Assembly: GCA_009693235.1 (NCBI GenBank)
Contig: SHXR01000012.1
Span: 808 to 64,807, forward strand
Origin: Betaproteobacteria bacterium
GTDB taxonomy: Bacteria; Pseudomonadota; Gammaproteobacteria; Burkholderiales; SG8-39
Length of the DNA stretch: 64,000 nt
Reading direction: 5' to 3'
Part shown: positions 1-64,000 of the stretch, in pieces
Position numbering within the stretch: the stretch's first letter is position 1
Layout: the number at the start of each line of letters is the position of its first letter
Position numbers and translations under genes: made by a program
Notes under the pieces: model-generated
What the model saw: the letters and a program-made list of their open reading frames with translations, nothing else
Database searches by the model: none
What the model was told of the DNA's origin: nothing

Positions 1-502
1 GGATCACGCCCGCATACGCCGGGTTGCCGCGGATCTTGCGTCCTTGCAGATCGCCCGTGGCGGTGAGCGGCTGGCGCACGACGAGTTGATAGCCACCCTC
101 CGGTGAGAACGCCACCGACAGCACCTTCAAACCGATGCGGTTGTACATCTTGTCGACCACATCGAAAATCCCGGAGGAGCGGCGCTGCTCAGGTGTCCCG
201 CCCAGCGCATCGAGCGAACCAAGAATCGATGTGGTGCCGAAGTGATAGACGCCATGCGTGAAAAGGAACTGGAAGGCGCCCGACGCCACCGGCTGCAGTT
301 GTTCAAACGCCGGTACGGTTTCCGGTCCGCTGATGATGAACTTAATGCGTCCACTGGAGGCCGCTTCCACCGCTTTCATGTACGGTTCGGCGTATTGCGG
401 CACCTGCGGGCTGTTGCGGTCCCAGCCGTTCAACCAGCGATAGTCGGCTGCCACGACGTTCTGCGCGGCAATGAGCAGCGCCAGCATCAACACTTTCTTC
501 AT
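1..502 (-). CDS. dctP: TRAP transporter substrate-binding protein (DctP family), 3' end runs off the window
   Basis: Manual translation from ATG at 502 (GGAGAG RBS): MKKVLMLALLIAAQNVVAADYRWLNGWDRN...GPETVPAFEQLQPVASGAF...DLQGRKIRG. Clear paralog of 543..1508; not in the ORF track because it is truncated. Confidence 0.85.
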   Translation of the reverse strand, partial: MKKVLMLALLIAAQNVVAADYRWLNGWDRNSPQVPQYAEPYMKAVEAASSGRIKFIISGPETVPAFEQLQPVASGAFQFLFTHGVYHFGTTSILGSLDALGGTPEQRRSSGIFDVVDKMYNRIGLKVLSVAFSPEGGYQLVVRQPLTATGDLQGRKIRGNPAYAGVI

Positions 503-542
503 GTCTCTCTCCAATGGTTCTATAGCCACTGCCAAGTGCTGG

Positions 543-1508
543 TCATAGTCCTTTTGATTTTGCGAATGCGCGCATCTCTTCGATATCCTTCTTCGATTTT
601 TGCATCGACAGGTCCCAAAGGCCCTCGGCCCATGCGTCCTTCAGCTTGGCCTTTTGCGCGGCGCCCATCTCGACGATCTGCATGCCTTTGGCGACGAGGG
701 CCTTGTCTTCTTCGTCGGCGAGGCGGGCGTATTCCCGATACCAGATCGCCTCGTATTTCTTGCCGATGTCGGTGAGGATTTTTTTCTCAGTCTCGGAGAG
801 CTTGTTCCATGCCTGCAGATTCATGAAAATCGGATTCATGTTGAAACCGAATGATGGTCTCAGCACATATTTTGCAACCTCATACCAGCGATAGTTGAGC
901 GGCCCGATCACGGGCCATGCCGCACCATCGACCACGCCCTTATCGAGCGCTGTGTAGATCTCACCGGGCGGCATCTGCACCGGTGTTGCCCCGAGCATCC
1001 GGAAAACGGCCGTATAGCTTGGGGTGCCACGGATCTTGCGGCCCTGTAGATCGCCTGCCGGGCCCGGTGGCTGGCGCAGCAGAATGCCGTATCCGCCATC
1101 TGGGGTCATCGGCGAGGCGACCAGTTTGAGGCCAAGCTTCTGATAGTGCCGGTCGATCCACTCCAGAACGCCCGATGCGCGGCGTGCCTTTTCATCCCCG
1201 CCGACCCCTTCAAACGCGGTCAGCACCGGCGTGGTACCGAAGTGGTAGGCGCCATGGGTGTAGAGAAAGTGGAACGCGCCGGAGGCCACCGGCTGCAACT
1301 GCTCGAATGCCGGTACCGTTTCCGGCCCGCTGTGAATGATCTTGATGCTGCCCTTCGAGGCCGCCTCGACCTCCTTGATGAAGGGTTCGATGATGATCGG
1401 CATCGCCGGGTAATTTCTGTCCCAGCCGCTCAGCCAGCGATATTCAGCCGCAACGGCCGCTTGCGCCGCTAGCAGCAACGCCAGCATCAACATTCGCTTC
1501 ATGCTCAT
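543..1508 (-). CDS. dctP: TRAP transporter substrate-binding protein (DctP family)
   Basis: Signal peptide; DLQGRKIR, LGATPVQMPPGEIYTALDKGVVDG and WYEVAKY motifs typical of DctP. Start could be 1514, 1508 or 1502. Confidence 0.9.
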   Translation of the reverse strand: MSMKRMLMLALLLAAQAAVAAEYRWLSGWDRNYPAMPIIIEPFIKEVEAASKGSIKIIHSGPETVPAFEQLQPVASGAFHFLYTHGAYHFGTTPVLTAFEGVGGDEKARRASGVLEWIDRHYQKLGLKLVASPMTPDGGYGILLRQPPGPAGDLQGRKIRGTPSYTAVFRMLGATPVQMPPGEIYTALDKGVVDGAAWPVIGPLNYRWYEVAKYVLRPSFGFNMNPIFMNLQAWNKLSETEKKILTDIGKKYEAIWYREYARLADEEDKALVAKGMQIVEMGAAQKAKLKDAWAEGLWDLSMQKSKKDIEEMRAFAKSKGL

Positions 1509-1723
1509 CTCCATGGGGTGCGTTCTTGGTCGCGTTGTCGTTCAGAACCCCGGCACCAGCCGGGATGGGTTGTCTTGCCAAGCGGAGTCTACCTAGTTTG
1601 CGGAATTGAGAATACAGCGGCCCGCCTGGTCCATCCCGTGTGCAAACGGCTGCAAGTCGCCGTGGTTGCTTGTCTCATCGCATGGCCCGACAATGCAGGT
1701 CTTCTCACCTTTCAAATCGCCCA

Positions 1724-3805
1724 ATGGCACCCTCTCCCTGGCGCATCGGCATCGATACCGGCGGCACGTTCACCGACATCGTCGCCGTGCATGGTGGCAC
1801 CGGCCGCATGCTCGTCACCAAAGTCGCGAGCACCCCGGCTAATCCCACGCTGGGGCTCGTCAATGGGGTAACAGAGGTGATGCGCATCGCCGACGAGCCG
1901 CTGGCAGCGGTGGCCACGCTTTCGCACGGGACGACGGTCGCGACGAACGCATTGTTGCAAGGTGCGATCGACGGACTTGGGCTCATCGTCACCGCAGGTT
2001 TTCGACACATCCTGGAGATTGCGCGCCAAGCGGTACCTGATGGTTACGGCAATTCGTACTTCTGGGTCAAGCCCGACCGGCTGGTGCCGCTCGATCTCGT
2101 TCACGAAGTGGGTGGCCGTCTCAATTTTCGCGGCGAAGAATTGCGTCCGCTCGATGACAAGAGCGTTGCCGAAGCGGCCCACTTCTTCAAGCGCAAAGGC
2201 GTTCGTACCGTCGGCGTCTGCCTGATCCATTCGTACGCGAATCCAGCGCATGAGCGGCGTGTGCGTGACATTCTGCTCGCCGAATATCCAGAGCTGGTGA
2301 TCTCGTTATCGTGCGAAGTGTTACCCGAATATCGTGAATACGAGCGTGCGGTCACGACCTTGGTCGATGCGTTTGTGAAGCCGCATATGAGTGTTTATCT
2401 ACGTCGCATCCAAGATGAACTGGGCGCCGAGCTGGCCGGCAAGCCGTTTCTGGTCATGCAGTCATCGGGTGGTGTGATCAGCGCACAACAAGTTGTGCGT
2501 AAGCCGATTACCACCGCGCTGTCCGGGCCCGCGGCGGGTGCGCTCGGATGCTCGGTGGTTGCCAAGCTCGCCGGGTTCGATGATGTCGTGACGCTCGATG
2601 CAGGCGGCACCTCCACCGATATCTGTCTGATCGAAAAGGGCACTGCGCATCTCACCAATGGCTCGTCGATCGGACCGTTTCCAGTCCGTATCCCAATGAT
2701 CGATATCGAGACGATCGGTACCGGTGGCGGTTCGATTGCTTGGCTATCGCGCGAGGGGCATCTCAAGGTCGGTCCCAAAAGCGCGGGTGCGGTGCCAGGT
2801 CCAATGTGTTATCCGAATGGTGGCGACCAGCCGACTATTACTGACGCGAACCTCGTGCTTGGCCGGATACCGCCGGCGCTGATTGGCGGCGGGATTGCCC
2901 TCAATGCTGAACGTTCGCGCGCCGGCATCGCAGCGCTTGGTGAGCGTCTCGGCAAACGGATGTCGATCGAACAACTGGCGGAAGGCATTCTTGAAATCGC
3001 CAACTGGAATCAGGCCAATTGCATCCGGCAGATGACCATTCAAAAGGGTATCGACCCACGCCGGTTCGCGCTGCTTTCATTTGGCGGCGCGGGGCCCGCG
3101 CAATCACCGGCGGTGATGCGGTTGCTTGGCATGGCGTGCTGCATCGTGCCGTTCAATCCCGGTAACCTTTCCGCGTTCGGATTGCTCGCCGTCGATTGGC
3201 GTACCGATCACATCGCGACCCGCGTGACGCATGAAGACGCGATCAACGCGGTGACGGTGAACGAAGTGTTTACCCGGTTGGAACGCGAGGCAACGGCAAC
3301 CCTGGCGCGCGATGGCATTGATCCGGCGCGCTGCCGCACGGTGCGCGAAGCCGATCTGCGCTATGTCGGCCAATCGATGGAGGTGCGCGTGGCAGCGCCC
3401 GCCGGTGAGGTCGATGACCGTTTCATCCCGCGCCTCATCGAAGCCTTTCACGCCGCCCATCGCAAGGCCTTCGGCTATGACTACGCCGGTAAGCAAAAGC
3501 TTGAGTTGGTGAATTACTGCGTGTCGGGCTTTGGCATGATCGAGCGGCCCACGCTCCCGCAACTGGCGCCAATGCCGGGCGTGGTGCCGGCGCGCAAAGC
3601 GATGCGTAAAGTCTACTTTGAGGGTGCCTGGATAGAGACCCCAATCTATGATCGGGCGGTGTTGCCGGCCGCCCACCGCATCGAAGGCCCCTGTGTCGTC
3701 GAAGAATTCGGCTCGACGACGGTGGTGTGGCCCGGCCAATGGTTGGAGGTGGATGGTCACGGCATCATGCTGGTGCGCGAAAAAGTCACGGCGATCAGGC
3801 CTTGA
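1724..3805 (+). CDS. hyuA: Hydantoinase A / 5-oxoprolinase ATP-binding subunit
   Basis: RIGIDTGGTFTD, HGTTVATNALL, LSGPAAG, DAGGTSTD, GPKSAGAVPGP motifs. Start moved to the ATG at 1724. Confidence 0.93.
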   Translation: MAPSPWRIGIDTGGTFTDIVAVHGGTGRMLVTKVASTPANPTLGLVNGVTEVMRIADEPLAAVATLSHGTTVATNALLQGAIDGLGLIVTAGFRHILEIARQAVPDGYGNSYFWVKPDRLVPLDLVHEVGGRLNFRGEELRPLDDKSVAEAAHFFKRKGVRTVGVCLIHSYANPAHERRVRDILLAEYPELVISLSCEVLPEYREYERAVTTLVDAFVKPHMSVYLRRIQDELGAELAGKPFLVMQSSGGVISAQQVVRKPITTALSGPAAGALGCSVVAKLAGFDDVVTLDAGGTSTDICLIEKGTAHLTNGSSIGPFPVRIPMIDIETIGTGGGSIAWLSREGHLKVGPKSAGAVPGPMCYPNGGDQPTITDANLVLGRIPPALIGGGIALNAERSRAGIAALGERLGKRMSIEQLAEGILEIANWNQANCIRQMTIQKGIDPRRFALLSFGGAGPAQSPAVMRLLGMACCIVPFNPGNLSAFGLLAVDWRTDHIATRVTHEDAINAVTVNEVFTRLEREATATLARDGIDPARCRTVREADLRYVGQSMEVRVAAPAGEVDDRFIPRLIEAFHAAHRKAFGYDYAGKQKLELVNYCVSGFGMIERPTLPQLAPMPGVVPARKAMRKVYFEGAWIETPIYDRAVLPAAHRIEGPCVVEEFGSTTVVWPGQWLEVDGHGIMLVREKVTAIRP

Positions 3806-3816
3806 AGGAAACACCA

Positions 3817-5700
3817 ATGGACAACGCGTTGAATCCCCATCCCTGGCCCCGCCCGCCGGCGCGAACGCGGCCGATCGAAGTCGATCCGATCGTCCTGCAA
3901 ATCGTGGAGGGCACGATCAATTCCATCGAGCGCGAGATCGAATACGCCATTGAGCGCACCGCGCGTTCACCGATGATTCGTGAAGCGCACGATTACCGAG
4001 TAGGGCTGTTCGATCGCTATTGCCGCAAGCTCACCGGGCGCTCGTATTCGGCGATGCCAAATGCCGTGGTCCGCGATTACCCGCCGGAAACGATGAAACC
4101 GGGTGATGTGTTCCTCATGAACGACACGTATCTCACGGAAGGCTCGATCGGGCATTTGCCCGATGTCTGTTCGACCGTGCCGGTATTCAACGATGGTGTG
4201 GTCGTCGCGTACATTCAGGCATTCGGCCATCACGACGATATCGGTGGGCGCGTACCTGGGTCGATGCCGGGCACCGCGGTGTCGGTGTTTGAAGAAGGGC
4301 TGTCGATTCCGCCGATCAAGATCTATAGCGAAGGCGTGCGTAACGATGAGGCGCTAAAGATCGTGCGCCGTAATACACGCGTGCCGGAAATGCTCGAAGC
4401 CGATCTCGATAGCGAGATGCAATCGATCATGATGGGCGCGGCGCGTATGGGCGAATTGTTCACACGCTTTGGAACGGCTGTGGTCGAGGCGTGTTTTCAA
4501 GCGATTCTCGACAAATGCGCGAACATCTATCGCGATGAGCTGCTGCCCAAGATCCCCGACGGCGAATTCTCCTGGGAAGACTACGTCGAGCATGATGGCG
4601 TGAGCGCCCCGCGCCTGCACAAGCTGGCACTCAAGATGACCAAGCGGGCCGGCAAGATCATCCTCGATTTCAACGGGACCGATCCGCAGTCGCCCGGGCC
4701 GATCAACTGGCCGGCCGACTATGCCGATGGCGCTTTTCTTTGTAAGTGGATTGCACCCATCCTGCGTAATCTCGCCGATTCGCCCGAGCGTGCCGCCGAA
4801 ATCAGCGTAAACGAAGGCGTATGCGATGTGTTCGAAGTGATCTTTCCACCGAAAGGCACGTTGATTACGCCAGTTTGGCCGGCTGCCACCAACGCGCGTT
4901 CGTTCGTCTTGCTGCGTTCATTGGGGCTGCTGGCAGGTGCGGTGGCGATCGCCAATGGCGGCAAGATGCCGGCCGATCAGGAGACGATTCGTTATTCGGG
5001 TTTCTATGGCAAGGATTTGAACGGCGACCCGTTCCTCTCACGCGAAGTGTTAGGTGGTGGATCCGGTGGGCGCTCGTATGCCGATGGCAATGATGCGATT
5101 CATATCGTGCCCGATTCGCGCAATCAGCCCGCCGAGTTCACCGAGAATCGTTTCCCGATTATCGTTGAGAAGCTTGCGCTGCGAACCGATTCCGGCGGCG
5201 CGGGCCTGCGCCGCGGTGGTCTTGGCTATGAAAAGCACTACCGGGTGCTGGTGGATTGCCACACCATCGTCACCGCAGATCGTGTGCGCCTCGGTTGTTA
5301 TGGTGTGAATGGCGGCAAGGCGGGCCAACCGTTTTGTGTCACGGTCGATTTGCATGGCAAGCCAAAGGATCTCGGTGGCTTGGTCGACGGCGAACCGCTG
5401 CGGGCAGGTCAAACGATGCGGGTGGTCACGACCGGTGGCGGTGGTTGGGGTGATCCGCTTGAGCGCGAGCCTGAGCTAGTGCACATCGATGTTGAGCAGG
5501 GCAAGGTGTCGCGCAAGGCGGCGCGTGACGACTACGGTGTCGTGTTGCGTGCGACGAAAGTGGGCGCAGAGTTGCGTGTCGACGGCAAGGCCACGACAAC
5601 ACAGCGCGCGACGCTGCGCGCCAAACGGACCGGGCCGTTGCCGATGATCGATCGCGGCCCAGGTTATGAAAAGCTTAAAAAAGCGGTCGCTAAATCGTAA
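3817..5700 (+). CDS. hyuB: Hydantoinase B / oxoprolinase subunit
   Basis: RTARSPMIRE, HLPD, HHDDIGG, EEGL, DSGGAGxRRGG, TGGGGWGDPLER motifs. AAGGAA RBS precedes ATG 3817. Confidence 0.93.
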   Translation: MDNALNPHPWPRPPARTRPIEVDPIVLQIVEGTINSIEREIEYAIERTARSPMIREAHDYRVGLFDRYCRKLTGRSYSAMPNAVVRDYPPETMKPGDVFLMNDTYLTEGSIGHLPDVCSTVPVFNDGVVVAYIQAFGHHDDIGGRVPGSMPGTAVSVFEEGLSIPPIKIYSEGVRNDEALKIVRRNTRVPEMLEADLDSEMQSIMMGAARMGELFTRFGTAVVEACFQAILDKCANIYRDELLPKIPDGEFSWEDYVEHDGVSAPRLHKLALKMTKRAGKIILDFNGTDPQSPGPINWPADYADGAFLCKWIAPILRNLADSPERAAEISVNEGVCDVFEVIFPPKGTLITPVWPAATNARSFVLLRSLGLLAGAVAIANGGKMPADQETIRYSGFYGKDLNGDPFLSREVLGGGSGGRSYADGNDAIHIVPDSRNQPAEFTENRFPIIVEKLALRTDSGGAGLRRGGLGYEKHYRVLVDCHTIVTADRVRLGCYGVNGGKAGQPFCVTVDLHGKPKDLGGLVDGEPLRAGQTMRVVTTGGGGWGDPLEREPELVHIDVEQGKVSRKAARDDYGVVLRATKVGAELRVDGKATTTQRATLRAKRTGPLPMIDRGPGYEKLKKAVAKS

Positions 5701-5709
5701 GGGAACTAC

Positions 5710-6681
5710 ATGATGAAAATACGAATCGGCTGTTCGGCCATCGCGGCAATCATACTCTCGCTTACGACCGCTGCCGCGCTGGCGCAGGCGTTTCCCAACA
5801 AACCGGTGCGGATCATCGTGGCCTTCGCGCCGGGCGGTCCAATAGATGTGGTTGCGCGGCTGGTCGCCATCAAAATGCAAGAGTCACTTGGCCAAACGGT
5901 GATTGTGGAAAATCGCCCAAGTACCACCGGCAATATCGGTTCGGCCTTTGTTGCGAAGGCGCCCCCCGATGGCTATACGCTGCTCGCCAATTCAAGCGCA
6001 TTCGCGGTCAACGTAACGCTCACGCCCAACGCCGGCTACGACGCAGAAAAGGAACTCGTTCCGTTGGTGCAGATCGCGACGCAGCCTAACCTAATCGTGG
6101 TGCATCCAGGCATCAGCGCCAAGACCGTCGCCGAATTGATTGCGCTGGCAAAGACATCGAAACTTTCGTATGCATCCCCAGGTAATGGAACAACGCCGCA
6201 TCTCACGGCTGAGAACCTGTTTCGCACCTTGGCGAAGGTCAATGTGACGCATGTGCCCTACAAGGGCGCAGGTCCGGCAGCCGCGGCGGTGGTGGCGGGC
6301 GAACCGGAAATCGGCTCACTCGCGGTGACCGCACCGATTCCATTTGTGCGGAGTGGCCGACTGAGGGCGCTGGCGATATCGAGCACCAAGCGTCATCCCG
6401 CTTTGCCGGATGTGCCCACGCTGGTCGAATCCGGTTTTCCAACCATCCAGGACTACACCTGGGTGGGCCTCTTCGCGCCGACCGGCACCCCGGCTGATGC
6501 GATGCAGAAATTGAATGCCAGCGTCAACCGCGCGCTGCAACAACAAGACGTGCGCGAACGCCTGGAGTCGCTCCTGTTCGAGCCGATCGGCGGGACGTCA
6601 GAGCAGTTTGCCGACTATGTGAAGGTTGAAATCGTGAAGTGGGGCAAGGTGGTGCGGGACACCGGAGCAAAAGTGGATTGA
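5710..6681 (+). CDS. Tripartite tricarboxylate transporter substrate-binding protein (Bug/TctC)
   Basis: Signal peptide; FPNKPVRIIVAFAPGG, VENRP, PDGYTLL, HVPYKG, PDVPT motifs. Confidence 0.93.
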   Translation: MMKIRIGCSAIAAIILSLTTAAALAQAFPNKPVRIIVAFAPGGPIDVVARLVAIKMQESLGQTVIVENRPSTTGNIGSAFVAKAPPDGYTLLANSSAFAVNVTLTPNAGYDAEKELVPLVQIATQPNLIVVHPGISAKTVAELIALAKTSKLSYASPGNGTTPHLTAENLFRTLAKVNVTHVPYKGAGPAAAAVVAGEPEIGSLAVTAPIPFVRSGRLRALAISSTKRHPALPDVPTLVESGFPTIQDYTWVGLFAPTGTPADAMQKLNASVNRALQQQDVRERLESLLFEPIGGTSEQFADYVKVEIVKWGKVVRDTGAKVD

Positions 6682-7580
6682 GCTGCGTCGTCGGCAGCAT
6701 CAACATCGACTTGGTGGCCCGGGTCGATCGATTTCCGCGCGCGGGCGAAACAGTGCTGGGGTGCGACCTGCGCCGGTTTCCTGGTGGTAAGGGCGCCAAT
6801 CAAGCCGTCGCCGCAGCGCGACTCGGTGCGCCGACCACGATGATCAGTGCGGTCGGGGACGACGCCTTCGGTGCGGAGATGCGGGCCTTTCTTGCAACGA
6901 TGAATGTGGAACGCGGCGCCGTCGTAACGCGGACTGATACGCCAACCGGCACTGCGCTCATCACCGTTTGCGCCGGGGAGAATTCAATCGTCGTGGTGCC
7001 AGGCGCCAACGCGTGCGTAACGCCCGAGTCGGTCACGGCCATCGACCTTCGCGCGGGCGACGTTCTGCTCTGCCAGCTTGAGGTGCCGATTCCAACCGTC
7101 AATGCCGCGATCGCTCGTGCGAACGCCCGCGGTGCACGAGCCATTCTGAACGCTGCGCCTGCGCTCACCGCAGCGGATGCCGCTTGCCAAGCCTGTGACA
7201 TCCTGCTGGTCAATGAGGTGGAACTGGGCGTCTTCGCGGATGCGCTGATCGATGCCGACGCACCGATCCAGGCCATCTTCGCTTTGGCAACACGCTTACT
7301 GGTCAAGGACGATCAAGCGATTATCGTTACGCTTGGCCGGCGTGGCGCGGTCGCACTGTCGCGGCACGGGTGGATTCATGAACCCGGGCGAAATGTCGAT
7401 GTCATCGACACGACCGGTGCGGGCGATTGCTTCTGCGGCGCGTTGGCGGCGTCTCTTGCAAGAGGTGCGGGCATGCAGGCGGCCGTCAAATTTGCCAATG
7501 CCGCCGCGTCGATCTGTGCGCAGCGTGCGGGTGCAGGCCCTGCCATGCCGACGTTGTCGGAAGTCGAAGCGTTGCTTTAG
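6678..7580 (+). CDS. rbsK: Ribokinase (PfkB family)
   Basis: VVGSINIDL, PGGKGANQAVAAARLG, DTTGAGDCFCG motifs. TTG start overlaps the Bug stop (TTGA). Confidence 0.88.
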   Translation: MSCVVGSINIDLVARVDRFPRAGETVLGCDLRRFPGGKGANQAVAAARLGAPTTMISAVGDDAFGAEMRAFLATMNVERGAVVTRTDTPTGTALITVCAGENSIVVVPGANACVTPESVTAIDLRAGDVLLCQLEVPIPTVNAAIARANARGARAILNAAPALTAADAACQACDILLVNEVELGVFADALIDADAPIQAIFALATRLLVKDDQAIIVTLGRRGAVALSRHGWIHEPGRNVDVIDTTGAGDCFCGALAASLARGAGMQAAVKFANAAASICAQRAGAGPAMPTLSEVEALL

Positions 7581-7594
7581 GCGTCGTAAGGCTC

Positions 7595-8545
7595 CTACGG
7601 ATACGCTAGTAGCGTATCGATAACCAGATCGATCAGCGCCCGCGATTGCGCCGACAGCGCGACTCGCGCGTTCACACGCGTCGCCGCGGTAATTTTCTGC
7701 GTCGAACCGGGCCGCACGCCGCGCAGATCGCACACCGTCATGCCCCGGGTATGCGTTCCGGCCAGTTCGACCCGCACCGAGGTATTGATATCGGTGATCA
7801 GTTCGGGCACTACATAAGGAATCAAGGCGCAGACATCATGCATCGGTGCAACGGTGAGTCCGTAAATGCGTTCCTGTCGATCAAGATAAAACGCCATGAG
7901 ATTGGCGATGGTGCCGGCCACCTGTTTGCCGCTTTGCTTTAAGCGTTCGATATCGGCATGTGTGAAGCCGGTTTCGCGCGTCACGTTGTAGCCCATCATG
8001 CGGATCGGCGCGCCACACTCGAAGACGATGGCGGCCGCTTCCGGGTCGCAATACACGTTGAACTCCGCGGCGGGCGTAATGTTGCCCGTCGTCGTCGAGC
8101 CGCCCATGATGGTAATTTCGCGTAGCCATGAGGCAAGCCGCGGCTCGCGTTTGATAGCGGCGGCGAGGTTGGTCTCTGGTCCAACCAAGGCGATCACCAG
8201 CTCCCCGCGGTGTTGGTAGGCCATCTCGATGATGAAATCGACGGCGTGTTGCGCAATGGGTTTGCGCGTCGGGGCCGGCAGCGTCGCGCCATCGAGTCCC
8301 GTCTTGCCATGTATCTCGGTGGCTTCATGCGCTTTGGCAACGAGCGGCTCACCACGACCGGCGGCCAGCGGCGCATCGATATTGGCAAGCGCCATGACCG
8401 ACAATGCATTGCGCGTGGTGTTCTCAAGCGATGCATTACCATGGACCGTCGTGACGCCGATCAGATCGAAGTGATGCGCGGCGAAAAGGAGCGCGACGGC
8501 GTCATCATGGCCTGGGTCGCAATCGACCAACATTTTGGTTTTCAT
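7595..8545 (-). CDS. Nucleoside hydrolase (IU-NH family)
   Basis: DCDPGHDD Ca-binding motif, HGKTGL, GPETN, AEFNVYCDPEAA, MHD. Confidence 0.93.
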   Translation of the reverse strand: MKTKMLVDCDPGHDDAVALLFAAHHFDLIGVTTVHGNASLENTTRNALSVMALANIDAPLAAGRGEPLVAKAHEATEIHGKTGLDGATLPAPTRKPIAQHAVDFIIEMAYQHRGELVIALVGPETNLAAAIKREPRLASWLREITIMGGSTTTGNITPAAEFNVYCDPEAAAIVFECGAPIRMMGYNVTRETGFTHADIERLKQSGKQVAGTIANLMAFYLDRQERIYGLTVAPMHDVCALIPYVVPELITDINTSVRVELAGTHTRGMTVCDLRGVRPGSTQKITAATRVNARVALSAQSRALIDLVIDTLLAYP

Positions 8546-8601
8546 GACACCTCGAATCTGCGATAGCCTTGTCGGATCATGCTGTTCATTCTCGCCCTAT
8601 T

Positions 8602-9450
8602 ATGAATAATTCTCCTGGGCTGCGAATCGGTGAGTTGCAGGGCATCCCGGTCCTCCTCGTCGAGGCGCGGGAAGGTCGGGCCGCGGTCAGTCTGTTCGGC
8701 GGTCAAATCCTGTCGTACGCGCCTGCCGGATTCGACGATCTGCTCTGGGTCTCACGGACCACCACACGCCCGCCGAAAGCGATTCGCGGCGGCGTTCCAA
8801 TCTGCTGGCCATGGTTCGCGAAACAAGGTGTGCCGCCCGAGTCGCAGCAACACGGCATTGCGCGCACCGCGCCATGGACGCTGACGCGGTCTGCGATCGA
8901 CGTGAACGGCAACGTTGAGATTACGCTCGCGCCAAATGAAGATAGTTTCCCGGCCGCGCGGGTTGAGCAGACGGTTTCGGTCGGTCGTGCATTGCGGCAA
9001 GTGCTGACCACCACTGCATTACGCCCCTATTCCCTGACGCAGGCGTTTCACACGTACTTTCGTGTTGGCGATGCGGAACGGATCGGCATTGAAGGACTGG
9101 ATGGCCTTACCTATCTCGATAAACCATCTGATTTTTCGCGGCGGGTACAGACCGAAATGTTTCGACTGGACGGCGAGTGCGATCGCATCTATCTCGATAC
9201 GCAAGGCGACTTCGCCATTCACGATCCGGTGTTGTCCCGACGGATTCGCATCCGCGCAAAGGGGAGCCGCTCGTTGGTGGTGTGGAATCCGAACGCGGAA
9301 AGAATCAAAACGTTCGCCGACATTCCACCAGATGGTTGGCGTAGCTACCTTTGCCTGGAGGTCGCCAACGCCGGCACGGATACCGTCAATCTTGGGCCTG
9401 GCGCTTCACACCGCATCGAGCAGGCGCTGTCGGCTGAATCGATTCGTTAA
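8602..9450 (+). CDS. D-hexose-6-phosphate mutarotase (YeaD/aldose 1-epimerase family)
   Basis: AIRGGVPICWPWF, HGIAR, AFHTYF, VVWNP, LCLE motifs. Confidence 0.9.
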   Translation: MNNSPGLRIGELQGIPVLLVEAREGRAAVSLFGGQILSYAPAGFDDLLWVSRTTTRPPKAIRGGVPICWPWFAKQGVPPESQQHGIARTAPWTLTRSAIDVNGNVEITLAPNEDSFPAARVEQTVSVGRALRQVLTTTALRPYSLTQAFHTYFRVGDAERIGIEGLDGLTYLDKPSDFSRRVQTEMFRLDGECDRIYLDTQGDFAIHDPVLSRRIRIRAKGSRSLVVWNPNAERIKTFADIPPDGWRSYLCLEVANAGTDTVNLGPGASHRIEQALSAESIR

Positions 9451-10462
9451 GCCTTGCCCGATTGCCTTCCTTCGAACAGATCGCGCCCGGCTACCAATGC
9501 GCGAATCTTGCCGTCGGCCATATTGCGGCGAAGATTCCAAAATCCGCAGTCCGGATGAATGTAACGCACACGCCCGGCGCCCAGCATCGACTCGGCGCGC
9601 TCAATCGAATGGGCGATCTCGTCGGCGGTTTCAATCTCGGTCCGTTTGACATCGACCACGCCAAGACCAAACCCGATCTCTGGCCGTAATTCCTTGAACA
9701 CGGCGAGTTCCTCCGGTGGCCGATAGGCGCATTCCATGACGATGTGATCACAGTGCAGGCCGTTGAGATAGCGCATCAATTGATTCCAGGCCCCTTTTGC
9801 GGGCGCTGACCACCATAGTTGCCGAAACAAAGATGCACGGCCGCTTTGGTTTTGACCGCATCCAACACCTTATTCATTGCCTCCAGCGCCCAGGGCCATT
9901 CCTCAGGATGCCCGGGGAGATTGGCTTCATCGACTTGAATAATGTCCGCATCGATATGGCGAACCTGCTCGGCTAAGACATCACCGATCGCGTTGGTGAG
10001 TGTCGGCACGTCCTTGTAGTGCTTGTCGTCCAAGGTCTTCGCGAGCATATGCGGCCCGGTGAGCGTGAACTTGAATGCTTTGGCGGCAATCGACCGGGCG
10101 CGCCGGCAGGCATCGGGAAGATCGAGTGAACCGCTACTAACCGGTCCTTCGACCACGCCTGCGGGAAGCCGTCGCCATGCCACGTCAGCGCGCTTGCGAA
10201 AGCCGATCACCTCGTTGAACCGCAATTGTTTGCGGATGCCACCCATTGGTCGGATGAAGTAATCGATCATCCCATTCGATTCGGGATGATTGATATCGAA
10301 GCGGTAAAACTCGCCGTCGCATACCACGTCGATGCCCGTGCGCTCCTGCAAATCGATCACCAGGCGCGTGGCATCACGCAATGCCTGATCGCTTGGCGCA
10401 CTCACCAACCAATCGGGAATGGGGTAGGAGCCGACGACCGTTGTGAGGATGCGGGGTGCCAT
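9447..10462 (-). pseudogene. Cobalamin-independent methionine synthase II family (MetE C-terminal domain) protein, split by a 1-nt frameshift
   Basis: TTVVGSYP, DGE, IQVDEAN, HLCFGNY in one frame; MEC, GLGVVDVK, HPDCG in the next. Adding one G to the GGGG run (CCCC at 9791-9794 on +) restores QKGAWNQL. Probably a sequencing indel in an intact gene. Confidence 0.85.
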
Positions 10463-10492
10463 AGGAAGACTCCTTTCGATCAGTGATGCCAT

Positions 10493-12826
10493 TCAGGTTG
10501 CCGAATGAATGGCACGCCACACCCGCTCGGGCGAGGCGGGCATATCGAGGTGCGTAACACCACGTTCAGCCAGTGCGTTGAGTACGGCGTTGTAGGCAGA
10601 AGGCAGCGCACCGGCAACGCCTGATTCCCCGGCACCTTTAACGCCAAGCGGATTGGTCGTGCATACGACGCCGTGATGCCCAACCTTGATGTTGGGCAAA
10701 TCATCGGCGCGTGGCATCACATAGTCCATGAAGGACGCCGTGAGCAATTGTCCGTTCTCGTCGTACTGGACGTGCTCGCCGATCACCTGCCCAAGGCCTT
10801 GCGCGACCCCGCCGTGGATCTGGCCTTCCACAATCGTTTCATGAATGATGTTGCCGACATCATCGACCGCGGCGTAACCGACAATCGCGACCACACCGGT
10901 CTCCGGGTCGATCTCAACCTCGGTGACATGACAGCCATTCGGGAAGCTCATTTGCGGCGAGACGAATTTTTCCACCGAATCGAGGCCTTTCGCAAATTCT
11001 GCGGGGAGATCAGTGGCCGTCCGTGCACGTCGCGCGACGTCGAGAATGCTCATCGTGCGATCAGTACCGTCTACGCGATAGGTCCCGTTCGCGAATTCGA
11101 CATCCGCCGACGCCGCTTCAAACAGATGCGCGGCAATCCGCCGGCCCTTTTCGATCGAGGCATCGCAGGCTACGAATGTTGCACCACCGGCCATCATCGT
11201 CGAACGGGACGCGACGCTCGGAATGCCGCTTGGCACTTCGTCGCTATCGCCCTCGATCAAGCGGATATCGCTTACCTTGATGCCAAGCTTGGCGGCGACG
11301 ATCGGCGGAAAGGTGGACAAGTGTCCTTGACCCATTGCCTGGACGCCGGTGCGAAGGGCGACTTTGCCGTCCGCTTCAAAGCGAAGATCAACCGTCTCAT
11401 CGAGGATGCCGCCTGCTACTTCCAGAAAATTGCACACACCGATGCCACGGAGCTTGCCGCGCTGACGCGATTGATCCCGACGTTTGGCAAAGCCCTGCCA
11501 GTCGGCGAGCACCGTGGCCTTAGTGGCGATCGAAGAAAATTCACCGCTATCGTAGATCGGCCCATTCGGTGCTTTGTAGGGCATCGCGGTGGCCGCAATC
11601 ATGTTGCGCCGGCGCAGATCGAGGGGATCGACAGCCATTTTTTGCGCCGCCAGATCGATCAGGCGTTCGATCACGATGATCGCTTCCGGACGACCAGCGC
11701 CACGGTAGGGTCCCAATGGTGCGGTATTGCAAAGCACCATCTTCACGTTCACATGAATCGCCGGAATCGCGTACACCGATGACAGGCAGTTCTTTGTGTT
11801 GTTGGTGGCGAAGGTCGCACCGAAAGTTGTGATGTAGGCGCCCATGCCAACCAAGTTGCGCGCGCGCAGCGCGAGGAACTTCCCATCGGCATCGAGCGCA
11901 AGCTCGGCTTCCAATACGCCATCGCGCCCGGCGGTATCGGAAAGAAAACTCTCAATGCGCGTGTTGCGCCACTTCACCGGTCGATTGATCGTGCGTGCGG
12001 CGATGAGAATCGAGACGTATTCAGGATACGGATGCGTCTTCATACCGAATCCACCACCGACATCATGCGTCAGCACCCGCACGTTCTGTGGCGGGATCTT
12101 CAGCACATGGATGGCCAGCATATTGCGCACGATGGCCACGCCTTGGGTGCTGGCGGTGAGCGTGTAGCGCCCGCTGGCGCCGTCCCATTGCGCGAGGCCG
12201 CCGCGCGGTTCCATCGTGGCCGGCGCAAGACGCGTGTCTTCCATCTTGAGCTGCACGGTGTGCTTTGCCTTTCCGAACGCGGCATCGACGGCTGCGGCAT
12301 CGCCGTCGATCCAGTCGAGGGCGATATTGTTCGGCGCGCCCTCCCACAGTTGCGGCGCACCCGGTGCGACGGCCCGTGCTGGATGAACGACGGCAGGCAG
12401 CGTGTCGTATTCAATCACTACATGCTCGGCTGCATCGAGGGCTTGGCCTTCGGTCTCGGCCACCACGCAGACAACCGGTTCGCCGACATAGCGAACACGA
12501 TCGACCGCAAGCGGCGGCATCGCTGCGACGAACATCGGCTTGCCATCGCGACTATTCATCGTGGCCAGCGGTGGAATCGGTTGCACGCCGGCCGCGGCCA
12601 ATTCCTTGGCGGTCAAGACTGCAAGCACACCGGGCATCGTTCTTGCGGCCGCGGTATCCAGCCACTTGATGCGCGCATGTCCGACGCTGGCCCGAAGGAA
12701 GACGGCGTGCGTTTGCCCTGGGAAGTTCACATCGTCTGTGTATCGACCGCGACCGGTAAGGAGCGGCGCATCTTCCGTGCGCAATACGCCGTGGTCGCTG
12801 CCGAATCGAAGAGGTTGTGCAGTCAT
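10493..12826 (-). CDS. Xanthine dehydrogenase family molybdopterin-binding subunit (CoxL form II-like)
   Basis: REDxxLLTGRGRYTDD-like N-terminus, DVGGGFGMK, PYRGAGRPEA, GQGH, VEGQIHGGVAQG, KGAGESG. Confidence 0.92.
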   Translation of the reverse strand: MTAQPLRFGSDHGVLRTEDAPLLTGRGRYTDDVNFPGQTHAVFLRASVGHARIKWLDTAAARTMPGVLAVLTAKELAAAGVQPIPPLATMNSRDGKPMFVAAMPPLAVDRVRYVGEPVVCVVAETEGQALDAAEHVVIEYDTLPAVVHPARAVAPGAPQLWEGAPNNIALDWIDGDAAAVDAAFGKAKHTVQLKMEDTRLAPATMEPRGGLAQWDGASGRYTLTASTQGVAIVRNMLAIHVLKIPPQNVRVLTHDVGGGFGMKTHPYPEYVSILIAARTINRPVKWRNTRIESFLSDTAGRDGVLEAELALDADGKFLALRARNLVGMGAYITTFGATFATNNTKNCLSSVYAIPAIHVNVKMVLCNTAPLGPYRGAGRPEAIIVIERLIDLAAQKMAVDPLDLRRRNMIAATAMPYKAPNGPIYDSGEFSSIATKATVLADWQGFAKRRDQSRQRGKLRGIGVCNFLEVAGGILDETVDLRFEADGKVALRTGVQAMGQGHLSTFPPIVAAKLGIKVSDIRLIEGDSDEVPSGIPSVASRSTMMAGGATFVACDASIEKGRRIAAHLFEAASADVEFANGTYRVDGTDRTMSILDVARRARTATDLPAEFAKGLDSVEKFVSPQMSFPNGCHVTEVEIDPETGVVAIVGYAAVDDVGNIIHETIVEGQIHGGVAQGLGQVIGEHVQYDENGQLLTASFMDYVMPRADDLPNIKVGHHGVVCTTNPLGVKGAGESGVAGALPSAYNAVLNALAERGVTHLDMPASPERVWRAIHSAT

Positions 12827-12843
12827 TGTAAAAATCCTGGTAT

Positions 12844-13911
12844 TTAGGTTTCGCGGGTCGCTTCGAGATGCCGCAGTTTCGGCGCGACTTCTTCCATGAA
12901 CATGCGCAGCGACCGCAAGCGTTTATCCCGCGTCGCCCAGCCCTTGCCGGTGACGAGTAATAGCGTGCCGAAGCCGCCCGATTCCGTATAGATTTTTTCC
13001 AGGCGCTTGCCGATCACATCGGGCTCGCCAACGAGATAGAACCCGCATTCGACCAAATCGCCGAACGTCACGGTCTCCCAGTTATAAGGCAGGCCAAATG
13101 CGCCCATCAGATATTTCAGGAGCCCGCGCTTGCGTTGAAACTCCATCTCGAACGAGACGGCTTCGCGCAGATCGGCAATCGCTTGTGCACGTGAATCGGC
13201 AAGGTAGACGAACCGAGCGTTGGCGATATTTTTCAACGGCTGCCGGTGTCCCGCGGCTTTTGCGTAACGTAGATATTTATCGGTTTTCTTTTTGAGAATC
13301 GGCGGCGGTTCATGCGCCGAGATCAGCGTATAGCCGCGTTCGGCGGCAAGCTGAATCATCGACTCGGTTTCGCTGGCGGTGGCCATCGGCATCGGTTTGC
13401 TGAGCGGCCGCGGCGTTGCTACGATGCCCTTGCCCTTCCAATGTTTGCCGTTCCAATCGAACGGTTGCTCGGTGTTCCAGCATTTGAGGATGAGATCGAG
13501 CGATTCGACCAGGCGCTCATGGCGGTCTTCATAGGTGAGTCCGCGTTCTTCCGAAAACAGGGGGCTGTGAAAGCCTGAGCCGAAGCCGAAGAAAAATCGG
13601 TTGTTGCCGATCACATGGTCGGTCGTGGCGGCGCGAATGGCCACATCCACCGGATGCCACAGATGAATCACGGTGACCGCGGCACCCATGCGAATCTGCT
13701 TGGTGAGGCCGGCGGCCTTGCACATCAGGAGCTCAGGCACCGGCAGCGTATCGACCTTGTTGATATAGACCGGCTCACCATGGTGTTCGCTGATATAGCA
13801 ATCCCGCATGCCAAGCTCGTCGGCGAGAATGATCTCTTGCAGGTCTTCATCGAACGTTTCCGCGGGCGTCGTGTGCGGCCGAAAGCCGTTCGACCAAATA
13901 CCGAATTCCAT
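12844..13911 (-). CDS. LLM-class flavin-dependent oxidoreductase (luciferase-like monooxygenase)
   Basis: MEFG start, LADELG...ISEHH, IRMGAAV..HLWHP, FMEEVAP C-terminus. Confidence 0.9.
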   Translation of the reverse strand: MEFGIWSNGFRPHTTPAETFDEDLQEIILADELGMRDCYISEHHGEPVYINKVDTLPVPELLMCKAAGLTKQIRMGAAVTVIHLWHPVDVAIRAATTDHVIGNNRFFFGFGSGFHSPLFSEERGLTYEDRHERLVESLDLILKCWNTEQPFDWNGKHWKGKGIVATPRPLSKPMPMATASETESMIQLAAERGYTLISAHEPPPILKKKTDKYLRYAKAAGHRQPLKNIANARFVYLADSRAQAIADLREAVSFEMEFQRKRGLLKYLMGAFGLPYNWETVTFGDLVECGFYLVGEPDVIGKRLEKIYTESGGFGTLLLVTGKGWATRDKRLRSLRMFMEEVAPKLRHLEATRET

Positions 13912-13999
13912 ACTTGCTCCAACGTTGGATTGATGTCGAGCGTGGAGGATACAATGTTCCGACTCGGCAACCATTCGTCAACCATCCGGGAGTGCGGGC

Positions 14000-14620
14000 A
14001 TGAGCGCGGCAAGACACATCACCACCATTGCAGACCTTGAGGCGCTCTATGGGGCGCCGATGGGTGCTGCGCTGACCAAAGAAGTCGACTACATCACTGA
14101 TCAGTATCGGGTGTTTATCGAGAAGGCGCCGTTCGTGGTGGTCGCCACCGTCGGGCCGGAAGGGCTCGATTGTTCTCCACGCGGCGATCCGGTCGGGTTT
14201 GTCCGCGTGATTGATCGCAAGCGCATGCTGATTCCGGACCGCCGCGGCAATAACCGCATGGACTCGATGCGCAACATCATTCGCGATCCGCGTATCTCGT
14301 TGTTATTCCTGATCCCCGGTGTCAACGAAACACTGAGGATCAATGGCCGCGCCCGGATTATCGTCGACGAAGGGCTGGCAAAAACCTTCGCCGTCAATGA
14401 GAAGGTGCCTACTACGCTGCTCGAAGTGACGGCAGAGCGCGTCTACTACCAGTGCCCGAAGGCGCTGATCCGCTCGAAGCTTTGGACGATCGAGGCGCAG
14501 GTGCCGCGATCAGCGTTACCCACCGGCGGGCAGATTCTGGCGGAGATCACGAAGAACGCCGTCAATGCTGAGGAGTACGACGCCGCGTATCCGGAGCGGA
14601 TCAGGCAGACGATTTACTAA
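14000..14620 (+). CDS. Pyridoxamine-5'-phosphate oxidase family FMN-binding protein (MSMEG_1061-like)
   Basis: DCSPRGDP, IPDRRGNNRMDS, LLFLIPG..ETLRING, YYQCPKALIRSKLW motifs. Confidence 0.88.
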   Translation: MSAARHITTIADLEALYGAPMGAALTKEVDYITDQYRVFIEKAPFVVVATVGPEGLDCSPRGDPVGFVRVIDRKRMLIPDRRGNNRMDSMRNIIRDPRISLLFLIPGVNETLRINGRARIIVDEGLAKTFAVNEKVPTTLLEVTAERVYYQCPKALIRSKLWTIEAQVPRSALPTGGQILAEITKNAVNAEEYDAAYPERIRQTIY

Positions 14621-14635
14621 CACCAGATACTCGCC

Positions 14636-15106
14636 TTAAATCGGCGTCGCCAGTAGCGTCAGAATCGACCCGGTATCGGCGACCACTACCATCTCGCGAA
14701 TGCGCGGTGCGTTGTCATTAAACACGACTCGCGCCCGGTACCGACCCACGCTGAACAGACGGCTTTGCCCTTCCAGCGTCGTCTGAAATAGGCTGTAGCT
14801 CGCTGCCACACGCCATGATCCATCCGCCTCCGCCGCTATGCGTGGTGGGCTGATCGTATGGCAGTCCCAGTGCAGGTTGTACTCGTTGACATGGCGGTAC
14901 GAGGTAATGCGATCGGCGAGCATGTTCTTGCCCTTGCACCAGATGAGTACATTGGGCAGGTTCTGTTCGACATTCTCGCGCGTGACGATGCGGTAGTCGC
15001 AGTCGGCGGTGAACAGTTCGACCCACGCTTCCAGCTTGTCGTCATCGAGCAGCAACCCGTACTCGATTAGCAGATCGCGAATGGCCTGGCGCTTTGTTTC
15101 ATCCAT
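14636..15106 (-). CDS. Aromatic ring-hydroxylating oxygenase beta subunit (NagH/AndAd-like)
   Basis: Y..LLDDD.LEAWVELF...C.YRIVTREN, MLADR, FSVGRY, LLATPI. Directly downstream of an alpha subunit. Confidence 0.88.
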   Translation of the reverse strand: MDETKRQAIRDLLIEYGLLLDDDKLEAWVELFTADCDYRIVTRENVEQNLPNVLIWCKGKNMLADRITSYRHVNEYNLHWDCHTISPPRIAAEADGSWRVAASYSLFQTTLEGQSRLFSVGRYRARVVFNDNAPRIREMVVVADTGSILTLLATPI

Positions 15107-15121
15107 GGTGATCGCTTCGCT

Positions 15122-16405
15122 TCAGCGGACGCCGCCCGTCGCTTCGACATCCATCAGTTCCGCCCAATACGACCAGAAGCCGCGAATCGGGCCCTCGGTG
15201 AGTCGATGCACGGTATCGGTGATGGCGCCTCGCCCACCCATCTCGATGACCGTATGATCGTTGAGCGTCGTGGCTGACATGCGGTGGGCGATCTCGATCG
15301 CTTCACCATCTTCCATCGATACGTAACCCGCCGGGCCGACGAGATTAGTCTGCAACATGCGGTGCTCAATCATTTCCGGAGTATCGTCGGCATAGGCGAA
15401 CATCGTCTGAAAGATCTCAAACGCGTCCTTCCCTTTGGGTCGGATCTGCCGCGTTGCGAGCGAATTGCTGATCTGGATGAGTAGGAAGTTAGGGAAGATC
15501 GTGGGTGCCGCGAGATTCATGCCGTCGGTGAATTCCGGGACGAACTTGAGAAAGCCGGTGTCGCGCAATTGCAACCGATCGACTTCTACGCCTTTTTGAT
15601 CGGCGTAGGCGGCGCGCGCTTCGTCCTGTGAATCGGTACCGGCATAGGCATGATTCATATTGTGCCGATGGCGTTCGTCCATCTTCACGCCGCCCTTTTG
15701 GGTCGCGCGATCGAGGCCGTAGCGCACGAAGAACTCATGCAACAGGCTCGCGTGATAGGTATCGCGCAGATTCTCGGCGTAGAGCTTCCAGTTGCCGTGC
15801 ACCAACTGGCGGTGATAGCCCATGATGCAGATTGGTCGCGTGAAAAAGCGCGCGATCATGGTGCGACCGAACTCGCCAAGATAATCGTGCAGCGACTCCA
15901 AGCGGGCCGCGCCGCTCGACTCGTCAGTTGCGAAGCTGCCAAACAGCACGCCATGAAAACTTTCCACGCGCAGGCGCCTGAGGCCATGTTGCTTCGGGTC
16001 GAAATCGGCCGGCATACCGCCTTGCCCTTTCAGCCCGCGGCGAAACGGCACGCCGATCAGATCGCCTTCGTTCGAGTAGCACCAGCGGTGATAGATGCAA
16101 ACATGCTCGATGGCATTCCCGTGCGTCTTGCGGACCACCTGCGCGCCGCGATGGGCACAACGATTCACGAAGGCATGGACGATGCCATCTTGCCCGCGCG
16201 ATACCACGACCGACGTTTCACCGATCCATGTCGTGCGGAAGTCACCCGCATTGGGCAGTTCGGCATCCAAGGCGAGGTAGTTCCATACCGGACCGCGAAA
16301 GATGCGCTCCATTTCGAGCGCATAGACGTCATCGTCGTGATAAAGCCAGAACGGCACGCGTGAGTAGTCATCGCGGGGCCAGTTGACATTGAGCGGGGTG
16401 GTCAT
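15122..16405 (-). CDS. Rieske ring-hydroxylating oxygenase alpha subunit, salicylate-5-hydroxylase/anthranilate-dioxygenase (NagG/AndAc) type
   Basis: NRCAHRG...CIYHRW Rieske motif; NWKLYAEN.RD.YHASLLH iron ligands; GPAGYVSMEDGE; WP....RVP N-terminus typical of this class. Confidence 0.9.
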   Translation of the reverse strand: MTTPLNVNWPRDDYSRVPFWLYHDDDVYALEMERIFRGPVWNYLALDAELPNAGDFRTTWIGETSVVVSRGQDGIVHAFVNRCAHRGAQVVRKTHGNAIEHVCIYHRWCYSNEGDLIGVPFRRGLKGQGGMPADFDPKQHGLRRLRVESFHGVLFGSFATDESSGAARLESLHDYLGEFGRTMIARFFTRPICIMGYHRQLVHGNWKLYAENLRDTYHASLLHEFFVRYGLDRATQKGGVKMDERHRHNMNHAYAGTDSQDEARAAYADQKGVEVDRLQLRDTGFLKFVPEFTDGMNLAAPTIFPNFLLIQISNSLATRQIRPKGKDAFEIFQTMFAYADDTPEMIEHRMLQTNLVGPAGYVSMEDGEAIEIAHRMSATTLNDHTVIEMGGRGAITDTVHRLTEGPIRGFWSYWAELMDVEATGGVR

Positions 16406-16414
16406 GCCGAATGT

Positions 16415-17392
16415 CTAGTCAAGCCGAATGCCGGCGTCACGGATCACCGCACCCCACAGGGCGGTTTCACTTTTGATCGCTTCAGCGAATTCGCGTGGCG
16501 TGGAGCCCCAGGGATCGACGCCGATGTTGATCAATCGTTGCGATGCAGCGTTGTCCCGCATCATTTTCTGCACTTCCGATGCGATGCGTTCGATGATCTC
16601 GCTTGGGGTGCCGGCGGGCGCGACCAGACCGTTCCAGGTAAGCGTTTTGAATCCTGGGTAGCCCGATTCCGCGATGGTCGGCAGATCGGGTCGCTGCGTT
16701 CCGCGGATTTCACTCGACACGCCAAGCACCTTGATGCGACCGGATTCGGCATGGCCGACGAACTCCGAGAAATTACCGAAATACATATGGACCTGGCCGC
16801 CCAAGAGATCCTTCACCGCCGGTCCGCCGCCTTTGTAGGGAATGTGATTCAGATTGATGCCTGCTCGTGTGGCAAACAGGGCGCCGGATAAATGCCCCAT
16901 CGATCCGGAACCGCCTGATGCGTAGTTGATTCGTCCAGGCCGTGCTTTTGCATACTCGACAAATTCGCGCACCGTATTGACCGGCACCGAACTATGAATG
17001 CCCAGCACGAACGGATTGGAGCCAACGATCGAAATCGGCGCGAAATTCTTTTGCGGATCGTAGGTTCGCTGCGCTTGCATAAGCGGTACCGTCACCGCTT
17101 GGGGATGCGCGGCCATGAGGAGCGTATAACCGTCGGCCGGGGACTTGATCAGCGCATCAACCGCAATGGTACCGAACGCACCCGGACGGTTTTCGACCAA
17201 CACCTGCTGATTGAACGCCCGTCCCAGCCAATCGGCCGCGATGCGCGCAATGCCATCGGTATTGCCACCCGCAGCGAACGGCACAAGGATGCGGACCGGT
17301 TTGGTCGGATACGTTTGCGCAAACGCCGCCGACGCGGTGAGCATGCCGGTGAGGAGAGCGATCCGTAACGCGATCATGGTGAAGGTCCTCAT
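16415..17392 (-). CDS. Bug/TctC tripartite tricarboxylate transporter substrate-binding protein
   Basis: YPTKPVRILVPFAAGG, VENRPGA, ADGYTL, HIPYKGG. ATG 17392 overlaps the upstream stop (ATGA). Confidence 0.92.
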   Translation of the reverse strand: MRTFTMIALRIALLTGMLTASAAFAQTYPTKPVRILVPFAAGGNTDGIARIAADWLGRAFNQQVLVENRPGAFGTIAVDALIKSPADGYTLLMAAHPQAVTVPLMQAQRTYDPQKNFAPISIVGSNPFVLGIHSSVPVNTVREFVEYAKARPGRINYASGGSGSMGHLSGALFATRAGINLNHIPYKGGGPAVKDLLGGQVHMYFGNFSEFVGHAESGRIKVLGVSSEIRGTQRPDLPTIAESGYPGFKTLTWNGLVAPAGTPSEIIERIASEVQKMMRDNAASQRLINIGVDPWGSTPREFAEAIKSETALWGAVIRDAGIRLD

Positions 17393-18366
17393 TTTGGATG
17401 GGCAGCCAGCCATTGCGTATAGTCGTCGAAAGCGCTGTCGAGCGTAAATGCGGGCTTGAATCCAAATTCTTCGCGCAGCCGGCGGCCGGAAAACGGTGTG
17501 CGAAACGGTGCGAGGGGCGCGATATTGCATTCCTCGATGCGAGCCGATTCGCGAAACGAGAATGAAGGATAGCGCTTCCTTAGGCGCTCGCACCACGCCG
17601 TCATATCGAAGGGCGCCTCGATCGCCAGATGATAAAGACGATGCTTCGTGGTGGTCGCGTCAAGCAAGACGAGGAGCGCGCGCGCAAGATCGGGCGCGTA
17701 GATCCAATCGGCCGGCCCGAGTCTTGGAAACACGGCTTCGCGACCCGTCATCGCCAGGCGCGTCGCCTGCAGGATCGTCGTCATGGCGTCGCGCAGACCG
17801 GTTTCGTATTCCCACCGGCCGTACACCACGGCGACGCGACCGATGCGAACGTCCATCCCCCACAGCGCACCTAGGCGGAGCACGCCGCGTTCCGCCGCGT
17901 ACTTCGAAATGCCATACATCGAATTCGGTACCGGATGGTCGGCATCTTCATCGAGATAGTGCCCGACATTGATGCCGGCCTCGCCGAAGTGGCCGCCGGT
18001 GCTTGGATAGATAAAGCGCTCGATCTTCGCTTTGCGCGCGGCCTTGAGCGCGTTGATCGTGCCAAGCAAATTGACCTCGACGATGCGGGTCGGATCGGTT
18101 TCGTCGCGCGCGGTGCCGGCCGTGATGGCAGCGGCGTGGATCATCCGTTTGCAACCGAAGCGTTCGAGCGCTGCCTCGATCGATCCGGGATCGGTGATGT
18201 CGCCTTGAACAATATGGAGCTTGCCGGGCAGTTTCGCAAACTCGCGTGCGGCGGCGCCGGGCAGAGGATTGACTGCCAGACAGACAATCTCGTCACCGCG
18301 GGTGAGCAGTTGCTCAAGCACATTCAGACCAACGAATCCGGTGCCGCCGGTGACGAGGGTGGTCAT
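17389..18366 (-). CDS. NAD-dependent epimerase/dehydratase (extended SDR)
   Basis: LVTGGTGFVG, HAAA, YGISK catalytic YxxxK. Confidence 0.88.
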   Translation of the reverse strand: MTTLVTGGTGFVGLNVLEQLLTRGDEIVCLAVNPLPGAAAREFAKLPGKLHIVQGDITDPGSIEAALERFGCKRMIHAAAITAGTARDETDPTRIVEVNLLGTINALKAARKAKIERFIYPSTGGHFGEAGINVGHYLDEDADHPVPNSMYGISKYAAERGVLRLGALWGMDVRIGRVAVVYGRWEYETGLRDAMTTILQATRLAMTGREAVFPRLGPADWIYAPDLARALLVLLDATTTKHRLYHLAIEAPFDMTAWCERLRKRYPSFSFRESARIEECNIAPLAPFRTPFSGRRLREEFGFKPAFTLDSAFDDYTQWLAAHPK

Positions 18367-18376
18367 GGTTGCATCG

Positions 18377-19258
18377 CTACTTCAATCCAAGAATGCCGCC
18401 AACTACCGCACGCGGATCGCGATTGGTCCAGCGTCCCATTTCGACCGCGCTCGCGAATTCGAACAACGCGCGATTGAACGCATCGGGCTCTTCAATGTTG
18501 ATCGTATGACCCGCGCGTGGCAGCACCACTAGCGCAGAGGTCGGGATATTGCGCTTCATGAGGAGCGCTGGTTCAAGACACGGATCGTCTTCGTCGCCGG
18601 TGATGATGAGCGCCGGGGCAGTGATTTTCTTCATGCCGTCGACCAATTCCCATAGGGATGGCCGCTTCGCCTGCACGCCGCGCATGGTGTTGACCGATCC
18701 CTTGGTGGAATGCTCGGCGAGCTGCGTGGCAAAATCCTGCCAGCCGCGTGGATCTTTGTTTTCGTATTGCACACGGGTCGGACCGCTCGCATATTTCTTG
18801 TAGGCGACTGCCATCGTCTCGCGCTCGAACATCGACGCGGCCGCATCGGTCTCCGCTTGGAACTTGGCCTTTTCCTTCGGCTCCGCGCCATATCCGCAGC
18901 CGCCAATGAGCAGGGACCGCGCCCGATTCGAGTAGCTGATGCCAAAGTGCAGCGTCGCAAAACCACCCATCGACAGACCAACGACATGGGCTTTGTCGAT
19001 TTTAAGAAAATCGAGCATATCGCGAATATCGTCCCGCGCGCGCGCCTGCGAGTACATCGCGGGATCTTCCGGCACATCGGAGGGCGTAAAGCCGCGCGCG
19101 TCATAGCTGATGCAGCGAAAGTAACGCGAAAAGTAGCGCATCTGCGGTTCCCAGCTACGATGGTCGCCCGCGAATTCGTGGACGAAGATCATCGCATTGC
19201 CGGTGCCGGCCTCTTCAAAATAGAGCTTTACACCGTCAGTGGTGGTCGCGTAGGGCAT
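18377..19258 (-). CDS. Alpha/beta hydrolase
   Basis: FVHEFAG, GLSMGG nucleophile elbow, GDED, AGH. GAGGAG RBS before ATG 19258. Confidence 0.9.
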   Translation of the reverse strand: MPYATTTDGVKLYFEEAGTGNAMIFVHEFAGDHRSWEPQMRYFSRYFRCISYDARGFTPSDVPEDPAMYSQARARDDIRDMLDFLKIDKAHVVGLSMGGFATLHFGISYSNRARSLLIGGCGYGAEPKEKAKFQAETDAAASMFERETMAVAYKKYASGPTRVQYENKDPRGWQDFATQLAEHSTKGSVNTMRGVQAKRPSLWELVDGMKKITAPALIITGDEDDPCLEPALLMKRNIPTSALVVLPRAGHTINIEEPDAFNRALFEFASAVEMGRWTNRDPRAVVGGILGLK

Positions 19259-19287
19259 CGAATTTCTCCTCGGTTGATTGGTAGCGC

Positions 19288-20442
19288 TCAGGGTGTAGGT
19301 AGGGGTTTGCCGTTGATCATGATCGATGCCGCCCCACGTCGCAGCGAGCCATCGAGCCAGAACACCGCAACGCCGTGGCGCGTGGCCGCGACTCGCGGGT
19401 ACGAGACATCCGCGCCGGCCACGATCCGCTCCGGCGCCGACCAGTTCTGCCCGGCATCGGTCGAGCGGGCCCTTTGGATCGCTGATGTTCGCGTGCCGGT
19501 TTCGTCCCACACCGCATGGAGCTCGCCCGCCGATGACACCGCCAAATCCGCATTGCGTGCGTCGTCATAACCGAGTTTGCGCGGACGGGACCAGGTGTTG
19601 CCCGCGTCCGTCGAACCAATATAGTAGAGGCCAAACATCTCTTCCTTACCATTCCAGGCAAGCGTGTGAATGGCGTTGCCCTGTGTGATCAGCGCACCCC
19701 CAACATGCGGGCAGCCGCGGACTTGCCAATTGAATTGTCCGATCGAGCCGTGGTTGCGTCAAGTGTCGCCGGTCCGCGCAGTAATAAGCATCATGTCGCG
19801 CGGCTCGTCGCCACGGTAAAGCACCGCGACGCCGCCCTCAGCAAGCGGTGCGAGGCTGTTCCAGCAGCAATCACAGGTGCGTGGGGCGAGCGGGCGATCG
19901 GCCGACCATGTTTGGCCACGGTCGATAGAGCGCGCATAGCGCAGCCCTTGACGACCTTCGCGGCTGTCTAACCAAGCCAGGCGGACCGTCTGGCTGTCGG
20001 TGGCGAACTCGGCGAAAGTCTGCGAGCCTTCTTTGGGTGGCGTGGGCGTACCGCCCGCTTTCCAGGTGGCGCCACCATCGTCGGAGACCGCGGCGGCGAG
20101 CAGGCCGCCGTGATGGGAGCCCGGGCGCTGCTGCGTCCACACCACCATCAATCGATCGCCCATGGCAACGATCTGCGGGTTCTCCCCCGGATGGTGAGCG
20201 CTCAGTCGATCGTTGGGTCGATTGACGCGGGAGGGCTTCGACCAGTTCGCGCCGCCGTCTGCCGAGCGCACATGCCATAGTGCGATATCGGCGGCGCCCT
20301 TCTGGCCGGTGCCGATCAATACATGCATGACATCGCGGTCGGCGAACACGTCATAGTGGGCAACGGTACGGCCCGTTGGTTGTGCGCCTGCTGCGGCAGC
20401 CAGAGCGAGGCAGACCAGCAAGGCGATAATTCGAGCACGCAT
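19288..20442 (-). pseudogene. Secreted BNR/Asp-box beta-propeller (sialidase-like) protein interrupted by one in-frame TGA
   Basis: Signal peptide; Asp boxes SADGGANW, SDDGGATW, SIDRGQTW, STDAGNTW, STDAGQNW; CDCC and GCPH motifs. ORFs 19759..20442 and 19288..19638 are in the same frame, separated only by TGA at 19759-19761. Confidence 0.8.
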
Positions 20443-20588
20443 CAAAGTGTCACCCACGGCTGTGTTGGATTCGTCGATCGATCTCGACTGGATTCTAGCG
20501 CGGCCGTTCCGCTTGAAGAGAAATTCGGCACTGAATGCCGGGCCATAGGACAATACGGCTGCCTTTCGGCCACACCCTGTCACGAAGT

Positions 20589-21914
20589 ATGAGTCCTCCT
20601 GACCAGACACAATCGTTCGATGCCCTCGTCCAACCCGACCGGGTGCATCGTGATGTCTATCTGAGCGAGTCGATCTTTGCGCAGGAACAGGAGCGCCTGT
20701 TCGGCAAAGCTTGGCTCTATGTGGGCCACCTGTCGCAGGTCCCCAGGCCGGGAGACTATATGACCCTCGATCTGGCCGGCCAACCGGTCATCCTGGTGCG
20801 GGCCACCGACGAGTCGTTCCGGGTGTTTTTCAATCGATGCGCACACAAGGGCTCGATGATTGTGAGCGAGCGGGCTGGCCATACCGGGCGGGCCTTTCGC
20901 TGTCCGTACCACTCCTGGACCTACCGGCTCGACGGCACCTTGCTTGCGGTGCCCGCACAAGGCGGTTATGACGGAACGCAAATGCGTGCCTGCGAGACCG
21001 GTCGCGGCCTGACTGAAATCGCCAGCGCGCACTATCGCGGCTTCGTGTTTGCGCGGCTTGCTGCGTCCGGCCCTGCGTTCGATGCGCATTGCGGTGCGAT
21101 GTTTCATGCGATCGATGCCTTGGTGGATCGATCGCCGTCGGGCGAAGTCGAAGTGGCCGGGTTGCCGCTGCGCAATATCGTTCCTTGCAACTGGAAGGTG
21201 TATCTCGAGAACATCAACGATGCGATGCATGCGAATGTGACGCATGAATCCGCGTCGATGGCGGCCGAACGTGTTTGGTCGCAGGCGCCGGCTGGGGTCA
21301 AGAAACCCATGGGCATTGAGATTTTGATGCCGTTCGGTTCCGACAATGATTTCCTTGCCAGGATGGGTGGGCAGGTCTATGCCAACGGCCATAGTATCTT
21401 CGGTTCGAACATGTCGATCCATAGCTGCTACTCGAGCCTGCCCGACTATGAAACGGCGATGGAGAAGGCGTACGGCGAAGAGCGCACCAAGCACATTTTG
21501 TCGTGGGTGCCGCAGAACTCGATCGTGTATCCAAGCGTCGCCTTCAAGAGCGCACCACAGACGATTAGAGTGATCCGCCCGCTCGCGGTAGATCGCACCT
21601 TGATCGAGGTCTGGGCATTCCGTCCGAAGAATGCCCCCGATGCATTGCTCGAGCGAACGCTGCTCTATAACCGCATCGTGTTCTCGCCGATGTCGATTGT
21701 TGCGCATGACGACATCCATGTGTTCGAGACAATCCAAAAGGGATTGCGTACCTCGGGCAATCCGTGGGTCAGCCTCCATCGTGATTACGTGGCTGGTGAG
21801 GGCGATGCGCCCTCCATGACGACCAGCGGCACCAATGAAATTCTGATGCGCAATCAGTTTCGTGCGTGGCGGCAATACATGGCAGCGGAGAATGCTTACG
21901 CGGTGCAGGCATGA
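20589..21914 (+). CDS. Rieske oxygenase alpha subunit, IacC/IadD-like (indole-3-acetate pathway type)
   Basis: LVQPDRVHRDVY N-terminus, NRCAHKG..CPYHSW, NWK..EN.ND.MH....H, HDD, GTNEILMRNQFRAW C-terminus. Confidence 0.85.
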   Translation: MSPPDQTQSFDALVQPDRVHRDVYLSESIFAQEQERLFGKAWLYVGHLSQVPRPGDYMTLDLAGQPVILVRATDESFRVFFNRCAHKGSMIVSERAGHTGRAFRCPYHSWTYRLDGTLLAVPAQGGYDGTQMRACETGRGLTEIASAHYRGFVFARLAASGPAFDAHCGAMFHAIDALVDRSPSGEVEVAGLPLRNIVPCNWKVYLENINDAMHANVTHESASMAAERVWSQAPAGVKKPMGIEILMPFGSDNDFLARMGGQVYANGHSIFGSNMSIHSCYSSLPDYETAMEKAYGEERTKHILSWVPQNSIVYPSVAFKSAPQTIRVIRPLAVDRTLIEVWAFRPKNAPDALLERTLLYNRIVFSPMSIVAHDDIHVFETIQKGLRTSGNPWVSLHRDYVAGEGDAPSMTTSGTNEILMRNQFRAWRQYMAAENAYAVQA

Positions 21915-22396
21915 CCACCCGTCCGACCAACGACGCGATCGCGCAATTCATCTACAACGAAGCGGCGCTGGTCGATGCAGGCCGCTACGATGAATGGCTC
22001 GATCTCTTTGCCGATGAGGCGATCTATTGGCTGCCGCTGTCAGCCAAACAAAGCGACTATCGTGGCGAACAATCGATCGCCTGCGAAGACAAGATGTTGC
22101 TCAATGTGCGGATCAAGCGATTGAAAGGTCCGCGGGCCTATTCCAATCAGCCGCCTGCGCGGTGTCTGCATGTATTGCAGGCGCCTGCCATCGAGGAGGC
22201 AGACACCAAGCTGAACCGATTCATCACCCGCGCGCCATTTTTTTACGTCGAGTCGCGTGGGGATGCCCAATTCTTTTTGGCCGGGCGGGTGCTGCATCGT
22301 TTGCGAGTCGAGAATGGCGTGCTGCGCATCGTTGAGAAGCGGGTCGATCTCATCAATGCGGATGCGGCGCTGCCGCCCATTTTTCTTTTTCCGTGA
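21911..22396 (+). CDS. Rieske oxygenase beta subunit
   Basis: FIYNEA.LVD..RYDEWL.LF...A.YW.P, KRVDLINAD..LP. ATGA overlap with the alpha subunit. Confidence 0.9.
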   Translation: MTTRPTNDAIAQFIYNEAALVDAGRYDEWLDLFADEAIYWLPLSAKQSDYRGEQSIACEDKMLLNVRIKRLKGPRAYSNQPPARCLHVLQAPAIEEADTKLNRFITRAPFFYVESRGDAQFFLAGRVLHRLRVENGVLRIVEKRVDLINADAALPPIFLFP

Positions 22397-24009
22397 GCAT
22401 GAACACTGTATTCAGTGCATTTTCCGCCACCGTCTCTCAATACGGCGGTAAGCCGTTTCTGCACATTCCCGCCTCCGCGCAAGGCGCGGGTGCGGTGACG
22501 CCCTATGAATGCACCTACGCTCAGATGCTCGTTGAAGTCGAACGGCTGGTGGCCATCTATCGCGGGCAGGGCTATGGTGTTGGGCACCGCATTGCGCTGC
22601 TGCTTGAAAATCAGCCGGCGTTTCTTGCGCATTGGCTCGCCATCAATGCGGTGGGTGCCGGCATCGTGCCGCTCAATCCCGATTATCAGCGTGCCGAGTT
22701 GGAGTATGTGCTGGGGCATAGCGAAGCGAGCGTGGCGGTGGCCTTGCCGCGCCACGAAGCAAAGCTTCGCGATCTTGGGATGGCAACGCTCTCGATCACG
22801 ACGGCAGGTGATGGCTTCAAACTGCCACGAGCGCCATCGCCCGCATCGGCTACACCGGCCGATGATTCGACCGAATGCGCGCTCCTCTATACATCTGGCA
22901 CCACCGGCAAACCGAAGGGCTGTCTCATCAGCAACTTTTACTGTCTCAATATGGGCCGCTATTACATCAGCGAAGGCGGCCTTTGCACCGTGCGAGAAGG
23001 CGAAGAACGGCTCATCACGCCATTGCCGCTTTTTCATATGAACGCGCTAGCTGCCTCCACGATGGCGATGATTTTGTCGGGCGGGTGCGTGGTGCAACTC
23101 GATCGCTTCCATCCAAAGCAATGGTGGCAAGATGTCGCGACCAGTCGCGCGACGATCGTGCATTACCTTGGAGTGATGCCGGCGATGCTGCTTGGGATGC
23201 CCGTAACCGAGTACGATCGTGCGCATCAGGTTCGTTTCGGATTTGGCGCGAATGCCAATCCCAAGGATCACCAGGCGTTTGAATCTCGCTTTGGCTTTCC
23301 GCTGATCGAGGCGTGGGCGATGACTGAAACTGGTGCGGGGGCCACCTCCACTGCGAGCCGGGAACCACGCCATGTCGGCACGCGCTGCATCGGTCGGCCG
23401 CGTCCGAGTGTAGAGATGGGCATCGTCGATGAGGCGCACCGAGATGTACCGGATGGCATGGCGGGCGAACTCCTTGTTCGGCAGGCGGGCCCCGACCCAC
23501 GCGCGGGATTCTTCTCGGGCTATCTTAAAGACGAAGCCGCGACCGCGTATGCCTGGCGTGACGGCTGGTTCCACACCGGCGATGCGGTACGCCGCGGGCC
23601 GGATGGCCAGTACCATTTCGTCGACCGGCAACGCAACATCATTCGACGTGCCGGTGAAAACATCGCCGCGCTCGAAGTCGAAGCTTCGCTGCTCGATCAT
23701 CCGGCGGTGCGCCAGATCGCGGTGATCGCCGCGCCCGATGCCATGCGTGATGAGGAGGTGATGGCTTGCGTCGTGGCGCCACCTGAGGTGCCGCGCACAC
23801 GCGAGACCGCAATCTCGATTCAGGATTGGTGCCTCTCACGCCTGGCCTACTTTAAGGCGCCTGGCTTTGTGGCCTTTATCGATGCGCTGCCCACCACATC
23901 GACCAACAAGGTGCAAAAGATCAAGCTGGCCGATTTTGGCGCCAACCCGATGGAGGTACCCGCATGCTTTGATCTGCGCGATCGCAAGAAGCGGGAGCGC
24001 AGCCCTTGA
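22393..24009 (+). CDS. Acyl/aryl-CoA ligase (CaiC-like AMP-binding enzyme)
   Basis: LYTSGTTGKPKG, PLFH, WAMTET, GWFHTGD, RRAGENI, TNKVQK. Confidence 0.92.
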   Translation: MSMNTVFSAFSATVSQYGGKPFLHIPASAQGAGAVTPYECTYAQMLVEVERLVAIYRGQGYGVGHRIALLLENQPAFLAHWLAINAVGAGIVPLNPDYQRAELEYVLGHSEASVAVALPRHEAKLRDLGMATLSITTAGDGFKLPRAPSPASATPADDSTECALLYTSGTTGKPKGCLISNFYCLNMGRYYISEGGLCTVREGEERLITPLPLFHMNALAASTMAMILSGGCVVQLDRFHPKQWWQDVATSRATIVHYLGVMPAMLLGMPVTEYDRAHQVRFGFGANANPKDHQAFESRFGFPLIEAWAMTETGAGATSTASREPRHVGTRCIGRPRPSVEMGIVDEAHRDVPDGMAGELLVRQAGPDPRAGFFSGYLKDEAATAYAWRDGWFHTGDAVRRGPDGQYHFVDRQRNIIRRAGENIAALEVEASLLDHPAVRQIAVIAAPDAMRDEEVMACVVAPPEVPRTRETAISIQDWCLSRLAYFKAPGFVAFIDALPTTSTNKVQKIKLADFGANPMEVPACFDLRDRKKRERSP

Positions 24010-25166
24010 GGCGTGGTTACGATGATGTAGTGATCACCTGTCCGGTGACGGTGCCTTATGTGCGGTACTCGATCCGGGGCGGCCATTGGTTTCTTGCGCG
24101 GGCGCTCGCCGAATTGGTGAAAGCCTCCGGCGTTGCGAAGGCATCGATGGATGGCCTGTGCGTATCGAGCTTCACATTGACACCCGATACCGCGATCGGC
24201 TTCACGCAGCATGTGGGTGTTTCGCCGCGCTGGCTCGACTACGTGCCGTTAGGTGGCGCAAGCGGTGTGGTGTGTCTCAGACGCGCGTCGCGCGCGGTGC
24301 AGGCAGGCGATGCCGATATCGTCGCCTGCATCGCGGGTGATACCAGCCATACCGATTCGTTTCGCCTTACGCTTGCCAACTTCAGTATGTTTGCGCGCGA
24401 TGCGGTGTATCCGTATGGCGCGGGTGGGCCCAATGCGAGCTTCGCGTTTCTCACCTCGTACTACATGCGCACCTATGGCGCGGAGCGTGCCGACTTCGGT
24501 AAGATGTGTGTCGCCCAGCGTGACAATGCGCTCAAGTATTCGGAAGCCTTGTTCAAGAAGCCGTTGACGCTTGCTGAATACCTGGATGCGCGCCCAATCG
24601 CTGAACCCCTGCGCTTATTTGATTGCGTGATGCCCTGTGCGGGTGGCGAAGGATTTCTCGTGATGCGCAAAGCGCGCGCGCTGGATCTTGGTCTGCCCTA
24701 TGTGCATATTCTTGGCACGATCGAGCGGCACAATGGCTTTCCGGCCGATCCGATTCAGATGCGCGGCGGTTGGGCGGTCGATCGCGATGATCTCTACGCG
24801 CAAGCCGGCGTCAGTCCAAGCGATATTGATTTCTTCCAGACCTATGACGACTACCCGGTGATCTCGCTCATGCAGATCGAGGACCTCGGGTTCTGTGCGA
24901 AAGGGGAAGGCCCCGCGTTCGTGCGCGCCAATACGCTGACGTTCGATGGATCGTTCCCGGTGAATACCTCGGGCGGACAATTGTCGGTGGGGCAGGCCGG
25001 TGCGGCAGGCGGTTATCTTGGCATGGTTGAAGCAGTGCGACAACTCACCGGCCAAGCAGAAGCGCGCGCGGTGAAAGACGCCAAGGTAGGTTTGGTGAGT
25101 GGCTTTGGCATGATCAACTTCGATCGGGGCCTGGCATCGGGCGCCGCAATCTTGGGGGCCGCATGA
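24006..25166 (+). CDS. Thiolase family protein (SCP-x/non-specific lipid-transfer type)
   Basis: GGASG, PLRLFDC..PC.GG, YDDY, NTSGGQLS.GQ, EAVRQL. Adjacent to a DUF35 gene. Confidence 0.9.
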   Translation: MRRGYDDVVITCPVTVPYVRYSIRGGHWFLARALAELVKASGVAKASMDGLCVSSFTLTPDTAIGFTQHVGVSPRWLDYVPLGGASGVVCLRRASRAVQAGDADIVACIAGDTSHTDSFRLTLANFSMFARDAVYPYGAGGPNASFAFLTSYYMRTYGAERADFGKMCVAQRDNALKYSEALFKKPLTLAEYLDARPIAEPLRLFDCVMPCAGGEGFLVMRKARALDLGLPYVHILGTIERHNGFPADPIQMRGGWAVDRDDLYAQAGVSPSDIDFFQTYDDYPVISLMQIEDLGFCAKGEGPAFVRANTLTFDGSFPVNTSGGQLSVGQAGAAGGYLGMVEAVRQLTGQAEARAVKDAKVGLVSGFGMINFDRGLASGAAILGAA

Positions 25167-26410
25167 CGCGCGAGCTCAGCCGCCCCAAACGGAAGAACCC
25201 GATCCTGCGCACGCGTCTTGCGACGTTGCCGCCCGGCGCGCGTAGTCGCGTTGCGCTTGGCCTGACTGCCGCCGCTGCACGCGGCGCGTTCGAGCTGCAA
25301 GTCTGTCGCGATTGCCAGGCGGTGCAGTATCCGCCGCGTGAAGCGTGTCAGGCATGTCTATCCAGCCGATTGCCATGGCGCGTGCAGGCCGGTGACGGAG
25401 AGCTCATTGCCGACACGACCCTTGCGCACAGCAACGATCTCTTTTTTCGCGAGCGCGTGCCCTGGCGGTTGGGCTATGTGCGGCTTGACTGCGGGCCCAC
25501 CGTGGTCGTGCATATGCATGGCGACGTGCCGCCTGCGCCTGCGCGCGTGAAGGTGGGCGCCCGACTCGATAAATCCGGACAGGCGGTGCTGATCGCCTTT
25601 CCGTCACAGGAGGTGCCGAATATGGCCGATGACCGACAATTGCGTGAGTTCACCTGCGATCCGAAATTTCGCAAGGTGCTTGTCACCGATGGTAAGACGG
25701 GCATCGGGCAAGCGATCGTGAAGGCGATCATCGCGGCTGGTGCGGATCTCGTTTGGGTGGGTCATGCCGAGCCTTGGAAAAAATTCCCTGGGTTCGATGA
25801 ATTGAAAGCGATCCCGCAGGTTTCGTTGATGCCACTCGATCTCACCGACTCAAAGTCGGTGCGCGAAATTGCCGCCGAAATCGGCGGGCGTGTGGATGTT
25901 CTCATCAACACAGCAGAAGTTCATCGCAACTTCGGCATCGGCAATCGCCGTGGCGTGGAGATCGCGCAAGCCGAGATGGACGTCAATTACTTTGGACTCC
26001 TGCGGCTCGCGCAGGAGTTTGGCCCGGCGTTACGTGGGCGTGCGGCGGACGGACAATCGAACGCGGTGGCGTGGGTGAATATTCTGTCGGTCTATGCGCT
26101 GGCAAATTTTCCACCGCATGGAACCTTCTCGGCATCCAAGGCGGCCGCGCATTCGCTGGCGCAATGCCTACGGGCCGAAATGCGACCGGCCGGCATTCGC
26201 GTCATCAACGTGTTTCCCGGTCCAATCGACCATGAATGGAATCAGCAGATCCCGCCGCCCAAGGTGACGCCGCAAGCGCTTGCCACCGCGATCGTGCGCG
26301 CGCTGAAGGACGGCGTGGAAGACGTGTATCCGGGCGATGTCGCGCAGGAATGGCTGGAACGCTGGCGGGACAATCCGAAGGCGCTGGAACGGGAGCTGTC
26401 GAATCCATGA
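25163..26410 (+). CDS. DUF35 (Zn-ribbon/OB-fold) - short-chain dehydrogenase fusion
   Basis: N-terminal LQVCRDC...YPPREAC..C Zn ribbon plus OB fold; C-terminal VLVTDGKTGIG, LINTA, MDVNYFG, FSASKAA. Confidence 0.88.
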   Translation: MTRELSRPKRKNPILRTRLATLPPGARSRVALGLTAAAARGAFELQVCRDCQAVQYPPREACQACLSSRLPWRVQAGDGELIADTTLAHSNDLFFRERVPWRLGYVRLDCGPTVVVHMHGDVPPAPARVKVGARLDKSGQAVLIAFPSQEVPNMADDRQLREFTCDPKFRKVLVTDGKTGIGQAIVKAIIAAGADLVWVGHAEPWKKFPGFDELKAIPQVSLMPLDLTDSKSVREIAAEIGGRVDVLINTAEVHRNFGIGNRRGVEIAQAEMDVNYFGLLRLAQEFGPALRGRAADGQSNAVAWVNILSVYALANFPPHGTFSASKAAAHSLAQCLRAEMRPAGIRVINVFPGPIDHEWNQQIPPPKVTPQALATAIVRALKDGVEDVYPGDVAQEWLERWRDNPKALERELSNP

Positions 26411-27189
26411 GTACGAACATCCTTAGTCAACTCGTCGCGGAACTGTCGAGCGGTCGCATCCGCATCATCGATCTCACGCAGACGCTCTCACCGGAATTTC
26501 CGCAGATTTCACTGCCGCCGGAAATGGGCCAATGCCTGCCGTTTCGCATCGAAGAGGTGTCGCGTTATGACGATCGCGGCCCAGGCTGGTACTGGAACAA
26601 TTTCTCATGCGGCGAACACACCGGCACGCATTTCGATGCGCCGATCCATTGGATCTCAGGCAAGGACCTGCCGAACAACGCTACCGACACGGTGCCGATC
26701 ACCGATTTCGTGCGACCTGCCTGCGTACTCGATTGCTCGAAGGAAGCGGCGGCTAATCCGGATTTTCTGTTGACGGTTGAATTCGTCAAGCGCTGGGAAG
26801 CCAAGCATGGTGTGATCCCGACGCGCTCATGGGTGCTGATGCGCACCGACTGGTCGAAGCGCACCGACCCGGCGGCCTACCAAAACTTCGATGAGACGGG
26901 TCAACACACGCCAGGCCCGGATGCCGAGGTCGTGCAATTCCTCGTGCATGAACGCGACGTCATCGGCTTTGGTACCGAAGCGATCGGCACGGACGCCGGC
27001 CAAGCGCAGTATCTGCGCCCACCCTACCCCTGCCACTACTTCATGCACGGCGCGGGTCGCTACGGTCTACAGTGCTTGACCAATCTGGATCGCCTGCCGC
27101 CGACCGGGAGCGTGATCGTCGCCGCGCCGCTCAAGATTCAGGATGGCAGCGGGAGCCCGCTTAGGGTGATTGCGATGGTGACGAGCTAG
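26407..27189 (+). CDS. Cyclase family metal hydrolase (isatin hydrolase/kynurenine formamidase type)
   Basis: IDLTQTL, WYWNN..CGEHTGTHFDAP.HW, PLKI..GSGSPLRV. Confidence 0.9.
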   Translation: MSTNILSQLVAELSSGRIRIIDLTQTLSPEFPQISLPPEMGQCLPFRIEEVSRYDDRGPGWYWNNFSCGEHTGTHFDAPIHWISGKDLPNNATDTVPITDFVRPACVLDCSKEAAANPDFLLTVEFVKRWEAKHGVIPTRSWVLMRTDWSKRTDPAAYQNFDETGQHTPGPDAEVVQFLVHERDVIGFGTEAIGTDAGQAQYLRPPYPCHYFMHGAGRYGLQCLTNLDRLPPTGSVIVAAPLKIQDGSGSPLRVIAMVTS

Positions 27190-27193
27190 AGTA

Positions 27194-28354
27194 TCAATAC
27201 GACCGTGGCAACCCCAGCACATGTTCAGCCACGTACGAGAGCACTAAGTTGGTCGAGATCGGTGCGATCTGATAGAGCCGGGTTTCTCGGAATTTCCGCT
27301 CGATGTCGTATTCCTCGGCGAAGCCGTAGCCGCCGTGCGTTTGCAGGCACATGTCGGCAGCCTGCCAGGACGCTTCCGAGGCGATCTGTTTCGCCATATT
27401 CGCTTCCGCGCCACACGGTTCTTTGTTCTCGTACATTTCGGCGGCCTTGTGCACCATCAGTTCGGCGGCGCGCATCGCCATGTAGGCACGAGCGATGGGG
27501 AATTGCACGCCTTGGTTTTGACCGATCGGGCGGCCGAACACCTTGCGTTCGTTGGCGTAGGCGCTCGCCTTCTTGATGAACCATTTCGCATCGCCGATGC
27601 ATTCGGCGGCGATCAGAATGCGTTCGGCATTCATGCCATCCAAAATGTAACGAAAGCCTTTGCCCTCTTCGCCCAAAAGGTTCGCGGCGGGAACTTCCAT
27701 GTTGTCGAAGAACACTTCAGTGGTGCCGTGATTGATCATGGTGCGAATCGGCCGGATGGTAAGGCCCTTGCCCAAGGCCTTTCTCATATCGACGATGAAG
27801 ACCGAGATGCCTTCCGTTTTCTTCGCGACCTGATCGCGTGACGTGGTGCGTGCGAGCAGCAGCATGAGATCGGAATGCTCGGCGCGCGAGGTCCAGACTT
27901 TTTGCCCGTTGACGATGTACTTGTCACCCTGCTTGACCGCCGCGGTGCGGATCGAGGTCGTGTCGGTGCCTGCGGTGGGTTCGGTCACGCCGAAGGCTTG
28001 TAGACGCAATTCTCCCTTGGCGATCGCTGGCAGATACATGGCTTTCTGCGAGGGGTTGCCATGCCGGAGCACCGTGCCCATCGTGTACATCTGTGCATGG
28101 CACTGACTGCCATTGGCGCCGCTCGCCTGAATTTCTTCCAGGATCGCGCAGGCGGCCGAAATGCCAAGGCCACTGCCACCGAATTCTTCCGGGATCAGGC
28201 AAGAGAGATACCCGGCCTCGGTCAGCGCACGGACGAAATCCGTCGGGTAACGCCGTTCGCGATCGAGCGCACGCCAGTATTCCATTGGGAAGGTGGCGCA
28301 AAGCTTGATGACGCCTTCGCGGATATCGTTGAGTTCCTGCTGGCTGACCGACAT
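27194..28354 (-). CDS. Acyl-CoA dehydrogenase
   Basis: IPEEFGGSGL, FGVTEP.AGTD, NGQKVW, ERKVFGRPIG, QTHGGYG...EY.IERKFRE. Confidence 0.95.
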   Translation of the reverse strand: MSVSQQELNDIREGVIKLCATFPMEYWRALDRERRYPTDFVRALTEAGYLSCLIPEEFGGSGLGISAACAILEEIQASGANGSQCHAQMYTMGTVLRHGNPSQKAMYLPAIAKGELRLQAFGVTEPTAGTDTTSIRTAAVKQGDKYIVNGQKVWTSRAEHSDLMLLLARTTSRDQVAKKTEGISVFIVDMRKALGKGLTIRPIRTMINHGTTEVFFDNMEVPAANLLGEEGKGFRYILDGMNAERILIAAECIGDAKWFIKKASAYANERKVFGRPIGQNQGVQFPIARAYMAMRAAELMVHKAAEMYENKEPCGAEANMAKQIASEASWQAADMCLQTHGGYGFAEEYDIERKFRETRLYQIAPISTNLVLSYVAEHVLGLPRSY

Positions 28355-28497
28355 GAGGATCCTGTTCCAGGGTGCGCGGCGCGAAAGTGACGGAACCGCG
28401 AGTCGAACCGCGGGCTGAAAAGGGCCGTATTATATGGTGCAGCCGTACTTCTTCCCGGTCTTCATCGAAGTACGACCTTTCACATTGCCTTGAGATC

Positions 28498-28707
28498 ATG
28501 ACCCAGCCTGCAAAAGTCGACCCCGAAACCATTCGTTCGCTCGCCGCTGCCCACGGCGTCACCATCGAGCGCTCCGCCGCAGAGCGTATCGCCGATGCAT
28601 TCGGTGCGAACCTCGCGATCAGTCAAACGGATGCCCATCGGCTGCCGTTCGATCTTGAGCCGTCTGCCTGGGGGCCCATTGCGAAGCGCTGCGGTAGCCG
28701 CCCATGA
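28498..28707 (+). CDS. Small (69 aa) protein preceding amidase, GatC/AtzG-like partner
   Basis: MTQPAKVDPETIRSLAAAHGV...LPFDLEP. Stop overlaps the amidase ATG; size and C-terminal EP motif resemble amidase partner subunits. Confidence 0.55.
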   Translation: MTQPAKVDPETIRSLAAAHGVTIERSAAERIADAFGANLAISQTDAHRLPFDLEPSAWGPIAKRCGSRP

Positions 28708-30113
28708 GCGATATCGTCGAATCGTCGCTCACTGAGATCGCCGCCGCCATTCGCGCCAAACGCGTGTCATCGCGCGAAGTGACGGTTGCCTGTCTCGCGC
28801 GCATCGAACAATGGCAGCCGAAACTCAATTGCTTTATTTCGCTGGAAGCAGAGGAAGCGCTCGCGGCCGCCGATGCGGCGGATAAGGATCTTGCCAATGG
28901 GCGCATTCGTGGTGCGTTGCATGGCGTGCCGCTTGCACACAAAGACATGTACTACCGCGCAGGGAAGGTCTCCACCTGCGGTTCGAAGATTCGGCGCGAT
29001 TGGCAAGCCGATACGACGTCCACTGCGCTCAAGCGCCTTACCGATCATGGCGCGTTGCAGATTGGCACGCTCAATATGGCCGAGTTCGCTTACGGGCCAA
29101 CGGGCCACAACGCACATTTCGGTCATTGCCGCAATCCTTGGAATACCACGCACATTACCGGTGGTTCGTCGAGCGGATCGGGTGCTTCCGTGGCGGCACG
29201 TCTGGTGTTCGGCGCATTGGGTTCCGACACCGGCGGCTCGATCCGCGGGCCCTCTGGCATGTGCGGTCTGGTGGGGATGAAGCCGACCTGGACGCGCGTC
29301 AGCCGCCATGGCGCCTTGCCGCTCTCGTTTTCTCTCGACACGGTGGGTCCGCTGGTCCGTACCGTCGAAGACGCTGCGCTGATGCTGAAGGTGATCGCGG
29401 GCGCCGATGTCAATGATCCGGACTGCTCGACCGAACCCGTTCCCGACTACGTCGGTGCGTTGCGCGACCCGGTGAAAGGTTTGCGCGTCGGCATCCCGAA
29501 AGGCTGGCTGGATGCCGACATCGATTCGGCCGTGGGGCAGACCCTTCGTGTCGCGGCGAAAGCGATGGCGTCAGCAGGCATCGAAGTTATCGACGTGACG
29601 CCCCCCGACCTTGCTACGCTCTCTGCCCATTCGATGATCGTGCTGCAAGCGGAGGCGACCAGCCTGCACGGTTCATGGCTGCGTGAGCGTGCCGAGGACT
29701 ATCTGCCGCAAACACGGGCTCGTCTGGAATCCGGCTTCTCGGTGCCGGCGGTGGCCTATCTCGATGCGTTGCGCGCACGGGGGCCGGCGCTGGCAAAGTT
29801 CGTGGAGACCACGATGGCAGGCGTCGACGCGATCATGATTCCAACTTTGCCGATCACGACGCCGACCATCGAGGCTACCGATGCGGGTGGCGGACCTAAC
29901 ATGGCGCGTATCATCATGGAAATCATGCGCTTCATGCGATGGGTGAACTATCTAGGCGTTCCATCGCTGTCGGTCCCCTGCGGCTTCGATGCCAAGGGAC
30001 TGCCGATCGGTATGCAACTCCTCGGACGTCCGTGGGCCGAATCGACCTTGTTTCGCATTGGCCACGCCTATCAAAGTGCGACAGCATGGCACCAACGGGT
30101 GCCGTCGATCTGA
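28704..30113 (+). CDS. Amidase signature family enzyme
   Basis: LHGVPLAHKD, TGGSSSGSGA, LGSDTGGSIR (Ser-cisSer-Lys triad), GLPIGMQL. Confidence 0.95.
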   Translation: MSDIVESSLTEIAAAIRAKRVSSREVTVACLARIEQWQPKLNCFISLEAEEALAAADAADKDLANGRIRGALHGVPLAHKDMYYRAGKVSTCGSKIRRDWQADTTSTALKRLTDHGALQIGTLNMAEFAYGPTGHNAHFGHCRNPWNTTHITGGSSSGSGASVAARLVFGALGSDTGGSIRGPSGMCGLVGMKPTWTRVSRHGALPLSFSLDTVGPLVRTVEDAALMLKVIAGADVNDPDCSTEPVPDYVGALRDPVKGLRVGIPKGWLDADIDSAVGQTLRVAAKAMASAGIEVIDVTPPDLATLSAHSMIVLQAEATSLHGSWLRERAEDYLPQTRARLESGFSVPAVAYLDALRARGPALAKFVETTMAGVDAIMIPTLPITTPTIEATDAGGGPNMARIIMEIMRFMRWVNYLGVPSLSVPCGFDAKGLPIGMQLLGRPWAESTLFRIGHAYQSATAWHQRVPSI

Positions 30114-30136
30114 ACATTTAGCTTTGTGGACTATCC

Positions 30137-31330
30137 ATGCCCCACATTCCCGCTTCCCCAGCGCTTTCCCGCTTCCTGATCCTCGATCTCACGCGCGTGC
30201 GTGCCGGTCCGACTTGCGTGCGCCAGTTCGCCGACTTCGGCGCGAACGTCATCAAGATCGAATCGCCGCCCGGCGTCGATCCTAACGAAGGGATGGGCGG
30301 AGATCGCAACGGCCCCGACTTCCAGAATCTGCATCGCAACAAGCGTTCGATGACACTCAATCTGAAGACGTCTGAGGGCCTGGCAATCTTCATGAAGCTG
30401 GTGCAACGCGCCGATGTGGTCGTCGAGAATTATCGAGCCGATGTGAAGTTCCGGTTGGGCATCGATTACGAGTCACTGGCGAAAGTGAATCCGCGCATCA
30501 TCCTTGGCAGCATTTCGGGCTTCGGACAAACCGGGCCCTATGCGGATCGCCCAGGCTTCGATCAGATCGCCCAAGGCATGGGCGGTTTCATGTCGGTCAC
30601 CGGCTTCCCGGGGCAAGGTCCGGTGCGCGCCGGCACCGCGATCGCCGATTTGAGCGCCGGGCTCTGGTGCGCGCTTGGCATCATGACGGCTCTGCTTGAG
30701 CGCGAGGTGTCCGGCAAAGGCCAGTGGGTGCAATCGAATCTGTTGCAATCACAGATCGCGCTAATGGATTTCCAGGCGGCGCGCTATCTGATGACAGGCG
30801 AAATTCCGCCGCAAGTCGGCAACGATCATCCAACCAGCATGCCGACCTCGGCCTACAAGACCAAGGATGGCTATCTCAATATCGGCGCGTCCGGTGAAGG
30901 GATGTTCAGGCGCCTTGGCGCCGCGTTCAATCGCCCGGACATGTTGGAACGCGCGGAATTCAAGGGCGACAAGAATCGCGCGAAGAACCGCGGTCTCCTG
31001 AACGATGAGATCAACAAGGTCACCGCGACGAAGACCACCGCCGAGTGGGTGGAAACCCTGAACAAAGCAGGCGTCCCAAGCGGCCCGATCAACACCATGG
31101 ATCAAGTGTTCGCCGACCCGCAGGTGCAGCATCTCGAAGCCGCTGCGACCGTCAAGCATCCGAAGCTGGGCAATATTCGCTTGGTTAATCAGGCAGTCAA
31201 ACTTTCCCGCACTAAATCAAGCATGGCGAGCGCATCACCCGCGCTTGGCGAGCACACCGAAGAGGTGCTCGCCGAATTGGGTTTTGGCGCCACCGATTTC
31301 GATCGTTTCCGCAACCAGAAGGTCATTTGA
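30137..31330 (+). CDS. Family III CoA transferase (CaiB/BaiF)
   Basis: LDLTRVRAGP, HRNKRS.TLNLK, DVVVENYR, GFGQTGPY, PALGEHT. Confidence 0.95.
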   Translation: MPHIPASPALSRFLILDLTRVRAGPTCVRQFADFGANVIKIESPPGVDPNEGMGGDRNGPDFQNLHRNKRSMTLNLKTSEGLAIFMKLVQRADVVVENYRADVKFRLGIDYESLAKVNPRIILGSISGFGQTGPYADRPGFDQIAQGMGGFMSVTGFPGQGPVRAGTAIADLSAGLWCALGIMTALLEREVSGKGQWVQSNLLQSQIALMDFQAARYLMTGEIPPQVGNDHPTSMPTSAYKTKDGYLNIGASGEGMFRRLGAAFNRPDMLERAEFKGDKNRAKNRGLLNDEINKVTATKTTAEWVETLNKAGVPSGPINTMDQVFADPQVQHLEAAATVKHPKLGNIRLVNQAVKLSRTKSSMASASPALGEHTEEVLAELGFGATDFDRFRNQKVI

Positions 31331-32130
31331 TGAACGCACCGGTACAACCAGGCAGGATCCTTTCCAAAAAAGAAAACGGCATCGGCTGGATCATTTTTTC
31401 CAACCTTGCAAAACACAATGCCGTCAGCCTCGATATGTGGCAGTCGGTGCCCTCGCTCATGCAGACCTACGAGGCCGATCCCGAAGTCCGTGCGATCGTC
31501 ATCACCGGCGACGGTGAGAAGGCCTTCATTTCGGGCGCCGATATTTCGCAATTCGACAAGGTGCGCGGCTCTGCCGATGCGCAGGCGGTCTATAACACGG
31601 CGGTCGACAAGGGTTACGAATCGCCGGTGTTGTGTGCCAAACCCGTTATCGCGAAGATCCGTGGGTTCTGCATGGGTGGCGGACTAGGGCTTGCAGCGGC
31701 CTGTGATGTTCGCCTGTGCGCAGAAGACGCTGTGTTTCGCATGCCGGCCGCGCGGCTTGGGCTGGGCTACAACTACTCGGGCATGAAGCGCTTCGTCGGC
31801 ATCATCGGCTCGGCCAACACCGCCGACATCTTCTTCACCGCGCGCAAATTCGGTGCCGCCGATGCGCTCTCGATGGGGTTTGCCACGCACGTCTACCCGG
31901 TGGCCGATTTTGATGCGCGGGTGAACGAGTATCTGGCGATGGTGTCCGAGAATGCCCCGCTTACGCTTGCTGCCGCCAAATACACGATTCGACAGATCGC
32001 CACCGACGCAGCCGAGCGCGACATGGCCGGTCTCAAGGCGCGCATCGCAAAATGCTTCGATAGCGATGATTACAAAGAAGGTCGCAAGGCCTTCATGGAA
32101 AAGCGCTCGCCCCAATTCAAAGGAAGCTAG
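31330..32130 (+). CDS. Enoyl-CoA hydratase (crotonase family)
   Basis: AFISGADI, CMGGGLG, MPAARLG, D.KEG..AF.EKR.PQFKG. Confidence 0.92.
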   Translation: MNAPVQPGRILSKKENGIGWIIFSNLAKHNAVSLDMWQSVPSLMQTYEADPEVRAIVITGDGEKAFISGADISQFDKVRGSADAQAVYNTAVDKGYESPVLCAKPVIAKIRGFCMGGGLGLAAACDVRLCAEDAVFRMPAARLGLGYNYSGMKRFVGIIGSANTADIFFTARKFGAADALSMGFATHVYPVADFDARVNEYLAMVSENAPLTLAAAKYTIRQIATDAAERDMAGLKARIAKCFDSDDYKEGRKAFMEKRSPQFKGS

Positions 32131-32171
32131 CCGAGCGCCGCGTGTCCGAGAAATCTTTGCGAGGAAGAGCC

Positions 32172-33164
32172 ATGCACGTCAATCGAATGTCGCCTTGGTT
32201 GAAGACATTGCACTCTGCAAGCCTTGCGTTGGTGCTTGTCGTGCCTGCTGGAATCGTGCATGCGCAAGTGTGGCCGGTGAAGCCGATCCGGCTGGTCATC
32301 GGCTACACGCCCGGTGGCGCGGCCGAGGGCACGCTGCGCACCTTCTCGCAGAAGCTCGAGGCGATTCTCGGCCAGCAGCTCGTGGTCGAGTACAAGCCGG
32401 GCGCCGGAGCGACGATCGGCGCAGACTTTGCGTCGAAGTCCGCGCCCGACGGATATACGCTGCATCTCATCGACAATGGTCCGCTCACGATCGTGCCGGC
32501 CGGCAAGAAGCTGGGCTACGACCCGCTCAAAAGCTTCACGTTTATCGGGTTGGTCAATGTCGGCGGTACCGTGCTGATGGGGCATCCGTCGGTGCAGGCC
32601 AACACGCTCGATGAGTTGTTGAAGATCGCGCGTGCCAAGCCCGGCTCGCTTTCCTACGGCACATCAGGCATCGGCGGCACGGGACATATGTCGGGCGAGT
32701 TGTTCAAGAGCGTGGCCAAGCTCGACGTCGTGCACATTCCCTACAAAGGTGGCGGTCCGGCCATGGCGGAATTATTGGGCGGGCAGATTCCGCTCTTGTT
32801 CTCATCATTGACGCCTGCGGTGCCCCACATCAAAGCGGGAAAGTTGCGGGCCTATGCGGTGACTTCGTTGGTGCGGTCCTCGGCTATTCCGGATGTGCCA
32901 ACCATTGCGGAGCTGGGCTATCCGGGGTTCGAGGCGGTTACTTACTTTGGTCTAGTCGGCCCCGCCGGCTTGCCGAAGGACATCGTCACCAAGACGAGCG
33001 ATGCATTGCTCTTGGTGCTCAAGGATAAAGAGGTCCAGGAAGCGATCAAGAAACAAGGCTATGAACCCATGCCGACCACGGGTGAGGTCATGGCGGAGCG
33101 GGTCCGCACCGATCTGGCGAAATGGACCAAGGTGATCAAGGATGTTGGGATCACGCTCGAATGA
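32172..33164 (+). CDS. Bug/TctC substrate-binding protein
   Basis: WPVKPIRLVIGYTPGG, PDGYTL, HIPYKGG, PDVPT. Start is uncertain (32142, 32172 or 32187). Confidence 0.92.
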   Translation: MHVNRMSPWLKTLHSASLALVLVVPAGIVHAQVWPVKPIRLVIGYTPGGAAEGTLRTFSQKLEAILGQQLVVEYKPGAGATIGADFASKSAPDGYTLHLIDNGPLTIVPAGKKLGYDPLKSFTFIGLVNVGGTVLMGHPSVQANTLDELLKIARAKPGSLSYGTSGIGGTGHMSGELFKSVAKLDVVHIPYKGGGPAMAELLGGQIPLLFSSLTPAVPHIKAGKLRAYAVTSLVRSSAIPDVPTIAELGYPGFEAVTYFGLVGPAGLPKDIVTKTSDALLLVLKDKEVQEAIKKQGYEPMPTTGEVMAERVRTDLAKWTKVIKDVGITLE

Positions 33165-33880
33165 CGCTGAATCGCCAAGTCTACGAGAAGCTGCAGACGG
33201 TCAGCACCGCAACGCTGACCACCCAGCTATTCAAGCGTGGCCTTCGCAACGTGTATCTGCAAGGGGTCCGGCGGATGTCGAAGCCCGGGCCGAATCTGGT
33301 TGGGCCCGCTTTCACGTTACGCAATATTCCGGCCCGCGAAGATCTTGATGTCATGTCGGTGTTCGAGAATCCGGAGCATCCGCAACGAAAAGCCATCGAG
33401 GTCACGCCGGCTGGTGCGGTGCTCGTGATCGATTGTCGTCGTGATACACGGGCGGCTTCGGCTGGCGACATCCTCATCAAACGGCTTGCGGTGCGCGGCG
33501 TTGCAGGCTTCGTTTCTGATGGCTGTGTGCGCGACAGCGAAGGCGTTGCAGCGCAGGCATTCCCCGTCTACTGCGCGGGTGGGTCGGCTCCGCTCAATTT
33601 GGCGATTCATCATGCCGTCGATATGAATGTGCCGATTGCATGCGGTGGTGTGCCGGTCTATCCGGGTGACATCGTTGTGGGGGATGCGGAAGGGATCGTG
33701 ATCGTGCCGTTCCACTTGGCCGAAGAGGTCGCCAATGATGCGGGCGAACAAGAAGTGTTGGAACAGTTCATCATTGGCGAGATTTCGAGTGGACGCGCCT
33801 TGCCGGGGACCTATCCCGCAAATGCTGAAACCCGAGCGCGTTTTGCGGCGTGGCGTGCTCTGCGTGCCAAAGCGCCTTGA
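33161..33880 (+). CDS. RraA-family / HMG-aldolase-like protein
   Basis: VSTATL, GPAFTLR, GDIL, DGCVRD, V.PGDIVVGDAEG.V. Confidence 0.88.
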   Translation: MTLNRQVYEKLQTVSTATLTTQLFKRGLRNVYLQGVRRMSKPGPNLVGPAFTLRNIPAREDLDVMSVFENPEHPQRKAIEVTPAGAVLVIDCRRDTRAASAGDILIKRLAVRGVAGFVSDGCVRDSEGVAAQAFPVYCAGGSAPLNLAIHHAVDMNVPIACGGVPVYPGDIVVGDAEGIVIVPFHLAEEVANDAGEQEVLEQFIIGEISSGRALPGTYPANAETRARFAAWRALRAKAP

Positions 33881-33946
33881 CCGATTCACCGCAACGTTCA
33901 ACACTCGTCCCCACTTTTTCCTAATACGGCGCCCAACACAGCGCGA

Positions 33947-34366
33947 TTGATCGGTTATCTCTGGGCCTCACCCAACACCCTGGTTGGCTTGCTCGGCGCG
34001 CTGGCGGCCTATGCCACCGGCGGGCGTGTGCGAGTTGTTGCCGGTGTGCTGGAGGTTGAAGGCGGCATTACCGCGCGCATGCTGGCGGCGATCCCGTTTC
34101 TCCCTTTGGGCGCGGCGGCCATCACGCTTGGCCATGTCGTGCTGGCGCAAAGCAAGATGTTTTCGGCGATGTTGCGTGTGCATGAGCGTGTCCACGTCTC
34201 GCAGTACGAAATTTTGGGACCGTTCTTCCTGCCCGCCTACTGCGCAAGCTCGCTGTGGGCATACACCACCGGGCGCGATCCGTATCGCGACAATGTGTTC
34301 GAGCGCGAAGCCTTCAACGAATCCGATGTGTTGATGTTCGCGGATACCATCGCCGAGCGGTGGTAG
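33947..34366 (+). CDS. Conserved hypothetical protein with HExxH motif
   Basis: YLWASPNT.GL, AITLGHV, HERVHV.QYE..GP.F, PY..N.FE.EA. Followed by a hairpin. Confidence 0.7.
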   Translation: MIGYLWASPNTLVGLLGALAAYATGGRVRVVAGVLEVEGGITARMLAAIPFLPLGAAAITLGHVVLAQSKMFSAMLRVHERVHVSQYEILGPFFLPAYCASSLWAYTTGRDPYRDNVFEREAFNESDVLMFADTIAERW

Positions 34367-34394
34367 GCGTCGGCGGCTTTCTTTACGCCGACGC
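34367..34394. terminator. Inverted repeat between convergent genes (probable bidirectional terminator)
   Basis: GCGTCGGCG-N10-CGCCGACGC, a perfect 9-bp stem just after the stop at 34366 and before the SDR stop at 34411. Confidence 0.6.
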
Positions 34395-34410
34395 TCCCTT
34401 CAGCGATCCC

Positions 34411-35160
34411 TTACGTGGCTGCCAAATTGAGCATGACGCCGGAAAGATGCGAAGCCCGGTCTGAACAGAGAAACGCTACCTGGTCGCCGACCTGAGCCGG
34501 ATCCTGGACCCGTGAGCTCTTCAATAGCTCTTCCCAGCGTGATTCGTCGCCGAACTTCTCTTTGGCGATCGTCTTGTTGAGCTGGATGATCCGGTCAGTC
34601 ATCGTGGCGCCGGGATGCAAGCCCAGCACTCGTACGCCATGTGCGATCGAGCCTTTGCCCACTGCTTTGGTGAAGGCATCAAGCGCTGCATTGCCGGCGG
34701 CACCGCAAACGTACTCGGCGGGAAACGTGACGCCAGCCATGCCGATGACATTGAAGATCACGCCTTTGCCGCGCGCCTGCATGCGGGCGAGGATTTCGCG
34801 CGTCATGTTCACATAGCCAAACACCTTGAGTTCCCAGGCGTGGCGCCATTTTTCTTCGTCGATCTTCTCGAGGGAGCCACCCGGGATGTCGCCTGCATTG
34901 TTCACCAGGATGTCGACATTCGCGCAGGCCGCCGCAAGTTTCTTGACCGTGCCCGGCACGCGCAGATCGGCAATATGGGTGTGAACGGTCACGCCATATT
35001 TCTTGGCGATGTCAGCCTTGTTCTTCTCCAGCAGATCCGCTGAGCGCGCAGCAATGTTGATCGTGCAGCCTTCGGCGGCAAACGAATTGGCGCAGGCAAG
35101 GCCTATGCCTTTGGAGGCGCCGGTAATGAGAACACTCTTGCCTTTGAGTCCTAAATCCAT
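34411..35160 (-). CDS. Short-chain dehydrogenase/reductase
   Basis: MDLGLKGKSVLITGASKGIG, LVNNAG. AGGAG RBS before ATG 35160. Confidence 0.92.
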   Translation of the reverse strand: MDLGLKGKSVLITGASKGIGLACANSFAAEGCTINIAARSADLLEKNKADIAKKYGVTVHTHIADLRVPGTVKKLAAACANVDILVNNAGDIPGGSLEKIDEEKWRHAWELKVFGYVNMTREILARMQARGKGVIFNVIGMAGVTFPAEYVCGAAGNAALDAFTKAVGKGSIAHGVRVLGLHPGATMTDRIIQLNKTIAKEKFGDESRWEELLKSSRVQDPAQVGDQVAFLCSDRASHLSGVMLNLAAT

Positions 35161-35382
35161 GACAAAACTCCTTGTGGGGTACGACGGGCAAAACACGGGT
35201 CGGATTGTAGCCCGCGCGCTTTTACCCGGTACTCGTCTCCAAATGTAACGGCGAGCTCGGGCGCAATGATTCGATACGGGTCGGCGTCAACAGGGATGAC
35301 CGCGCGATCGGTTTTGGCAGTGTACGGCGGCCCGACAGCGAGGATCCTTCGATTCTCCCGGACCGCGCGATGGAGAAGAATC

Positions 35383-35685
35383 ATGAACAAATTACTCGCG
35401 ATTGTGTTGACCGCATCGGCGCTTTTGATACCCCTTGCGTCCGAAGCTCGTACTCCGGAAGTTCGCATTGATTTTCCCTTGCCACCATTGTTGATCCCAA
35501 CCCCGATTGGCTTTGTCCATGCGCAACCTTTCCATGGGGCCGGCTACCACAATGGGTACTACGCACCGCGTGTGCATGGCGGCCACTTCTACCGGCACCA
35601 TGGGTACCATCGGGATCACGATTTTCACCATGGCGGCGATCGCGGCCGCGATAGGGGTGGTGACCAGCGCAGCCATCGTCGCTAA
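35383..35685 (+). CDS. Small secreted His/Gly/Arg-rich hypothetical protein
   Basis: GGAG RBS; signal peptide MNKLLAIVLTASALLIPLASEA; low-complexity His-rich C-terminus; hairpin downstream. Confidence 0.65.
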   Translation: MNKLLAIVLTASALLIPLASEARTPEVRIDFPLPPLLIPTPIGFVHAQPFHGAGYHNGYYAPRVHGGHFYRHHGYHRDHDFHHGGDRGRDRGGDQRSHRR

Positions 35686-35707
35686 ACGTCATCGCATACT
35701 GCTCCGC

Positions 35708-35737
35708 ATCGCCGGCAGGCCACCGCTTGCCGGCGAT
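35708..35737. terminator. Hairpin between convergent genes
   Basis: ATCGCCGGCAGG...CTTGCCGGCGAT, 12-bp stem with one G-T pair. Confidence 0.55.
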
Positions 35738-35816
35738 CCGTTCTCTCACATGAATCCCCTTGATCCCCGCCTGCTCCACGGATATGACAAGCCTTGTCGG
35801 CGGCAGGTGTTGGTCC

Positions 35817-37016
35817 CTACGCAGCCTTTTTCGTCGCCGTCGATGCCTTGTGCGCTTCGGTCAAGTACTGCATGGCAGCTTGCGCGCCGCCAGCGCGATG
35901 CGGAACGCCGGCGAGTTCCAGACCCATCTCCACGCCCGCCAGCGTACCCATCAGGGTGAGATCGTTGAAATCACCCAAATGCCCGATGCGAAACACTTTG
36001 CCTGCGATCTTGCCAAGGCCGGTACCGAGCGACATATCGAATGCGTCGAGAATGATTTTGCGCAGTCGGTCGGCGTCGTGGCCCGCCGGCATCATCACTG
36101 CAGTCAGTGCGTTGGAATATTCATCCGGGTTGGCGCAAAGAATCTCCAGGCCCCAGGCGCGGACCGCGCGTCGGGTCGCCTCGCCATGACGAGCATGGCG
36201 CGCAAACACATTGTTCATGCCTTCCTCGGCCAGCATTTTCAATGCTTCCGCCAGCCCGTAGAGAAGATTCGTCGCCGGCGTATACGGGAAGTACCCCGTC
36301 TTGTTCGAGGCCAGCATTTCTTCCCAGCCCCAATACGATTTGGGGAGTTTCGAGGTCTTGGCGGCGGCGATGGCCTTGTCGCTCACGCAGTTGAATGAAA
36401 GGCCAGGAGGCAACATCAAACCCTTCTGTGAGCCGGCGACCGTGACGTCCACGCCCCATTCGTCATGACGATAGTCAAGTGAGCCAAGCGACGAGATGGT
36501 ATCCACCATGAAGAGTGCCGGATGCCGCGCGGCGTCGATGGCTTTGCGGATCGCACCGATGCGGCTCGCGACGCCGGTGGACGTTTCATTGTGCACGACA
36601 CACACTGCTTTGATCGTATGAGCGGCGTCCTCCCGTAGCTTTGCTTCGATGGCTGCCGGGTCCGTGCCGCATCGCCAGTCAGTGCTGATGAGTTCGGTCA
36701 CCAAGCCAAGCTTGGTTGCCATGCGTTGCCAAAGGGTCGCGAACTGACCGGTCTCGACCATCAGCACCCGATCGCCCGCGGATAGCGTATTGACGAGGGC
36801 TGCTTCCCAGGCGCCCGTCCCGGAAGCTGGATAGATGATGACCGGCTGCTTGGTCTGAAACACGGATTTCAGGCCGCTCAGTATTTCAAGCCCCATCACG
36901 CCAAATTCAGGCCCCCGATGGTCCATGGTCGGACGATCAATAGCGCGCAATACACGGTCGGGCACGTTCGTTGGACCCGGGATTTGCAGAAAGTGTCGGC
37001 CGCTGTGATAGCTCAT
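35817..37016 (-). CDS. sgaA: Serine-glyoxylate / alanine-glyoxylate aminotransferase (class V)
   Basis: GRHFLQIPGPTNVP, SGTGAWEA, HNETSTG, DTISS, GSQKGLMLPPG (PLP lysine), FRIGHLG. Confidence 0.9.
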   Translation of the reverse strand: MSYHSGRHFLQIPGPTNVPDRVLRAIDRPTMDHRGPEFGVMGLEILSGLKSVFQTKQPVIIYPASGTGAWEAALVNTLSAGDRVLMVETGQFATLWQRMATKLGLVTELISTDWRCGTDPAAIEAKLREDAAHTIKAVCVVHNETSTGVASRIGAIRKAIDAARHPALFMVDTISSLGSLDYRHDEWGVDVTVAGSQKGLMLPPGLSFNCVSDKAIAAAKTSKLPKSYWGWEEMLASNKTGYFPYTPATNLLYGLAEALKMLAEEGMNNVFARHARHGEATRRAVRAWGLEILCANPDEYSNALTAVMMPAGHDADRLRKIILDAFDMSLGTGLGKIAGKVFRIGHLGDFNDLTLMGTLAGVEMGLELAGVPHRAGGAQAAMQYLTEAHKASTATKKAA

Positions 37017-37110
37017 TGAACATCCTTTCGATGGCGGTCGCGCAGTGCAGCGCACGGAAGAGACGCGGCCGACGGGTATCATAGCGGACTGCCCCGAAGC
37101 TACCATCGCA

Positions 37111-40098
37111 ATGAAGATCGAAGGCTCGCAAGCAATCGAACCGCCGCCGCAACGACAATTCACGGTGTCATTTCATCCGCGCGTCGGTGATTCCGCGCTG
37201 GCCGCCCGCCTGCGTCGCGAAGTGGATGGCGAGATCCTGTTCGATGCGCCGTCGCGCGGCCGCTACTCGACCGACGCGTCGATCTATCAGATCGACCCCG
37301 TCGGCGTGGTGATACCGCGATCTGAGGAAGCAGCGCGCATCGCGATGCAGATCGGTATCGAAGAAGGTGTGCCCGTCCTGCCGCGTGGCGCGGGTACCTC
37401 GCAGTGTGGCCAGACGGTCGGTGCGGCGCTGGTCATCGATAACTCGAAGTACCTCAATGCGGTGGTTGAACTGAACGTCGCAGAGCGCCGCTGCGTGGTG
37501 CAACCCGGCGTGGTGCTGGACACCTTGAACGCACAATTGCGCCCGCATGGACTGTGGTTTCCGGTCGACGTCTCGACGAGTGCGCAAGCGACGATTGGCG
37601 GCATGGCGGGCAACAATTCGTGCGGCTCGCGCTCGATTCGTTACGGCAACATGGTGCATAACGTCCACGCGATCGATGCCTGGCTCGCCGATGGCAGCGC
37701 GATGCGTTTTGGCCCGCACACGGAACTTTCCGCCGGGCCGGCCGCGTATCGTTCGATCATCGATAAGGTACATGCGATCGTCAGGCGCGAAGCTGACGAG
37801 ATCGCGCTTCGCTGGCCGAAAGTTTTGCGCCGTGTCCAGGGCTACAACATCGACATGGTGCAGCCGGATGGGCCGGCACATAATCTTGCGCATCTGTTGG
37901 TCGGTTCGGAAGGCACGCTCGCCTATTCGCGGCAAGTCCATCTGAATCTCTCGCCGTTACCGAAGGTGAAAACGCTTGGTGTGTGTCACTTCGCCTCGTT
38001 CTATCGCGCGATGCAAGCGCCTGAGCACATCGTGCAGCTCGATCCGGATGCAGTCGAGTTGGTCGATCGCACCATGTTGGAACTTGCGCGAGCCAATCCG
38101 GCGTTTCGCGCCATCGTTGATCGCTGTGTGAAGGGTGAACCGGAAGCGATCCTTCTCGTGGAATTCGCAGGCGACGATAGGGCGGCGCAGATCGCCAAAC
38201 TGAAGCGACTGGTCGAGCTGATGGGGGACCTGGGCCTGCCGGGCAGCGTGGTGGAAGTGACGGATGAAGGCGTGCAAAAGGCCCTCTGGGAAGTGCGTAA
38301 AGCCGGCTTGAACATCATGATGTCGATGAAAGGCGAGGGGAAACCCGTCTCGTTCATTGAAGACTGCGCCGTTCCGCTCGACCATCTCGCCGAGTACACG
38401 CGCCGTCTCACCGAGGTGTTCACCAAACACGGCACGCGCGGCACATGGTATGCGCATGCGTCGGTCGGCACCTTGCATGTGCGTCCGATTCTCAATATGA
38501 AAGAGGGTGGCGCGGGCCAATTGCGTGCCATTGCCGAAGAAGCGTGCGAACTCGTCCGTGAATACAAAGGCGCCTATTCCGGTGAACATGGTGATGGACT
38601 GGTGCGCTCGCAATGGATCGAACCCATCATCGGTGCGCGTCTGATGCGTGCGTTGGAAGAAATCAAAGACCTCTTCGATCCACGCGGACTGATGAATCCG
38701 GGCAAGATCGTGCGGGCCCCACGTCAAGACGATCGCACCTTGTATCGCTTCAAGCCGGGCTATCGTGCGCAGCCGATCACCACCGGGCTCGACTGGTCGG
38801 AATGGGATCAGGGCGATCGTACCGACGGCGCGGGTGGATTGGCCGCCGCCATCGAGATGTGCAACAACAATGGCCATTGCCGCAAGTTCGATGCGGGCAC
38901 CATGTGCCCGTCTTTTCGCGCCACGCAAGATGAGCAGCATCTCACACGCGGGCGGGCCAATACGCTGCGCTTGGCGGTATCGGGACAGCTTGGGCCGGGT
39001 GGCTTTACGAGCGATGCGGTGCGCGAGGCCATGGACCTTTGCGTGAGCTGTAAAGGCTGCAAGCGCGAATGCCCGACCGGCGTCGACATGGCGCGGATGA
39101 AAATAGAATTTCTGCATCAGGTTCATAAAGAGCAAAGCTATTCGCTCAAGGACACGTTGATCGCGTATCTGCCGCGCTATGCCCCGTGGGCGGCGAAGCT
39201 GTCATGGCTCCTCAATGCCACCGAGAATGTTCCGCTATTGGGGGGGCTATTCAAGCAAGCGCTGGGATTGGCGGCACAACGATCGTTGCCGCGCTGGCAG
39301 AGCGACACCTATCTTCAAACGCCGGCCCCCAGGGCAACCGGCAACTTAACCGGAGCAGAAGTAGTGTTGTTGGTCGACACTTTCACCAACTACTTTGAAC
39401 CGGAGAACGCCCGGGCCGCCGAACGTGTATTGCATGCGGCAGGCTATGTCGTCAAAGTCGTGCGCGCGGCAGCTGGCGATCGCCCGCTGTGTTGCGGGAG
39501 AACATTTCTGGCGACCGGAATGATTGATCAGGCACGCGCTGAGGCCAGCCGCATGGTCGCCGCGTTGGCGCCGTACGCAGAGCGCGGCGTTCCGATCATT
39601 GGGCTAGAACCATCGTGTCTGTTCACGTTGCGGGATGAGCTGCACGCCATGAAGTTAGGCGACAGGGTTGCGGCAATCGGCCGGTGCGCGGTGTTGTTCG
39701 AAGAGTTTCTCGCGCGCGAACAGAGCGCAGGCAAGCTCAAGCTCGTCTTGCAGCCGATTCGCGCCAAGCAGGCCTTGCTCCATGGGCATTGCCACCAGAA
39801 GGCGTTCGGAGTGATGTCGGCGGTCAAGCAGACCCTCGGTCTGGTTCCCGATTTGAAGGTGGAGACGATCCAGTCGAGCTGTTGCGGCATGGCGGGTGCC
39901 TTCGGCTATGAAGCCGCCCATTTCGAGGTGTCGATGAAGATGGCGGAAGCGTCGCTCCTGCCCGCGGTGCGCAAGGCCTCCTCTGACACATTGATCGTGG
40001 CCGACGGCACCAGCTGTCGGCATCAGATCAAGGACGGTGCCCAGCGCGATGCGGTGCATGTTGCGCGAGTCTTGGCTGAGGCGCTCGGCCCACAGTGA
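37111..40098 (+). CDS. FAD-linked oxidase / 4Fe-4S / CCG-domain 2-hydroxyacid dehydrogenase (YdiJ-like)
   Basis: YSTDASIY, PRGAGTS, GSEGTL, GEHGDG, CNNNGHC, CVSCKGCKRECP, HGHCHQ, CCGMAG, GTSC. Confidence 0.92.
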   Translation: MKIEGSQAIEPPPQRQFTVSFHPRVGDSALAARLRREVDGEILFDAPSRGRYSTDASIYQIDPVGVVIPRSEEAARIAMQIGIEEGVPVLPRGAGTSQCGQTVGAALVIDNSKYLNAVVELNVAERRCVVQPGVVLDTLNAQLRPHGLWFPVDVSTSAQATIGGMAGNNSCGSRSIRYGNMVHNVHAIDAWLADGSAMRFGPHTELSAGPAAYRSIIDKVHAIVRREADEIALRWPKVLRRVQGYNIDMVQPDGPAHNLAHLLVGSEGTLAYSRQVHLNLSPLPKVKTLGVCHFASFYRAMQAPEHIVQLDPDAVELVDRTMLELARANPAFRAIVDRCVKGEPEAILLVEFAGDDRAAQIAKLKRLVELMGDLGLPGSVVEVTDEGVQKALWEVRKAGLNIMMSMKGEGKPVSFIEDCAVPLDHLAEYTRRLTEVFTKHGTRGTWYAHASVGTLHVRPILNMKEGGAGQLRAIAEEACELVREYKGAYSGEHGDGLVRSQWIEPIIGARLMRALEEIKDLFDPRGLMNPGKIVRAPRQDDRTLYRFKPGYRAQPITTGLDWSEWDQGDRTDGAGGLAAAIEMCNNNGHCRKFDAGTMCPSFRATQDEQHLTRGRANTLRLAVSGQLGPGGFTSDAVREAMDLCVSCKGCKRECPTGVDMARMKIEFLHQVHKEQSYSLKDTLIAYLPRYAPWAAKLSWLLNATENVPLLGGLFKQALGLAAQRSLPRWQSDTYLQTPAPRATGNLTGAEVVLLVDTFTNYFEPENARAAERVLHAAGYVVKVVRAAAGDRPLCCGRTFLATGMIDQARAEASRMVAALAPYAERGVPIIGLEPSCLFTLRDELHAMKLGDRVAAIGRCAVLFEEFLAREQSAGKLKLVLQPIRAKQALLHGHCHQKAFGVMSAVKQTLGLVPDLKVETIQSSCCGMAGAFGYEAAHFEVSMKMAEASLLPAVRKASSDTLIVADGTSCRHQIKDGAQRDAVHVARVLAEALGPQ

Positions 40099-40119
40099 TT
40101 CGCAATCGTTGCCGCTGAC

Positions 40120-40857
40120 ATGGAGCCCGCCTGGTTCGAGCTGGCTGCACTGATTCCGATCGCGTTTCTGGGTGCATTGATGTATGGCATCACCGGGTTC
40201 GGCTCCGCCCTCGTGACCATTCCGCTTGCCACGCACCTCGTGCCCTTGCCTGTTGCGCCGGCGATCTTCGCGGTGGTCGATTGGGTCACCTCGGTACGGG
40301 TTGGCGTCGAGAACCTGCGACGGATCGTGAAAAGCGAGTGGCTGCGGATATCGTCGACGATCATCATTGGCAGCACGCTTGGCGTGACGGCGCTCCATCA
40401 TTTACCGCGTCACGGCGCGATGATGGCGCTCGGTGTTTTCATCGCCGTCTATTCACTCTACGCGTTGAAGGTGCGCGGCGAAGGTCCAGAAGTGCATCGC
40501 CGGTGGTCGTACCTTGCGGGTGTTGGCGGCGGTTTGTCGGGGACCTTGTTCGGTGCCGGCGGACCGCCCTACGCAATTTATCTTAGCGATCGGCCGCTGA
40601 CGAAAGACGAGTATCGCGCGACGATGTCGGCTACCTCGGTGGTGAACATCACCCTTCGCATCATCGCTTACACGGTGACTGGGCCCCTCATCGATCAGAC
40701 GGTGTGGCTGATGGCGCTGCTATCGTTGCCGGCCGCAATGGCGGGCCTTTACTTTGGGACCAAGGTTTTTCATCGGGTCAATCGTGCCACGCTGGCGCGG
40801 GCCATCGCGGTCGTATTGCTGGTGGCCGGCGGCTCGTTGATCTGGCGCGCGCTTTAG
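40120..40857 (+). CDS. Sulfite exporter TauE/SafE family membrane protein
   Basis: GITGFG, GTLFGAGGPP, hydrophobic multi-TM pattern. Confidence 0.85.
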   Translation: MEPAWFELAALIPIAFLGALMYGITGFGSALVTIPLATHLVPLPVAPAIFAVVDWVTSVRVGVENLRRIVKSEWLRISSTIIIGSTLGVTALHHLPRHGAMMALGVFIAVYSLYALKVRGEGPEVHRRWSYLAGVGGGLSGTLFGAGGPPYAIYLSDRPLTKDEYRATMSATSVVNITLRIIAYTVTGPLIDQTVWLMALLSLPAAMAGLYFGTKVFHRVNRATLARAIAVVLLVAGGSLIWRAL

Positions 40858-40858
40858 C

Positions 40859-41083
40859 TCAGGCCAGCGGGTCTTTGCCCAGCTGCCGCTCCAACAACGA
40901 GATTTGATCTTTCAGCACAAGTTTGCGCTTCTTAATGCGGCGGATCTGCAGCTCATCGCGCACCGGCTCGCCCTCCAGACGCGTGATGACATCATCGAGA
41001 TCCCGATGCTCGAGACGAAGGTCCGCGAGCTTGCCTTCCGGCACCCGGCGTTCTTCGACGGTGAGATCGGGGCCGCGGTTCAT
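40859..41083 (-). CDS. DUF465 (YdcH) family coiled-coil protein
   Basis: [28 protein letters not shown] overlap with lgt. Confidence 0.85.
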
Positions 41084-41871
41084 GTGGGCTGCCGGCGGTA
41101 CGACCACACCATCATCCAGATCCCGGCAATCAACATTGGCAGTGATAGCCATTGACCCATCGTGAATCCGAGCGACAGCAGCCCCAAGTAGTCATCGGGT
41201 TCGCGATAAAACTCCACCACAAAGCGGCAGACGCCATAGCTGATGAGGAACAGCCCGGAGACGGCGCCCGTCGGCCGCTGCTTCATCGAGAACATCCACA
41301 GCACGATGAAGAGCGTTACCCCTTCCAAGGCGAATTGATACAACTGCGACGGGTGCCGCGGCAGATTGCCCGCGCCCGCCACACGGAACACCATGCCCCA
41401 TGCGACATCGGTGACGCGGCCGTAGAGTTCGGCATTGATGAAATTGCCGATCCGCCCGGTCGCCAGCCCGATCGGGACCATCGGGACAATGAAGTCGGTG
41501 AGCGCAAGCCAATGGATTTTGTGATTGCGGGCGACCAGGAGGGCCGCGACCAGCACGCCAAGAAATCCGCCATGAAACGACATGCCGCCTTCCCAGACCT
41601 TGATGATGTCGAGCGGATTACCAAGAAAATGCAACGGCTTGTAGAACAGCACATAGCCCAGGCGTCCACCCAGGATGACGCCCAGCACCCCGTAGAACAA
41701 CATATCGTCTACCAGTTGATAGGTCGCGCCCGACCATGGTTGGGTACGACTGCGGCGCCTGGCAAGAAAAAAGAATGCGGCAAAGCCGATGAGATACATG
41801 AGCCCATACCAGCGTATGGCGATGGGCCCGATCTGGAGCGCGATGGGGTCGAAATTTGGGTGAACAAGCAC
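41080..41871 (-). CDS. lgt: Prolipoprotein diacylglyceryl transferase
   Basis: [46 protein letters not shown]. Confidence 0.97.
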
Positions 41872-42058
41872 TGGGAGCGGCAGATTTTGTGAGGCGAACC
41901 GGAATTATAGGTCGCAAGTGGATGACTCAACCGAGAGATTCCGCGCAACCGTTCTCGAATGGCGATCGGCGGTTGACCCGACGTGCGCGGGCAGTGTCCA
42001 TCAGCCCGGGATAAAATCAGCCGATCTGTTCTTCATCGATCCAATCAAAGGAGTTTTC

Positions 42059-43735
42059 ATGGCCGACAACTGGCGCAGCCGCACCATCACGGGCGGTGTG
42101 GCCCGCTCACCGAATCGCGCGATGCTGCGCGCTGTTGGCTTTGGCGACGGCGATTTTGAGAAGCCGATCGTGGGGGTCGCCAATGGCCACTCCACCATGA
42201 ATCCCTGCAATGCCGGCATTCAGCCGCTGGTCGATAGCGCTATCGAGGCTTTGCGAAAAGCGGGGGCCATGCCGCAAGTATTCGGTGTGCCGACGGTCAC
42301 CGATGGCATCGGTATGGGTACCGAGGCGATGAAATATTCGCTCGTCTCGCGTGAGGTCATCGCCGATGCGATCGAAACATCCGTCAACGGTCAGGCGATG
42401 GATGGCGCGCTGGTGGTGGGCGGCTGCGACAAGAACATGCCGGGCGGCATGATGGCTATTGCGCGGATGAACGTGCCCGCCATCTACGTCTATGCCGGCA
42501 CGATCAAGCCGGGTAAATGGAAAGGGCAGGATCTCACCATCGTGTCGGCCTTCGAGGCCGTCGGTGCTTTTGCGGCCGGCAAGATGGGCAAGGAAGATTT
42601 TGAGGGCATCGAGCGGAACGCCTGTCCGTCGGTTGGCGCTTGCGGCGGGATGTACACCGCCAACACAATGTCTTCGTCGTTCGAAGCCTTAGGGATGAGC
42701 TTGCTGGGTTCGTCGCAGATGGCTTCCCCAGATGGCGAAAAGGCCGACTCCGCGGCTGAATCGGCGCGGGTGCTGGTCAATGCGATCAAGCGGAACATCC
42801 GCGCGCGCGATGTGATCACCCGTAATTCCATCGAAAACGCGGTGGCGTTGATTATGGCCACTGGCGGCTCCACCAATGCCGTGCTGCACTTCCTCGCGAT
42901 CGCACATGCCGCCGAAGTCGAGTGGACCATCGATGATTTCGAACGGGTGCGCCAGCGCGTACCGGTGCTTTGCGATCTGAAGCCATCCGGACGCTTCGTC
43001 GCGGTCGACTTCCATCGTGCGGGCGGTGTGCCGCAAGTGTTAAAGATCCTGCTTGCCAATGGGCGCTTGCACGGCGATTGCATGACGATCACCGGTCGCA
43101 CCATGGCGCAAGAACTGGCGAACATTCCCGCCGAGCCCCGCCGGGACCAGGAAGTCATTCGTCCATGGTCGAACCCCATGTATCCACACGGACATCTCGC
43201 GATTCTGAAAGGCAATCTCTCGCCTGAAGGGTGCGTCGCCAAAATCACCGGCCTCAAGAATCCGTCGATCACAGGGCCTGCGCGGGTGTTCAATTCCGAG
43301 AACGAGACGATGGAAGCGATCATGGCGCGCAAGATCAAGCCGGGCGATGTGATCGTGATCCGCTATGAGGGGCCGCAGGGTGGCCCAGGCATGCAGGAAA
43401 TGCTCGCACCGACCTCGGCCTTGATCGGTCAAGGCCTGGGCGAATCGGTCGGTTTGATTACCGATGGCCGCTTCTCTGGCGGTACCTGGGGCATGGTGGT
43501 CGGACATGTCTCGCCCGAAGCGCATGTTGGCGGGCCGATCGGGCTGGTCCATGAAGGCGATTCCATTACCATCGACGCACATAAACGGCTGTTGCAATTG
43601 AATGTGCCGGACGCCGAAATGGCCAAACGCAAAGCGGCATGGCAGCAGCCGGCGCCAAAGTACAAGCGCGGTTTGCTCGCGAAATATGCGCGGATCGTGT
43701 CGACCGCGAGTCGCGGTGCGGTGACCGACGGCTAG
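42059..43735 (+). CDS. ilvD: Dihydroxy-acid dehydratase
   Basis: [50 protein letters not shown]. Confidence 0.95.
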
Positions 43736-43749
43736 TTGTTGGGCTGCCG

Positions 43750-44584
43750 ATGCGACGTGGTATTGCGCAGAGCGGTGTTTGGCTAATGATGCTCGGACTG
43801 CTCGCCCCAGTGGCGGGCGCCCGCGCCGATCTGCTGACCGCGATCAACAAATTACTTGCCGGTGGGTGTGGTGCCAAGCAGGCCGCCCCGTTCCAATGCA
43901 AAGCTTGATGCGACGGCGCGTGGCCTTGCCAATTCGCGCCCGATGCAGGAAGCGATGTCTCAGGCCGGCTATCCGAGTATGAAGTCGATGTCGATTCAGG
44001 TATCGGGCGCAACCAGCGAGGCCGGGGTGGTCGCCTTTTTGCAGCCGCGCCATTGTGCGGCGTTGACCGATAGCGCATTTAAGGACATCGGTATCCATCG
44101 TGATGGCGCCAATGTGTGGATCGTCTTGGGTGCTCCTTTTCTGGCGCCGGCGGTGCAGGACGCGCCCCACGTTGCGCGCAAGGTGCTGGAGCTGGTCAAC
44201 CAGGCGCGGGCCACGGCGCGCTCTTGTGGCACCACAAGCTTGGTCGTCGCGCTGCCGCTTAAGGCGAATCCATTGCTCACCAAAGCTGCGCAATTGCACG
44301 CCAATGATATGGCAGAGGGGAGCCATTTCAGTCACACCGGGCGGGATGGCAGCGCGCCGTCTGCACGCGTGACCCGCGTCGGATACGCCTGGCAAATGAC
44401 CAGTGAAAACATTGCCGCCGGGGCGGGCTCAGCGGAAGAAACGGTGGCCGGATGGCTCAACAGCCCGCCGCATTGCGCAAACATCATGGAGGCGCGTTAT
44501 ACCGAGCATGGCGTCGCGTTCGCCATCAATGAGAAGAGCAAAGGGCGCATCTACTGGGCGCAGGTCTTTGGTCGGCCGTTTTAG
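43750..44584 (+). pseudogene. Secreted CAP/SCP-domain protein, frameshifted near 43885-43892
   Basis: Signal peptide and GGCG in one frame, then (R)SNAKLD..AR, HCAAL, VNQARA..RSCG, FSHTG.DGS, ENIAAG, WLNSPPHCANIM in another frame. Confidence 0.78.
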
Positions 44585-44602
44585 CCGCGGGGAGGGCGGG
44601 CG

Positions 44603-46225
44603 CTACGCCGCCGTAGTGCCGCGCTCGCTCCTGCGCCGTGCCAGGTCGGTGGCGACCAGGTAGGTCCACACCGGAGGTTCCTTGGCAATGTGAAAGGCGC
44701 GCTTGCGATCCCGCACTTCCTGCTCGCCCACCGTCAAGCGATCGCGATGCCGCAGAAACTCGACCCATGACTCTTCCACCCACTGCTCGACATAACGACC
44801 CGCGTTGGCCGGGTCGCGAAACAATGCCCATGAGATCGCACCGGCGCGGAGCCGCAATCGCCGGCTTTCCTGCATCAGCGTCGCGAAGGGTTCTTCATTT
44901 GCTGGGTCGATGAGATATTCGATCATCACTTGCACTGGCCCCTCGTCATGATCGATCGGCGTGGCCATCGCAGGCTCCGGCCAGTAGCGGGACGGCGTTA
45001 GGTCTTCCTCGGCGACGCCGGTGACAGGATAAAACCGGATCAAGGTGATGCTTACGAGTGCGCCGCATGCCGCTACGGCGAAGGCGGCGGAAATGGTCCA
45101 AACGCTGGCGATCTGTCCCCATATGGCTGACCCGAACGCGCCACCACCCATGAACGCCATTTGCATCGCCGCCAGGCCGCGACCGCGCACCCAGGCCGGT
45201 AGAAGAAATTGTGCGGTGACGCCGAGGATCGATGCAACCGTCAACCAGGCATAGCCCGCCATCACCATGGCGAGCGCAAGCATGATGAGGTTGGTCGACA
45301 AGGCAAACGTCATCGATGCCATCGCTTGCATGGCGATCGCGCTGCTCACCAATTGATCGCGCGAGAGCTTGGTGCGAAGCCACGTCATGGTCGGCAGGAC
45401 GATGATCGCGCCCAGACCGAACAGGCCGAACAACATCGTGTAGGTGCTCGATGCGCCATCCAGTTCGTCCCGCACGACGACCGGCAATAAGGCGAGCTGT
45501 ACGATGGCGAAGAAAAAATAGGCAAAGCTGCGGATGAGCACGGCACGCAGCGCAGGCGTCTGACGTGCGAACTGCAGGCCGACCCGGATAGCGCCGAAAA
45601 ATCGCTCCGAGGGCAGTGTGCTCGCCCGCGCACGGGGCCTGCGCCAGCGCACCAGCATGACCGTGAGCGCGAGCATCGCCACGCCATTGATCAGGTAGAC
45701 GTACGCCGGTTCGCCCCAGGCGATGATGATGCCGACGATGGTCGGGCCGAAGATGCGCGAGGCGTTCATCGACGCGCCGTTCCAGACCACCGCACGCGGC
45801 ACGGCGATGCGCGGCAAGACCTCTTGCATGATTGATGAGTAGGCGGGCAGGCGAATGGCGAAGGTCACACCCATCGCCAGTGATGCGATCAACAAGAGAG
45901 CAGGCGACAAGTAGCCGGCGAGAATCGAGATGCCGACGGCGAAACTTACGAAGGTCACCAGCGAATAGGCGACCACAATGATGCGCCGACGATCGACCAG
46001 ATCAGACAGCGCCCCGCTGGGTAGGGCAAGCAGAAACGCGGGCAGCGCGGTGAAGCCCTGCAATAGCGCGACTTCAAGCGGTGTGGCGTTGAGTGAAGCC
46101 ATCAACCAGCCGGACGCCGCCTCATGCATCCATCCACAGAGATTAGCGCCGATCCACAGCCCAAACAGCAACTTAAACGGCCGCGACGCCCAAGGATTGT
46201 CAGAGGGCGTCACAGTAGTCGTCAA
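44603..46225 (-). CDS. MFS transporter (MFS_3 type with C-terminal soluble domain)
   Basis: GALSDLVDRRR motif A, about 12 TM segments, C-terminal GPV.V.IEY...RRLRAGA..W. TTG start overlaps the upstream TGA. Confidence 0.9.
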   Translation of the reverse strand: MTTTVTPSDNPWASRPFKLLFGLWIGANLCGWMHEAASGWLMASLNATPLEVALLQGFTALPAFLLALPSGALSDLVDRRRIIVVAYSLVTFVSFAVGISILAGYLSPALLLIASLAMGVTFAIRLPAYSSIMQEVLPRIAVPRAVVWNGASMNASRIFGPTIVGIIIAWGEPAYVYLINGVAMLALTVMLVRWRRPRARASTLPSERFFGAIRVGLQFARQTPALRAVLIRSFAYFFFAIVQLALLPVVVRDELDGASSTYTMLFGLFGLGAIIVLPTMTWLRTKLSRDQLVSSAIAMQAMASMTFALSTNLIMLALAMVMAGYAWLTVASILGVTAQFLLPAWVRGRGLAAMQMAFMGGGAFGSAIWGQIASVWTISAAFAVAACGALVSITLIRFYPVTGVAEEDLTPSRYWPEPAMATPIDHDEGPVQVMIEYLIDPANEEPFATLMQESRRLRLRAGAISWALFRDPANAGRYVEQWVEESWVEFLRHRDRLTVGEQEVRDRKRAFHIAKEPPVWTYLVATDLARRRSERGTTAA

Positions 46226-47838
46226 ACGTGCGCCGGCATGCCGCCCATGCGGGCCGGCGCCGCACGCTTTCCGGATCCTCTTTGTGGCGCACTCGGTAAG
46301 GCGAAGCCTTGTTGAAAGCTCACCTGTGTGACGATCGCGAATTTCCACCAGAAGCCGCCGATGAGCACGGATATTCCGGCGATGGGCAACAAGATTGCGG
46401 GGTCAACGGGCGCTATCAGTGCGACAAAGAAAAGCAGCGCGGGGAGGATGTGGCCGGTGCTATGGATGATCGGCGCGAGATCATCCAATGCGCGACGCGC
46501 AAGCGGCGGGATACCGTCTTGTTTGGCCATGCTGCGATAGGTGTGGAAGAGTGCCGCATTGACGATGGTGAGAATGAGCCCTGCTCCAACAATCATCAAC
46601 GATGGTTTGACTGCTGCAAAGCCCGTCAGCAATGCGATGGCACCCACGCCTTCAACAAGACCGCTGGCGAGAATCATCGCGGGAATCAATGGCGCTCGCC
46701 ATGCGGGGATACCTTTGGCCGCGTGCAGGATCTGCGCCTGGCAGTAGACAAAACCGATCGCGGCAAACGCAATGAGCGTCTCGATCACCGGATGCGGCCA
46801 GATGAGCTCCGCGCCTAACGCGCCAAATAACACCACCACGATATAGAGCTCACGCGACATCCATGAGGTATTCGGTCGTGAAAACGCGCGCCAGAAGCGT
46901 TGTTGTCGTCCGATCTTGAGAAAAACACACAACAGACCGATCGACATCAAGCCCGCACCAAGTAGATAGAACTTGGTGAGACGGGCCGGCTCAATCAGCC
47001 CCACGGTGCTTGCAGCATATGCGGCAAAGATCAAGCCGCCGGCCATTCCGCCGAAGCACCAGTTCATCGCCGCGCGCCAATCCCAGAATGTCTGGAGCTT
47101 GCCCACCAGCGGGTTGCTGAGATCGGCCATGCGTTCATCGTCGTTCTCATCTACGCCGATATCGCGGCCGGGTGTGGCCGGTGCCTCGTAGAGATACTTG
47201 ATCTGCGGATCGGTGCCGAGCTCCGCATGCATCTGGAAGCTTTTGTTGTTGGCCACCAATTGCGAAACATTGCTTGCCGCATTGTTGAAGTCACCGAACG
47301 TGATCGCCTGGGCAATACAGGAGGCTGAACACGCCGGCGTCACATCCAAGTCGACGCCGGGCGTGAGGCCACGCTCCTTTGCTTCGTCGACCTTTTCCAC
47401 ACAGAACGTACATTTCTGCGCTACGCCAAGCCGCTCGGGATGCGCAACAGCTTTCTCTTGCTTGGTCTCGACGCCGTAATACCAGCGCTCATCATGGACG
47501 ATGGTGCGCGCCTGATAAGGACATGACACCGCGCAGTAGGCGCAACCGATGCAGACGTCGTAGTTCATCGTGACGAGGCCGTCGGCACGTTGCTGCGTGG
47601 CACCGGTGGGACATACCGGTACGCAAGGGGGTTCGGCGCAATGTTGGCAGCCGGTCACCATGAACACGCGTTCGACATCTGGGAACGTGCCGGTCTCGAT
47701 ATCGAGCACGCGCCGCCATTGCACGCCGGGTACGGTGTCATTCGAGTGCTTGCAGGCGATCGTGCAGGTTTGGCAACCGACGCAGCGGTTGAGATCGACC
47801 ACCATGCCCCAGCGCAAGGTTTTTTCTGTATCGCTCAT
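46222..47838 (-). CDS. Fused 4Fe-4S electron-transfer subunit (PadC/DmsB-like) and membrane anchor (PadD/DmsC-like)
   Basis: CVGCQTC..AC, CQHCAEPPC..VCP, CIGCAYC..SCP, CTFC...PAC...C, then QTFWDWRAA, SWMSRE and hydrophobic helices. Confidence 0.88.
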   Translation of the reverse strand: MSDTEKTLRWGMVVDLNRCVGCQTCTIACKHSNDTVPGVQWRRVLDIETGTFPDVERVFMVTGCQHCAEPPCVPVCPTGATQQRADGLVTMNYDVCIGCAYCAVSCPYQARTIVHDERWYYGVETKQEKAVAHPERLGVAQKCTFCVEKVDEAKERGLTPGVDLDVTPACSASCIAQAITFGDFNNAASNVSQLVANNKSFQMHAELGTDPQIKYLYEAPATPGRDIGVDENDDERMADLSNPLVGKLQTFWDWRAAMNWCFGGMAGGLIFAAYAASTVGLIEPARLTKFYLLGAGLMSIGLLCVFLKIGRQQRFWRAFSRPNTSWMSRELYIVVVLFGALGAELIWPHPVIETLIAFAAIGFVYCQAQILHAAKGIPAWRAPLIPAMILASGLVEGVGAIALLTGFAAVKPSLMIVGAGLILTIVNAALFHTYRSMAKQDGIPPLARRALDDLAPIIHSTGHILPALLFFVALIAPVDPAILLPIAGISVLIGGFWWKFAIVTQVSFQQGFALPSAPQRGSGKRAAPARMGGMPAHV

Positions 47839-50561
47839 GCGGCAACCTTCGCGGCTTTGTAGAGTTTGACCCGCACGATGTCGGAGCCGCTACCGGTCGA
47901 GTCGGTGAGTGACAAGGAGAGCGCCGACACGGAATTCAAGCTCGGCATATTCAGGTCTTTGGCGAACGGCGTCTTCCAGTGATCGAATTGGCCGATCATG
48001 ACCAGCGTATCGGGCCGGATGCCTTCGCGCAGCACCGCATTGCCGTACGTAATGCCGGTGACCGATTCGATTGCGACCGCATCCCCTTCGGCGATGCCCA
48101 ATCGTTTGGCCGCCGACCGATTGATGATCACACCACGATGTCCGGAGATGTTGTCGGCCACTTCACTGATGAGCGGAATGCCGACGTTCGCGCCCCATGA
48201 GTACTGCATGCTGCGTGCGGTGAGCGCCCAAAATGGATACAGATCGGGGTCGCCGCCATGTTCCCGCACATGTTCCAGCCAGATTTCCGGAAACGGCTGA
48301 TAGGTGGGCATGAACTCGTATTCCTTCAATTGCTCATTCCACCATTGGATGCCGCTCTCATGCAGACGATGCGCCAACTCGCGTCCATGGCGAACCACCC
48401 GTTCTTGATAGGGCAGCTCAAAGCGCAGGTTTTGCCGCACCATCGAGGGATACAGGTACCAGTCGAGCTGCGAGAAGGTGCCCAGCATATAGCCGTGCTC
48501 CTTGAACCAGTCGAGACCATGCACCGCTTTGCCCTCTGAAAGCTCGTGGCTCGCTGCCTTGGCGACGGCCTCCCAGATTTCTTCGCGCGAGTGACGAATA
48601 GTGGGGTCGATCGAATAGTCGAAGCTCTTCTTGCGTAAGCCCATGCCGGCGGCGCCGTGATTGATCGCCTCGTTGTACTCCTCGAGGATGCCTGTGCGCT
48701 TGGCGAGTTCGGTCGACACATCGGTGAGATCCATGCAATCGACCGCATTGTCGATCACCGGTTGACGGATCGCCCAACCTTCGTGTTTCCAGAATTGCTG
48801 GATGAACTTGGTGCTGCCGATGCGAATGAGTTGCAGGCTTTCGAGGTCGGTGGCATCGGGCAGCAACACGTCAGCAAAATGGTTCGTTTCGTCATCGGTG
48901 TAGGCAAACGCCACGATGAACGGAAACTCGGCGAGCCGCTCGGCGACTTCGGGGGCGTTCCATGACGAGATCGCCGGATTGGTGCGATAGCAGAACCAGA
49001 TTTCCGGATTCGTTTGGAGGGGCCAGTTGGCCGGCTGCTCTTTTTGGAAGAGCCAGGGCAGATGCGCGGGCCCGAGGGCCGGCGACCACGGCGAATTCGA
49101 TGACAGCGGTACCAGCGTCTTGAATGCGTTGCGAATATCGGGTTTGGAGGCCCAGTCCGCCTTGGTGGTTGGATTGAACTGATACGTCATGAAACCATCG
49201 GGGCCCGGTTGCACGGAGCCGGTGCGACTCGCCGCCGGACGTACGAGTTTGACGGTTGTGCCCAAGGTGCCGCCCGGTACTTCGAGGGCGCCCACCAGCA
49301 CCGCGAGCATCGTGCGTGCCCAGCAGGTGTGATAGCCGCCCCAGCCGTTGTTCACGCTCTTGCCCAGCATCACCGCAACCGGCCGGAACGGCAGGGTCAT
49401 GCCTTCGATGTCGATCGTCTGCCCGATGCAGGCGTGTGCGAGGTACTCGTCCGCGACCTTGCGGATGATTGCGGCGGGCACATCGCATTCACCGGCCGCC
49501 CACTCGGGCGTATAGCCCTTGACATGATCGAGCAGCAGTTGAAATGAAGGCTTTGCGAGCGCAGCGGCATGTTCAATGATTTCGCCGTCCGGTCCCATCT
49601 CGATGCCCGCAATGGAGTAGGTGCCGGTCAGCGCCGCATCGCCGATCACTGCGTCGTGTGGCTTGGCGGTTTGATCGCGCGCATCGAAAATCAAGGGCTT
49701 CTTCGTTGCGGCGTCGCGCAGAAACCAACCGTTCGGGCCGACCAGATACGGTGAATTCGAGCGCTCCTTCAAGTAAGGAACGTCGCACACTTCCTGCCAA
49801 TTGCGCTCATGGATGATGCGATGGATGAGTCCGAACAGAAACGCCGCATCGGTCTTTGGCTTGATCGGCACCCATTCCGCTGACAACGCGCCGGTGATCG
49901 ATAGATGCGGCTCGACCTGCACCCGCTTGGCGCCGCGCACGCGCGCATCGGCTTCGCGCCAGATCCCCACCACGCCCGAAGACGCTTCGATATTCGCGCC
50001 GCAATTGATCACATAGTTCACATAGGGCGTATCGGGCGAGACGATGAAGGCGCGATGCCAGAGCTCGCCGTAGAGATGCTCCGAGTGGTAGCACTTGATG
50101 CCTTGCCCGGCGCCGTAGCCTTGATCGATCGGTCCCCAAGCCGCCATGAATGCAGGGAACGTGCCCATGTATTGCACTGGTGTGCCACCACCGCCGGTGG
50201 ACACCGCGACCTTCGGATAGCCCGATGCATCGATAAGGCCCTTGGCGCGAATTTCACGCAGCTTCGCACTGACGATATCGAGGGCTTCATCCCACGAAAT
50301 CGGCACAAAGCGAGGATCCTCGTGGCGGCCCTTCTTGGGATTGGTCCGCTTCATCGGCTGCTGAATGCGATTGGGGTTGTAGGTTTTCTGGATCAACCCA
50401 TACGCTTTCACGCAGACCCGCCCGCCGCCAGGATGCTCGTTCTTGATGTCGTAGTTCGACGCGAGGCGCACCGCAACGCCGTCTTTCACCTCGACCTTCA
50501 TGAGATCGGGTCCGGCGACGCATTGGTAGCAGAAGATCGGGACTTTCTTGGAATCGCTCAT
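47835..50561 (-). CDS. padB: DMSO-reductase family molybdopterin oxidoreductase, phenylacetyl-CoA:acceptor oxidoreductase (PadB)-like
   Basis: CYQCVAGPD, HPGGGRVCVKAYGL.QKTYNP.R...PMKRTNPKKG..EDP.FVPISWDEALD, ADVLLPD, RSMQYSWG, GQFDHW. No Tat signal. Confidence 0.8.
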   Translation of the reverse strand: MSDSKKVPIFCYQCVAGPDLMKVEVKDGVAVRLASNYDIKNEHPGGGRVCVKAYGLIQKTYNPNRIQQPMKRTNPKKGRHEDPRFVPISWDEALDIVSAKLREIRAKGLIDASGYPKVAVSTGGGGTPVQYMGTFPAFMAAWGPIDQGYGAGQGIKCYHSEHLYGELWHRAFIVSPDTPYVNYVINCGANIEASSGVVGIWREADARVRGAKRVQVEPHLSITGALSAEWVPIKPKTDAAFLFGLIHRIIHERNWQEVCDVPYLKERSNSPYLVGPNGWFLRDAATKKPLIFDARDQTAKPHDAVIGDAALTGTYSIAGIEMGPDGEIIEHAAALAKPSFQLLLDHVKGYTPEWAAGECDVPAAIIRKVADEYLAHACIGQTIDIEGMTLPFRPVAVMLGKSVNNGWGGYHTCWARTMLAVLVGALEVPGGTLGTTVKLVRPAASRTGSVQPGPDGFMTYQFNPTTKADWASKPDIRNAFKTLVPLSSNSPWSPALGPAHLPWLFQKEQPANWPLQTNPEIWFCYRTNPAISSWNAPEVAERLAEFPFIVAFAYTDDETNHFADVLLPDATDLESLQLIRIGSTKFIQQFWKHEGWAIRQPVIDNAVDCMDLTDVSTELAKRTGILEEYNEAINHGAAGMGLRKKSFDYSIDPTIRHSREEIWEAVAKAASHELSEGKAVHGLDWFKEHGYMLGTFSQLDWYLYPSMVRQNLRFELPYQERVVRHGRELAHRLHESGIQWWNEQLKEYEFMPTYQPFPEIWLEHVREHGGDPDLYPFWALTARSMQYSWGANVGIPLISEVADNISGHRGVIINRSAAKRLGIAEGDAVAIESVTGITYGNAVLREGIRPDTLVMIGQFDHWKTPFAKDLNMPSLNSVSALSLSLTDSTGSGSDIVRVKLYKAAKVAA

Positions 50562-50615
50562 GGTGTTTATTTTTGGAATTGCCGACGCGTCCGCGTGGAC
50601 TAACTTGATGCAATC

Positions 50616-52583
50616 CTACGCTGGAATGACGAGTCGGCCCTTGATGATTTTACGCGTGGGCGTGAGCGGCATCTCCGGGACGATCACCAGCCGCTCCGGC
50701 AGTTTGATCTTGGCGATGTTTTGGGCGGCAAGGTACGCGACAATTTCAGCGAGCGTGATCATCGCGACGCCCGGGCGCAACATCACAAAACAACAAGCCC
50801 GCTCGCCTAACACCGGGTCGGACATCGGGATGATCGCCGACTGCAAAATGACCGGATGCGCATCCAGTAGGTCTTCGATCTCGCGCGGATTGAACTTCAC
50901 GCCGCCACGGTTGATGATGTCTTTGCTGCGGCCGGTGATGGTGACGTTCCCTGCATCGTCCATGCTCGCGAGATCGCCGGACCGATACCAGCCATTGGCG
51001 GTGAATGCGGTCCGGTTGGCAGCCTCGTTGTCATAGAAACCGGGAAAGACGAGGCAGCCGCGCACTTGCAATTCCCCCTCCTCACCAGATGGGAGGGCTC
51101 GATCATCGGCATCCGCGATGCGAATTTCGGTGCCTGGGCTCGCGCGTCCGGCACTCGTCGCTGCGACGTCAAGCGCATCGCCTGGCCGTGAATAGAGCGC
51201 GCCTTGCGTTTCGGTCATACCCCACAGTTGCGTGACCGCGCATTGGGGTGTCTTCGCTTGCAACCATCGCACCAGCTCCGGCGGACAAGCGCTGCCCGAC
51301 AGGATCGCCAATGTGAGCGACGATAAATCGTGCTTATCGAAGAGGCCCTGTGCGCGCATGGCGGCCGCATGCGGCGGACCACACCAGAGGCCGGTTGGGC
51401 GATCGCGTTCGATGGTCACGGCGAGATCGCCTGGCGTGAACGCGGGCAGCAAAACCGTAGCCGCGCCTACTGCCCATGCGACATGCAGGCTATAGAGCCC
51501 GTAGAGGTGGGTGAACGGCGCGGCAGACAGAATGCGATCGTTGGCTGTCACGCGATGTTCCGGCGCGCCGACCCACGCGTTGGAGAGCATCGTGTGATAC
51601 GGATGTGGCACCCCTTTTGGGGCTGAAGTGGTCCCCGATGTGTAAAGCAACAGGAACGGATCGCTCGCAAGCGGCGCGGGATAGCGTGCATCGAGCGGCG
51701 GCGAATGTTCGATGAGGGCGTTCAACGACAAGGTGCCCTCGACTGGCGTGCCGACGGCAACGATAACCTGCAAAGTTGGTATGCGCGATTTGAGCGCGAG
51801 ATAGGTGCGCGCGGGCGACCAGTCTTTGGTGTCCGCCAAGCCGATCGCGGCGACGGCGCGGCTATGTGCAAGCAAGGCCTCCAGTTCCGCGCCCCGATAG
51901 GGCATGTGCAAGGTGCAAAGCACCGCGCCCAAGCGGCAGATGGCCAGATACGCGACCGCGAACTCGATCGTATTGGGCAATTGCACAGTAACCACTTCGC
52001 CCCGCGCGACGCCCGCTTGCCTGAGGCCCTCTGCGAGGCGTGATACTTGATCGGCTAAACCGCGATATGAAATGACGCGATCGCCTTGCATGAGCGCGGG
52101 CGCATCGGGCCGTTCTTTGACGTGCCGACTGATCCAGCCATGCAAGGTGTCATCGCGCCACCAACCGTGGCGGATATATTCGCGGACGAGCAGCGGATCG
52201 AATCGCAATGCCGCGCGCAACCGCAGCGCGCTTTCGGAAAACTTGAAACGTTCCGCGAGTGGGATCACGCGTTCCGGCCGAAAACGCCGTCCGCCGCCAA
52301 GATCGAGGAGATAGGCTTGCTGGCCGGTGCGAAAGCGGCGACTCTCCTCATGATTGCGGATGAACATGACCTGTTCGCGGGAGAGCCCGATGCGTTCGCT
52401 GATTTGCGCATCGGCAAGGCCCATCCCTTCGCGCTGTCGCTCGATCTCAGCCCAATTCAAGGTGCGGATCGGATCGCCCTCCCGCACCTGCAGGTTGTTG
52501 CTCATCTGGAAGATGGTCTCGCCGAACGTGGCGATCATCTCATCGGTTATGCCGAGTTGGGCTCGGGAGAGGCCGCGTGCCAT
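50616..52583 (-). CDS. Aryl/alicyclic acid-CoA ligase (AliA/EntE-like) with an extra ~120-aa N-terminal domain
   Basis: GWW.D.TL, YTSGTTSAPKG, WGMTE, GWYRSGD, GRSKDIINRGG.K, TPTRKI. The N-terminal extension is not part of the AMP-binding fold. Confidence 0.88.
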   Translation of the reverse strand: MARGLSRAQLGITDEMIATFGETIFQMSNNLQVREGDPIRTLNWAEIERQREGMGLADAQISERIGLSREQVMFIRNHEESRRFRTGQQAYLLDLGGGRRFRPERVIPLAERFKFSESALRLRAALRFDPLLVREYIRHGWWRDDTLHGWISRHVKERPDAPALMQGDRVISYRGLADQVSRLAEGLRQAGVARGEVVTVQLPNTIEFAVAYLAICRLGAVLCTLHMPYRGAELEALLAHSRAVAAIGLADTKDWSPARTYLALKSRIPTLQVIVAVGTPVEGTLSLNALIEHSPPLDARYPAPLASDPFLLLYTSGTTSAPKGVPHPYHTMLSNAWVGAPEHRVTANDRILSAAPFTHLYGLYSLHVAWAVGAATVLLPAFTPGDLAVTIERDRPTGLWCGPPHAAAMRAQGLFDKHDLSSLTLAILSGSACPPELVRWLQAKTPQCAVTQLWGMTETQGALYSRPGDALDVAATSAGRASPGTEIRIADADDRALPSGEEGELQVRGCLVFPGFYDNEAANRTAFTANGWYRSGDLASMDDAGNVTITGRSKDIINRGGVKFNPREIEDLLDAHPVILQSAIIPMSDPVLGERACCFVMLRPGVAMITLAEIVAYLAAQNIAKIKLPERLVIVPEMPLTPTRKIIKGRLVIPA

Positions 52584-52586
52584 CGT

Positions 52587-53516
52587 TCAGGGCTTGTTCG
52601 CTGCGGCAGAGCGCGCTTCTTCCGTGCGCAGGATTGGATCGGCTTGTGGGGCCTGTGTGGCGATTGGGCATACCCGCATGCATTCGAAGCATTGTGCAAA
52701 CCAGCCGCCCGATCCGGCCGACACCTTGTACCAAAGCATCTTGCTGTCCGGGTCGAGCAAGCGATCGGCGCCGTGCGAGCGGTTTTCATCGCGCACCGCT
52801 TCAGCGAGGATCTTCGGGACGGCCTCATATTCCTGGGTGAGTTCCGCGCAAGCAGCCATGTCGTAGCGCGAACTCTTTTGCTTCCCTGCATCATCGATTT
52901 CGCCCGATAGACACTGCGCCGGGCAAAACTTCATGCAAGGGGTGCGGCCAATCGAGCGATACATGCTCACACAGGAAGGGGCCGGGCAGGGGTTTTCCGC
53001 CATCGGTTGATCAGGCGGCAATTCGAGTTCGGTGAAGACCGATGCGTAGTACATGAAACCGAACTGCGGATGCAGCAGGATGTCGCCCGCGAAGGAGCGT
53101 GCACCGATCCCGGCAATTTCCGCATGCAATTTCAGGCTTTGTAGCGGCACGCGCGGACCGCTTTCCGGATCGATGTCAGGCGGCACATAGACCGATGGCG
53201 CGCCGAATTTTTGCTCAATGAAGAAGGCGCAGCCGTAGGCCACCGTGTATCCCCGTACCTCGGTGGAGCCGGAGTAGGCCATCGCCTTCGCTGGGAGTTG
53301 CCAAGCACCCTGCGTTTGCCCACCGACGCCCAATGAGATCACCGATTTCACGCGCGGCATGAGATCGGTGGGGCGGTGGCCTGGCGGTGCGATACGTTCG
53401 AGCGCGGCGAGATCGGCGACCCCGACAGCGAGCGCACCGCGCTTTTTGCAGTAATCGAAGATCGCCTGCTTGGCGGCGATTGGGTCGGCGGGGAATCCTT
53501 CGCTTGGGTGTCTCAT
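52587..53516 (-). CDS. Epoxyqueuosine reductase / reductive dehalogenase-fold (cobalamin + 2x4Fe-4S) protein
   Basis: GA..VGVAD, P..KSVIS, LKLHAEIAGIG, LLHPQFG....SVFTELEL.PD, C..C..CMKFCP and C...CFECMRVCP. Confidence 0.75.
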   Translation of the reverse strand: MRHPSEGFPADPIAAKQAIFDYCKKRGALAVGVADLAALERIAPPGHRPTDLMPRVKSVISLGVGGQTQGAWQLPAKAMAYSGSTEVRGYTVAYGCAFFIEQKFGAPSVYVPPDIDPESGPRVPLQSLKLHAEIAGIGARSFAGDILLHPQFGFMYYASVFTELELPPDQPMAENPCPAPSCVSMYRSIGRTPCMKFCPAQCLSGEIDDAGKQKSSRYDMAACAELTQEYEAVPKILAEAVRDENRSHGADRLLDPDSKMLWYKVSAGSGGWFAQCFECMRVCPIATQAPQADPILRTEEARSAAANKP

Positions 53517-53523
53517 GGTGGTC

Positions 53524-54300
53524 TTAGCCGTATGTTTTCATCCAACCAAGCCCGGCAGTTGTCTCGCCTTGAGGGCGATATTCACAACCAATCCAACCCT
53601 TGAAATTGAGCGCGTCGATGACATTGAACAGATGCGGATAGTTCATCTCGCCGACATTGGGTTCGTGGCGACCGGGTACCCCGGCAATCTGGAAATGCGC
53701 GACATCGTGAATGTACCGTTGGATTTTGGTCGTGACATCGCCTTCGACAATTTGGCAATGATAGAGGTCCATCTGCACTTTGAGATTGGGCGCCCCGACT
53801 GCTGCGAGGATGGCATGCGCCTCATCTTGCCGGTTAATAAAGAAGCCTGGAATGTCGCGCGTATTGATCGGTTCGATGAGGGCGGTGACCCCTTGTTTGG
53901 CCGCCTGCCCGGCCGCGTAACGCAGATTCTCGATAAACGTGCGATGCATCGTCTGGCGATCAGCGTCCGGTGCGACGAGTCCGGCCATCACATGTATCTG
54001 TTTGCAATCCAGCACGCCCGCATAATCAAGGGCCTGCGCAATGACCCCGCGAAATTCCGCCTCGCGGCCCGGAATGGCGGCCATGCCGCGTTCACCATGA
54101 TCCCAATCGCCGGGTGGCATGTTGAAGAGCACCTGTTGCAGTCCGTTGTCCTGCAATCGTTTGGCAATATCGGTGGCCGCGAATTCATAGGGAAACAGAA
54201 ATTCGACCGCGCGAAAACCATCCTTGGCGGCCGCTGCGAAGCGATCCAGAAAAGGAAGCTCGGTATAGAGAAACGACAGATTGGCGGCGAAGCGAGGCAT
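53524..54300 (-). CDS. hyi: Hydroxypyruvate isomerase / 2-oxo-tetronate isomerase (Hyi/OtnI)
   Basis: [43 protein letters not shown]. Confidence 0.9.
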
Positions 54301-54339
54301 TGTTGTGGACGGGGAGGAGGGCGATCGTTGGCGGGCTGC

Positions 54340-55140
54340 TTATTTGGCCGGATTCTCGACCATTTCGGCGGTGCAGAACGCGCCGCCTTGATGCGCGTCA
54401 GCGATCGCATCGCCGGTCGTGGCCGGATGCGCACGCAAGACCTCGGCGGCGAAATCTTCGCTGCGATCGACCGGCCGATAGCCAAGGCATTGGGCGTTGG
54501 TGTTGTCCCACCAGCCCCGCGCGTTGTCGGAGGCGCCATAGACGATTGCGAAGCGGATGTCCGGATGCTCCAATCCGATGCCGATCAATTGCGCGAGATC
54601 ACGCGGACTGATCCAGATCGACAGCCTGCGCACATCGATCGGCTGCATGGCGGCATTGCCGATGCGAATGCAAAGCGACGACACATCGTACTTGTCGGCA
54701 TAGAGGCTTGCCACGCCTTCACCGAACATTTTAGAGAGTCCATAGCGGCCATCGGGCCGCGGATACGGGGTGTGATCAATCCGCGCGGTGCGCTTATAAA
54801 AGCCCATCGCGTGATTGCTGGTCGCAAAGATGACCCGCTTAACGCCATTCCGCCGCGCGGCCTCATAGAGATTGTAGGCGCCAATGATATTGGACTGCAG
54901 GATCGTCTCCCATGGGCCTTCCACCGAATAGCCGCCCAGATGAATGATCCCATCCACGCCTTCGGTGACGCGCAGCATGTCGTCCAGCGACGCGCAATCG
55001 CCCGCCATGAATGATTCGCTCGCGCCGAGTGTGGTAAGCGGGCGCATGTCGGACAGGCGCAAGCGATAGCGATTGGCGAATTCCTTCCGGAGGAAGGTGC
55101 CTACACCGCCGGTGGCGCCGGTCATTAGGATTGATTTCAT
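54340..55140 (-). CDS. NAD-dependent oxidoreductase, uronate dehydrogenase-like
   Basis: MTGATGGVG, FATSNHA.G, PDGRYGLSK, IRIG, WISPRD, YGASDN...WWDN. Confidence 0.85.
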   Translation of the reverse strand: MKSILMTGATGGVGTFLRKEFANRYRLRLSDMRPLTTLGASESFMAGDCASLDDMLRVTEGVDGIIHLGGYSVEGPWETILQSNIIGAYNLYEAARRNGVKRVIFATSNHAMGFYKRTARIDHTPYPRPDGRYGLSKMFGEGVASLYADKYDVSSLCIRIGNAAMQPIDVRRLSIWISPRDLAQLIGIGLEHPDIRFAIVYGASDNARGWWDNTNAQCLGYRPVDRSEDFAAEVLRAHPATTGDAIADAHQGGAFCTAEMVENPAK

Positions 55141-55143
55141 CTC

Positions 55144-55293
55144 GAGAAGAGGGAAGGGAAAAGGGAGAAGGGAACGCCAACCGGTTTGTTGGCGTCTATT
55201 CTGGCATTCAACGCCGCGCGGCGTTGCATGCCATGCGGCTATCTTGAATGGGGAATCATTGTTACCCTTCACCTTGCACTTTTCACTCTTCAC
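55144..55293. repeat. Two opposed degenerate heptamer arrays flanking a divergent intergenic region
   Basis: GAGAAGA-GGGAAGG-GAAAAGG-GAGAAGG (55144-55171) and CTTCACC-TTGCACT-TTTCACT-CTTCAC (55267-55293). Confidence 0.55.
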
Positions 55294-55306
55294 GCGTTAG
55301 CACAGC

Positions 55307-57385
55307 ATGCCCAACCGCCTCGCCCAAGAAACCAGTCCCTACCTTCAGCAGCACGCCGACAATCCGGTCGATTGGTATCCATGGGGCGAGGTGGCGCTGG
55401 CGAAATCGCGCGCCGAAAACAAGCCGATTCTCCTTTCCATCGGTTATTCGGCGTGCCACTGGTGCCATGTGATGGCGCATGAATCGTTCGAGGATCCGGC
55501 GGTTGCGCAGGTGATGAACGAGCATTTCGTCAATATCAAGGTCGATCGCGAGGAGCGCCCCGACATCGATCAGATCTATCAGCTCGCCCACCAGATGCTT
55601 GCGAAACGATCCGGTGGTTGGCCGCTCACCATGTTTCTCACGCCCGACCAGGTGCCTTTTTTCGGTGGTACGTACTACCCGAAGAGCGCGCGGCACAATT
55701 TGCCAGGATTCGTCCACATCATGGAACGGGTGGTGCAGGCGTTTCGCGAGCGCCGCCCCGAGATCGACGAGCAGAACCACATCGTGTTCGAAGCGCTGAA
55801 TGAGCAAATGGCACCACCGACGTCGACCGATGATGGGTGGTCCATGGCGCCGATCGAACGGGCGGTAACGATGCTTCAAACGAGCTTTGATCGCGAGCAT
55901 GGCGGCTTTGGCGCTGCGCCTAAATTTCCGCATCCATCCGATCTTGCATTGCTCTTGCGGGATGCTGCGCGCCGCGGGCATAAACAGTCCCTGCATGTGG
56001 TGACGCATACGCTTGCCAAAATGGCAGCGGGCGGCATTTACGATCATCTCGCCGGCGGCTTCTGTCGCTATTCGGTGGACGCGCAGTGGCAGATTCCGCA
56101 TTTCGAGAAAATGCTCTACGACAACGGTTCGCTGCTTAGTCTTTACACCACCGCCTGGACTGCAACCAAGCATCCCCAGTTTGCACGCATCGTGGCCGCA
56201 ACCGCCGATTGGATGCTGCGCGAAATGCAGTCGCCAGAGGGCGGCTACTACTCTTCGTTTGATGCGGACTCAGAGGGCGAGGAGGGAAAATTCTATGTAT
56301 GGTCGCGCGATGAAATTCGCGCGCTTCTCTCCGACGAACAATTCGCAGTGTGCAGTCTCCATTTGGGATTGGACCGCGCGCCAAATTATGAGACGACCCA
56401 TTGGCACCTTACGGTTGCGCTAGACATTGCGGCGGTTGCCGAGAAAGTCGGTCGTCCGGCCGAGGAATGCGAGCGACTCGTCAACGCCGCGCGCGCAGTG
56501 CTGCTTGGCGTACGCAATAAGCGAGTGTGGCCCGGTCGAGACGACAAGATCCTCACCAGTTGGAACGCCCTCGCCATCGCGGGCATGGCGCGCGCGGCGC
56601 GGGTGTTTGATCGTCCGGATTGGCTAGCGTCGGCGCATCGTGCGGTCGACTTTATTCTGCGCACGCTGTGGCGCAACGGGCGGCTCTTGGCAACCTATAA
56701 GGACGGCCACGCCCATCTCAATGCTTATCTGGATGACTACGCCTATCTGGTCGATGCGCTCATTGAACTGGTCCAAGCGGAGTTCCGGCCGGCGGATTTG
56801 GCGTTTGCCCGCGCATTGGCGGATGCACTGATTCTGCATTTTGAGGATGCGGACCAGGGCGGCTTCTTTTTCACCAGCCATGATCATGAGCGGTTGATCC
56901 AGCGCACCAAGGCGGCACACGACGGCGCGACGCCCGCCGGCAACGGCATGGCGGCTTTCGCGCTCAATCGACTTGGGCATCTGACCGGCGATGTGCGTTA
57001 TATCGCCGCGGCAGAACGTACCGTCCGTGCCTTTCATGCACAAATCGACCAACACCCACCGGCGTTCGCCACGCTTCTTGGTGCGTTGGAGGAGTTGCTC
57101 AATCCGACGCGAATGGTCGTGCTGACCGGTGTCAAGGCGACGGTGCGGACTTGGATCACGCCGGTCAGCCGGCAGTACCGACCCGATGCGATGGTGGTGG
57201 CGGTCGATTCCCGCGCAGAGGACCTTCCCGCAACCCTTGCCAGGCCAGCACCCCCGGACGGTGTCAACGCCTATGTTTGTCAGGGCGTTCGCTGTGCTGC
57301 GCCGGTCGCGAGCATCGAGGCACTCACTAGCTTGCTCACGGAAGGCGTGGTGCCGGGATTGGAAGTCGGTAAATCCACCTGGTGA
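55307..57385 (+). CDS. Thioredoxin-domain / six-hairpin glycosidase-like protein (YyaL/SSP411 family)
   Basis: [56 protein letters not shown]. Confidence 0.93.
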
Positions 57386-57479
57386 TTTCATTCTCGTGCC
57401 GGAAAGGCACCGAATTCGGTAGACTTCGCGCGCGTCGGGATGAGCAAATCTATTTACGTTGCATTGAGAGGGATTACTA

Positions 57480-57782
57480 ATGAAGCGAATGGTGTTGTTG
57501 GGTGTAGCGACTGCCTTGTTGGCGGGGCCGGTACTGGCGAGCGAAGAATTGCTGAAGAAGAACGCGTGTACAGCTTGCCATGCGATTGATAAGAAGCTGG
57601 TCGGCCCCGGGTACAAAGAAATCTCCGCGAAGTACAAGGGACAGAAAGACGTCGCCGCCAAGCTGGTTGGTAAGGTGAAAAAAGGCGGGCAAGGCACATG
57701 GGGTCCGATTCCGATGCCGCCGAACCCTAACGTGAGCGACGCCGACCTCAACGCGATGATCAAGTTTATCCTCGCGCTCTAG
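57480..57782 (+). CDS. Cytochrome c551/c552 (class I)
   Basis: Signal peptide, CTACH, KLVGP, G.WG.IPMPP axial Met. Confidence 0.95.
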   Translation: MKRMVLLGVATALLAGPVLASEELLKKNACTACHAIDKKLVGPGYKEISAKYKGQKDVAAKLVGKVKKGGQGTWGPIPMPPNPNVSDADLNAMIKFILAL

Positions 57783-57847
57783 ACGATGATTCCCTTGGCG
57801 CCGGCCCACCGCAGGGCCAAACTGCCGAACGTTCTTCCTGGTTTAGT

Positions 57848-57876
57848 TTGACAGACGGTGCACTGGTTTCCATAAT
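57848..57876 (+). promoter_or_regulatory. Sigma-70 promoter for the liv operon
   Basis: TTGACA (57848-57853), 17-bp spacer, CATAAT (57871-57876), about 70 nt upstream of the livK ATG. Confidence 0.7.
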
Positions 57877-57947
57877 CGCGCCTCATTACTCTCCCGCAGT
57901 CTGCAAGCGGGAGCCGGCAGCTCCTCCAAGAAAAAAGGAATACCTCC

Positions 57948-59225
57948 ATGACCCTCAATGGACGCTTGATCATCGCGGGTGTGTCAGCCATCGTGCTGCT
58001 TGGCGCCTGCGGCAAAGAAGAACCGAAACCAGCCGCCAAAGCTGCGGCGCCCGCCGCTCCGGAATCGATCACCATCCGCATCGGACACGTCGGTCCCTTG
58101 ACCGGTGGCATCGCCCACCTCGGCAAAGACAATGAAAATGGCGCGCGTCTTGCTGTGGACGAAGCCAACGCCGCCGGCATCAAGATCGACGGCAAAGCGG
58201 CAAAATTCGAATTGATCGCCGAAGACGACCAGGCCGATCCAAAGGTGGGTACGACCGTAGCGCAAAAGCTGGTGGATGCCAAAGTCGCCGGGATCGTTGG
58301 TCACTTGAATTCAGGGGTCACGATTCCTGCTTCGGAGATCTACAACCAAGCCGGTATCCCGATGATTTCCGGTTCGGCAACCAACCCGCAAGTGACCGAG
58401 CGTGGTTACAAAGTGACGTTTCGTGTGGTCGGGCGTGACGACCAACAAGGCCCCGCCATTGCGCAGTACCTGAGCGCAGAGCGCAAGCCAAAGGTCGTTG
58501 GATTGATCGACGATGCTACCGCCTATGGCGAAGGCATTGCCAACGAAGTCGAGAAGACGCTGAAGGCTGCCGGTATCAAAGTTTTGCCGCGGGAAAAGGG
58601 TACCGACAAGACCACGGATTGGAAGGCGGTGCTGACCAAGGTCCGCCGGGGCAATCCCGACGCAGTGTTCTACGGTGGTATGGACGCAACGGGCGGGCCG
58701 CTGTTAAAGCAGAGTCGCGAGCTTGGTATGAAGGCGGTCTTTTCATTCGGCGATGGCGCTTGCACCAACAAGATGAGCGAGCTGGCTGGGCCCGCCGCTG
58801 AAGGGATGATCTGCTCACAGGCCGGCTTGCCGCCCCAGGCGGCAAGCAAGAAATTTCTCGACGCGTACAAGGCGAAGTTCAACGTCGAGCCGATCCTCTA
58901 CGCGCCGTTTACCTACGATGCGGCGAATCTGCTGATCGCGGCAATGACGAAAGCCAACTCGGCTGATCCGGCCAAGTACCTGCCTGAGCTGGCAAGCATC
59001 AGTCATGCGGGCGCTACCGGCAAGATCAAGTTCGATGAAAAAGGCGACCGCAAGGACGCCGAGATCACGATATTTACGATGAAGGGCGGCAAGATCGAGC
59101 CCACTGCGGTATTGCAGGGTGGCAAGTCGACCAAGTTCGACGACTTCATCAAGGCTGCCGCGGCAGCTGCTGCACCGGCTGCGCCCGCTGCGGCGGAACC
59201 TGCCAAGGACGAAGCGAAAAAGTAA
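57948..59225 (+). CDS. livK: Branched-chain amino acid ABC transporter substrate-binding lipoprotein
   Basis: Lipobox LLGAC, IGHVGPLTG, EDDQADP, GHLNSG, SATNP, YDA. Ala/Pro-rich tails. Confidence 0.93.
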   Translation: MTLNGRLIIAGVSAIVLLGACGKEEPKPAAKAAAPAAPESITIRIGHVGPLTGGIAHLGKDNENGARLAVDEANAAGIKIDGKAAKFELIAEDDQADPKVGTTVAQKLVDAKVAGIVGHLNSGVTIPASEIYNQAGIPMISGSATNPQVTERGYKVTFRVVGRDDQQGPAIAQYLSAERKPKVVGLIDDATAYGEGIANEVEKTLKAAGIKVLPREKGTDKTTDWKAVLTKVRRGNPDAVFYGGMDATGGPLLKQSRELGMKAVFSFGDGACTNKMSELAGPAAEGMICSQAGLPPQAASKKFLDAYKAKFNVEPILYAPFTYDAANLLIAAMTKANSADPAKYLPELASISHAGATGKIKFDEKGDRKDAEITIFTMKGGKIEPTAVLQGGKSTKFDDFIKAAAAAAAPAAPAAAEPAKDEAKK

Positions 59226-59250
59226 GGAATCCATCCCCTTAGGGTGGAAG

Positions 59251-59279
59251 AAGCGGCGCCGCTTGGCGCCGTTTTTTTT
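59251..59279 (+). terminator. Rho-independent terminator/attenuator after livK
   Basis: GCGGCGCC-GCTT-GGCGCCGT hairpin followed by a T8 run. Confidence 0.8.
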
Positions 59280-59301
59280 GGCACAGGAGAAGACAGCGCG
59301 G

Positions 59302-60288
59302 ATGGAGACGTTTCTCCAACAGCTTTTCAATGGGCTCACCCTCGGGGCCGTCTATGCGGTAGTCGCGCTAGGCTATACGATGGTCTACGGGATCATCCAG
59401 CTCATCAATTTCGCACACGGCGAAGTCGTGATGATCGGTGCGATGGTCGCGTTCACCATCATTACATTGCTGGCGAATTCCGGCTTACCGCCGGTTGCGA
59501 TCGTATTGATCGGAACGTCGTGCGCCATTCCGGTGTGCATGATCGTCGGCTATGCGTTGGAGCGTATCGCGTATCGCCCGTTGCGCAACGCCCCGCGTCT
59601 GGCGCCCCTTATCACGGCGATCGGCATGTCGATCGTGCTGCAGCATGTGGCGATGATGGTGTGGAGCCGCAACAATCTGGCGTTTCCACAGATCATCAAG
59701 ACCGAGACCTACGATATTGCCGGGGCGTCCGTCACCAATATTCAGATTGTTATCGTCATCCTGTGCCTGGTGCTGATGGGCGGGCTCTTGTGGTTGGTGC
59801 ATCGCACGCGGCTTGGCATCTCGATGCGGGCCACCGCGCAAAATCCCAGGGTGGCGGGTCTTATGGGGGTCAATATCAATCGCGAAATCGCCATCACGTT
59901 TGCCATCGGCGCGGCGCTTGGTGCGGTGGCTGGTGTGATGGTGGGTTCGTATTACGGCATTGCCCATTATCAAATGGGTGCGTTGCTTGGACTGAAGGCT
60001 TTCTGCGCAGCCGTGCTTGGTGGTATCGGTAATGTGCCAGGCGCCATGGTCGGGGGGCTGTTGCTGGGCGTCATCGAGGCATTGGGCGCTGGCTACATCG
60101 GTGATCTCACCGACCTTTGTGCGGTGCCGTGGTTGTTTGCAGGCCTTGCCGCGCGCTGTGCGGCCGGTGAGCATATCAGCCTGTTTGGTAGCAACTATCA
60201 AGACGTGTTCGCGTTTCTGGTGTTGATTGCGGTGCTGGTCTTGCGGCCTTCTGGGCTGTTGGGGGAGCGGGTGGGGGATCGGGCGTGA
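59302..60288 (+). CDS. livH: Branched-chain amino acid ABC transporter permease
   Basis: QQLFNGLTLG..YA..ALGYTMVYGI..LINFAHG, GLKAF.AAVLGGIG, RPSGLLG. Confidence 0.93.
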   Translation: METFLQQLFNGLTLGAVYAVVALGYTMVYGIIQLINFAHGEVVMIGAMVAFTIITLLANSGLPPVAIVLIGTSCAIPVCMIVGYALERIAYRPLRNAPRLAPLITAIGMSIVLQHVAMMVWSRNNLAFPQIIKTETYDIAGASVTNIQIVIVILCLVLMGGLLWLVHRTRLGISMRATAQNPRVAGLMGVNINREIAITFAIGAALGAVAGVMVGSYYGIAHYQMGALLGLKAFCAAVLGGIGNVPGAMVGGLLLGVIEALGAGYIGDLTDLCAVPWLFAGLAARCAAGEHISLFGSNYQDVFAFLVLIAVLVLRPSGLLGERVGDRA

Positions 60289-60319
60289 AGGCCGGGAAAC
60301 GTGCAATGAGAAACTGGAA

Positions 60320-61420
60320 ATGCCACACGTGAAGAGTCAATCGCACCACCTAATGAGATCGCCCGTCCTGGCGTGGGTTGGCATTGCGCTGATCGCTGTT
60401 GCTCTTATTGCACTGCCGTTTGCGCTCGCGCAGATCGGCACAGCGTGGGTGCGGATCGCCAATCTCGCGATCCTATTCGCGTTGCTCGCGCTCGGTCTCA
60501 ACATCGTGGTGGGATTTGCTGGGCTCCTTGATCTTGGCTACATCGCATTTTTTGCGGTGGGGGCCTACTGCTACGCGCTGCTTGCCTCGCCACACTTTGG
60601 CCTGCATCTGCCGTTTTGGCTGATCCTGCCGATCGGGGCACTGGTGGCTTGCTTATTTGGCGTTCTGCTTGGCGCGCCGACCTTGAAGTTGCGCGGCGAC
60701 TATCTCGCGATCGTCACGCTCGGATTCGGCGAAATCGTCCGCGTCTTCCTCAACAATCTGGCGCGCCCGATCAATATCACCAACGGACCGCAGGGAATCT
60801 CCCGCATCGATCCCGTCTCGATCGGCGGCATCAAGTTCAACACGACCGGTAAAGTTTTTGATCTGGCGATTTCCGGTCCGATGAAGTACTACTACTTGCT
60901 GCTCATCGTGTTGATCATCGCGATCGTCATCAACATCCGCTTGCAGAATTCCCGCATTGGGCGGGCCTGGGAAGCGATTCGCGAAGACGAAATTGCCGCG
61001 CGTGCGATGGGCATCAACACCACGCAGATCAAGCTGCTAGCCTTTGCAATGGGCGCGAGTTTCGGTGGCATCGCCGGCGGCATCTTTGCTGCGATCCAGC
61101 AATTCATCAGCCCGGAAAGCTTTGTGCTGGTCGAATCGATCATGGTGTTATCGATGGTGGTGCTGGGTGGCATGGGTAATATCTGGGGCGTCGTGGCCGG
61201 GGCGGTGCTGCTATCGTTCGTCCCGGAAATACTTCGCTACACCGTGCTCCCGGTACAGAATGCGTTGTTTGGCAGGGCGATCGTCGAACCGGAAGTCATC
61301 CGCATGCTTTTGTTTGGTCTGGCACTGGTTGCGGTGATGTTGTATCGGCCGGCCGGGCTCTTCCCTTCCGCGGTACGAAGGCGCGAACTAGCGAAAGCGG
61401 ACGCAAGGTTGCCCGCGTGA
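60320..61420 (+). CDS. livM: Branched-chain amino acid ABC transporter permease
   Basis: LGLNIVVG.AGLLDLGY.AF, LRGDYLAIVTLGFGEI, AIREDE.AA. Start is uncertain (60320 or later). Confidence 0.93.
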   Translation: MPHVKSQSHHLMRSPVLAWVGIALIAVALIALPFALAQIGTAWVRIANLAILFALLALGLNIVVGFAGLLDLGYIAFFAVGAYCYALLASPHFGLHLPFWLILPIGALVACLFGVLLGAPTLKLRGDYLAIVTLGFGEIVRVFLNNLARPINITNGPQGISRIDPVSIGGIKFNTTGKVFDLAISGPMKYYYLLLIVLIIAIVINIRLQNSRIGRAWEAIREDEIAARAMGINTTQIKLLAFAMGASFGGIAGGIFAAIQQFISPESFVLVESIMVLSMVVLGGMGNIWGVVAGAVLLSFVPEILRYTVLPVQNALFGRAIVEPEVIRMLLFGLALVAVMLYRPAGLFPSAVRRRELAKADARLPA

Positions 61421-62208
61421 CCGACCGGCTGCTGGTGTGTGACGGTCTTGCAAAACGCTTTGGCGGCGTGCATGCATTGGACGGTGTGTCGTTCGCGATC
61501 GAGCGCCATGCCATCTATGGTTTGATCGGTCCAAATGGCGCCGGCAAGACCACGCTCTTCAATCTCCTCACCGGCATCTACACGGCAGACGCCGGCAGGA
61601 TGCAATTCGCGGGCGGCACCATCGACGGGCTGTCACCCGATCGTGTGTGCGAACGGGGTATCGCACGAACCTTTCAAAACATCCGACTGTTTGCCAACCT
61701 CAGTGTGTTGGAGAACGTGATGATCGGGCGCCATGTGCGCACCAAAGCAGGCGTCTTCGGGGCAGTGTTTCGCACGCGAGCGACGCAGGACGAGGAAGCC
61801 CGGATCGAGCGACGCGCGCACGAACTCCTTGACTACGTCGGCCTTGCCGATCGCGCCAACGATATCGCCAGGAGCCTGCCCTACGGCGAGCAGCGCCGGC
61901 TTGAAATTGCGCGCGCACTCGCGACCGAACCGCACCTCCTCGCACTCGACGAACCCGCCGCCGGTATGAATTCCACCGAGAAGGCGGCGCTTGGCGAATT
62001 GATCAAACGGATCCGGACCGACGGCGTTACCGTGCTCCTCATCGAGCATGATGTGAAACTGGTGATGGGAATCTGCGAGCACATTCTGGTGCTCGACTAT
62101 GGCAAACAAATCGCCGAAGGTGTTCCGGAAGACGTGCGACGTGATCGGCGGGTCATCGAAGCGTACCTCGGCACTGTAGGCGATGACAGCATCAAGGTGG
62201 CGACGTGA
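61417..62208 (+). CDS. livG: ABC transporter ATP-binding protein
   Basis: GPNGAGKT, RTFQNIRLF, LPYGEQRRLEIARALA, LDEPAAG, VIEAYLG. Confidence 0.95.
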   Translation: MTDRLLVCDGLAKRFGGVHALDGVSFAIERHAIYGLIGPNGAGKTTLFNLLTGIYTADAGRMQFAGGTIDGLSPDRVCERGIARTFQNIRLFANLSVLENVMIGRHVRTKAGVFGAVFRTRATQDEEARIERRAHELLDYVGLADRANDIARSLPYGEQRRLEIARALATEPHLLALDEPAAGMNSTEKAALGELIKRIRTDGVTVLLIEHDVKLVMGICEHILVLDYGKQIAEGVPEDVRRDRRVIEAYLGTVGDDSIKVAT

Positions 62209-62924
62209 CCAAGTCACCGATGTTGCGGGTTGCCGGGCTGGCGGTTGCATATGGAGGCATCCGCGCCATCAAAGGCATCGATTTCGAGATCTATGGGGGT
62301 GAAACGGTCACGCTGATCGGCGCGAATGGTGCCGGCAAGACGACGACCTTACGTGCGATCACCGGACTTGTTCCACCGGTAGCCGGATCGATTCATCTCA
62401 ACGGTCGTGACATTACCGGCGCCACATCGTTCAGCCTGGTTCGCCAGGGATTGGCGATGGTGCCGGAGGGACGCGGCGTGTTTCCGCAGCTCACCGTGTC
62501 CGAGAACGTCGCCATGGGTGCTTATATTCGCGACGATAAGGCGGAGATTGCCAGGGATGTTGAGCGCGTGTTCAGTCTATTTCCGCGTCTGCGGGAACGG
62601 GCGCAACAGTCCGCAGGCACCCTTTCGGGTGGCGAGCAACAGATGCTCGCGATCGGCCGGGCGCTTATGTCGCGACCGAAATTGCTGCTCCTCGATGAGC
62701 CGAGCATGGGTCTTGCGCCGGTGATTGTGCAGAAGGTCTTTGCGGTGATCGAATCGATTGCACGCGACGGGGTCACGATTCTCCTCGTCGAGCAGAACGC
62801 GAATCTCGCCCTGCGCACGAGCGATCGCGCCTATGTATTGGAAAGCGGCCTCATTACGATCGCCGGCAAGTCAGCCGACCTGCTCTCCGATCCCAAGGTG
62901 CGAGCCGCCTATCTTGGTGAATAA
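62205..62924 (+). CDS. livF: ABC transporter ATP-binding protein
   Basis: GANGAGKT, VPEGR, LSGGEQQML, LDEPS, VEQN, AYLG. Confidence 0.95.
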   Translation: MTKSPMLRVAGLAVAYGGIRAIKGIDFEIYGGETVTLIGANGAGKTTTLRAITGLVPPVAGSIHLNGRDITGATSFSLVRQGLAMVPEGRGVFPQLTVSENVAMGAYIRDDKAEIARDVERVFSLFPRLRERAQQSAGTLSGGEQQMLAIGRALMSRPKLLLLDEPSMGLAPVIVQKVFAVIESIARDGVTILLVEQNANLALRTSDRAYVLESGLITIAGKSADLLSDPKVRAAYLGE

Positions 62925-62950
62925 TTGACGAATAGGATGGCACAGCATCA

Positions 62951-64000
62951 ATGAGCACCGCAAATGTGGAGACCTGGGACTACACCATCGTCGGTGCGGG
63001 AGCGGCCGGCTGTGTCCTTGCCAATCGGCTTACTGCTTCGGGGCGTTATCGGGTGCTCGTGTTGGAAGCGGACGGTAACGACAACAAGCTTTGGATTCGC
63101 GTGCCGGCTGGATTTACCCGCACTATGTTCGACAAGCGAATTTCCTGGGGCTATCACAATGCGCCCGGCCCGGCCATCGGCAACCGCAAAATTCCTTGTC
63201 CGCGCGGCAAAGTGCTGGGTGGTTCAAGCTCCATCAACGGTCACGCCTATGTCCGTGGCCAGGCGCAAGATTACGAAGATTGGGTTGCGCAAGGCGCCAC
63301 CGGATGGGGCTGGTCGGACGTGTTGCCCTTTTCAAACGTGCCGAGACGCGTATCGGCGACTGTGATCCGGCGGTGCGCGGGACCGGCGGGCCGCTCATGG
63401 TCAATGATCCGCGCCTCTTGCATCCACTCTCAGAAATCTATCTGCAAACCATGCAGGCGCAGGGCGAGCGCTTGAATCCTGACTACAACAGCGGCGATCC
63501 GGGAAGGTTGCGGTTATTACCAGCATCTCATGCTACGCGGGCGAAGATGGAGCGCTGCCGACGCATACCTTCGACCGGCCATGCAGCGGCCGAATCTTGC
63601 GGTCCGCACCCATGCGCAGGCGACGCGCATTGAATTCGAGGGTCGCCGCGCAGTCGGTGTTCGGTTTCAGATCGCGGACGAAACCTATTCAGCACGTGCG
63701 GCACGCGAAGTCATCCTCGCCGCCGGGGCGATCAACTCACCACAGCTCTTGCAATTGTCTGGAATCGGCGACCTGGCGCTGCTCGACAAGATGCAAATCT
63801 CGGTGATCGCGCCTTCGGCGGGCGTGGGTCGCAACCTTGTCGATCACTATGCCGCTCGCATCGCGGTGCGTGTGCGAGGTGCAGCGACGCTCAACGAACG
63901 ATCGCACGGCGGCCCGCTTATCGTTGAAGCCCTTCGTTATCTTTTTCAGCGACGCGGTTTGTTGACCATGGCGCCATCGAATGCCTATGGATTCGTGCGG
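62951..64000 (+). pseudogene. GMC oxidoreductase (choline dehydrogenase-like), two compensating frameshifts, runs off the window end
   Basis: VGAGAAG, PRGKVLGGSSSING. Missing T near 63329-63332 (VLPFFKRAE), extra G near 63501-63503, then EGCGYYQ..RWSAADAYL..EVILAAGAINSPQLL.LSGIG..VGRNL.DH. Confidence 0.85.

Follow-up and report, generated by a model that had tools for sequence, protein, structure and literature searches.

Gene organization of the locus

Within the window, that is, the whole 64,000-nt stretch of DNA analyzed here, whose GC content stays flat at about 0.60, ORF calling placed five genes on the minus strand between positions 44603 and 53516. Gene 1 (52587-53516, 309 aa; P0001, here FeS309) is followed by a CoA ligase gene (gene 2, 50616-52583, 655 aa; P0002), the gene for a putative molybdenum subunit (gene 3, MoA, 47835-50561, 908 aa; P0003), a fused ferredoxin and NrfD/DmsC-type anchor (gene 4, 46222-47838, 538 aa) and an EntS-like MFS_3 transporter (gene 5, 44603-46225, ORF as called 44603-46348; Pfam PF05977, E 8.4e-137). 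The tight packing described in an earlier sequence-only reading of this DNA was confirmed by the sequence, with 3 nt between genes 1 and 2, 54 nt between genes 2 and 3, a 4-nt overlap of genes 3 and 4, and a gene 4 stop that overlaps, via TTGA, the TTG at 46225 with which the MFS gene starts (a GTG at 46213 is an alternative start); the genes are coupled tightly or at the level of translation. No terminator-like site was found in the 54-nt spacer between the ligase and MoA genes (50561-50616).

The domain assignments of that reading largely held as well, except for PadC and PadD, which here are one fused gene, an HTH domain in the ligase, and the upstream limit of the run, which had been set at 53516. 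Directly upstream of FeS309 lies a gene for a 2-oxo-tetronate/hydroxypyruvate isomerase (53524-54300, minus strand; NF043033, 404 bits, cut-off 325; TIGR03234, 345 bits, cut-off 353), which ends 7 nt before the FeS309 ATG, is probably co-transcribed with the run and is itself preceded by an SDR gene (54340-55293). The isomerase is a member of a different pathway family, so unrelated genes can share such a tight run. The gene order of the window recurs in the records of three further species (L001, L002 and L005), in 4/4 searched genomes of the window's genus, which consists of uncultured freshwater bacteria, and in freshwater metagenome runs from two studies, which rules out an assembly accident. 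Both the isomerase neighbor and, in the locus survey, an MFS_3 gene alongside the cluster were found only in L001, L002 and L005.

FeS309 and its ligase partner

FeS309 matched no Pfam family, Dehalogenase included, and scored 23.7 bits against TIGR00276 (QueG; cut-off 200). Its AF2 model (pLDDT 88) nevertheless matched PceA (4ur3, E 9e-9), QueG (5d0b, E 3e-8), NpRdhA and CblC in Foldseek, and the family profile matched QueG best in the PDB (E 7.5e-20), along with the RDH complex 8q4h (E 1.2e-18), so that the earlier description of the leading gene as QueG/RdhA-like stands at the level of the superfamily fold. FeS309 is a minimal member of the QueG/RdhA/CblC-fold superfamily. Seven cysteines (C177, C182, C194, C223, C276, C279 and C283) are invariant among 33 family sequences, at least 90% of which also retain an eighth, C198; two [4Fe-4S] sites are predicted and a cobalamin site is presumed, and we propose that FeS309 acts as a reductase of the cobalamin/Fe-S type. 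In the profile alignment with QueG, which covers only residues 38-199 strongly, a Leu of FeS309 aligns with the catalytic Asp position, placed by what we take to be the residue number of that Asp. Members of the FeS309 family carry the name QueG in JGI. That FeS309 could be the QueG of this genome was rejected, the true QueG being encoded separately at G000:C1:9762-10769 and scoring 489.5 bits against the same cut-off.

The body of the ligase (50616-52148) belongs to the ANL superfamily (PF00501, E 1.6e-76; PF13193, E 1.3e-12; AMP-binding and AMP-binding_C), contains the stretches TSGTTSAPKG, WGMTETQ, YRSGD, GRSKDIINRGG and PTRKIIK, and finds its nearest solved chains in DhbE/EntE-type aryl-AMP ligases (6e8o, E 1.1e-64), while scoring under every NCBIfam equivalog cut-off. 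The AMP-binding domain is preceded by an N-terminal extension of 125-150 aa (in the window residues 1 to about 145; 52149-52583, minus strand), and the earlier claim of an extra domain was upheld. The extension, in which the motifs SHNxQxRxGDPxR and LGGGKRFR occur, is better conserved than any other part of the ligase, at a mean column identity of 71% over 22 ligase partners. The HTH proposed for it was not recovered, as the extension gave no match in Pfam, even at E 10, and none in Foldseek at E ≤ 0.001; it is a helical domain of no known family. Degenerate ligase partners of about 470 aa keep the extension, as do the partners of one alphaproteobacterial clade that have lost both the P-loop and the C-terminal domain, which indicates that this gene pair does not always need ligase chemistry.

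Complex prediction places the extension on FeS309 (median 0.81 versus 0.00 for the best control), with at least 71% of contacts agreeing between runs and a partner pLDDT of at least 61; the mark used for docking was reached by 58/80 solved complexes and 2/110 mismatched pairs, counts that apply here only approximately, since the present prediction used self-built alignments. In the predicted interface, the extension contributes its invariant SxNxQxRxGDP loop and FeS309 its residues 130-145, around the A-x-x-AG-x-G motif that FeS309 has in common with QueG and RdhA. The extension is thus predicted to be a docking domain for FeS309.

FeS309 and the ligase form an autonomous two-gene unit, here called module A, which is common elsewhere on its own. 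A ligase lies downstream of the FeS309 gene in 78/80 genome loci and 72/80 metagenome loci; in seven of the eight metagenome misses the contig ends within about 550 nt past FeS309, and the eighth (L188) continues for 3230 nt without a ligase match. Uptake genes of the Liv-type ABC and TctC kinds are found repeatedly around these loci, and in 10/80 the pair is preceded, at a distance of about 3 kb, by a gene with a Pfam Dehalogenase domain.

The molybdenum enzyme and its membrane partner

MoA carries the Molybdopterin (PF00384) and Molydop_binding (PF01568) domains, whereas PF04879 (Molybdop_Fe4S4) was not detected by Pfam, and no twin-arginine signal was found in its N-terminus, MSDSKKVPIFCYQC. 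Over residues 11-906 it is 28-31% identical to the Mo subunit that stands beside PadE/G/H/I in another genome (G193), a full-length similarity at E 1.2e-80, and Psr/Arr chains of the PDB match it only in part. QrcB is among its NCBIfam matches. In our alignment (A2), the FS0 motif reads CxxCxxxP in 6/7 rows of the MoA family (the window's MoA and 5/6 others) versus CxxCxxxC in the PadB-type rows; L180 has an extra Cys. Cys157 of MoA shares its alignment column with a Cys of the PadB-type subunit from G193, and the family stays at least 70% identical across classes, this Cys included. By its sequence, MoA is most readily seen as a cytoplasm-facing Mo-bisPGD catalytic subunit of a family related to PadB and distinct from it; with its low identity, fused partner subunits and degenerate FS0, it is no PadB ortholog.

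Gene 4 encodes a ferredoxin with four clusters (about residues 1-225) and a membrane anchor (about 245-538); Fer4_11 and Fer4_7 were matched in Pfam, NrfD (25.1 bits) and DmsC (19.4 bits) weakly, and the top NCBIfam matches were DsrO, QrcC, ArrB and NrfC. It follows MoA in 72/80 loci, and some relatives (e.g., L175, L178 and L179) encode its two parts as separate genes. Together, MoA and the FeS/NrfD protein are an autonomous two-gene unit (module B), common elsewhere alone, that would constitute a PadBCD-related molybdenum enzyme, bound to the membrane and facing the cytoplasm. The MoA family accounts for 3968 matches among 8000 candidates scored and for 432 loci in species genomes. An AMP-ligase lies near MoA in 21/80 loci, on the same strand and starting at a median of 2 kb upstream, a family III CoA-transferase in 18 and a FlK-type thioesterase in 11, and an FdhD-type cofactor chaperone adjoins a 56% relative. 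In the window, P0002 occupies the upstream position where other MoA loci have a ligase, and no second ligase was found in the related loci L001, L002 and L005 by tblastn with P0002. In agreement with the reported absence of padE-I, a search of the 79% complete genome turned up no PadI-type gene.

Linkage of the two modules

Adjacency of modules A and B is restricted to the window's genus (4/4 genomes) and two independent cases elsewhere. In L126/L031 the order is MoA, FeS/NrfD, FeS309, ligase (with about 600 nt between the modules in L126), and the parts are 72-73% identical to those of the window, no closer than unlinked alphaproteobacterial copies, which marks this as an independent join. 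In L149 a distance of 2.2 kb, with an opposite-strand gene in between, separates the FeS309-ligase pair from a PadB-type enzyme of three subunits. No module B lay within 10 kb of module A at 75/80 genome loci and at 80/80 metagenome loci, many of the latter on short contigs, and module A was missing from 76/80 MoA loci. Among incomplete MAGs, 14/40 FeS309-holding genomes had no MoA match and 28/50 MoA-holding genomes no FeS309 match. Across a sample of 201 genomes of the window's family, MoA occurred in 117, FeS309 in 26 and the two together in 20, a weak co-occurrence (OR 2.7, two-sided p 0.054, relatedness uncorrected). The two modules are not a conserved unit, contrary to the expectation that the four enzymes would co-occur. 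The earlier proposal of a single undescribed pathway is supported only in part: the run combines two autonomous modules, and the new element here is their join in one operon.

Discussion

We give about even odds to the reading that the run is a genus-specific operon uniting two self-standing, uncharacterized modules and a transporter in one route, most likely for the CoA-dependent breakdown of an organic acid. The ligase would turn an imported or retained acid into its CoA thioester, the docked FeS309 reductase would remove or reduce a substituent, the molybdenum enzyme would oxidize the CoA ester with water and pass the electrons to quinone, and the MFS_3 protein would move substrate or product. 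Docking on the adaptor domain of the ligase would bring acid activation and reduction into one complex.

A possible though less probable alternative is that the modules are functionally independent, each with its own acid, and adjoin by chance in this genus. Both are common in the window's family, which makes such a chance adjacency plausible, their co-occurrence is weak, each stands alone at nearly all loci surveyed, and the unrelated isomerase gene sits just 7 nt upstream of FeS309. The terminator-free ligase-MoA spacer of just 54 nt nevertheless argues for a joint role, as do the lack of a second ligase for module B, at a place where 21/80 MoA loci have one, and the two further juxtapositions in L126 and L149. 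It is very unlikely that module B, instead of being an acyl-CoA oxidase, feeds electrons (by a quinol or Fe-S chain) into the B12-type reductase. Parallels for such a role exist in the molybdoenzyme-like OmeAB, part of the organohalide respiration complexes of Dehalococcoides, and in the cofactor-less QrcB/ActB; the degenerate FS0, the DsrO/QrcC matches of the partner and the QrcB match of MoA fit them, and a protein of the RdhA fold depends on low-potential electrons, for which no source is encoded beside FeS309. Most FeS309-ligase pairs, however, work without module B, and at most MoA loci there is no RdhA-like gene and the flanking genes encode CoA ligases, CoA-transferases and thioesterases; the conservation of the family, PadB-aligned Cys included, and the FdhD-type chaperone also speak against this role.

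The substrate favored in the sequence-only reading, a halogenated, epoxidized or heteroaryl aryl-acetate from which the halogen or oxygen would be removed before alpha-oxidation to a glyoxylate, is unlikely, and nothing we found points specifically to a halogenated, epoxide or aryl-acetate compound. Catabolic dehalogenases (NpRdhA) and the epoxide reductase QueG do have folds related to that of FeS309, Dehalogenase-domain and Liv/TctC uptake genes recur near module A, and the nearest solved ligases adenylate aryl acids. Yet FeS309 has a Leu at the QueG catalytic Asp position and no Dehalogenase match, P0002 lacks the H-N-Y motif (presumably the signature of aryl-acid ligases) and stays under all equivalog cut-offs, the run holds no aromatic-ring pathway genes, and MoA is distant from PadB.

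The closest studied relative of genes 3 and 4 is PadBCD, the phenylacetyl-CoA:acceptor oxidoreductase (EC 1.17.5.1) of Thauera aromatica and Aromatoleum, which oxidizes phenylacetyl-CoA in the absence of oxygen and was reportedly described by Rhee and Fuchs (1999; cited in PMC9765128). Like module B, it combines a Tat-less Mo-bisPGD subunit, to whose PadB type MoA aligns at full length, with an Fe-S protein of four clusters and an NrfD/DmsC-type anchor, and near relatives of both, CoA-activating enzymes and thioesterases are encoded. Module B differs in its 28-31% identity, the fusion of Fe-S protein and anchor, the Pro in place of the third FS0 Cys, the undetected Molybdop_Fe4S4 domain and a far wider distribution, and padEFGHI were not found in the 79% complete genome. 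FeS309 shares the cobalamin-binding core fold and two [4Fe-4S] motifs with the reductive dehalogenases NpRdhA (4ras/6zy1), PceA (4ur3) and RDH 8q4h (Foldseek E 9e-9 to 1e-6, profile E 1e-18 to 5e-11); these, however, are 440-700 aa long, whereas FeS309 is far shorter, has no Tat signal, RdhB or fused reductase, reads Cx4Cx11Cx3CP instead of CxxCxxCxxxCP at its first cluster and is partnered by a CoA ligase. From QueG (5d08, 5d6s), its best profile match, it differs in that the N-terminal part of QueG, which we take to be DUF1730, and the C-terminal part are unmatched in Pfam and in the profile alignment. Finally, P0002 shares the ANL fold and intact core motifs with the DhbE/EntE ligases (6e8o, 1md9) and with the medium-chain or cyclohexanecarboxylate CoA ligases of NF004758 and TIGR03208, and adds to them its conserved 145-residue N-terminal domain.

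Organisation and surroundings of the gene run

All five minus-strand ORFs that the sequence-only reading had joined into one undescribed pathway are present, comprising FeS309 (P0001, a 309-aa QueG/RdhA-fold Fe-S protein; 52587-53516), the CoA ligase P0002 (50616-52583), the 908-aa Mo-bisPGD subunit MoA (P0003; 47835-50561), P0004, in which a four-cluster ferredoxin is fused to an NrfD/DmsC-like anchor (FeS/NrfD; 46222-47838) and an MFS_3 transporter (44603-46225). FeS309 and the ligase are separated by 3 nt (52584-52586) and the ligase and MoA by 54 nt (50562-50615), while MoA and P0004 share a 4-nt overlap and a TTG at 46225 overlaps the stop codon of P0004 (TTGA), with a GTG at 46213 as the other possible start of the MFS gene. 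The MFS product matches PF05977 (MFS_3, EntS-like) over positions 6-518 of the 524 in the profile, with an E-value of 8.4e-137. Contrary to the proposed boundary, 53516 is not where the run starts: an isomerase gene (53524-54300) ends 7 nt upstream of FeS309 and is itself preceded by an SDR gene, and a divergent DUF255 gene begins at 55307. The isomerase exceeds the NCBIfam cut-off of NF043033 (2-oxo-tetronate isomerase; 404 bits vs 325). Genes of this type are usually partnered by a four-carbon acid-sugar kinase or decarboxylase, neither of which was matched among the neighbouring ORFs scanned around it.

All seven genes keep this order in a further three species records, L001, L002 and L005, with protein identities of 72-97%. 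The first of these (CAMDRJ010000101.1), in which the locus is 86-97% identical to the window at the protein level, is titled Klebsiella pneumoniae; this MAG has apparently been assigned to the wrong taxon. GC content does not vary across the window, an Rfam scan of the window returned no riboswitch or other RNA, and a promoter and terminator scan gave counts below the shuffled expectation and was uninformative. The DNA is present at freshwater sites, and none of the six sequencing runs containing the stretch is an RNA run.

Further genes in the window also deserve mention. A Liv-type ABC operon (57948-62924; Peripla_BP_6, BPD_transp_2) lies on the other strand 4.4 kb upstream of the run, and transporters of the same type recur near FeS309-ligase pairs in other loci. 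The plus-strand cluster at 28704-33880, encoding an amidase, a family III CoA-transferase, an enoyl-CoA hydratase, a TctC receptor and an RraA-like aldolase, is a further CoA-dependent acid route, and at 37045-40098 a single 1017-aa product joins an FAD-linked oxidase (FAD_binding_4, FAD-oxidase_C) to Fe-S dicluster and CCG domains.

FeS309 and its ligase partner

The core fold, together with two Cys motifs for [4Fe-4S] clusters, places FeS309 in the QueG/RdhA/CblC superfamily. Its structure model, built from 33 homologues (pLDDT 88), matched reductive dehalogenases, QueG and CblC in Foldseek with E-values of 9e-9 to 8e-4 at probability 1.00, and in a search with the family profile QueG came out at 7.5e-20 and chains of RdhA between 1e-18 and 5e-11. 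The protein is nevertheless distinct from the QueG of the genome, since it scores 23.7 bits against TIGR00276 (cut-off 200) and a true QueG copy on contig C1 reaches 489.5 bits. P0001 matched no Pfam family, PF13486 (Dehalogenase) included. Seven cysteines of the pattern Cx4Cx11Cx3CP ... C ... CxxCxxxCP are invariant and the eighth nearly so, and in the profile alignment a Leu takes the place of the QueG catalytic Asp. From the fold and an A-x-x-AG-x-G stretch shared with QueG and RdhA, we infer a corrinoid site. The family is narrow: of 1.84 billion sequences, 264 representatives matched at E <= 0.001, and a further search gave 769 FeS309 homologues.

Two further occurrences of related proteins were observed. 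At 10 of 80 FeS309 loci, a 420-aa protein with Pfam Dehalogenase and Fer4_16 domains is encoded about 3 kb upstream of the FeS309-ligase pair (L150, 7099-8361; also L116, L120, L121, L141, L143, L161, L162, L164 and L166). The window's own genome carries a second such module on contig C6 (L169, 6433-9365), in which two adjacent QueG-like Fe-S ORFs (262 and 312 aa), aligning in part with FeS309 at 28-29% identity, precede two 197-aa ORFs, of which one has an AMP-binding_C_2 match, and then a Meth_synt_2 protein, with Liv-type ABC ATPase genes upstream.

The 655-aa P0002 is an ANL ligase (PF00501, E 1.6e-76; PF13193, E 1.3e-12) in which the core motifs are present. It falls below all NCBIfam equivalog cut-offs, and its nearest solved relatives are aryl-AMP ligases; an aryl-acid specificity, suggested by DhbE and EntE as top PDB matches, was rejected because the equivalog scores lie far under their cut-offs. 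The best-conserved region in 22 partner ligases is the extension formed by residues 1 to ~145, which had been described as a fused HTH domain. No significant HTH match was returned by Pfam (E 10), Atlas or Foldseek, and the extension had no match of any kind in Pfam at E 10 or in Atlas. Folded alone, it reached a pLDDT of 67 with a best Foldseek E-value of 3.1, and sigma region 4 appeared only at E 4-8. Two distant homologues of FeS309, P0292 and P0306, carry C-terminal extensions that were considered as counterparts of the ligase extension and rejected, with best E-values of 3.9 and 0.13.

Complex prediction with FeS309 and ligase residues 1-150, each supplied as an alignment, gave scores of 0.81, 0.81 and 0.64 in three runs and 0.00 in three controls, with at least 71% of contacts agreeing between runs and a partner pLDDT of at least 61. 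Among solved complexes 58 of 80, and among mismatched pairs 2 of 110, attain the mark applied, which serves as a rough guide here, where alignments of our own making were used. On the ligase side the predicted contacts fall on an invariant SxNxQxRxGDP loop, which is disordered in the domain folded alone, and on the FeS309 side on residues 38-47, 118-145, 171-175 and 212-225. The prediction supports binding of FeS309 to the extension, and in view of these modelled contacts "adaptor domain" would be a better label than "HTH".

In one alphaproteobacterial clade (L131, L122, L134 at about 10892-12340, and some ten loci like them), FeS309 is followed by a partner of ~470 aa, in which the N-terminal extension is nearly unaltered, the P-loop is degenerate and the C-terminal domain is gone. 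It therefore seems that FeS309 needs the extension rather than ligase chemistry.

Distribution of the two modules

The genes form one run, but this run is made up of two modules and not of a single pathway unit, FeS309 with its ligase and MoA with FeS/NrfD, which are seldom adjacent elsewhere. Across 80 MoA loci, the FeS/NrfD gene comes next in 72 and FeS309 with its ligase is found at only four (L001, L002, L005 and L031); at 21 a different AMP-ligase is encoded some 2 kb upstream in the same orientation, and other recurrent neighbours are an SDR (19), a family III CoA-transferase (18), an FlK-type thioesterase (11) and an XDH-type Mo protein (14). Most of these 80 records are labelled as MAGs, and the sole named strain is Lacisediminimonas profundi (L022). 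Conversely, the ligase directly follows FeS309 at 78 of 80 FeS309 loci and MoA lies within 10 kb at five, and at 80 metagenome loci, many on short contigs, the corresponding counts are 72 for the ligase and zero for an adjacent MoA. Liv-type ABC transporter genes (11), TctC (11) and a Pfam Dehalogenase-domain gene (10) accompany subsets of the 80 FeS309 loci. A conserved third gene beside the pair was sought and rejected, as none occurred in more than 16 of the 80, and larger gene clusters overlapping both genes were read as alternative-frame shadow ORFs.

At the genome level, a MoA-family gene was present in 26 of 40 FeS309-holding genomes (40 of the 80 were searched) and FeS309 in 22 of 50 MoA-holding genomes. 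The latter divide into 3 of 26 among L003-L029, titled mostly as Burkholderiales or Betaproteobacteria, and 19 of 24 among L030-L053, mostly Alphaproteobacteria, with exceptions in both groups. Of 201 genomes sampled within the window's family, 26 contained FeS309 and 117 MoA, with 20 containing the two together (odds ratio 2.7, two-sided Fisher p 0.054, kinship ignored), and the modules were adjacent only in the window's genus, in all four of its members (G000, the window's genome, and G508, G531 and G554). In G500 (identical to G448; contig C21, 247499-262441), FeS309 is 11 kb away from a 76% MoA relative on the other strand, an arrangement midway between the unlinked and fused states.

The modules were found close together at three places, of which only the window's genus has one tightly packed run. 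In an alphaproteobacterial MAG (L126, the same locus as L031), MoA and FeS/NrfD come first, followed after about 600 nt by FeS309 and the ligase; protein identities to the window are 60-73%, and unlinked alphaproteobacterial copies are at least as close. As the window's FeS309 is in turn 85-87% identical to unlinked Burkholderiales copies, the join arose at least twice. At L149, the FeS309-ligase pair is followed by an opposite-strand gene and a three-subunit PadB-type enzyme (27% identity).

Proposed function of the operon

The observation is confirmed and its interpretation partly supported, the operon being a variant built from known enzyme kinds. Our preferred reading, which we regard as an evenly balanced judgement, is that it encodes a CoA-dependent catabolic route for an organic acid. 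Judged from the enzyme families, the ligase would activate the acid, the docked B12-type reductase would alter it, the PadBCD-like enzyme would oxidise the CoA ester and pass electrons to quinone, and MFS_3 would transport substrate or product. That the two modules are independent and simply adjacent is somewhat unlikely in our estimate; their separation at most loci fits such an arrangement, and the close packing and shared gene order within the genus speak for a joint role.

More specific versions are weaker. The haloaryl- or epoxy-aryl-acetate substrate of the sequence-only reading appears improbable: the superfamily fold of FeS309 is consistent with it, and the Leu at the QueG Asp position and the equivalog scores of the ligase lend it no support. 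We consider it very improbable that the Mo module serves to feed electrons to the reductase, an idea against which the usual separation of the modules speaks. Returning to the catabolic route, a bolder and rather unlikely form of it is that the ligase-docked FeS309 represents a new class of cobalamin-dependent reductase acting on a ligase-held acyl-adenylate or CoA thioester, wired here to a PadBCD-type Mo hydroxylase; such an O2-independent route would combine reductive removal of a substituent with subsequent water-dependent oxidation of the CoA ester, electrons possibly passing between the two Fe-S chains.

Our literature search returned no paper joining epoxyqueuosine reductase, reductive dehalogenase and CoA ligase, and the words "ligase" and "CoA" do not occur in PMC12219181, which speaks of QueG-like or RdhA-like proteins. 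Both modules are abundant in uncultured Proteobacteria of soil, freshwater, wastewater and sponges. To our knowledge, the substrates of cobalamin-dependent reductive chemistry have so far been organohalides and a tRNA epoxide; a ligase-tied B12-type reductase, if true, would add activated carboxylic acids to them. Because the modules stand in one tight run, a single ligase screen could indicate the substrate of both, and because this run is limited to one genus, no general pathway should be assumed.

Comparison with PadBCD

PadBCD, with subunits of about 93, 27 and 26 kDa, is the nearest studied system to the Mo module. A search for PadI (NF045766), meant to locate a canonical pad cluster, covered 401 genomes of the order and found two above the cut-off. 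In G193, PadE, PadG, PadH and PadI all exceed their NCBIfam cut-offs, and behind them come FdhD and a Mo enzyme made of three ORFs (867, 277 and 298 aa). At 79% completeness, the window's genome showed no PadI-type gene and no sign of the company of padEFGHI and the ligase gene padJ; its best NF045766 match, at 42.5 bits against a cut-off of 700, is P0004 itself, in agreement with the proposed absence of padE-I. A side case is G145, which has a bona fide PadI. Its sole P0003-like gene, a relative at 56%, is not on the same contig (L177 on C56, L176 on C6) and adjoins FdhD, with no FeS/NrfD gene in the 20 kb fetched.

NCBIfam has no PadB model, and orthology was judged by alignment to the G193 subunit behind PadE/G/H/I, to which P0003 is 28-31% identical along its full length; P0003 is thus not an ortholog of a PadB encoded with padEFGHI, and the Pad-like label holds for the nearest relationship but not for family membership. 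Nor is the complex of three subunits: three ORFs in G193 contrast with Fe-S protein and anchor in one 538-aa protein here (P0004), the NrfD/DmsC-like matches of the anchor being weak. Both P0003 and P0004 lack a twin-arginine leader and share the cytoplasmic orientation of PadBCD. At FS0, the G193 subunit has CxxCxxxC with Pfam Molybdop_Fe4S4 detected, whereas six of seven aligned rows of the P0003 family read CxxCxxxP and then Asp. Cys157 of P0003 aligns with a Cys of the G193 row and is a putative Mo ligand. Apparent selenocysteine codons in MoA relatives of G166 and G251 were rejected, the internal TGA being the terminal stop of the gene with the match running past it.

PadBCD is the phenylacetyl-CoA:acceptor oxidoreductase that converts phenylacetyl-CoA to phenylglyoxylate, according to the passage of PMC9765128 that cites Rhee and Fuchs (1999). 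Judged by title and abstract, our search of the PadBCD literature gave no paper on the fused family. This family gave 3968 hits among 8000 candidates scored, many at least 70% identical across classes, and 432 loci in species genomes, and it would carry O2-independent, water-dependent CoA-ester oxidation far beyond anaerobic phenylalanine degraders. Going by the full-length identity and the FS0 difference, PadBCD is the nearest studied system, yet the MoA family is separate and much larger.
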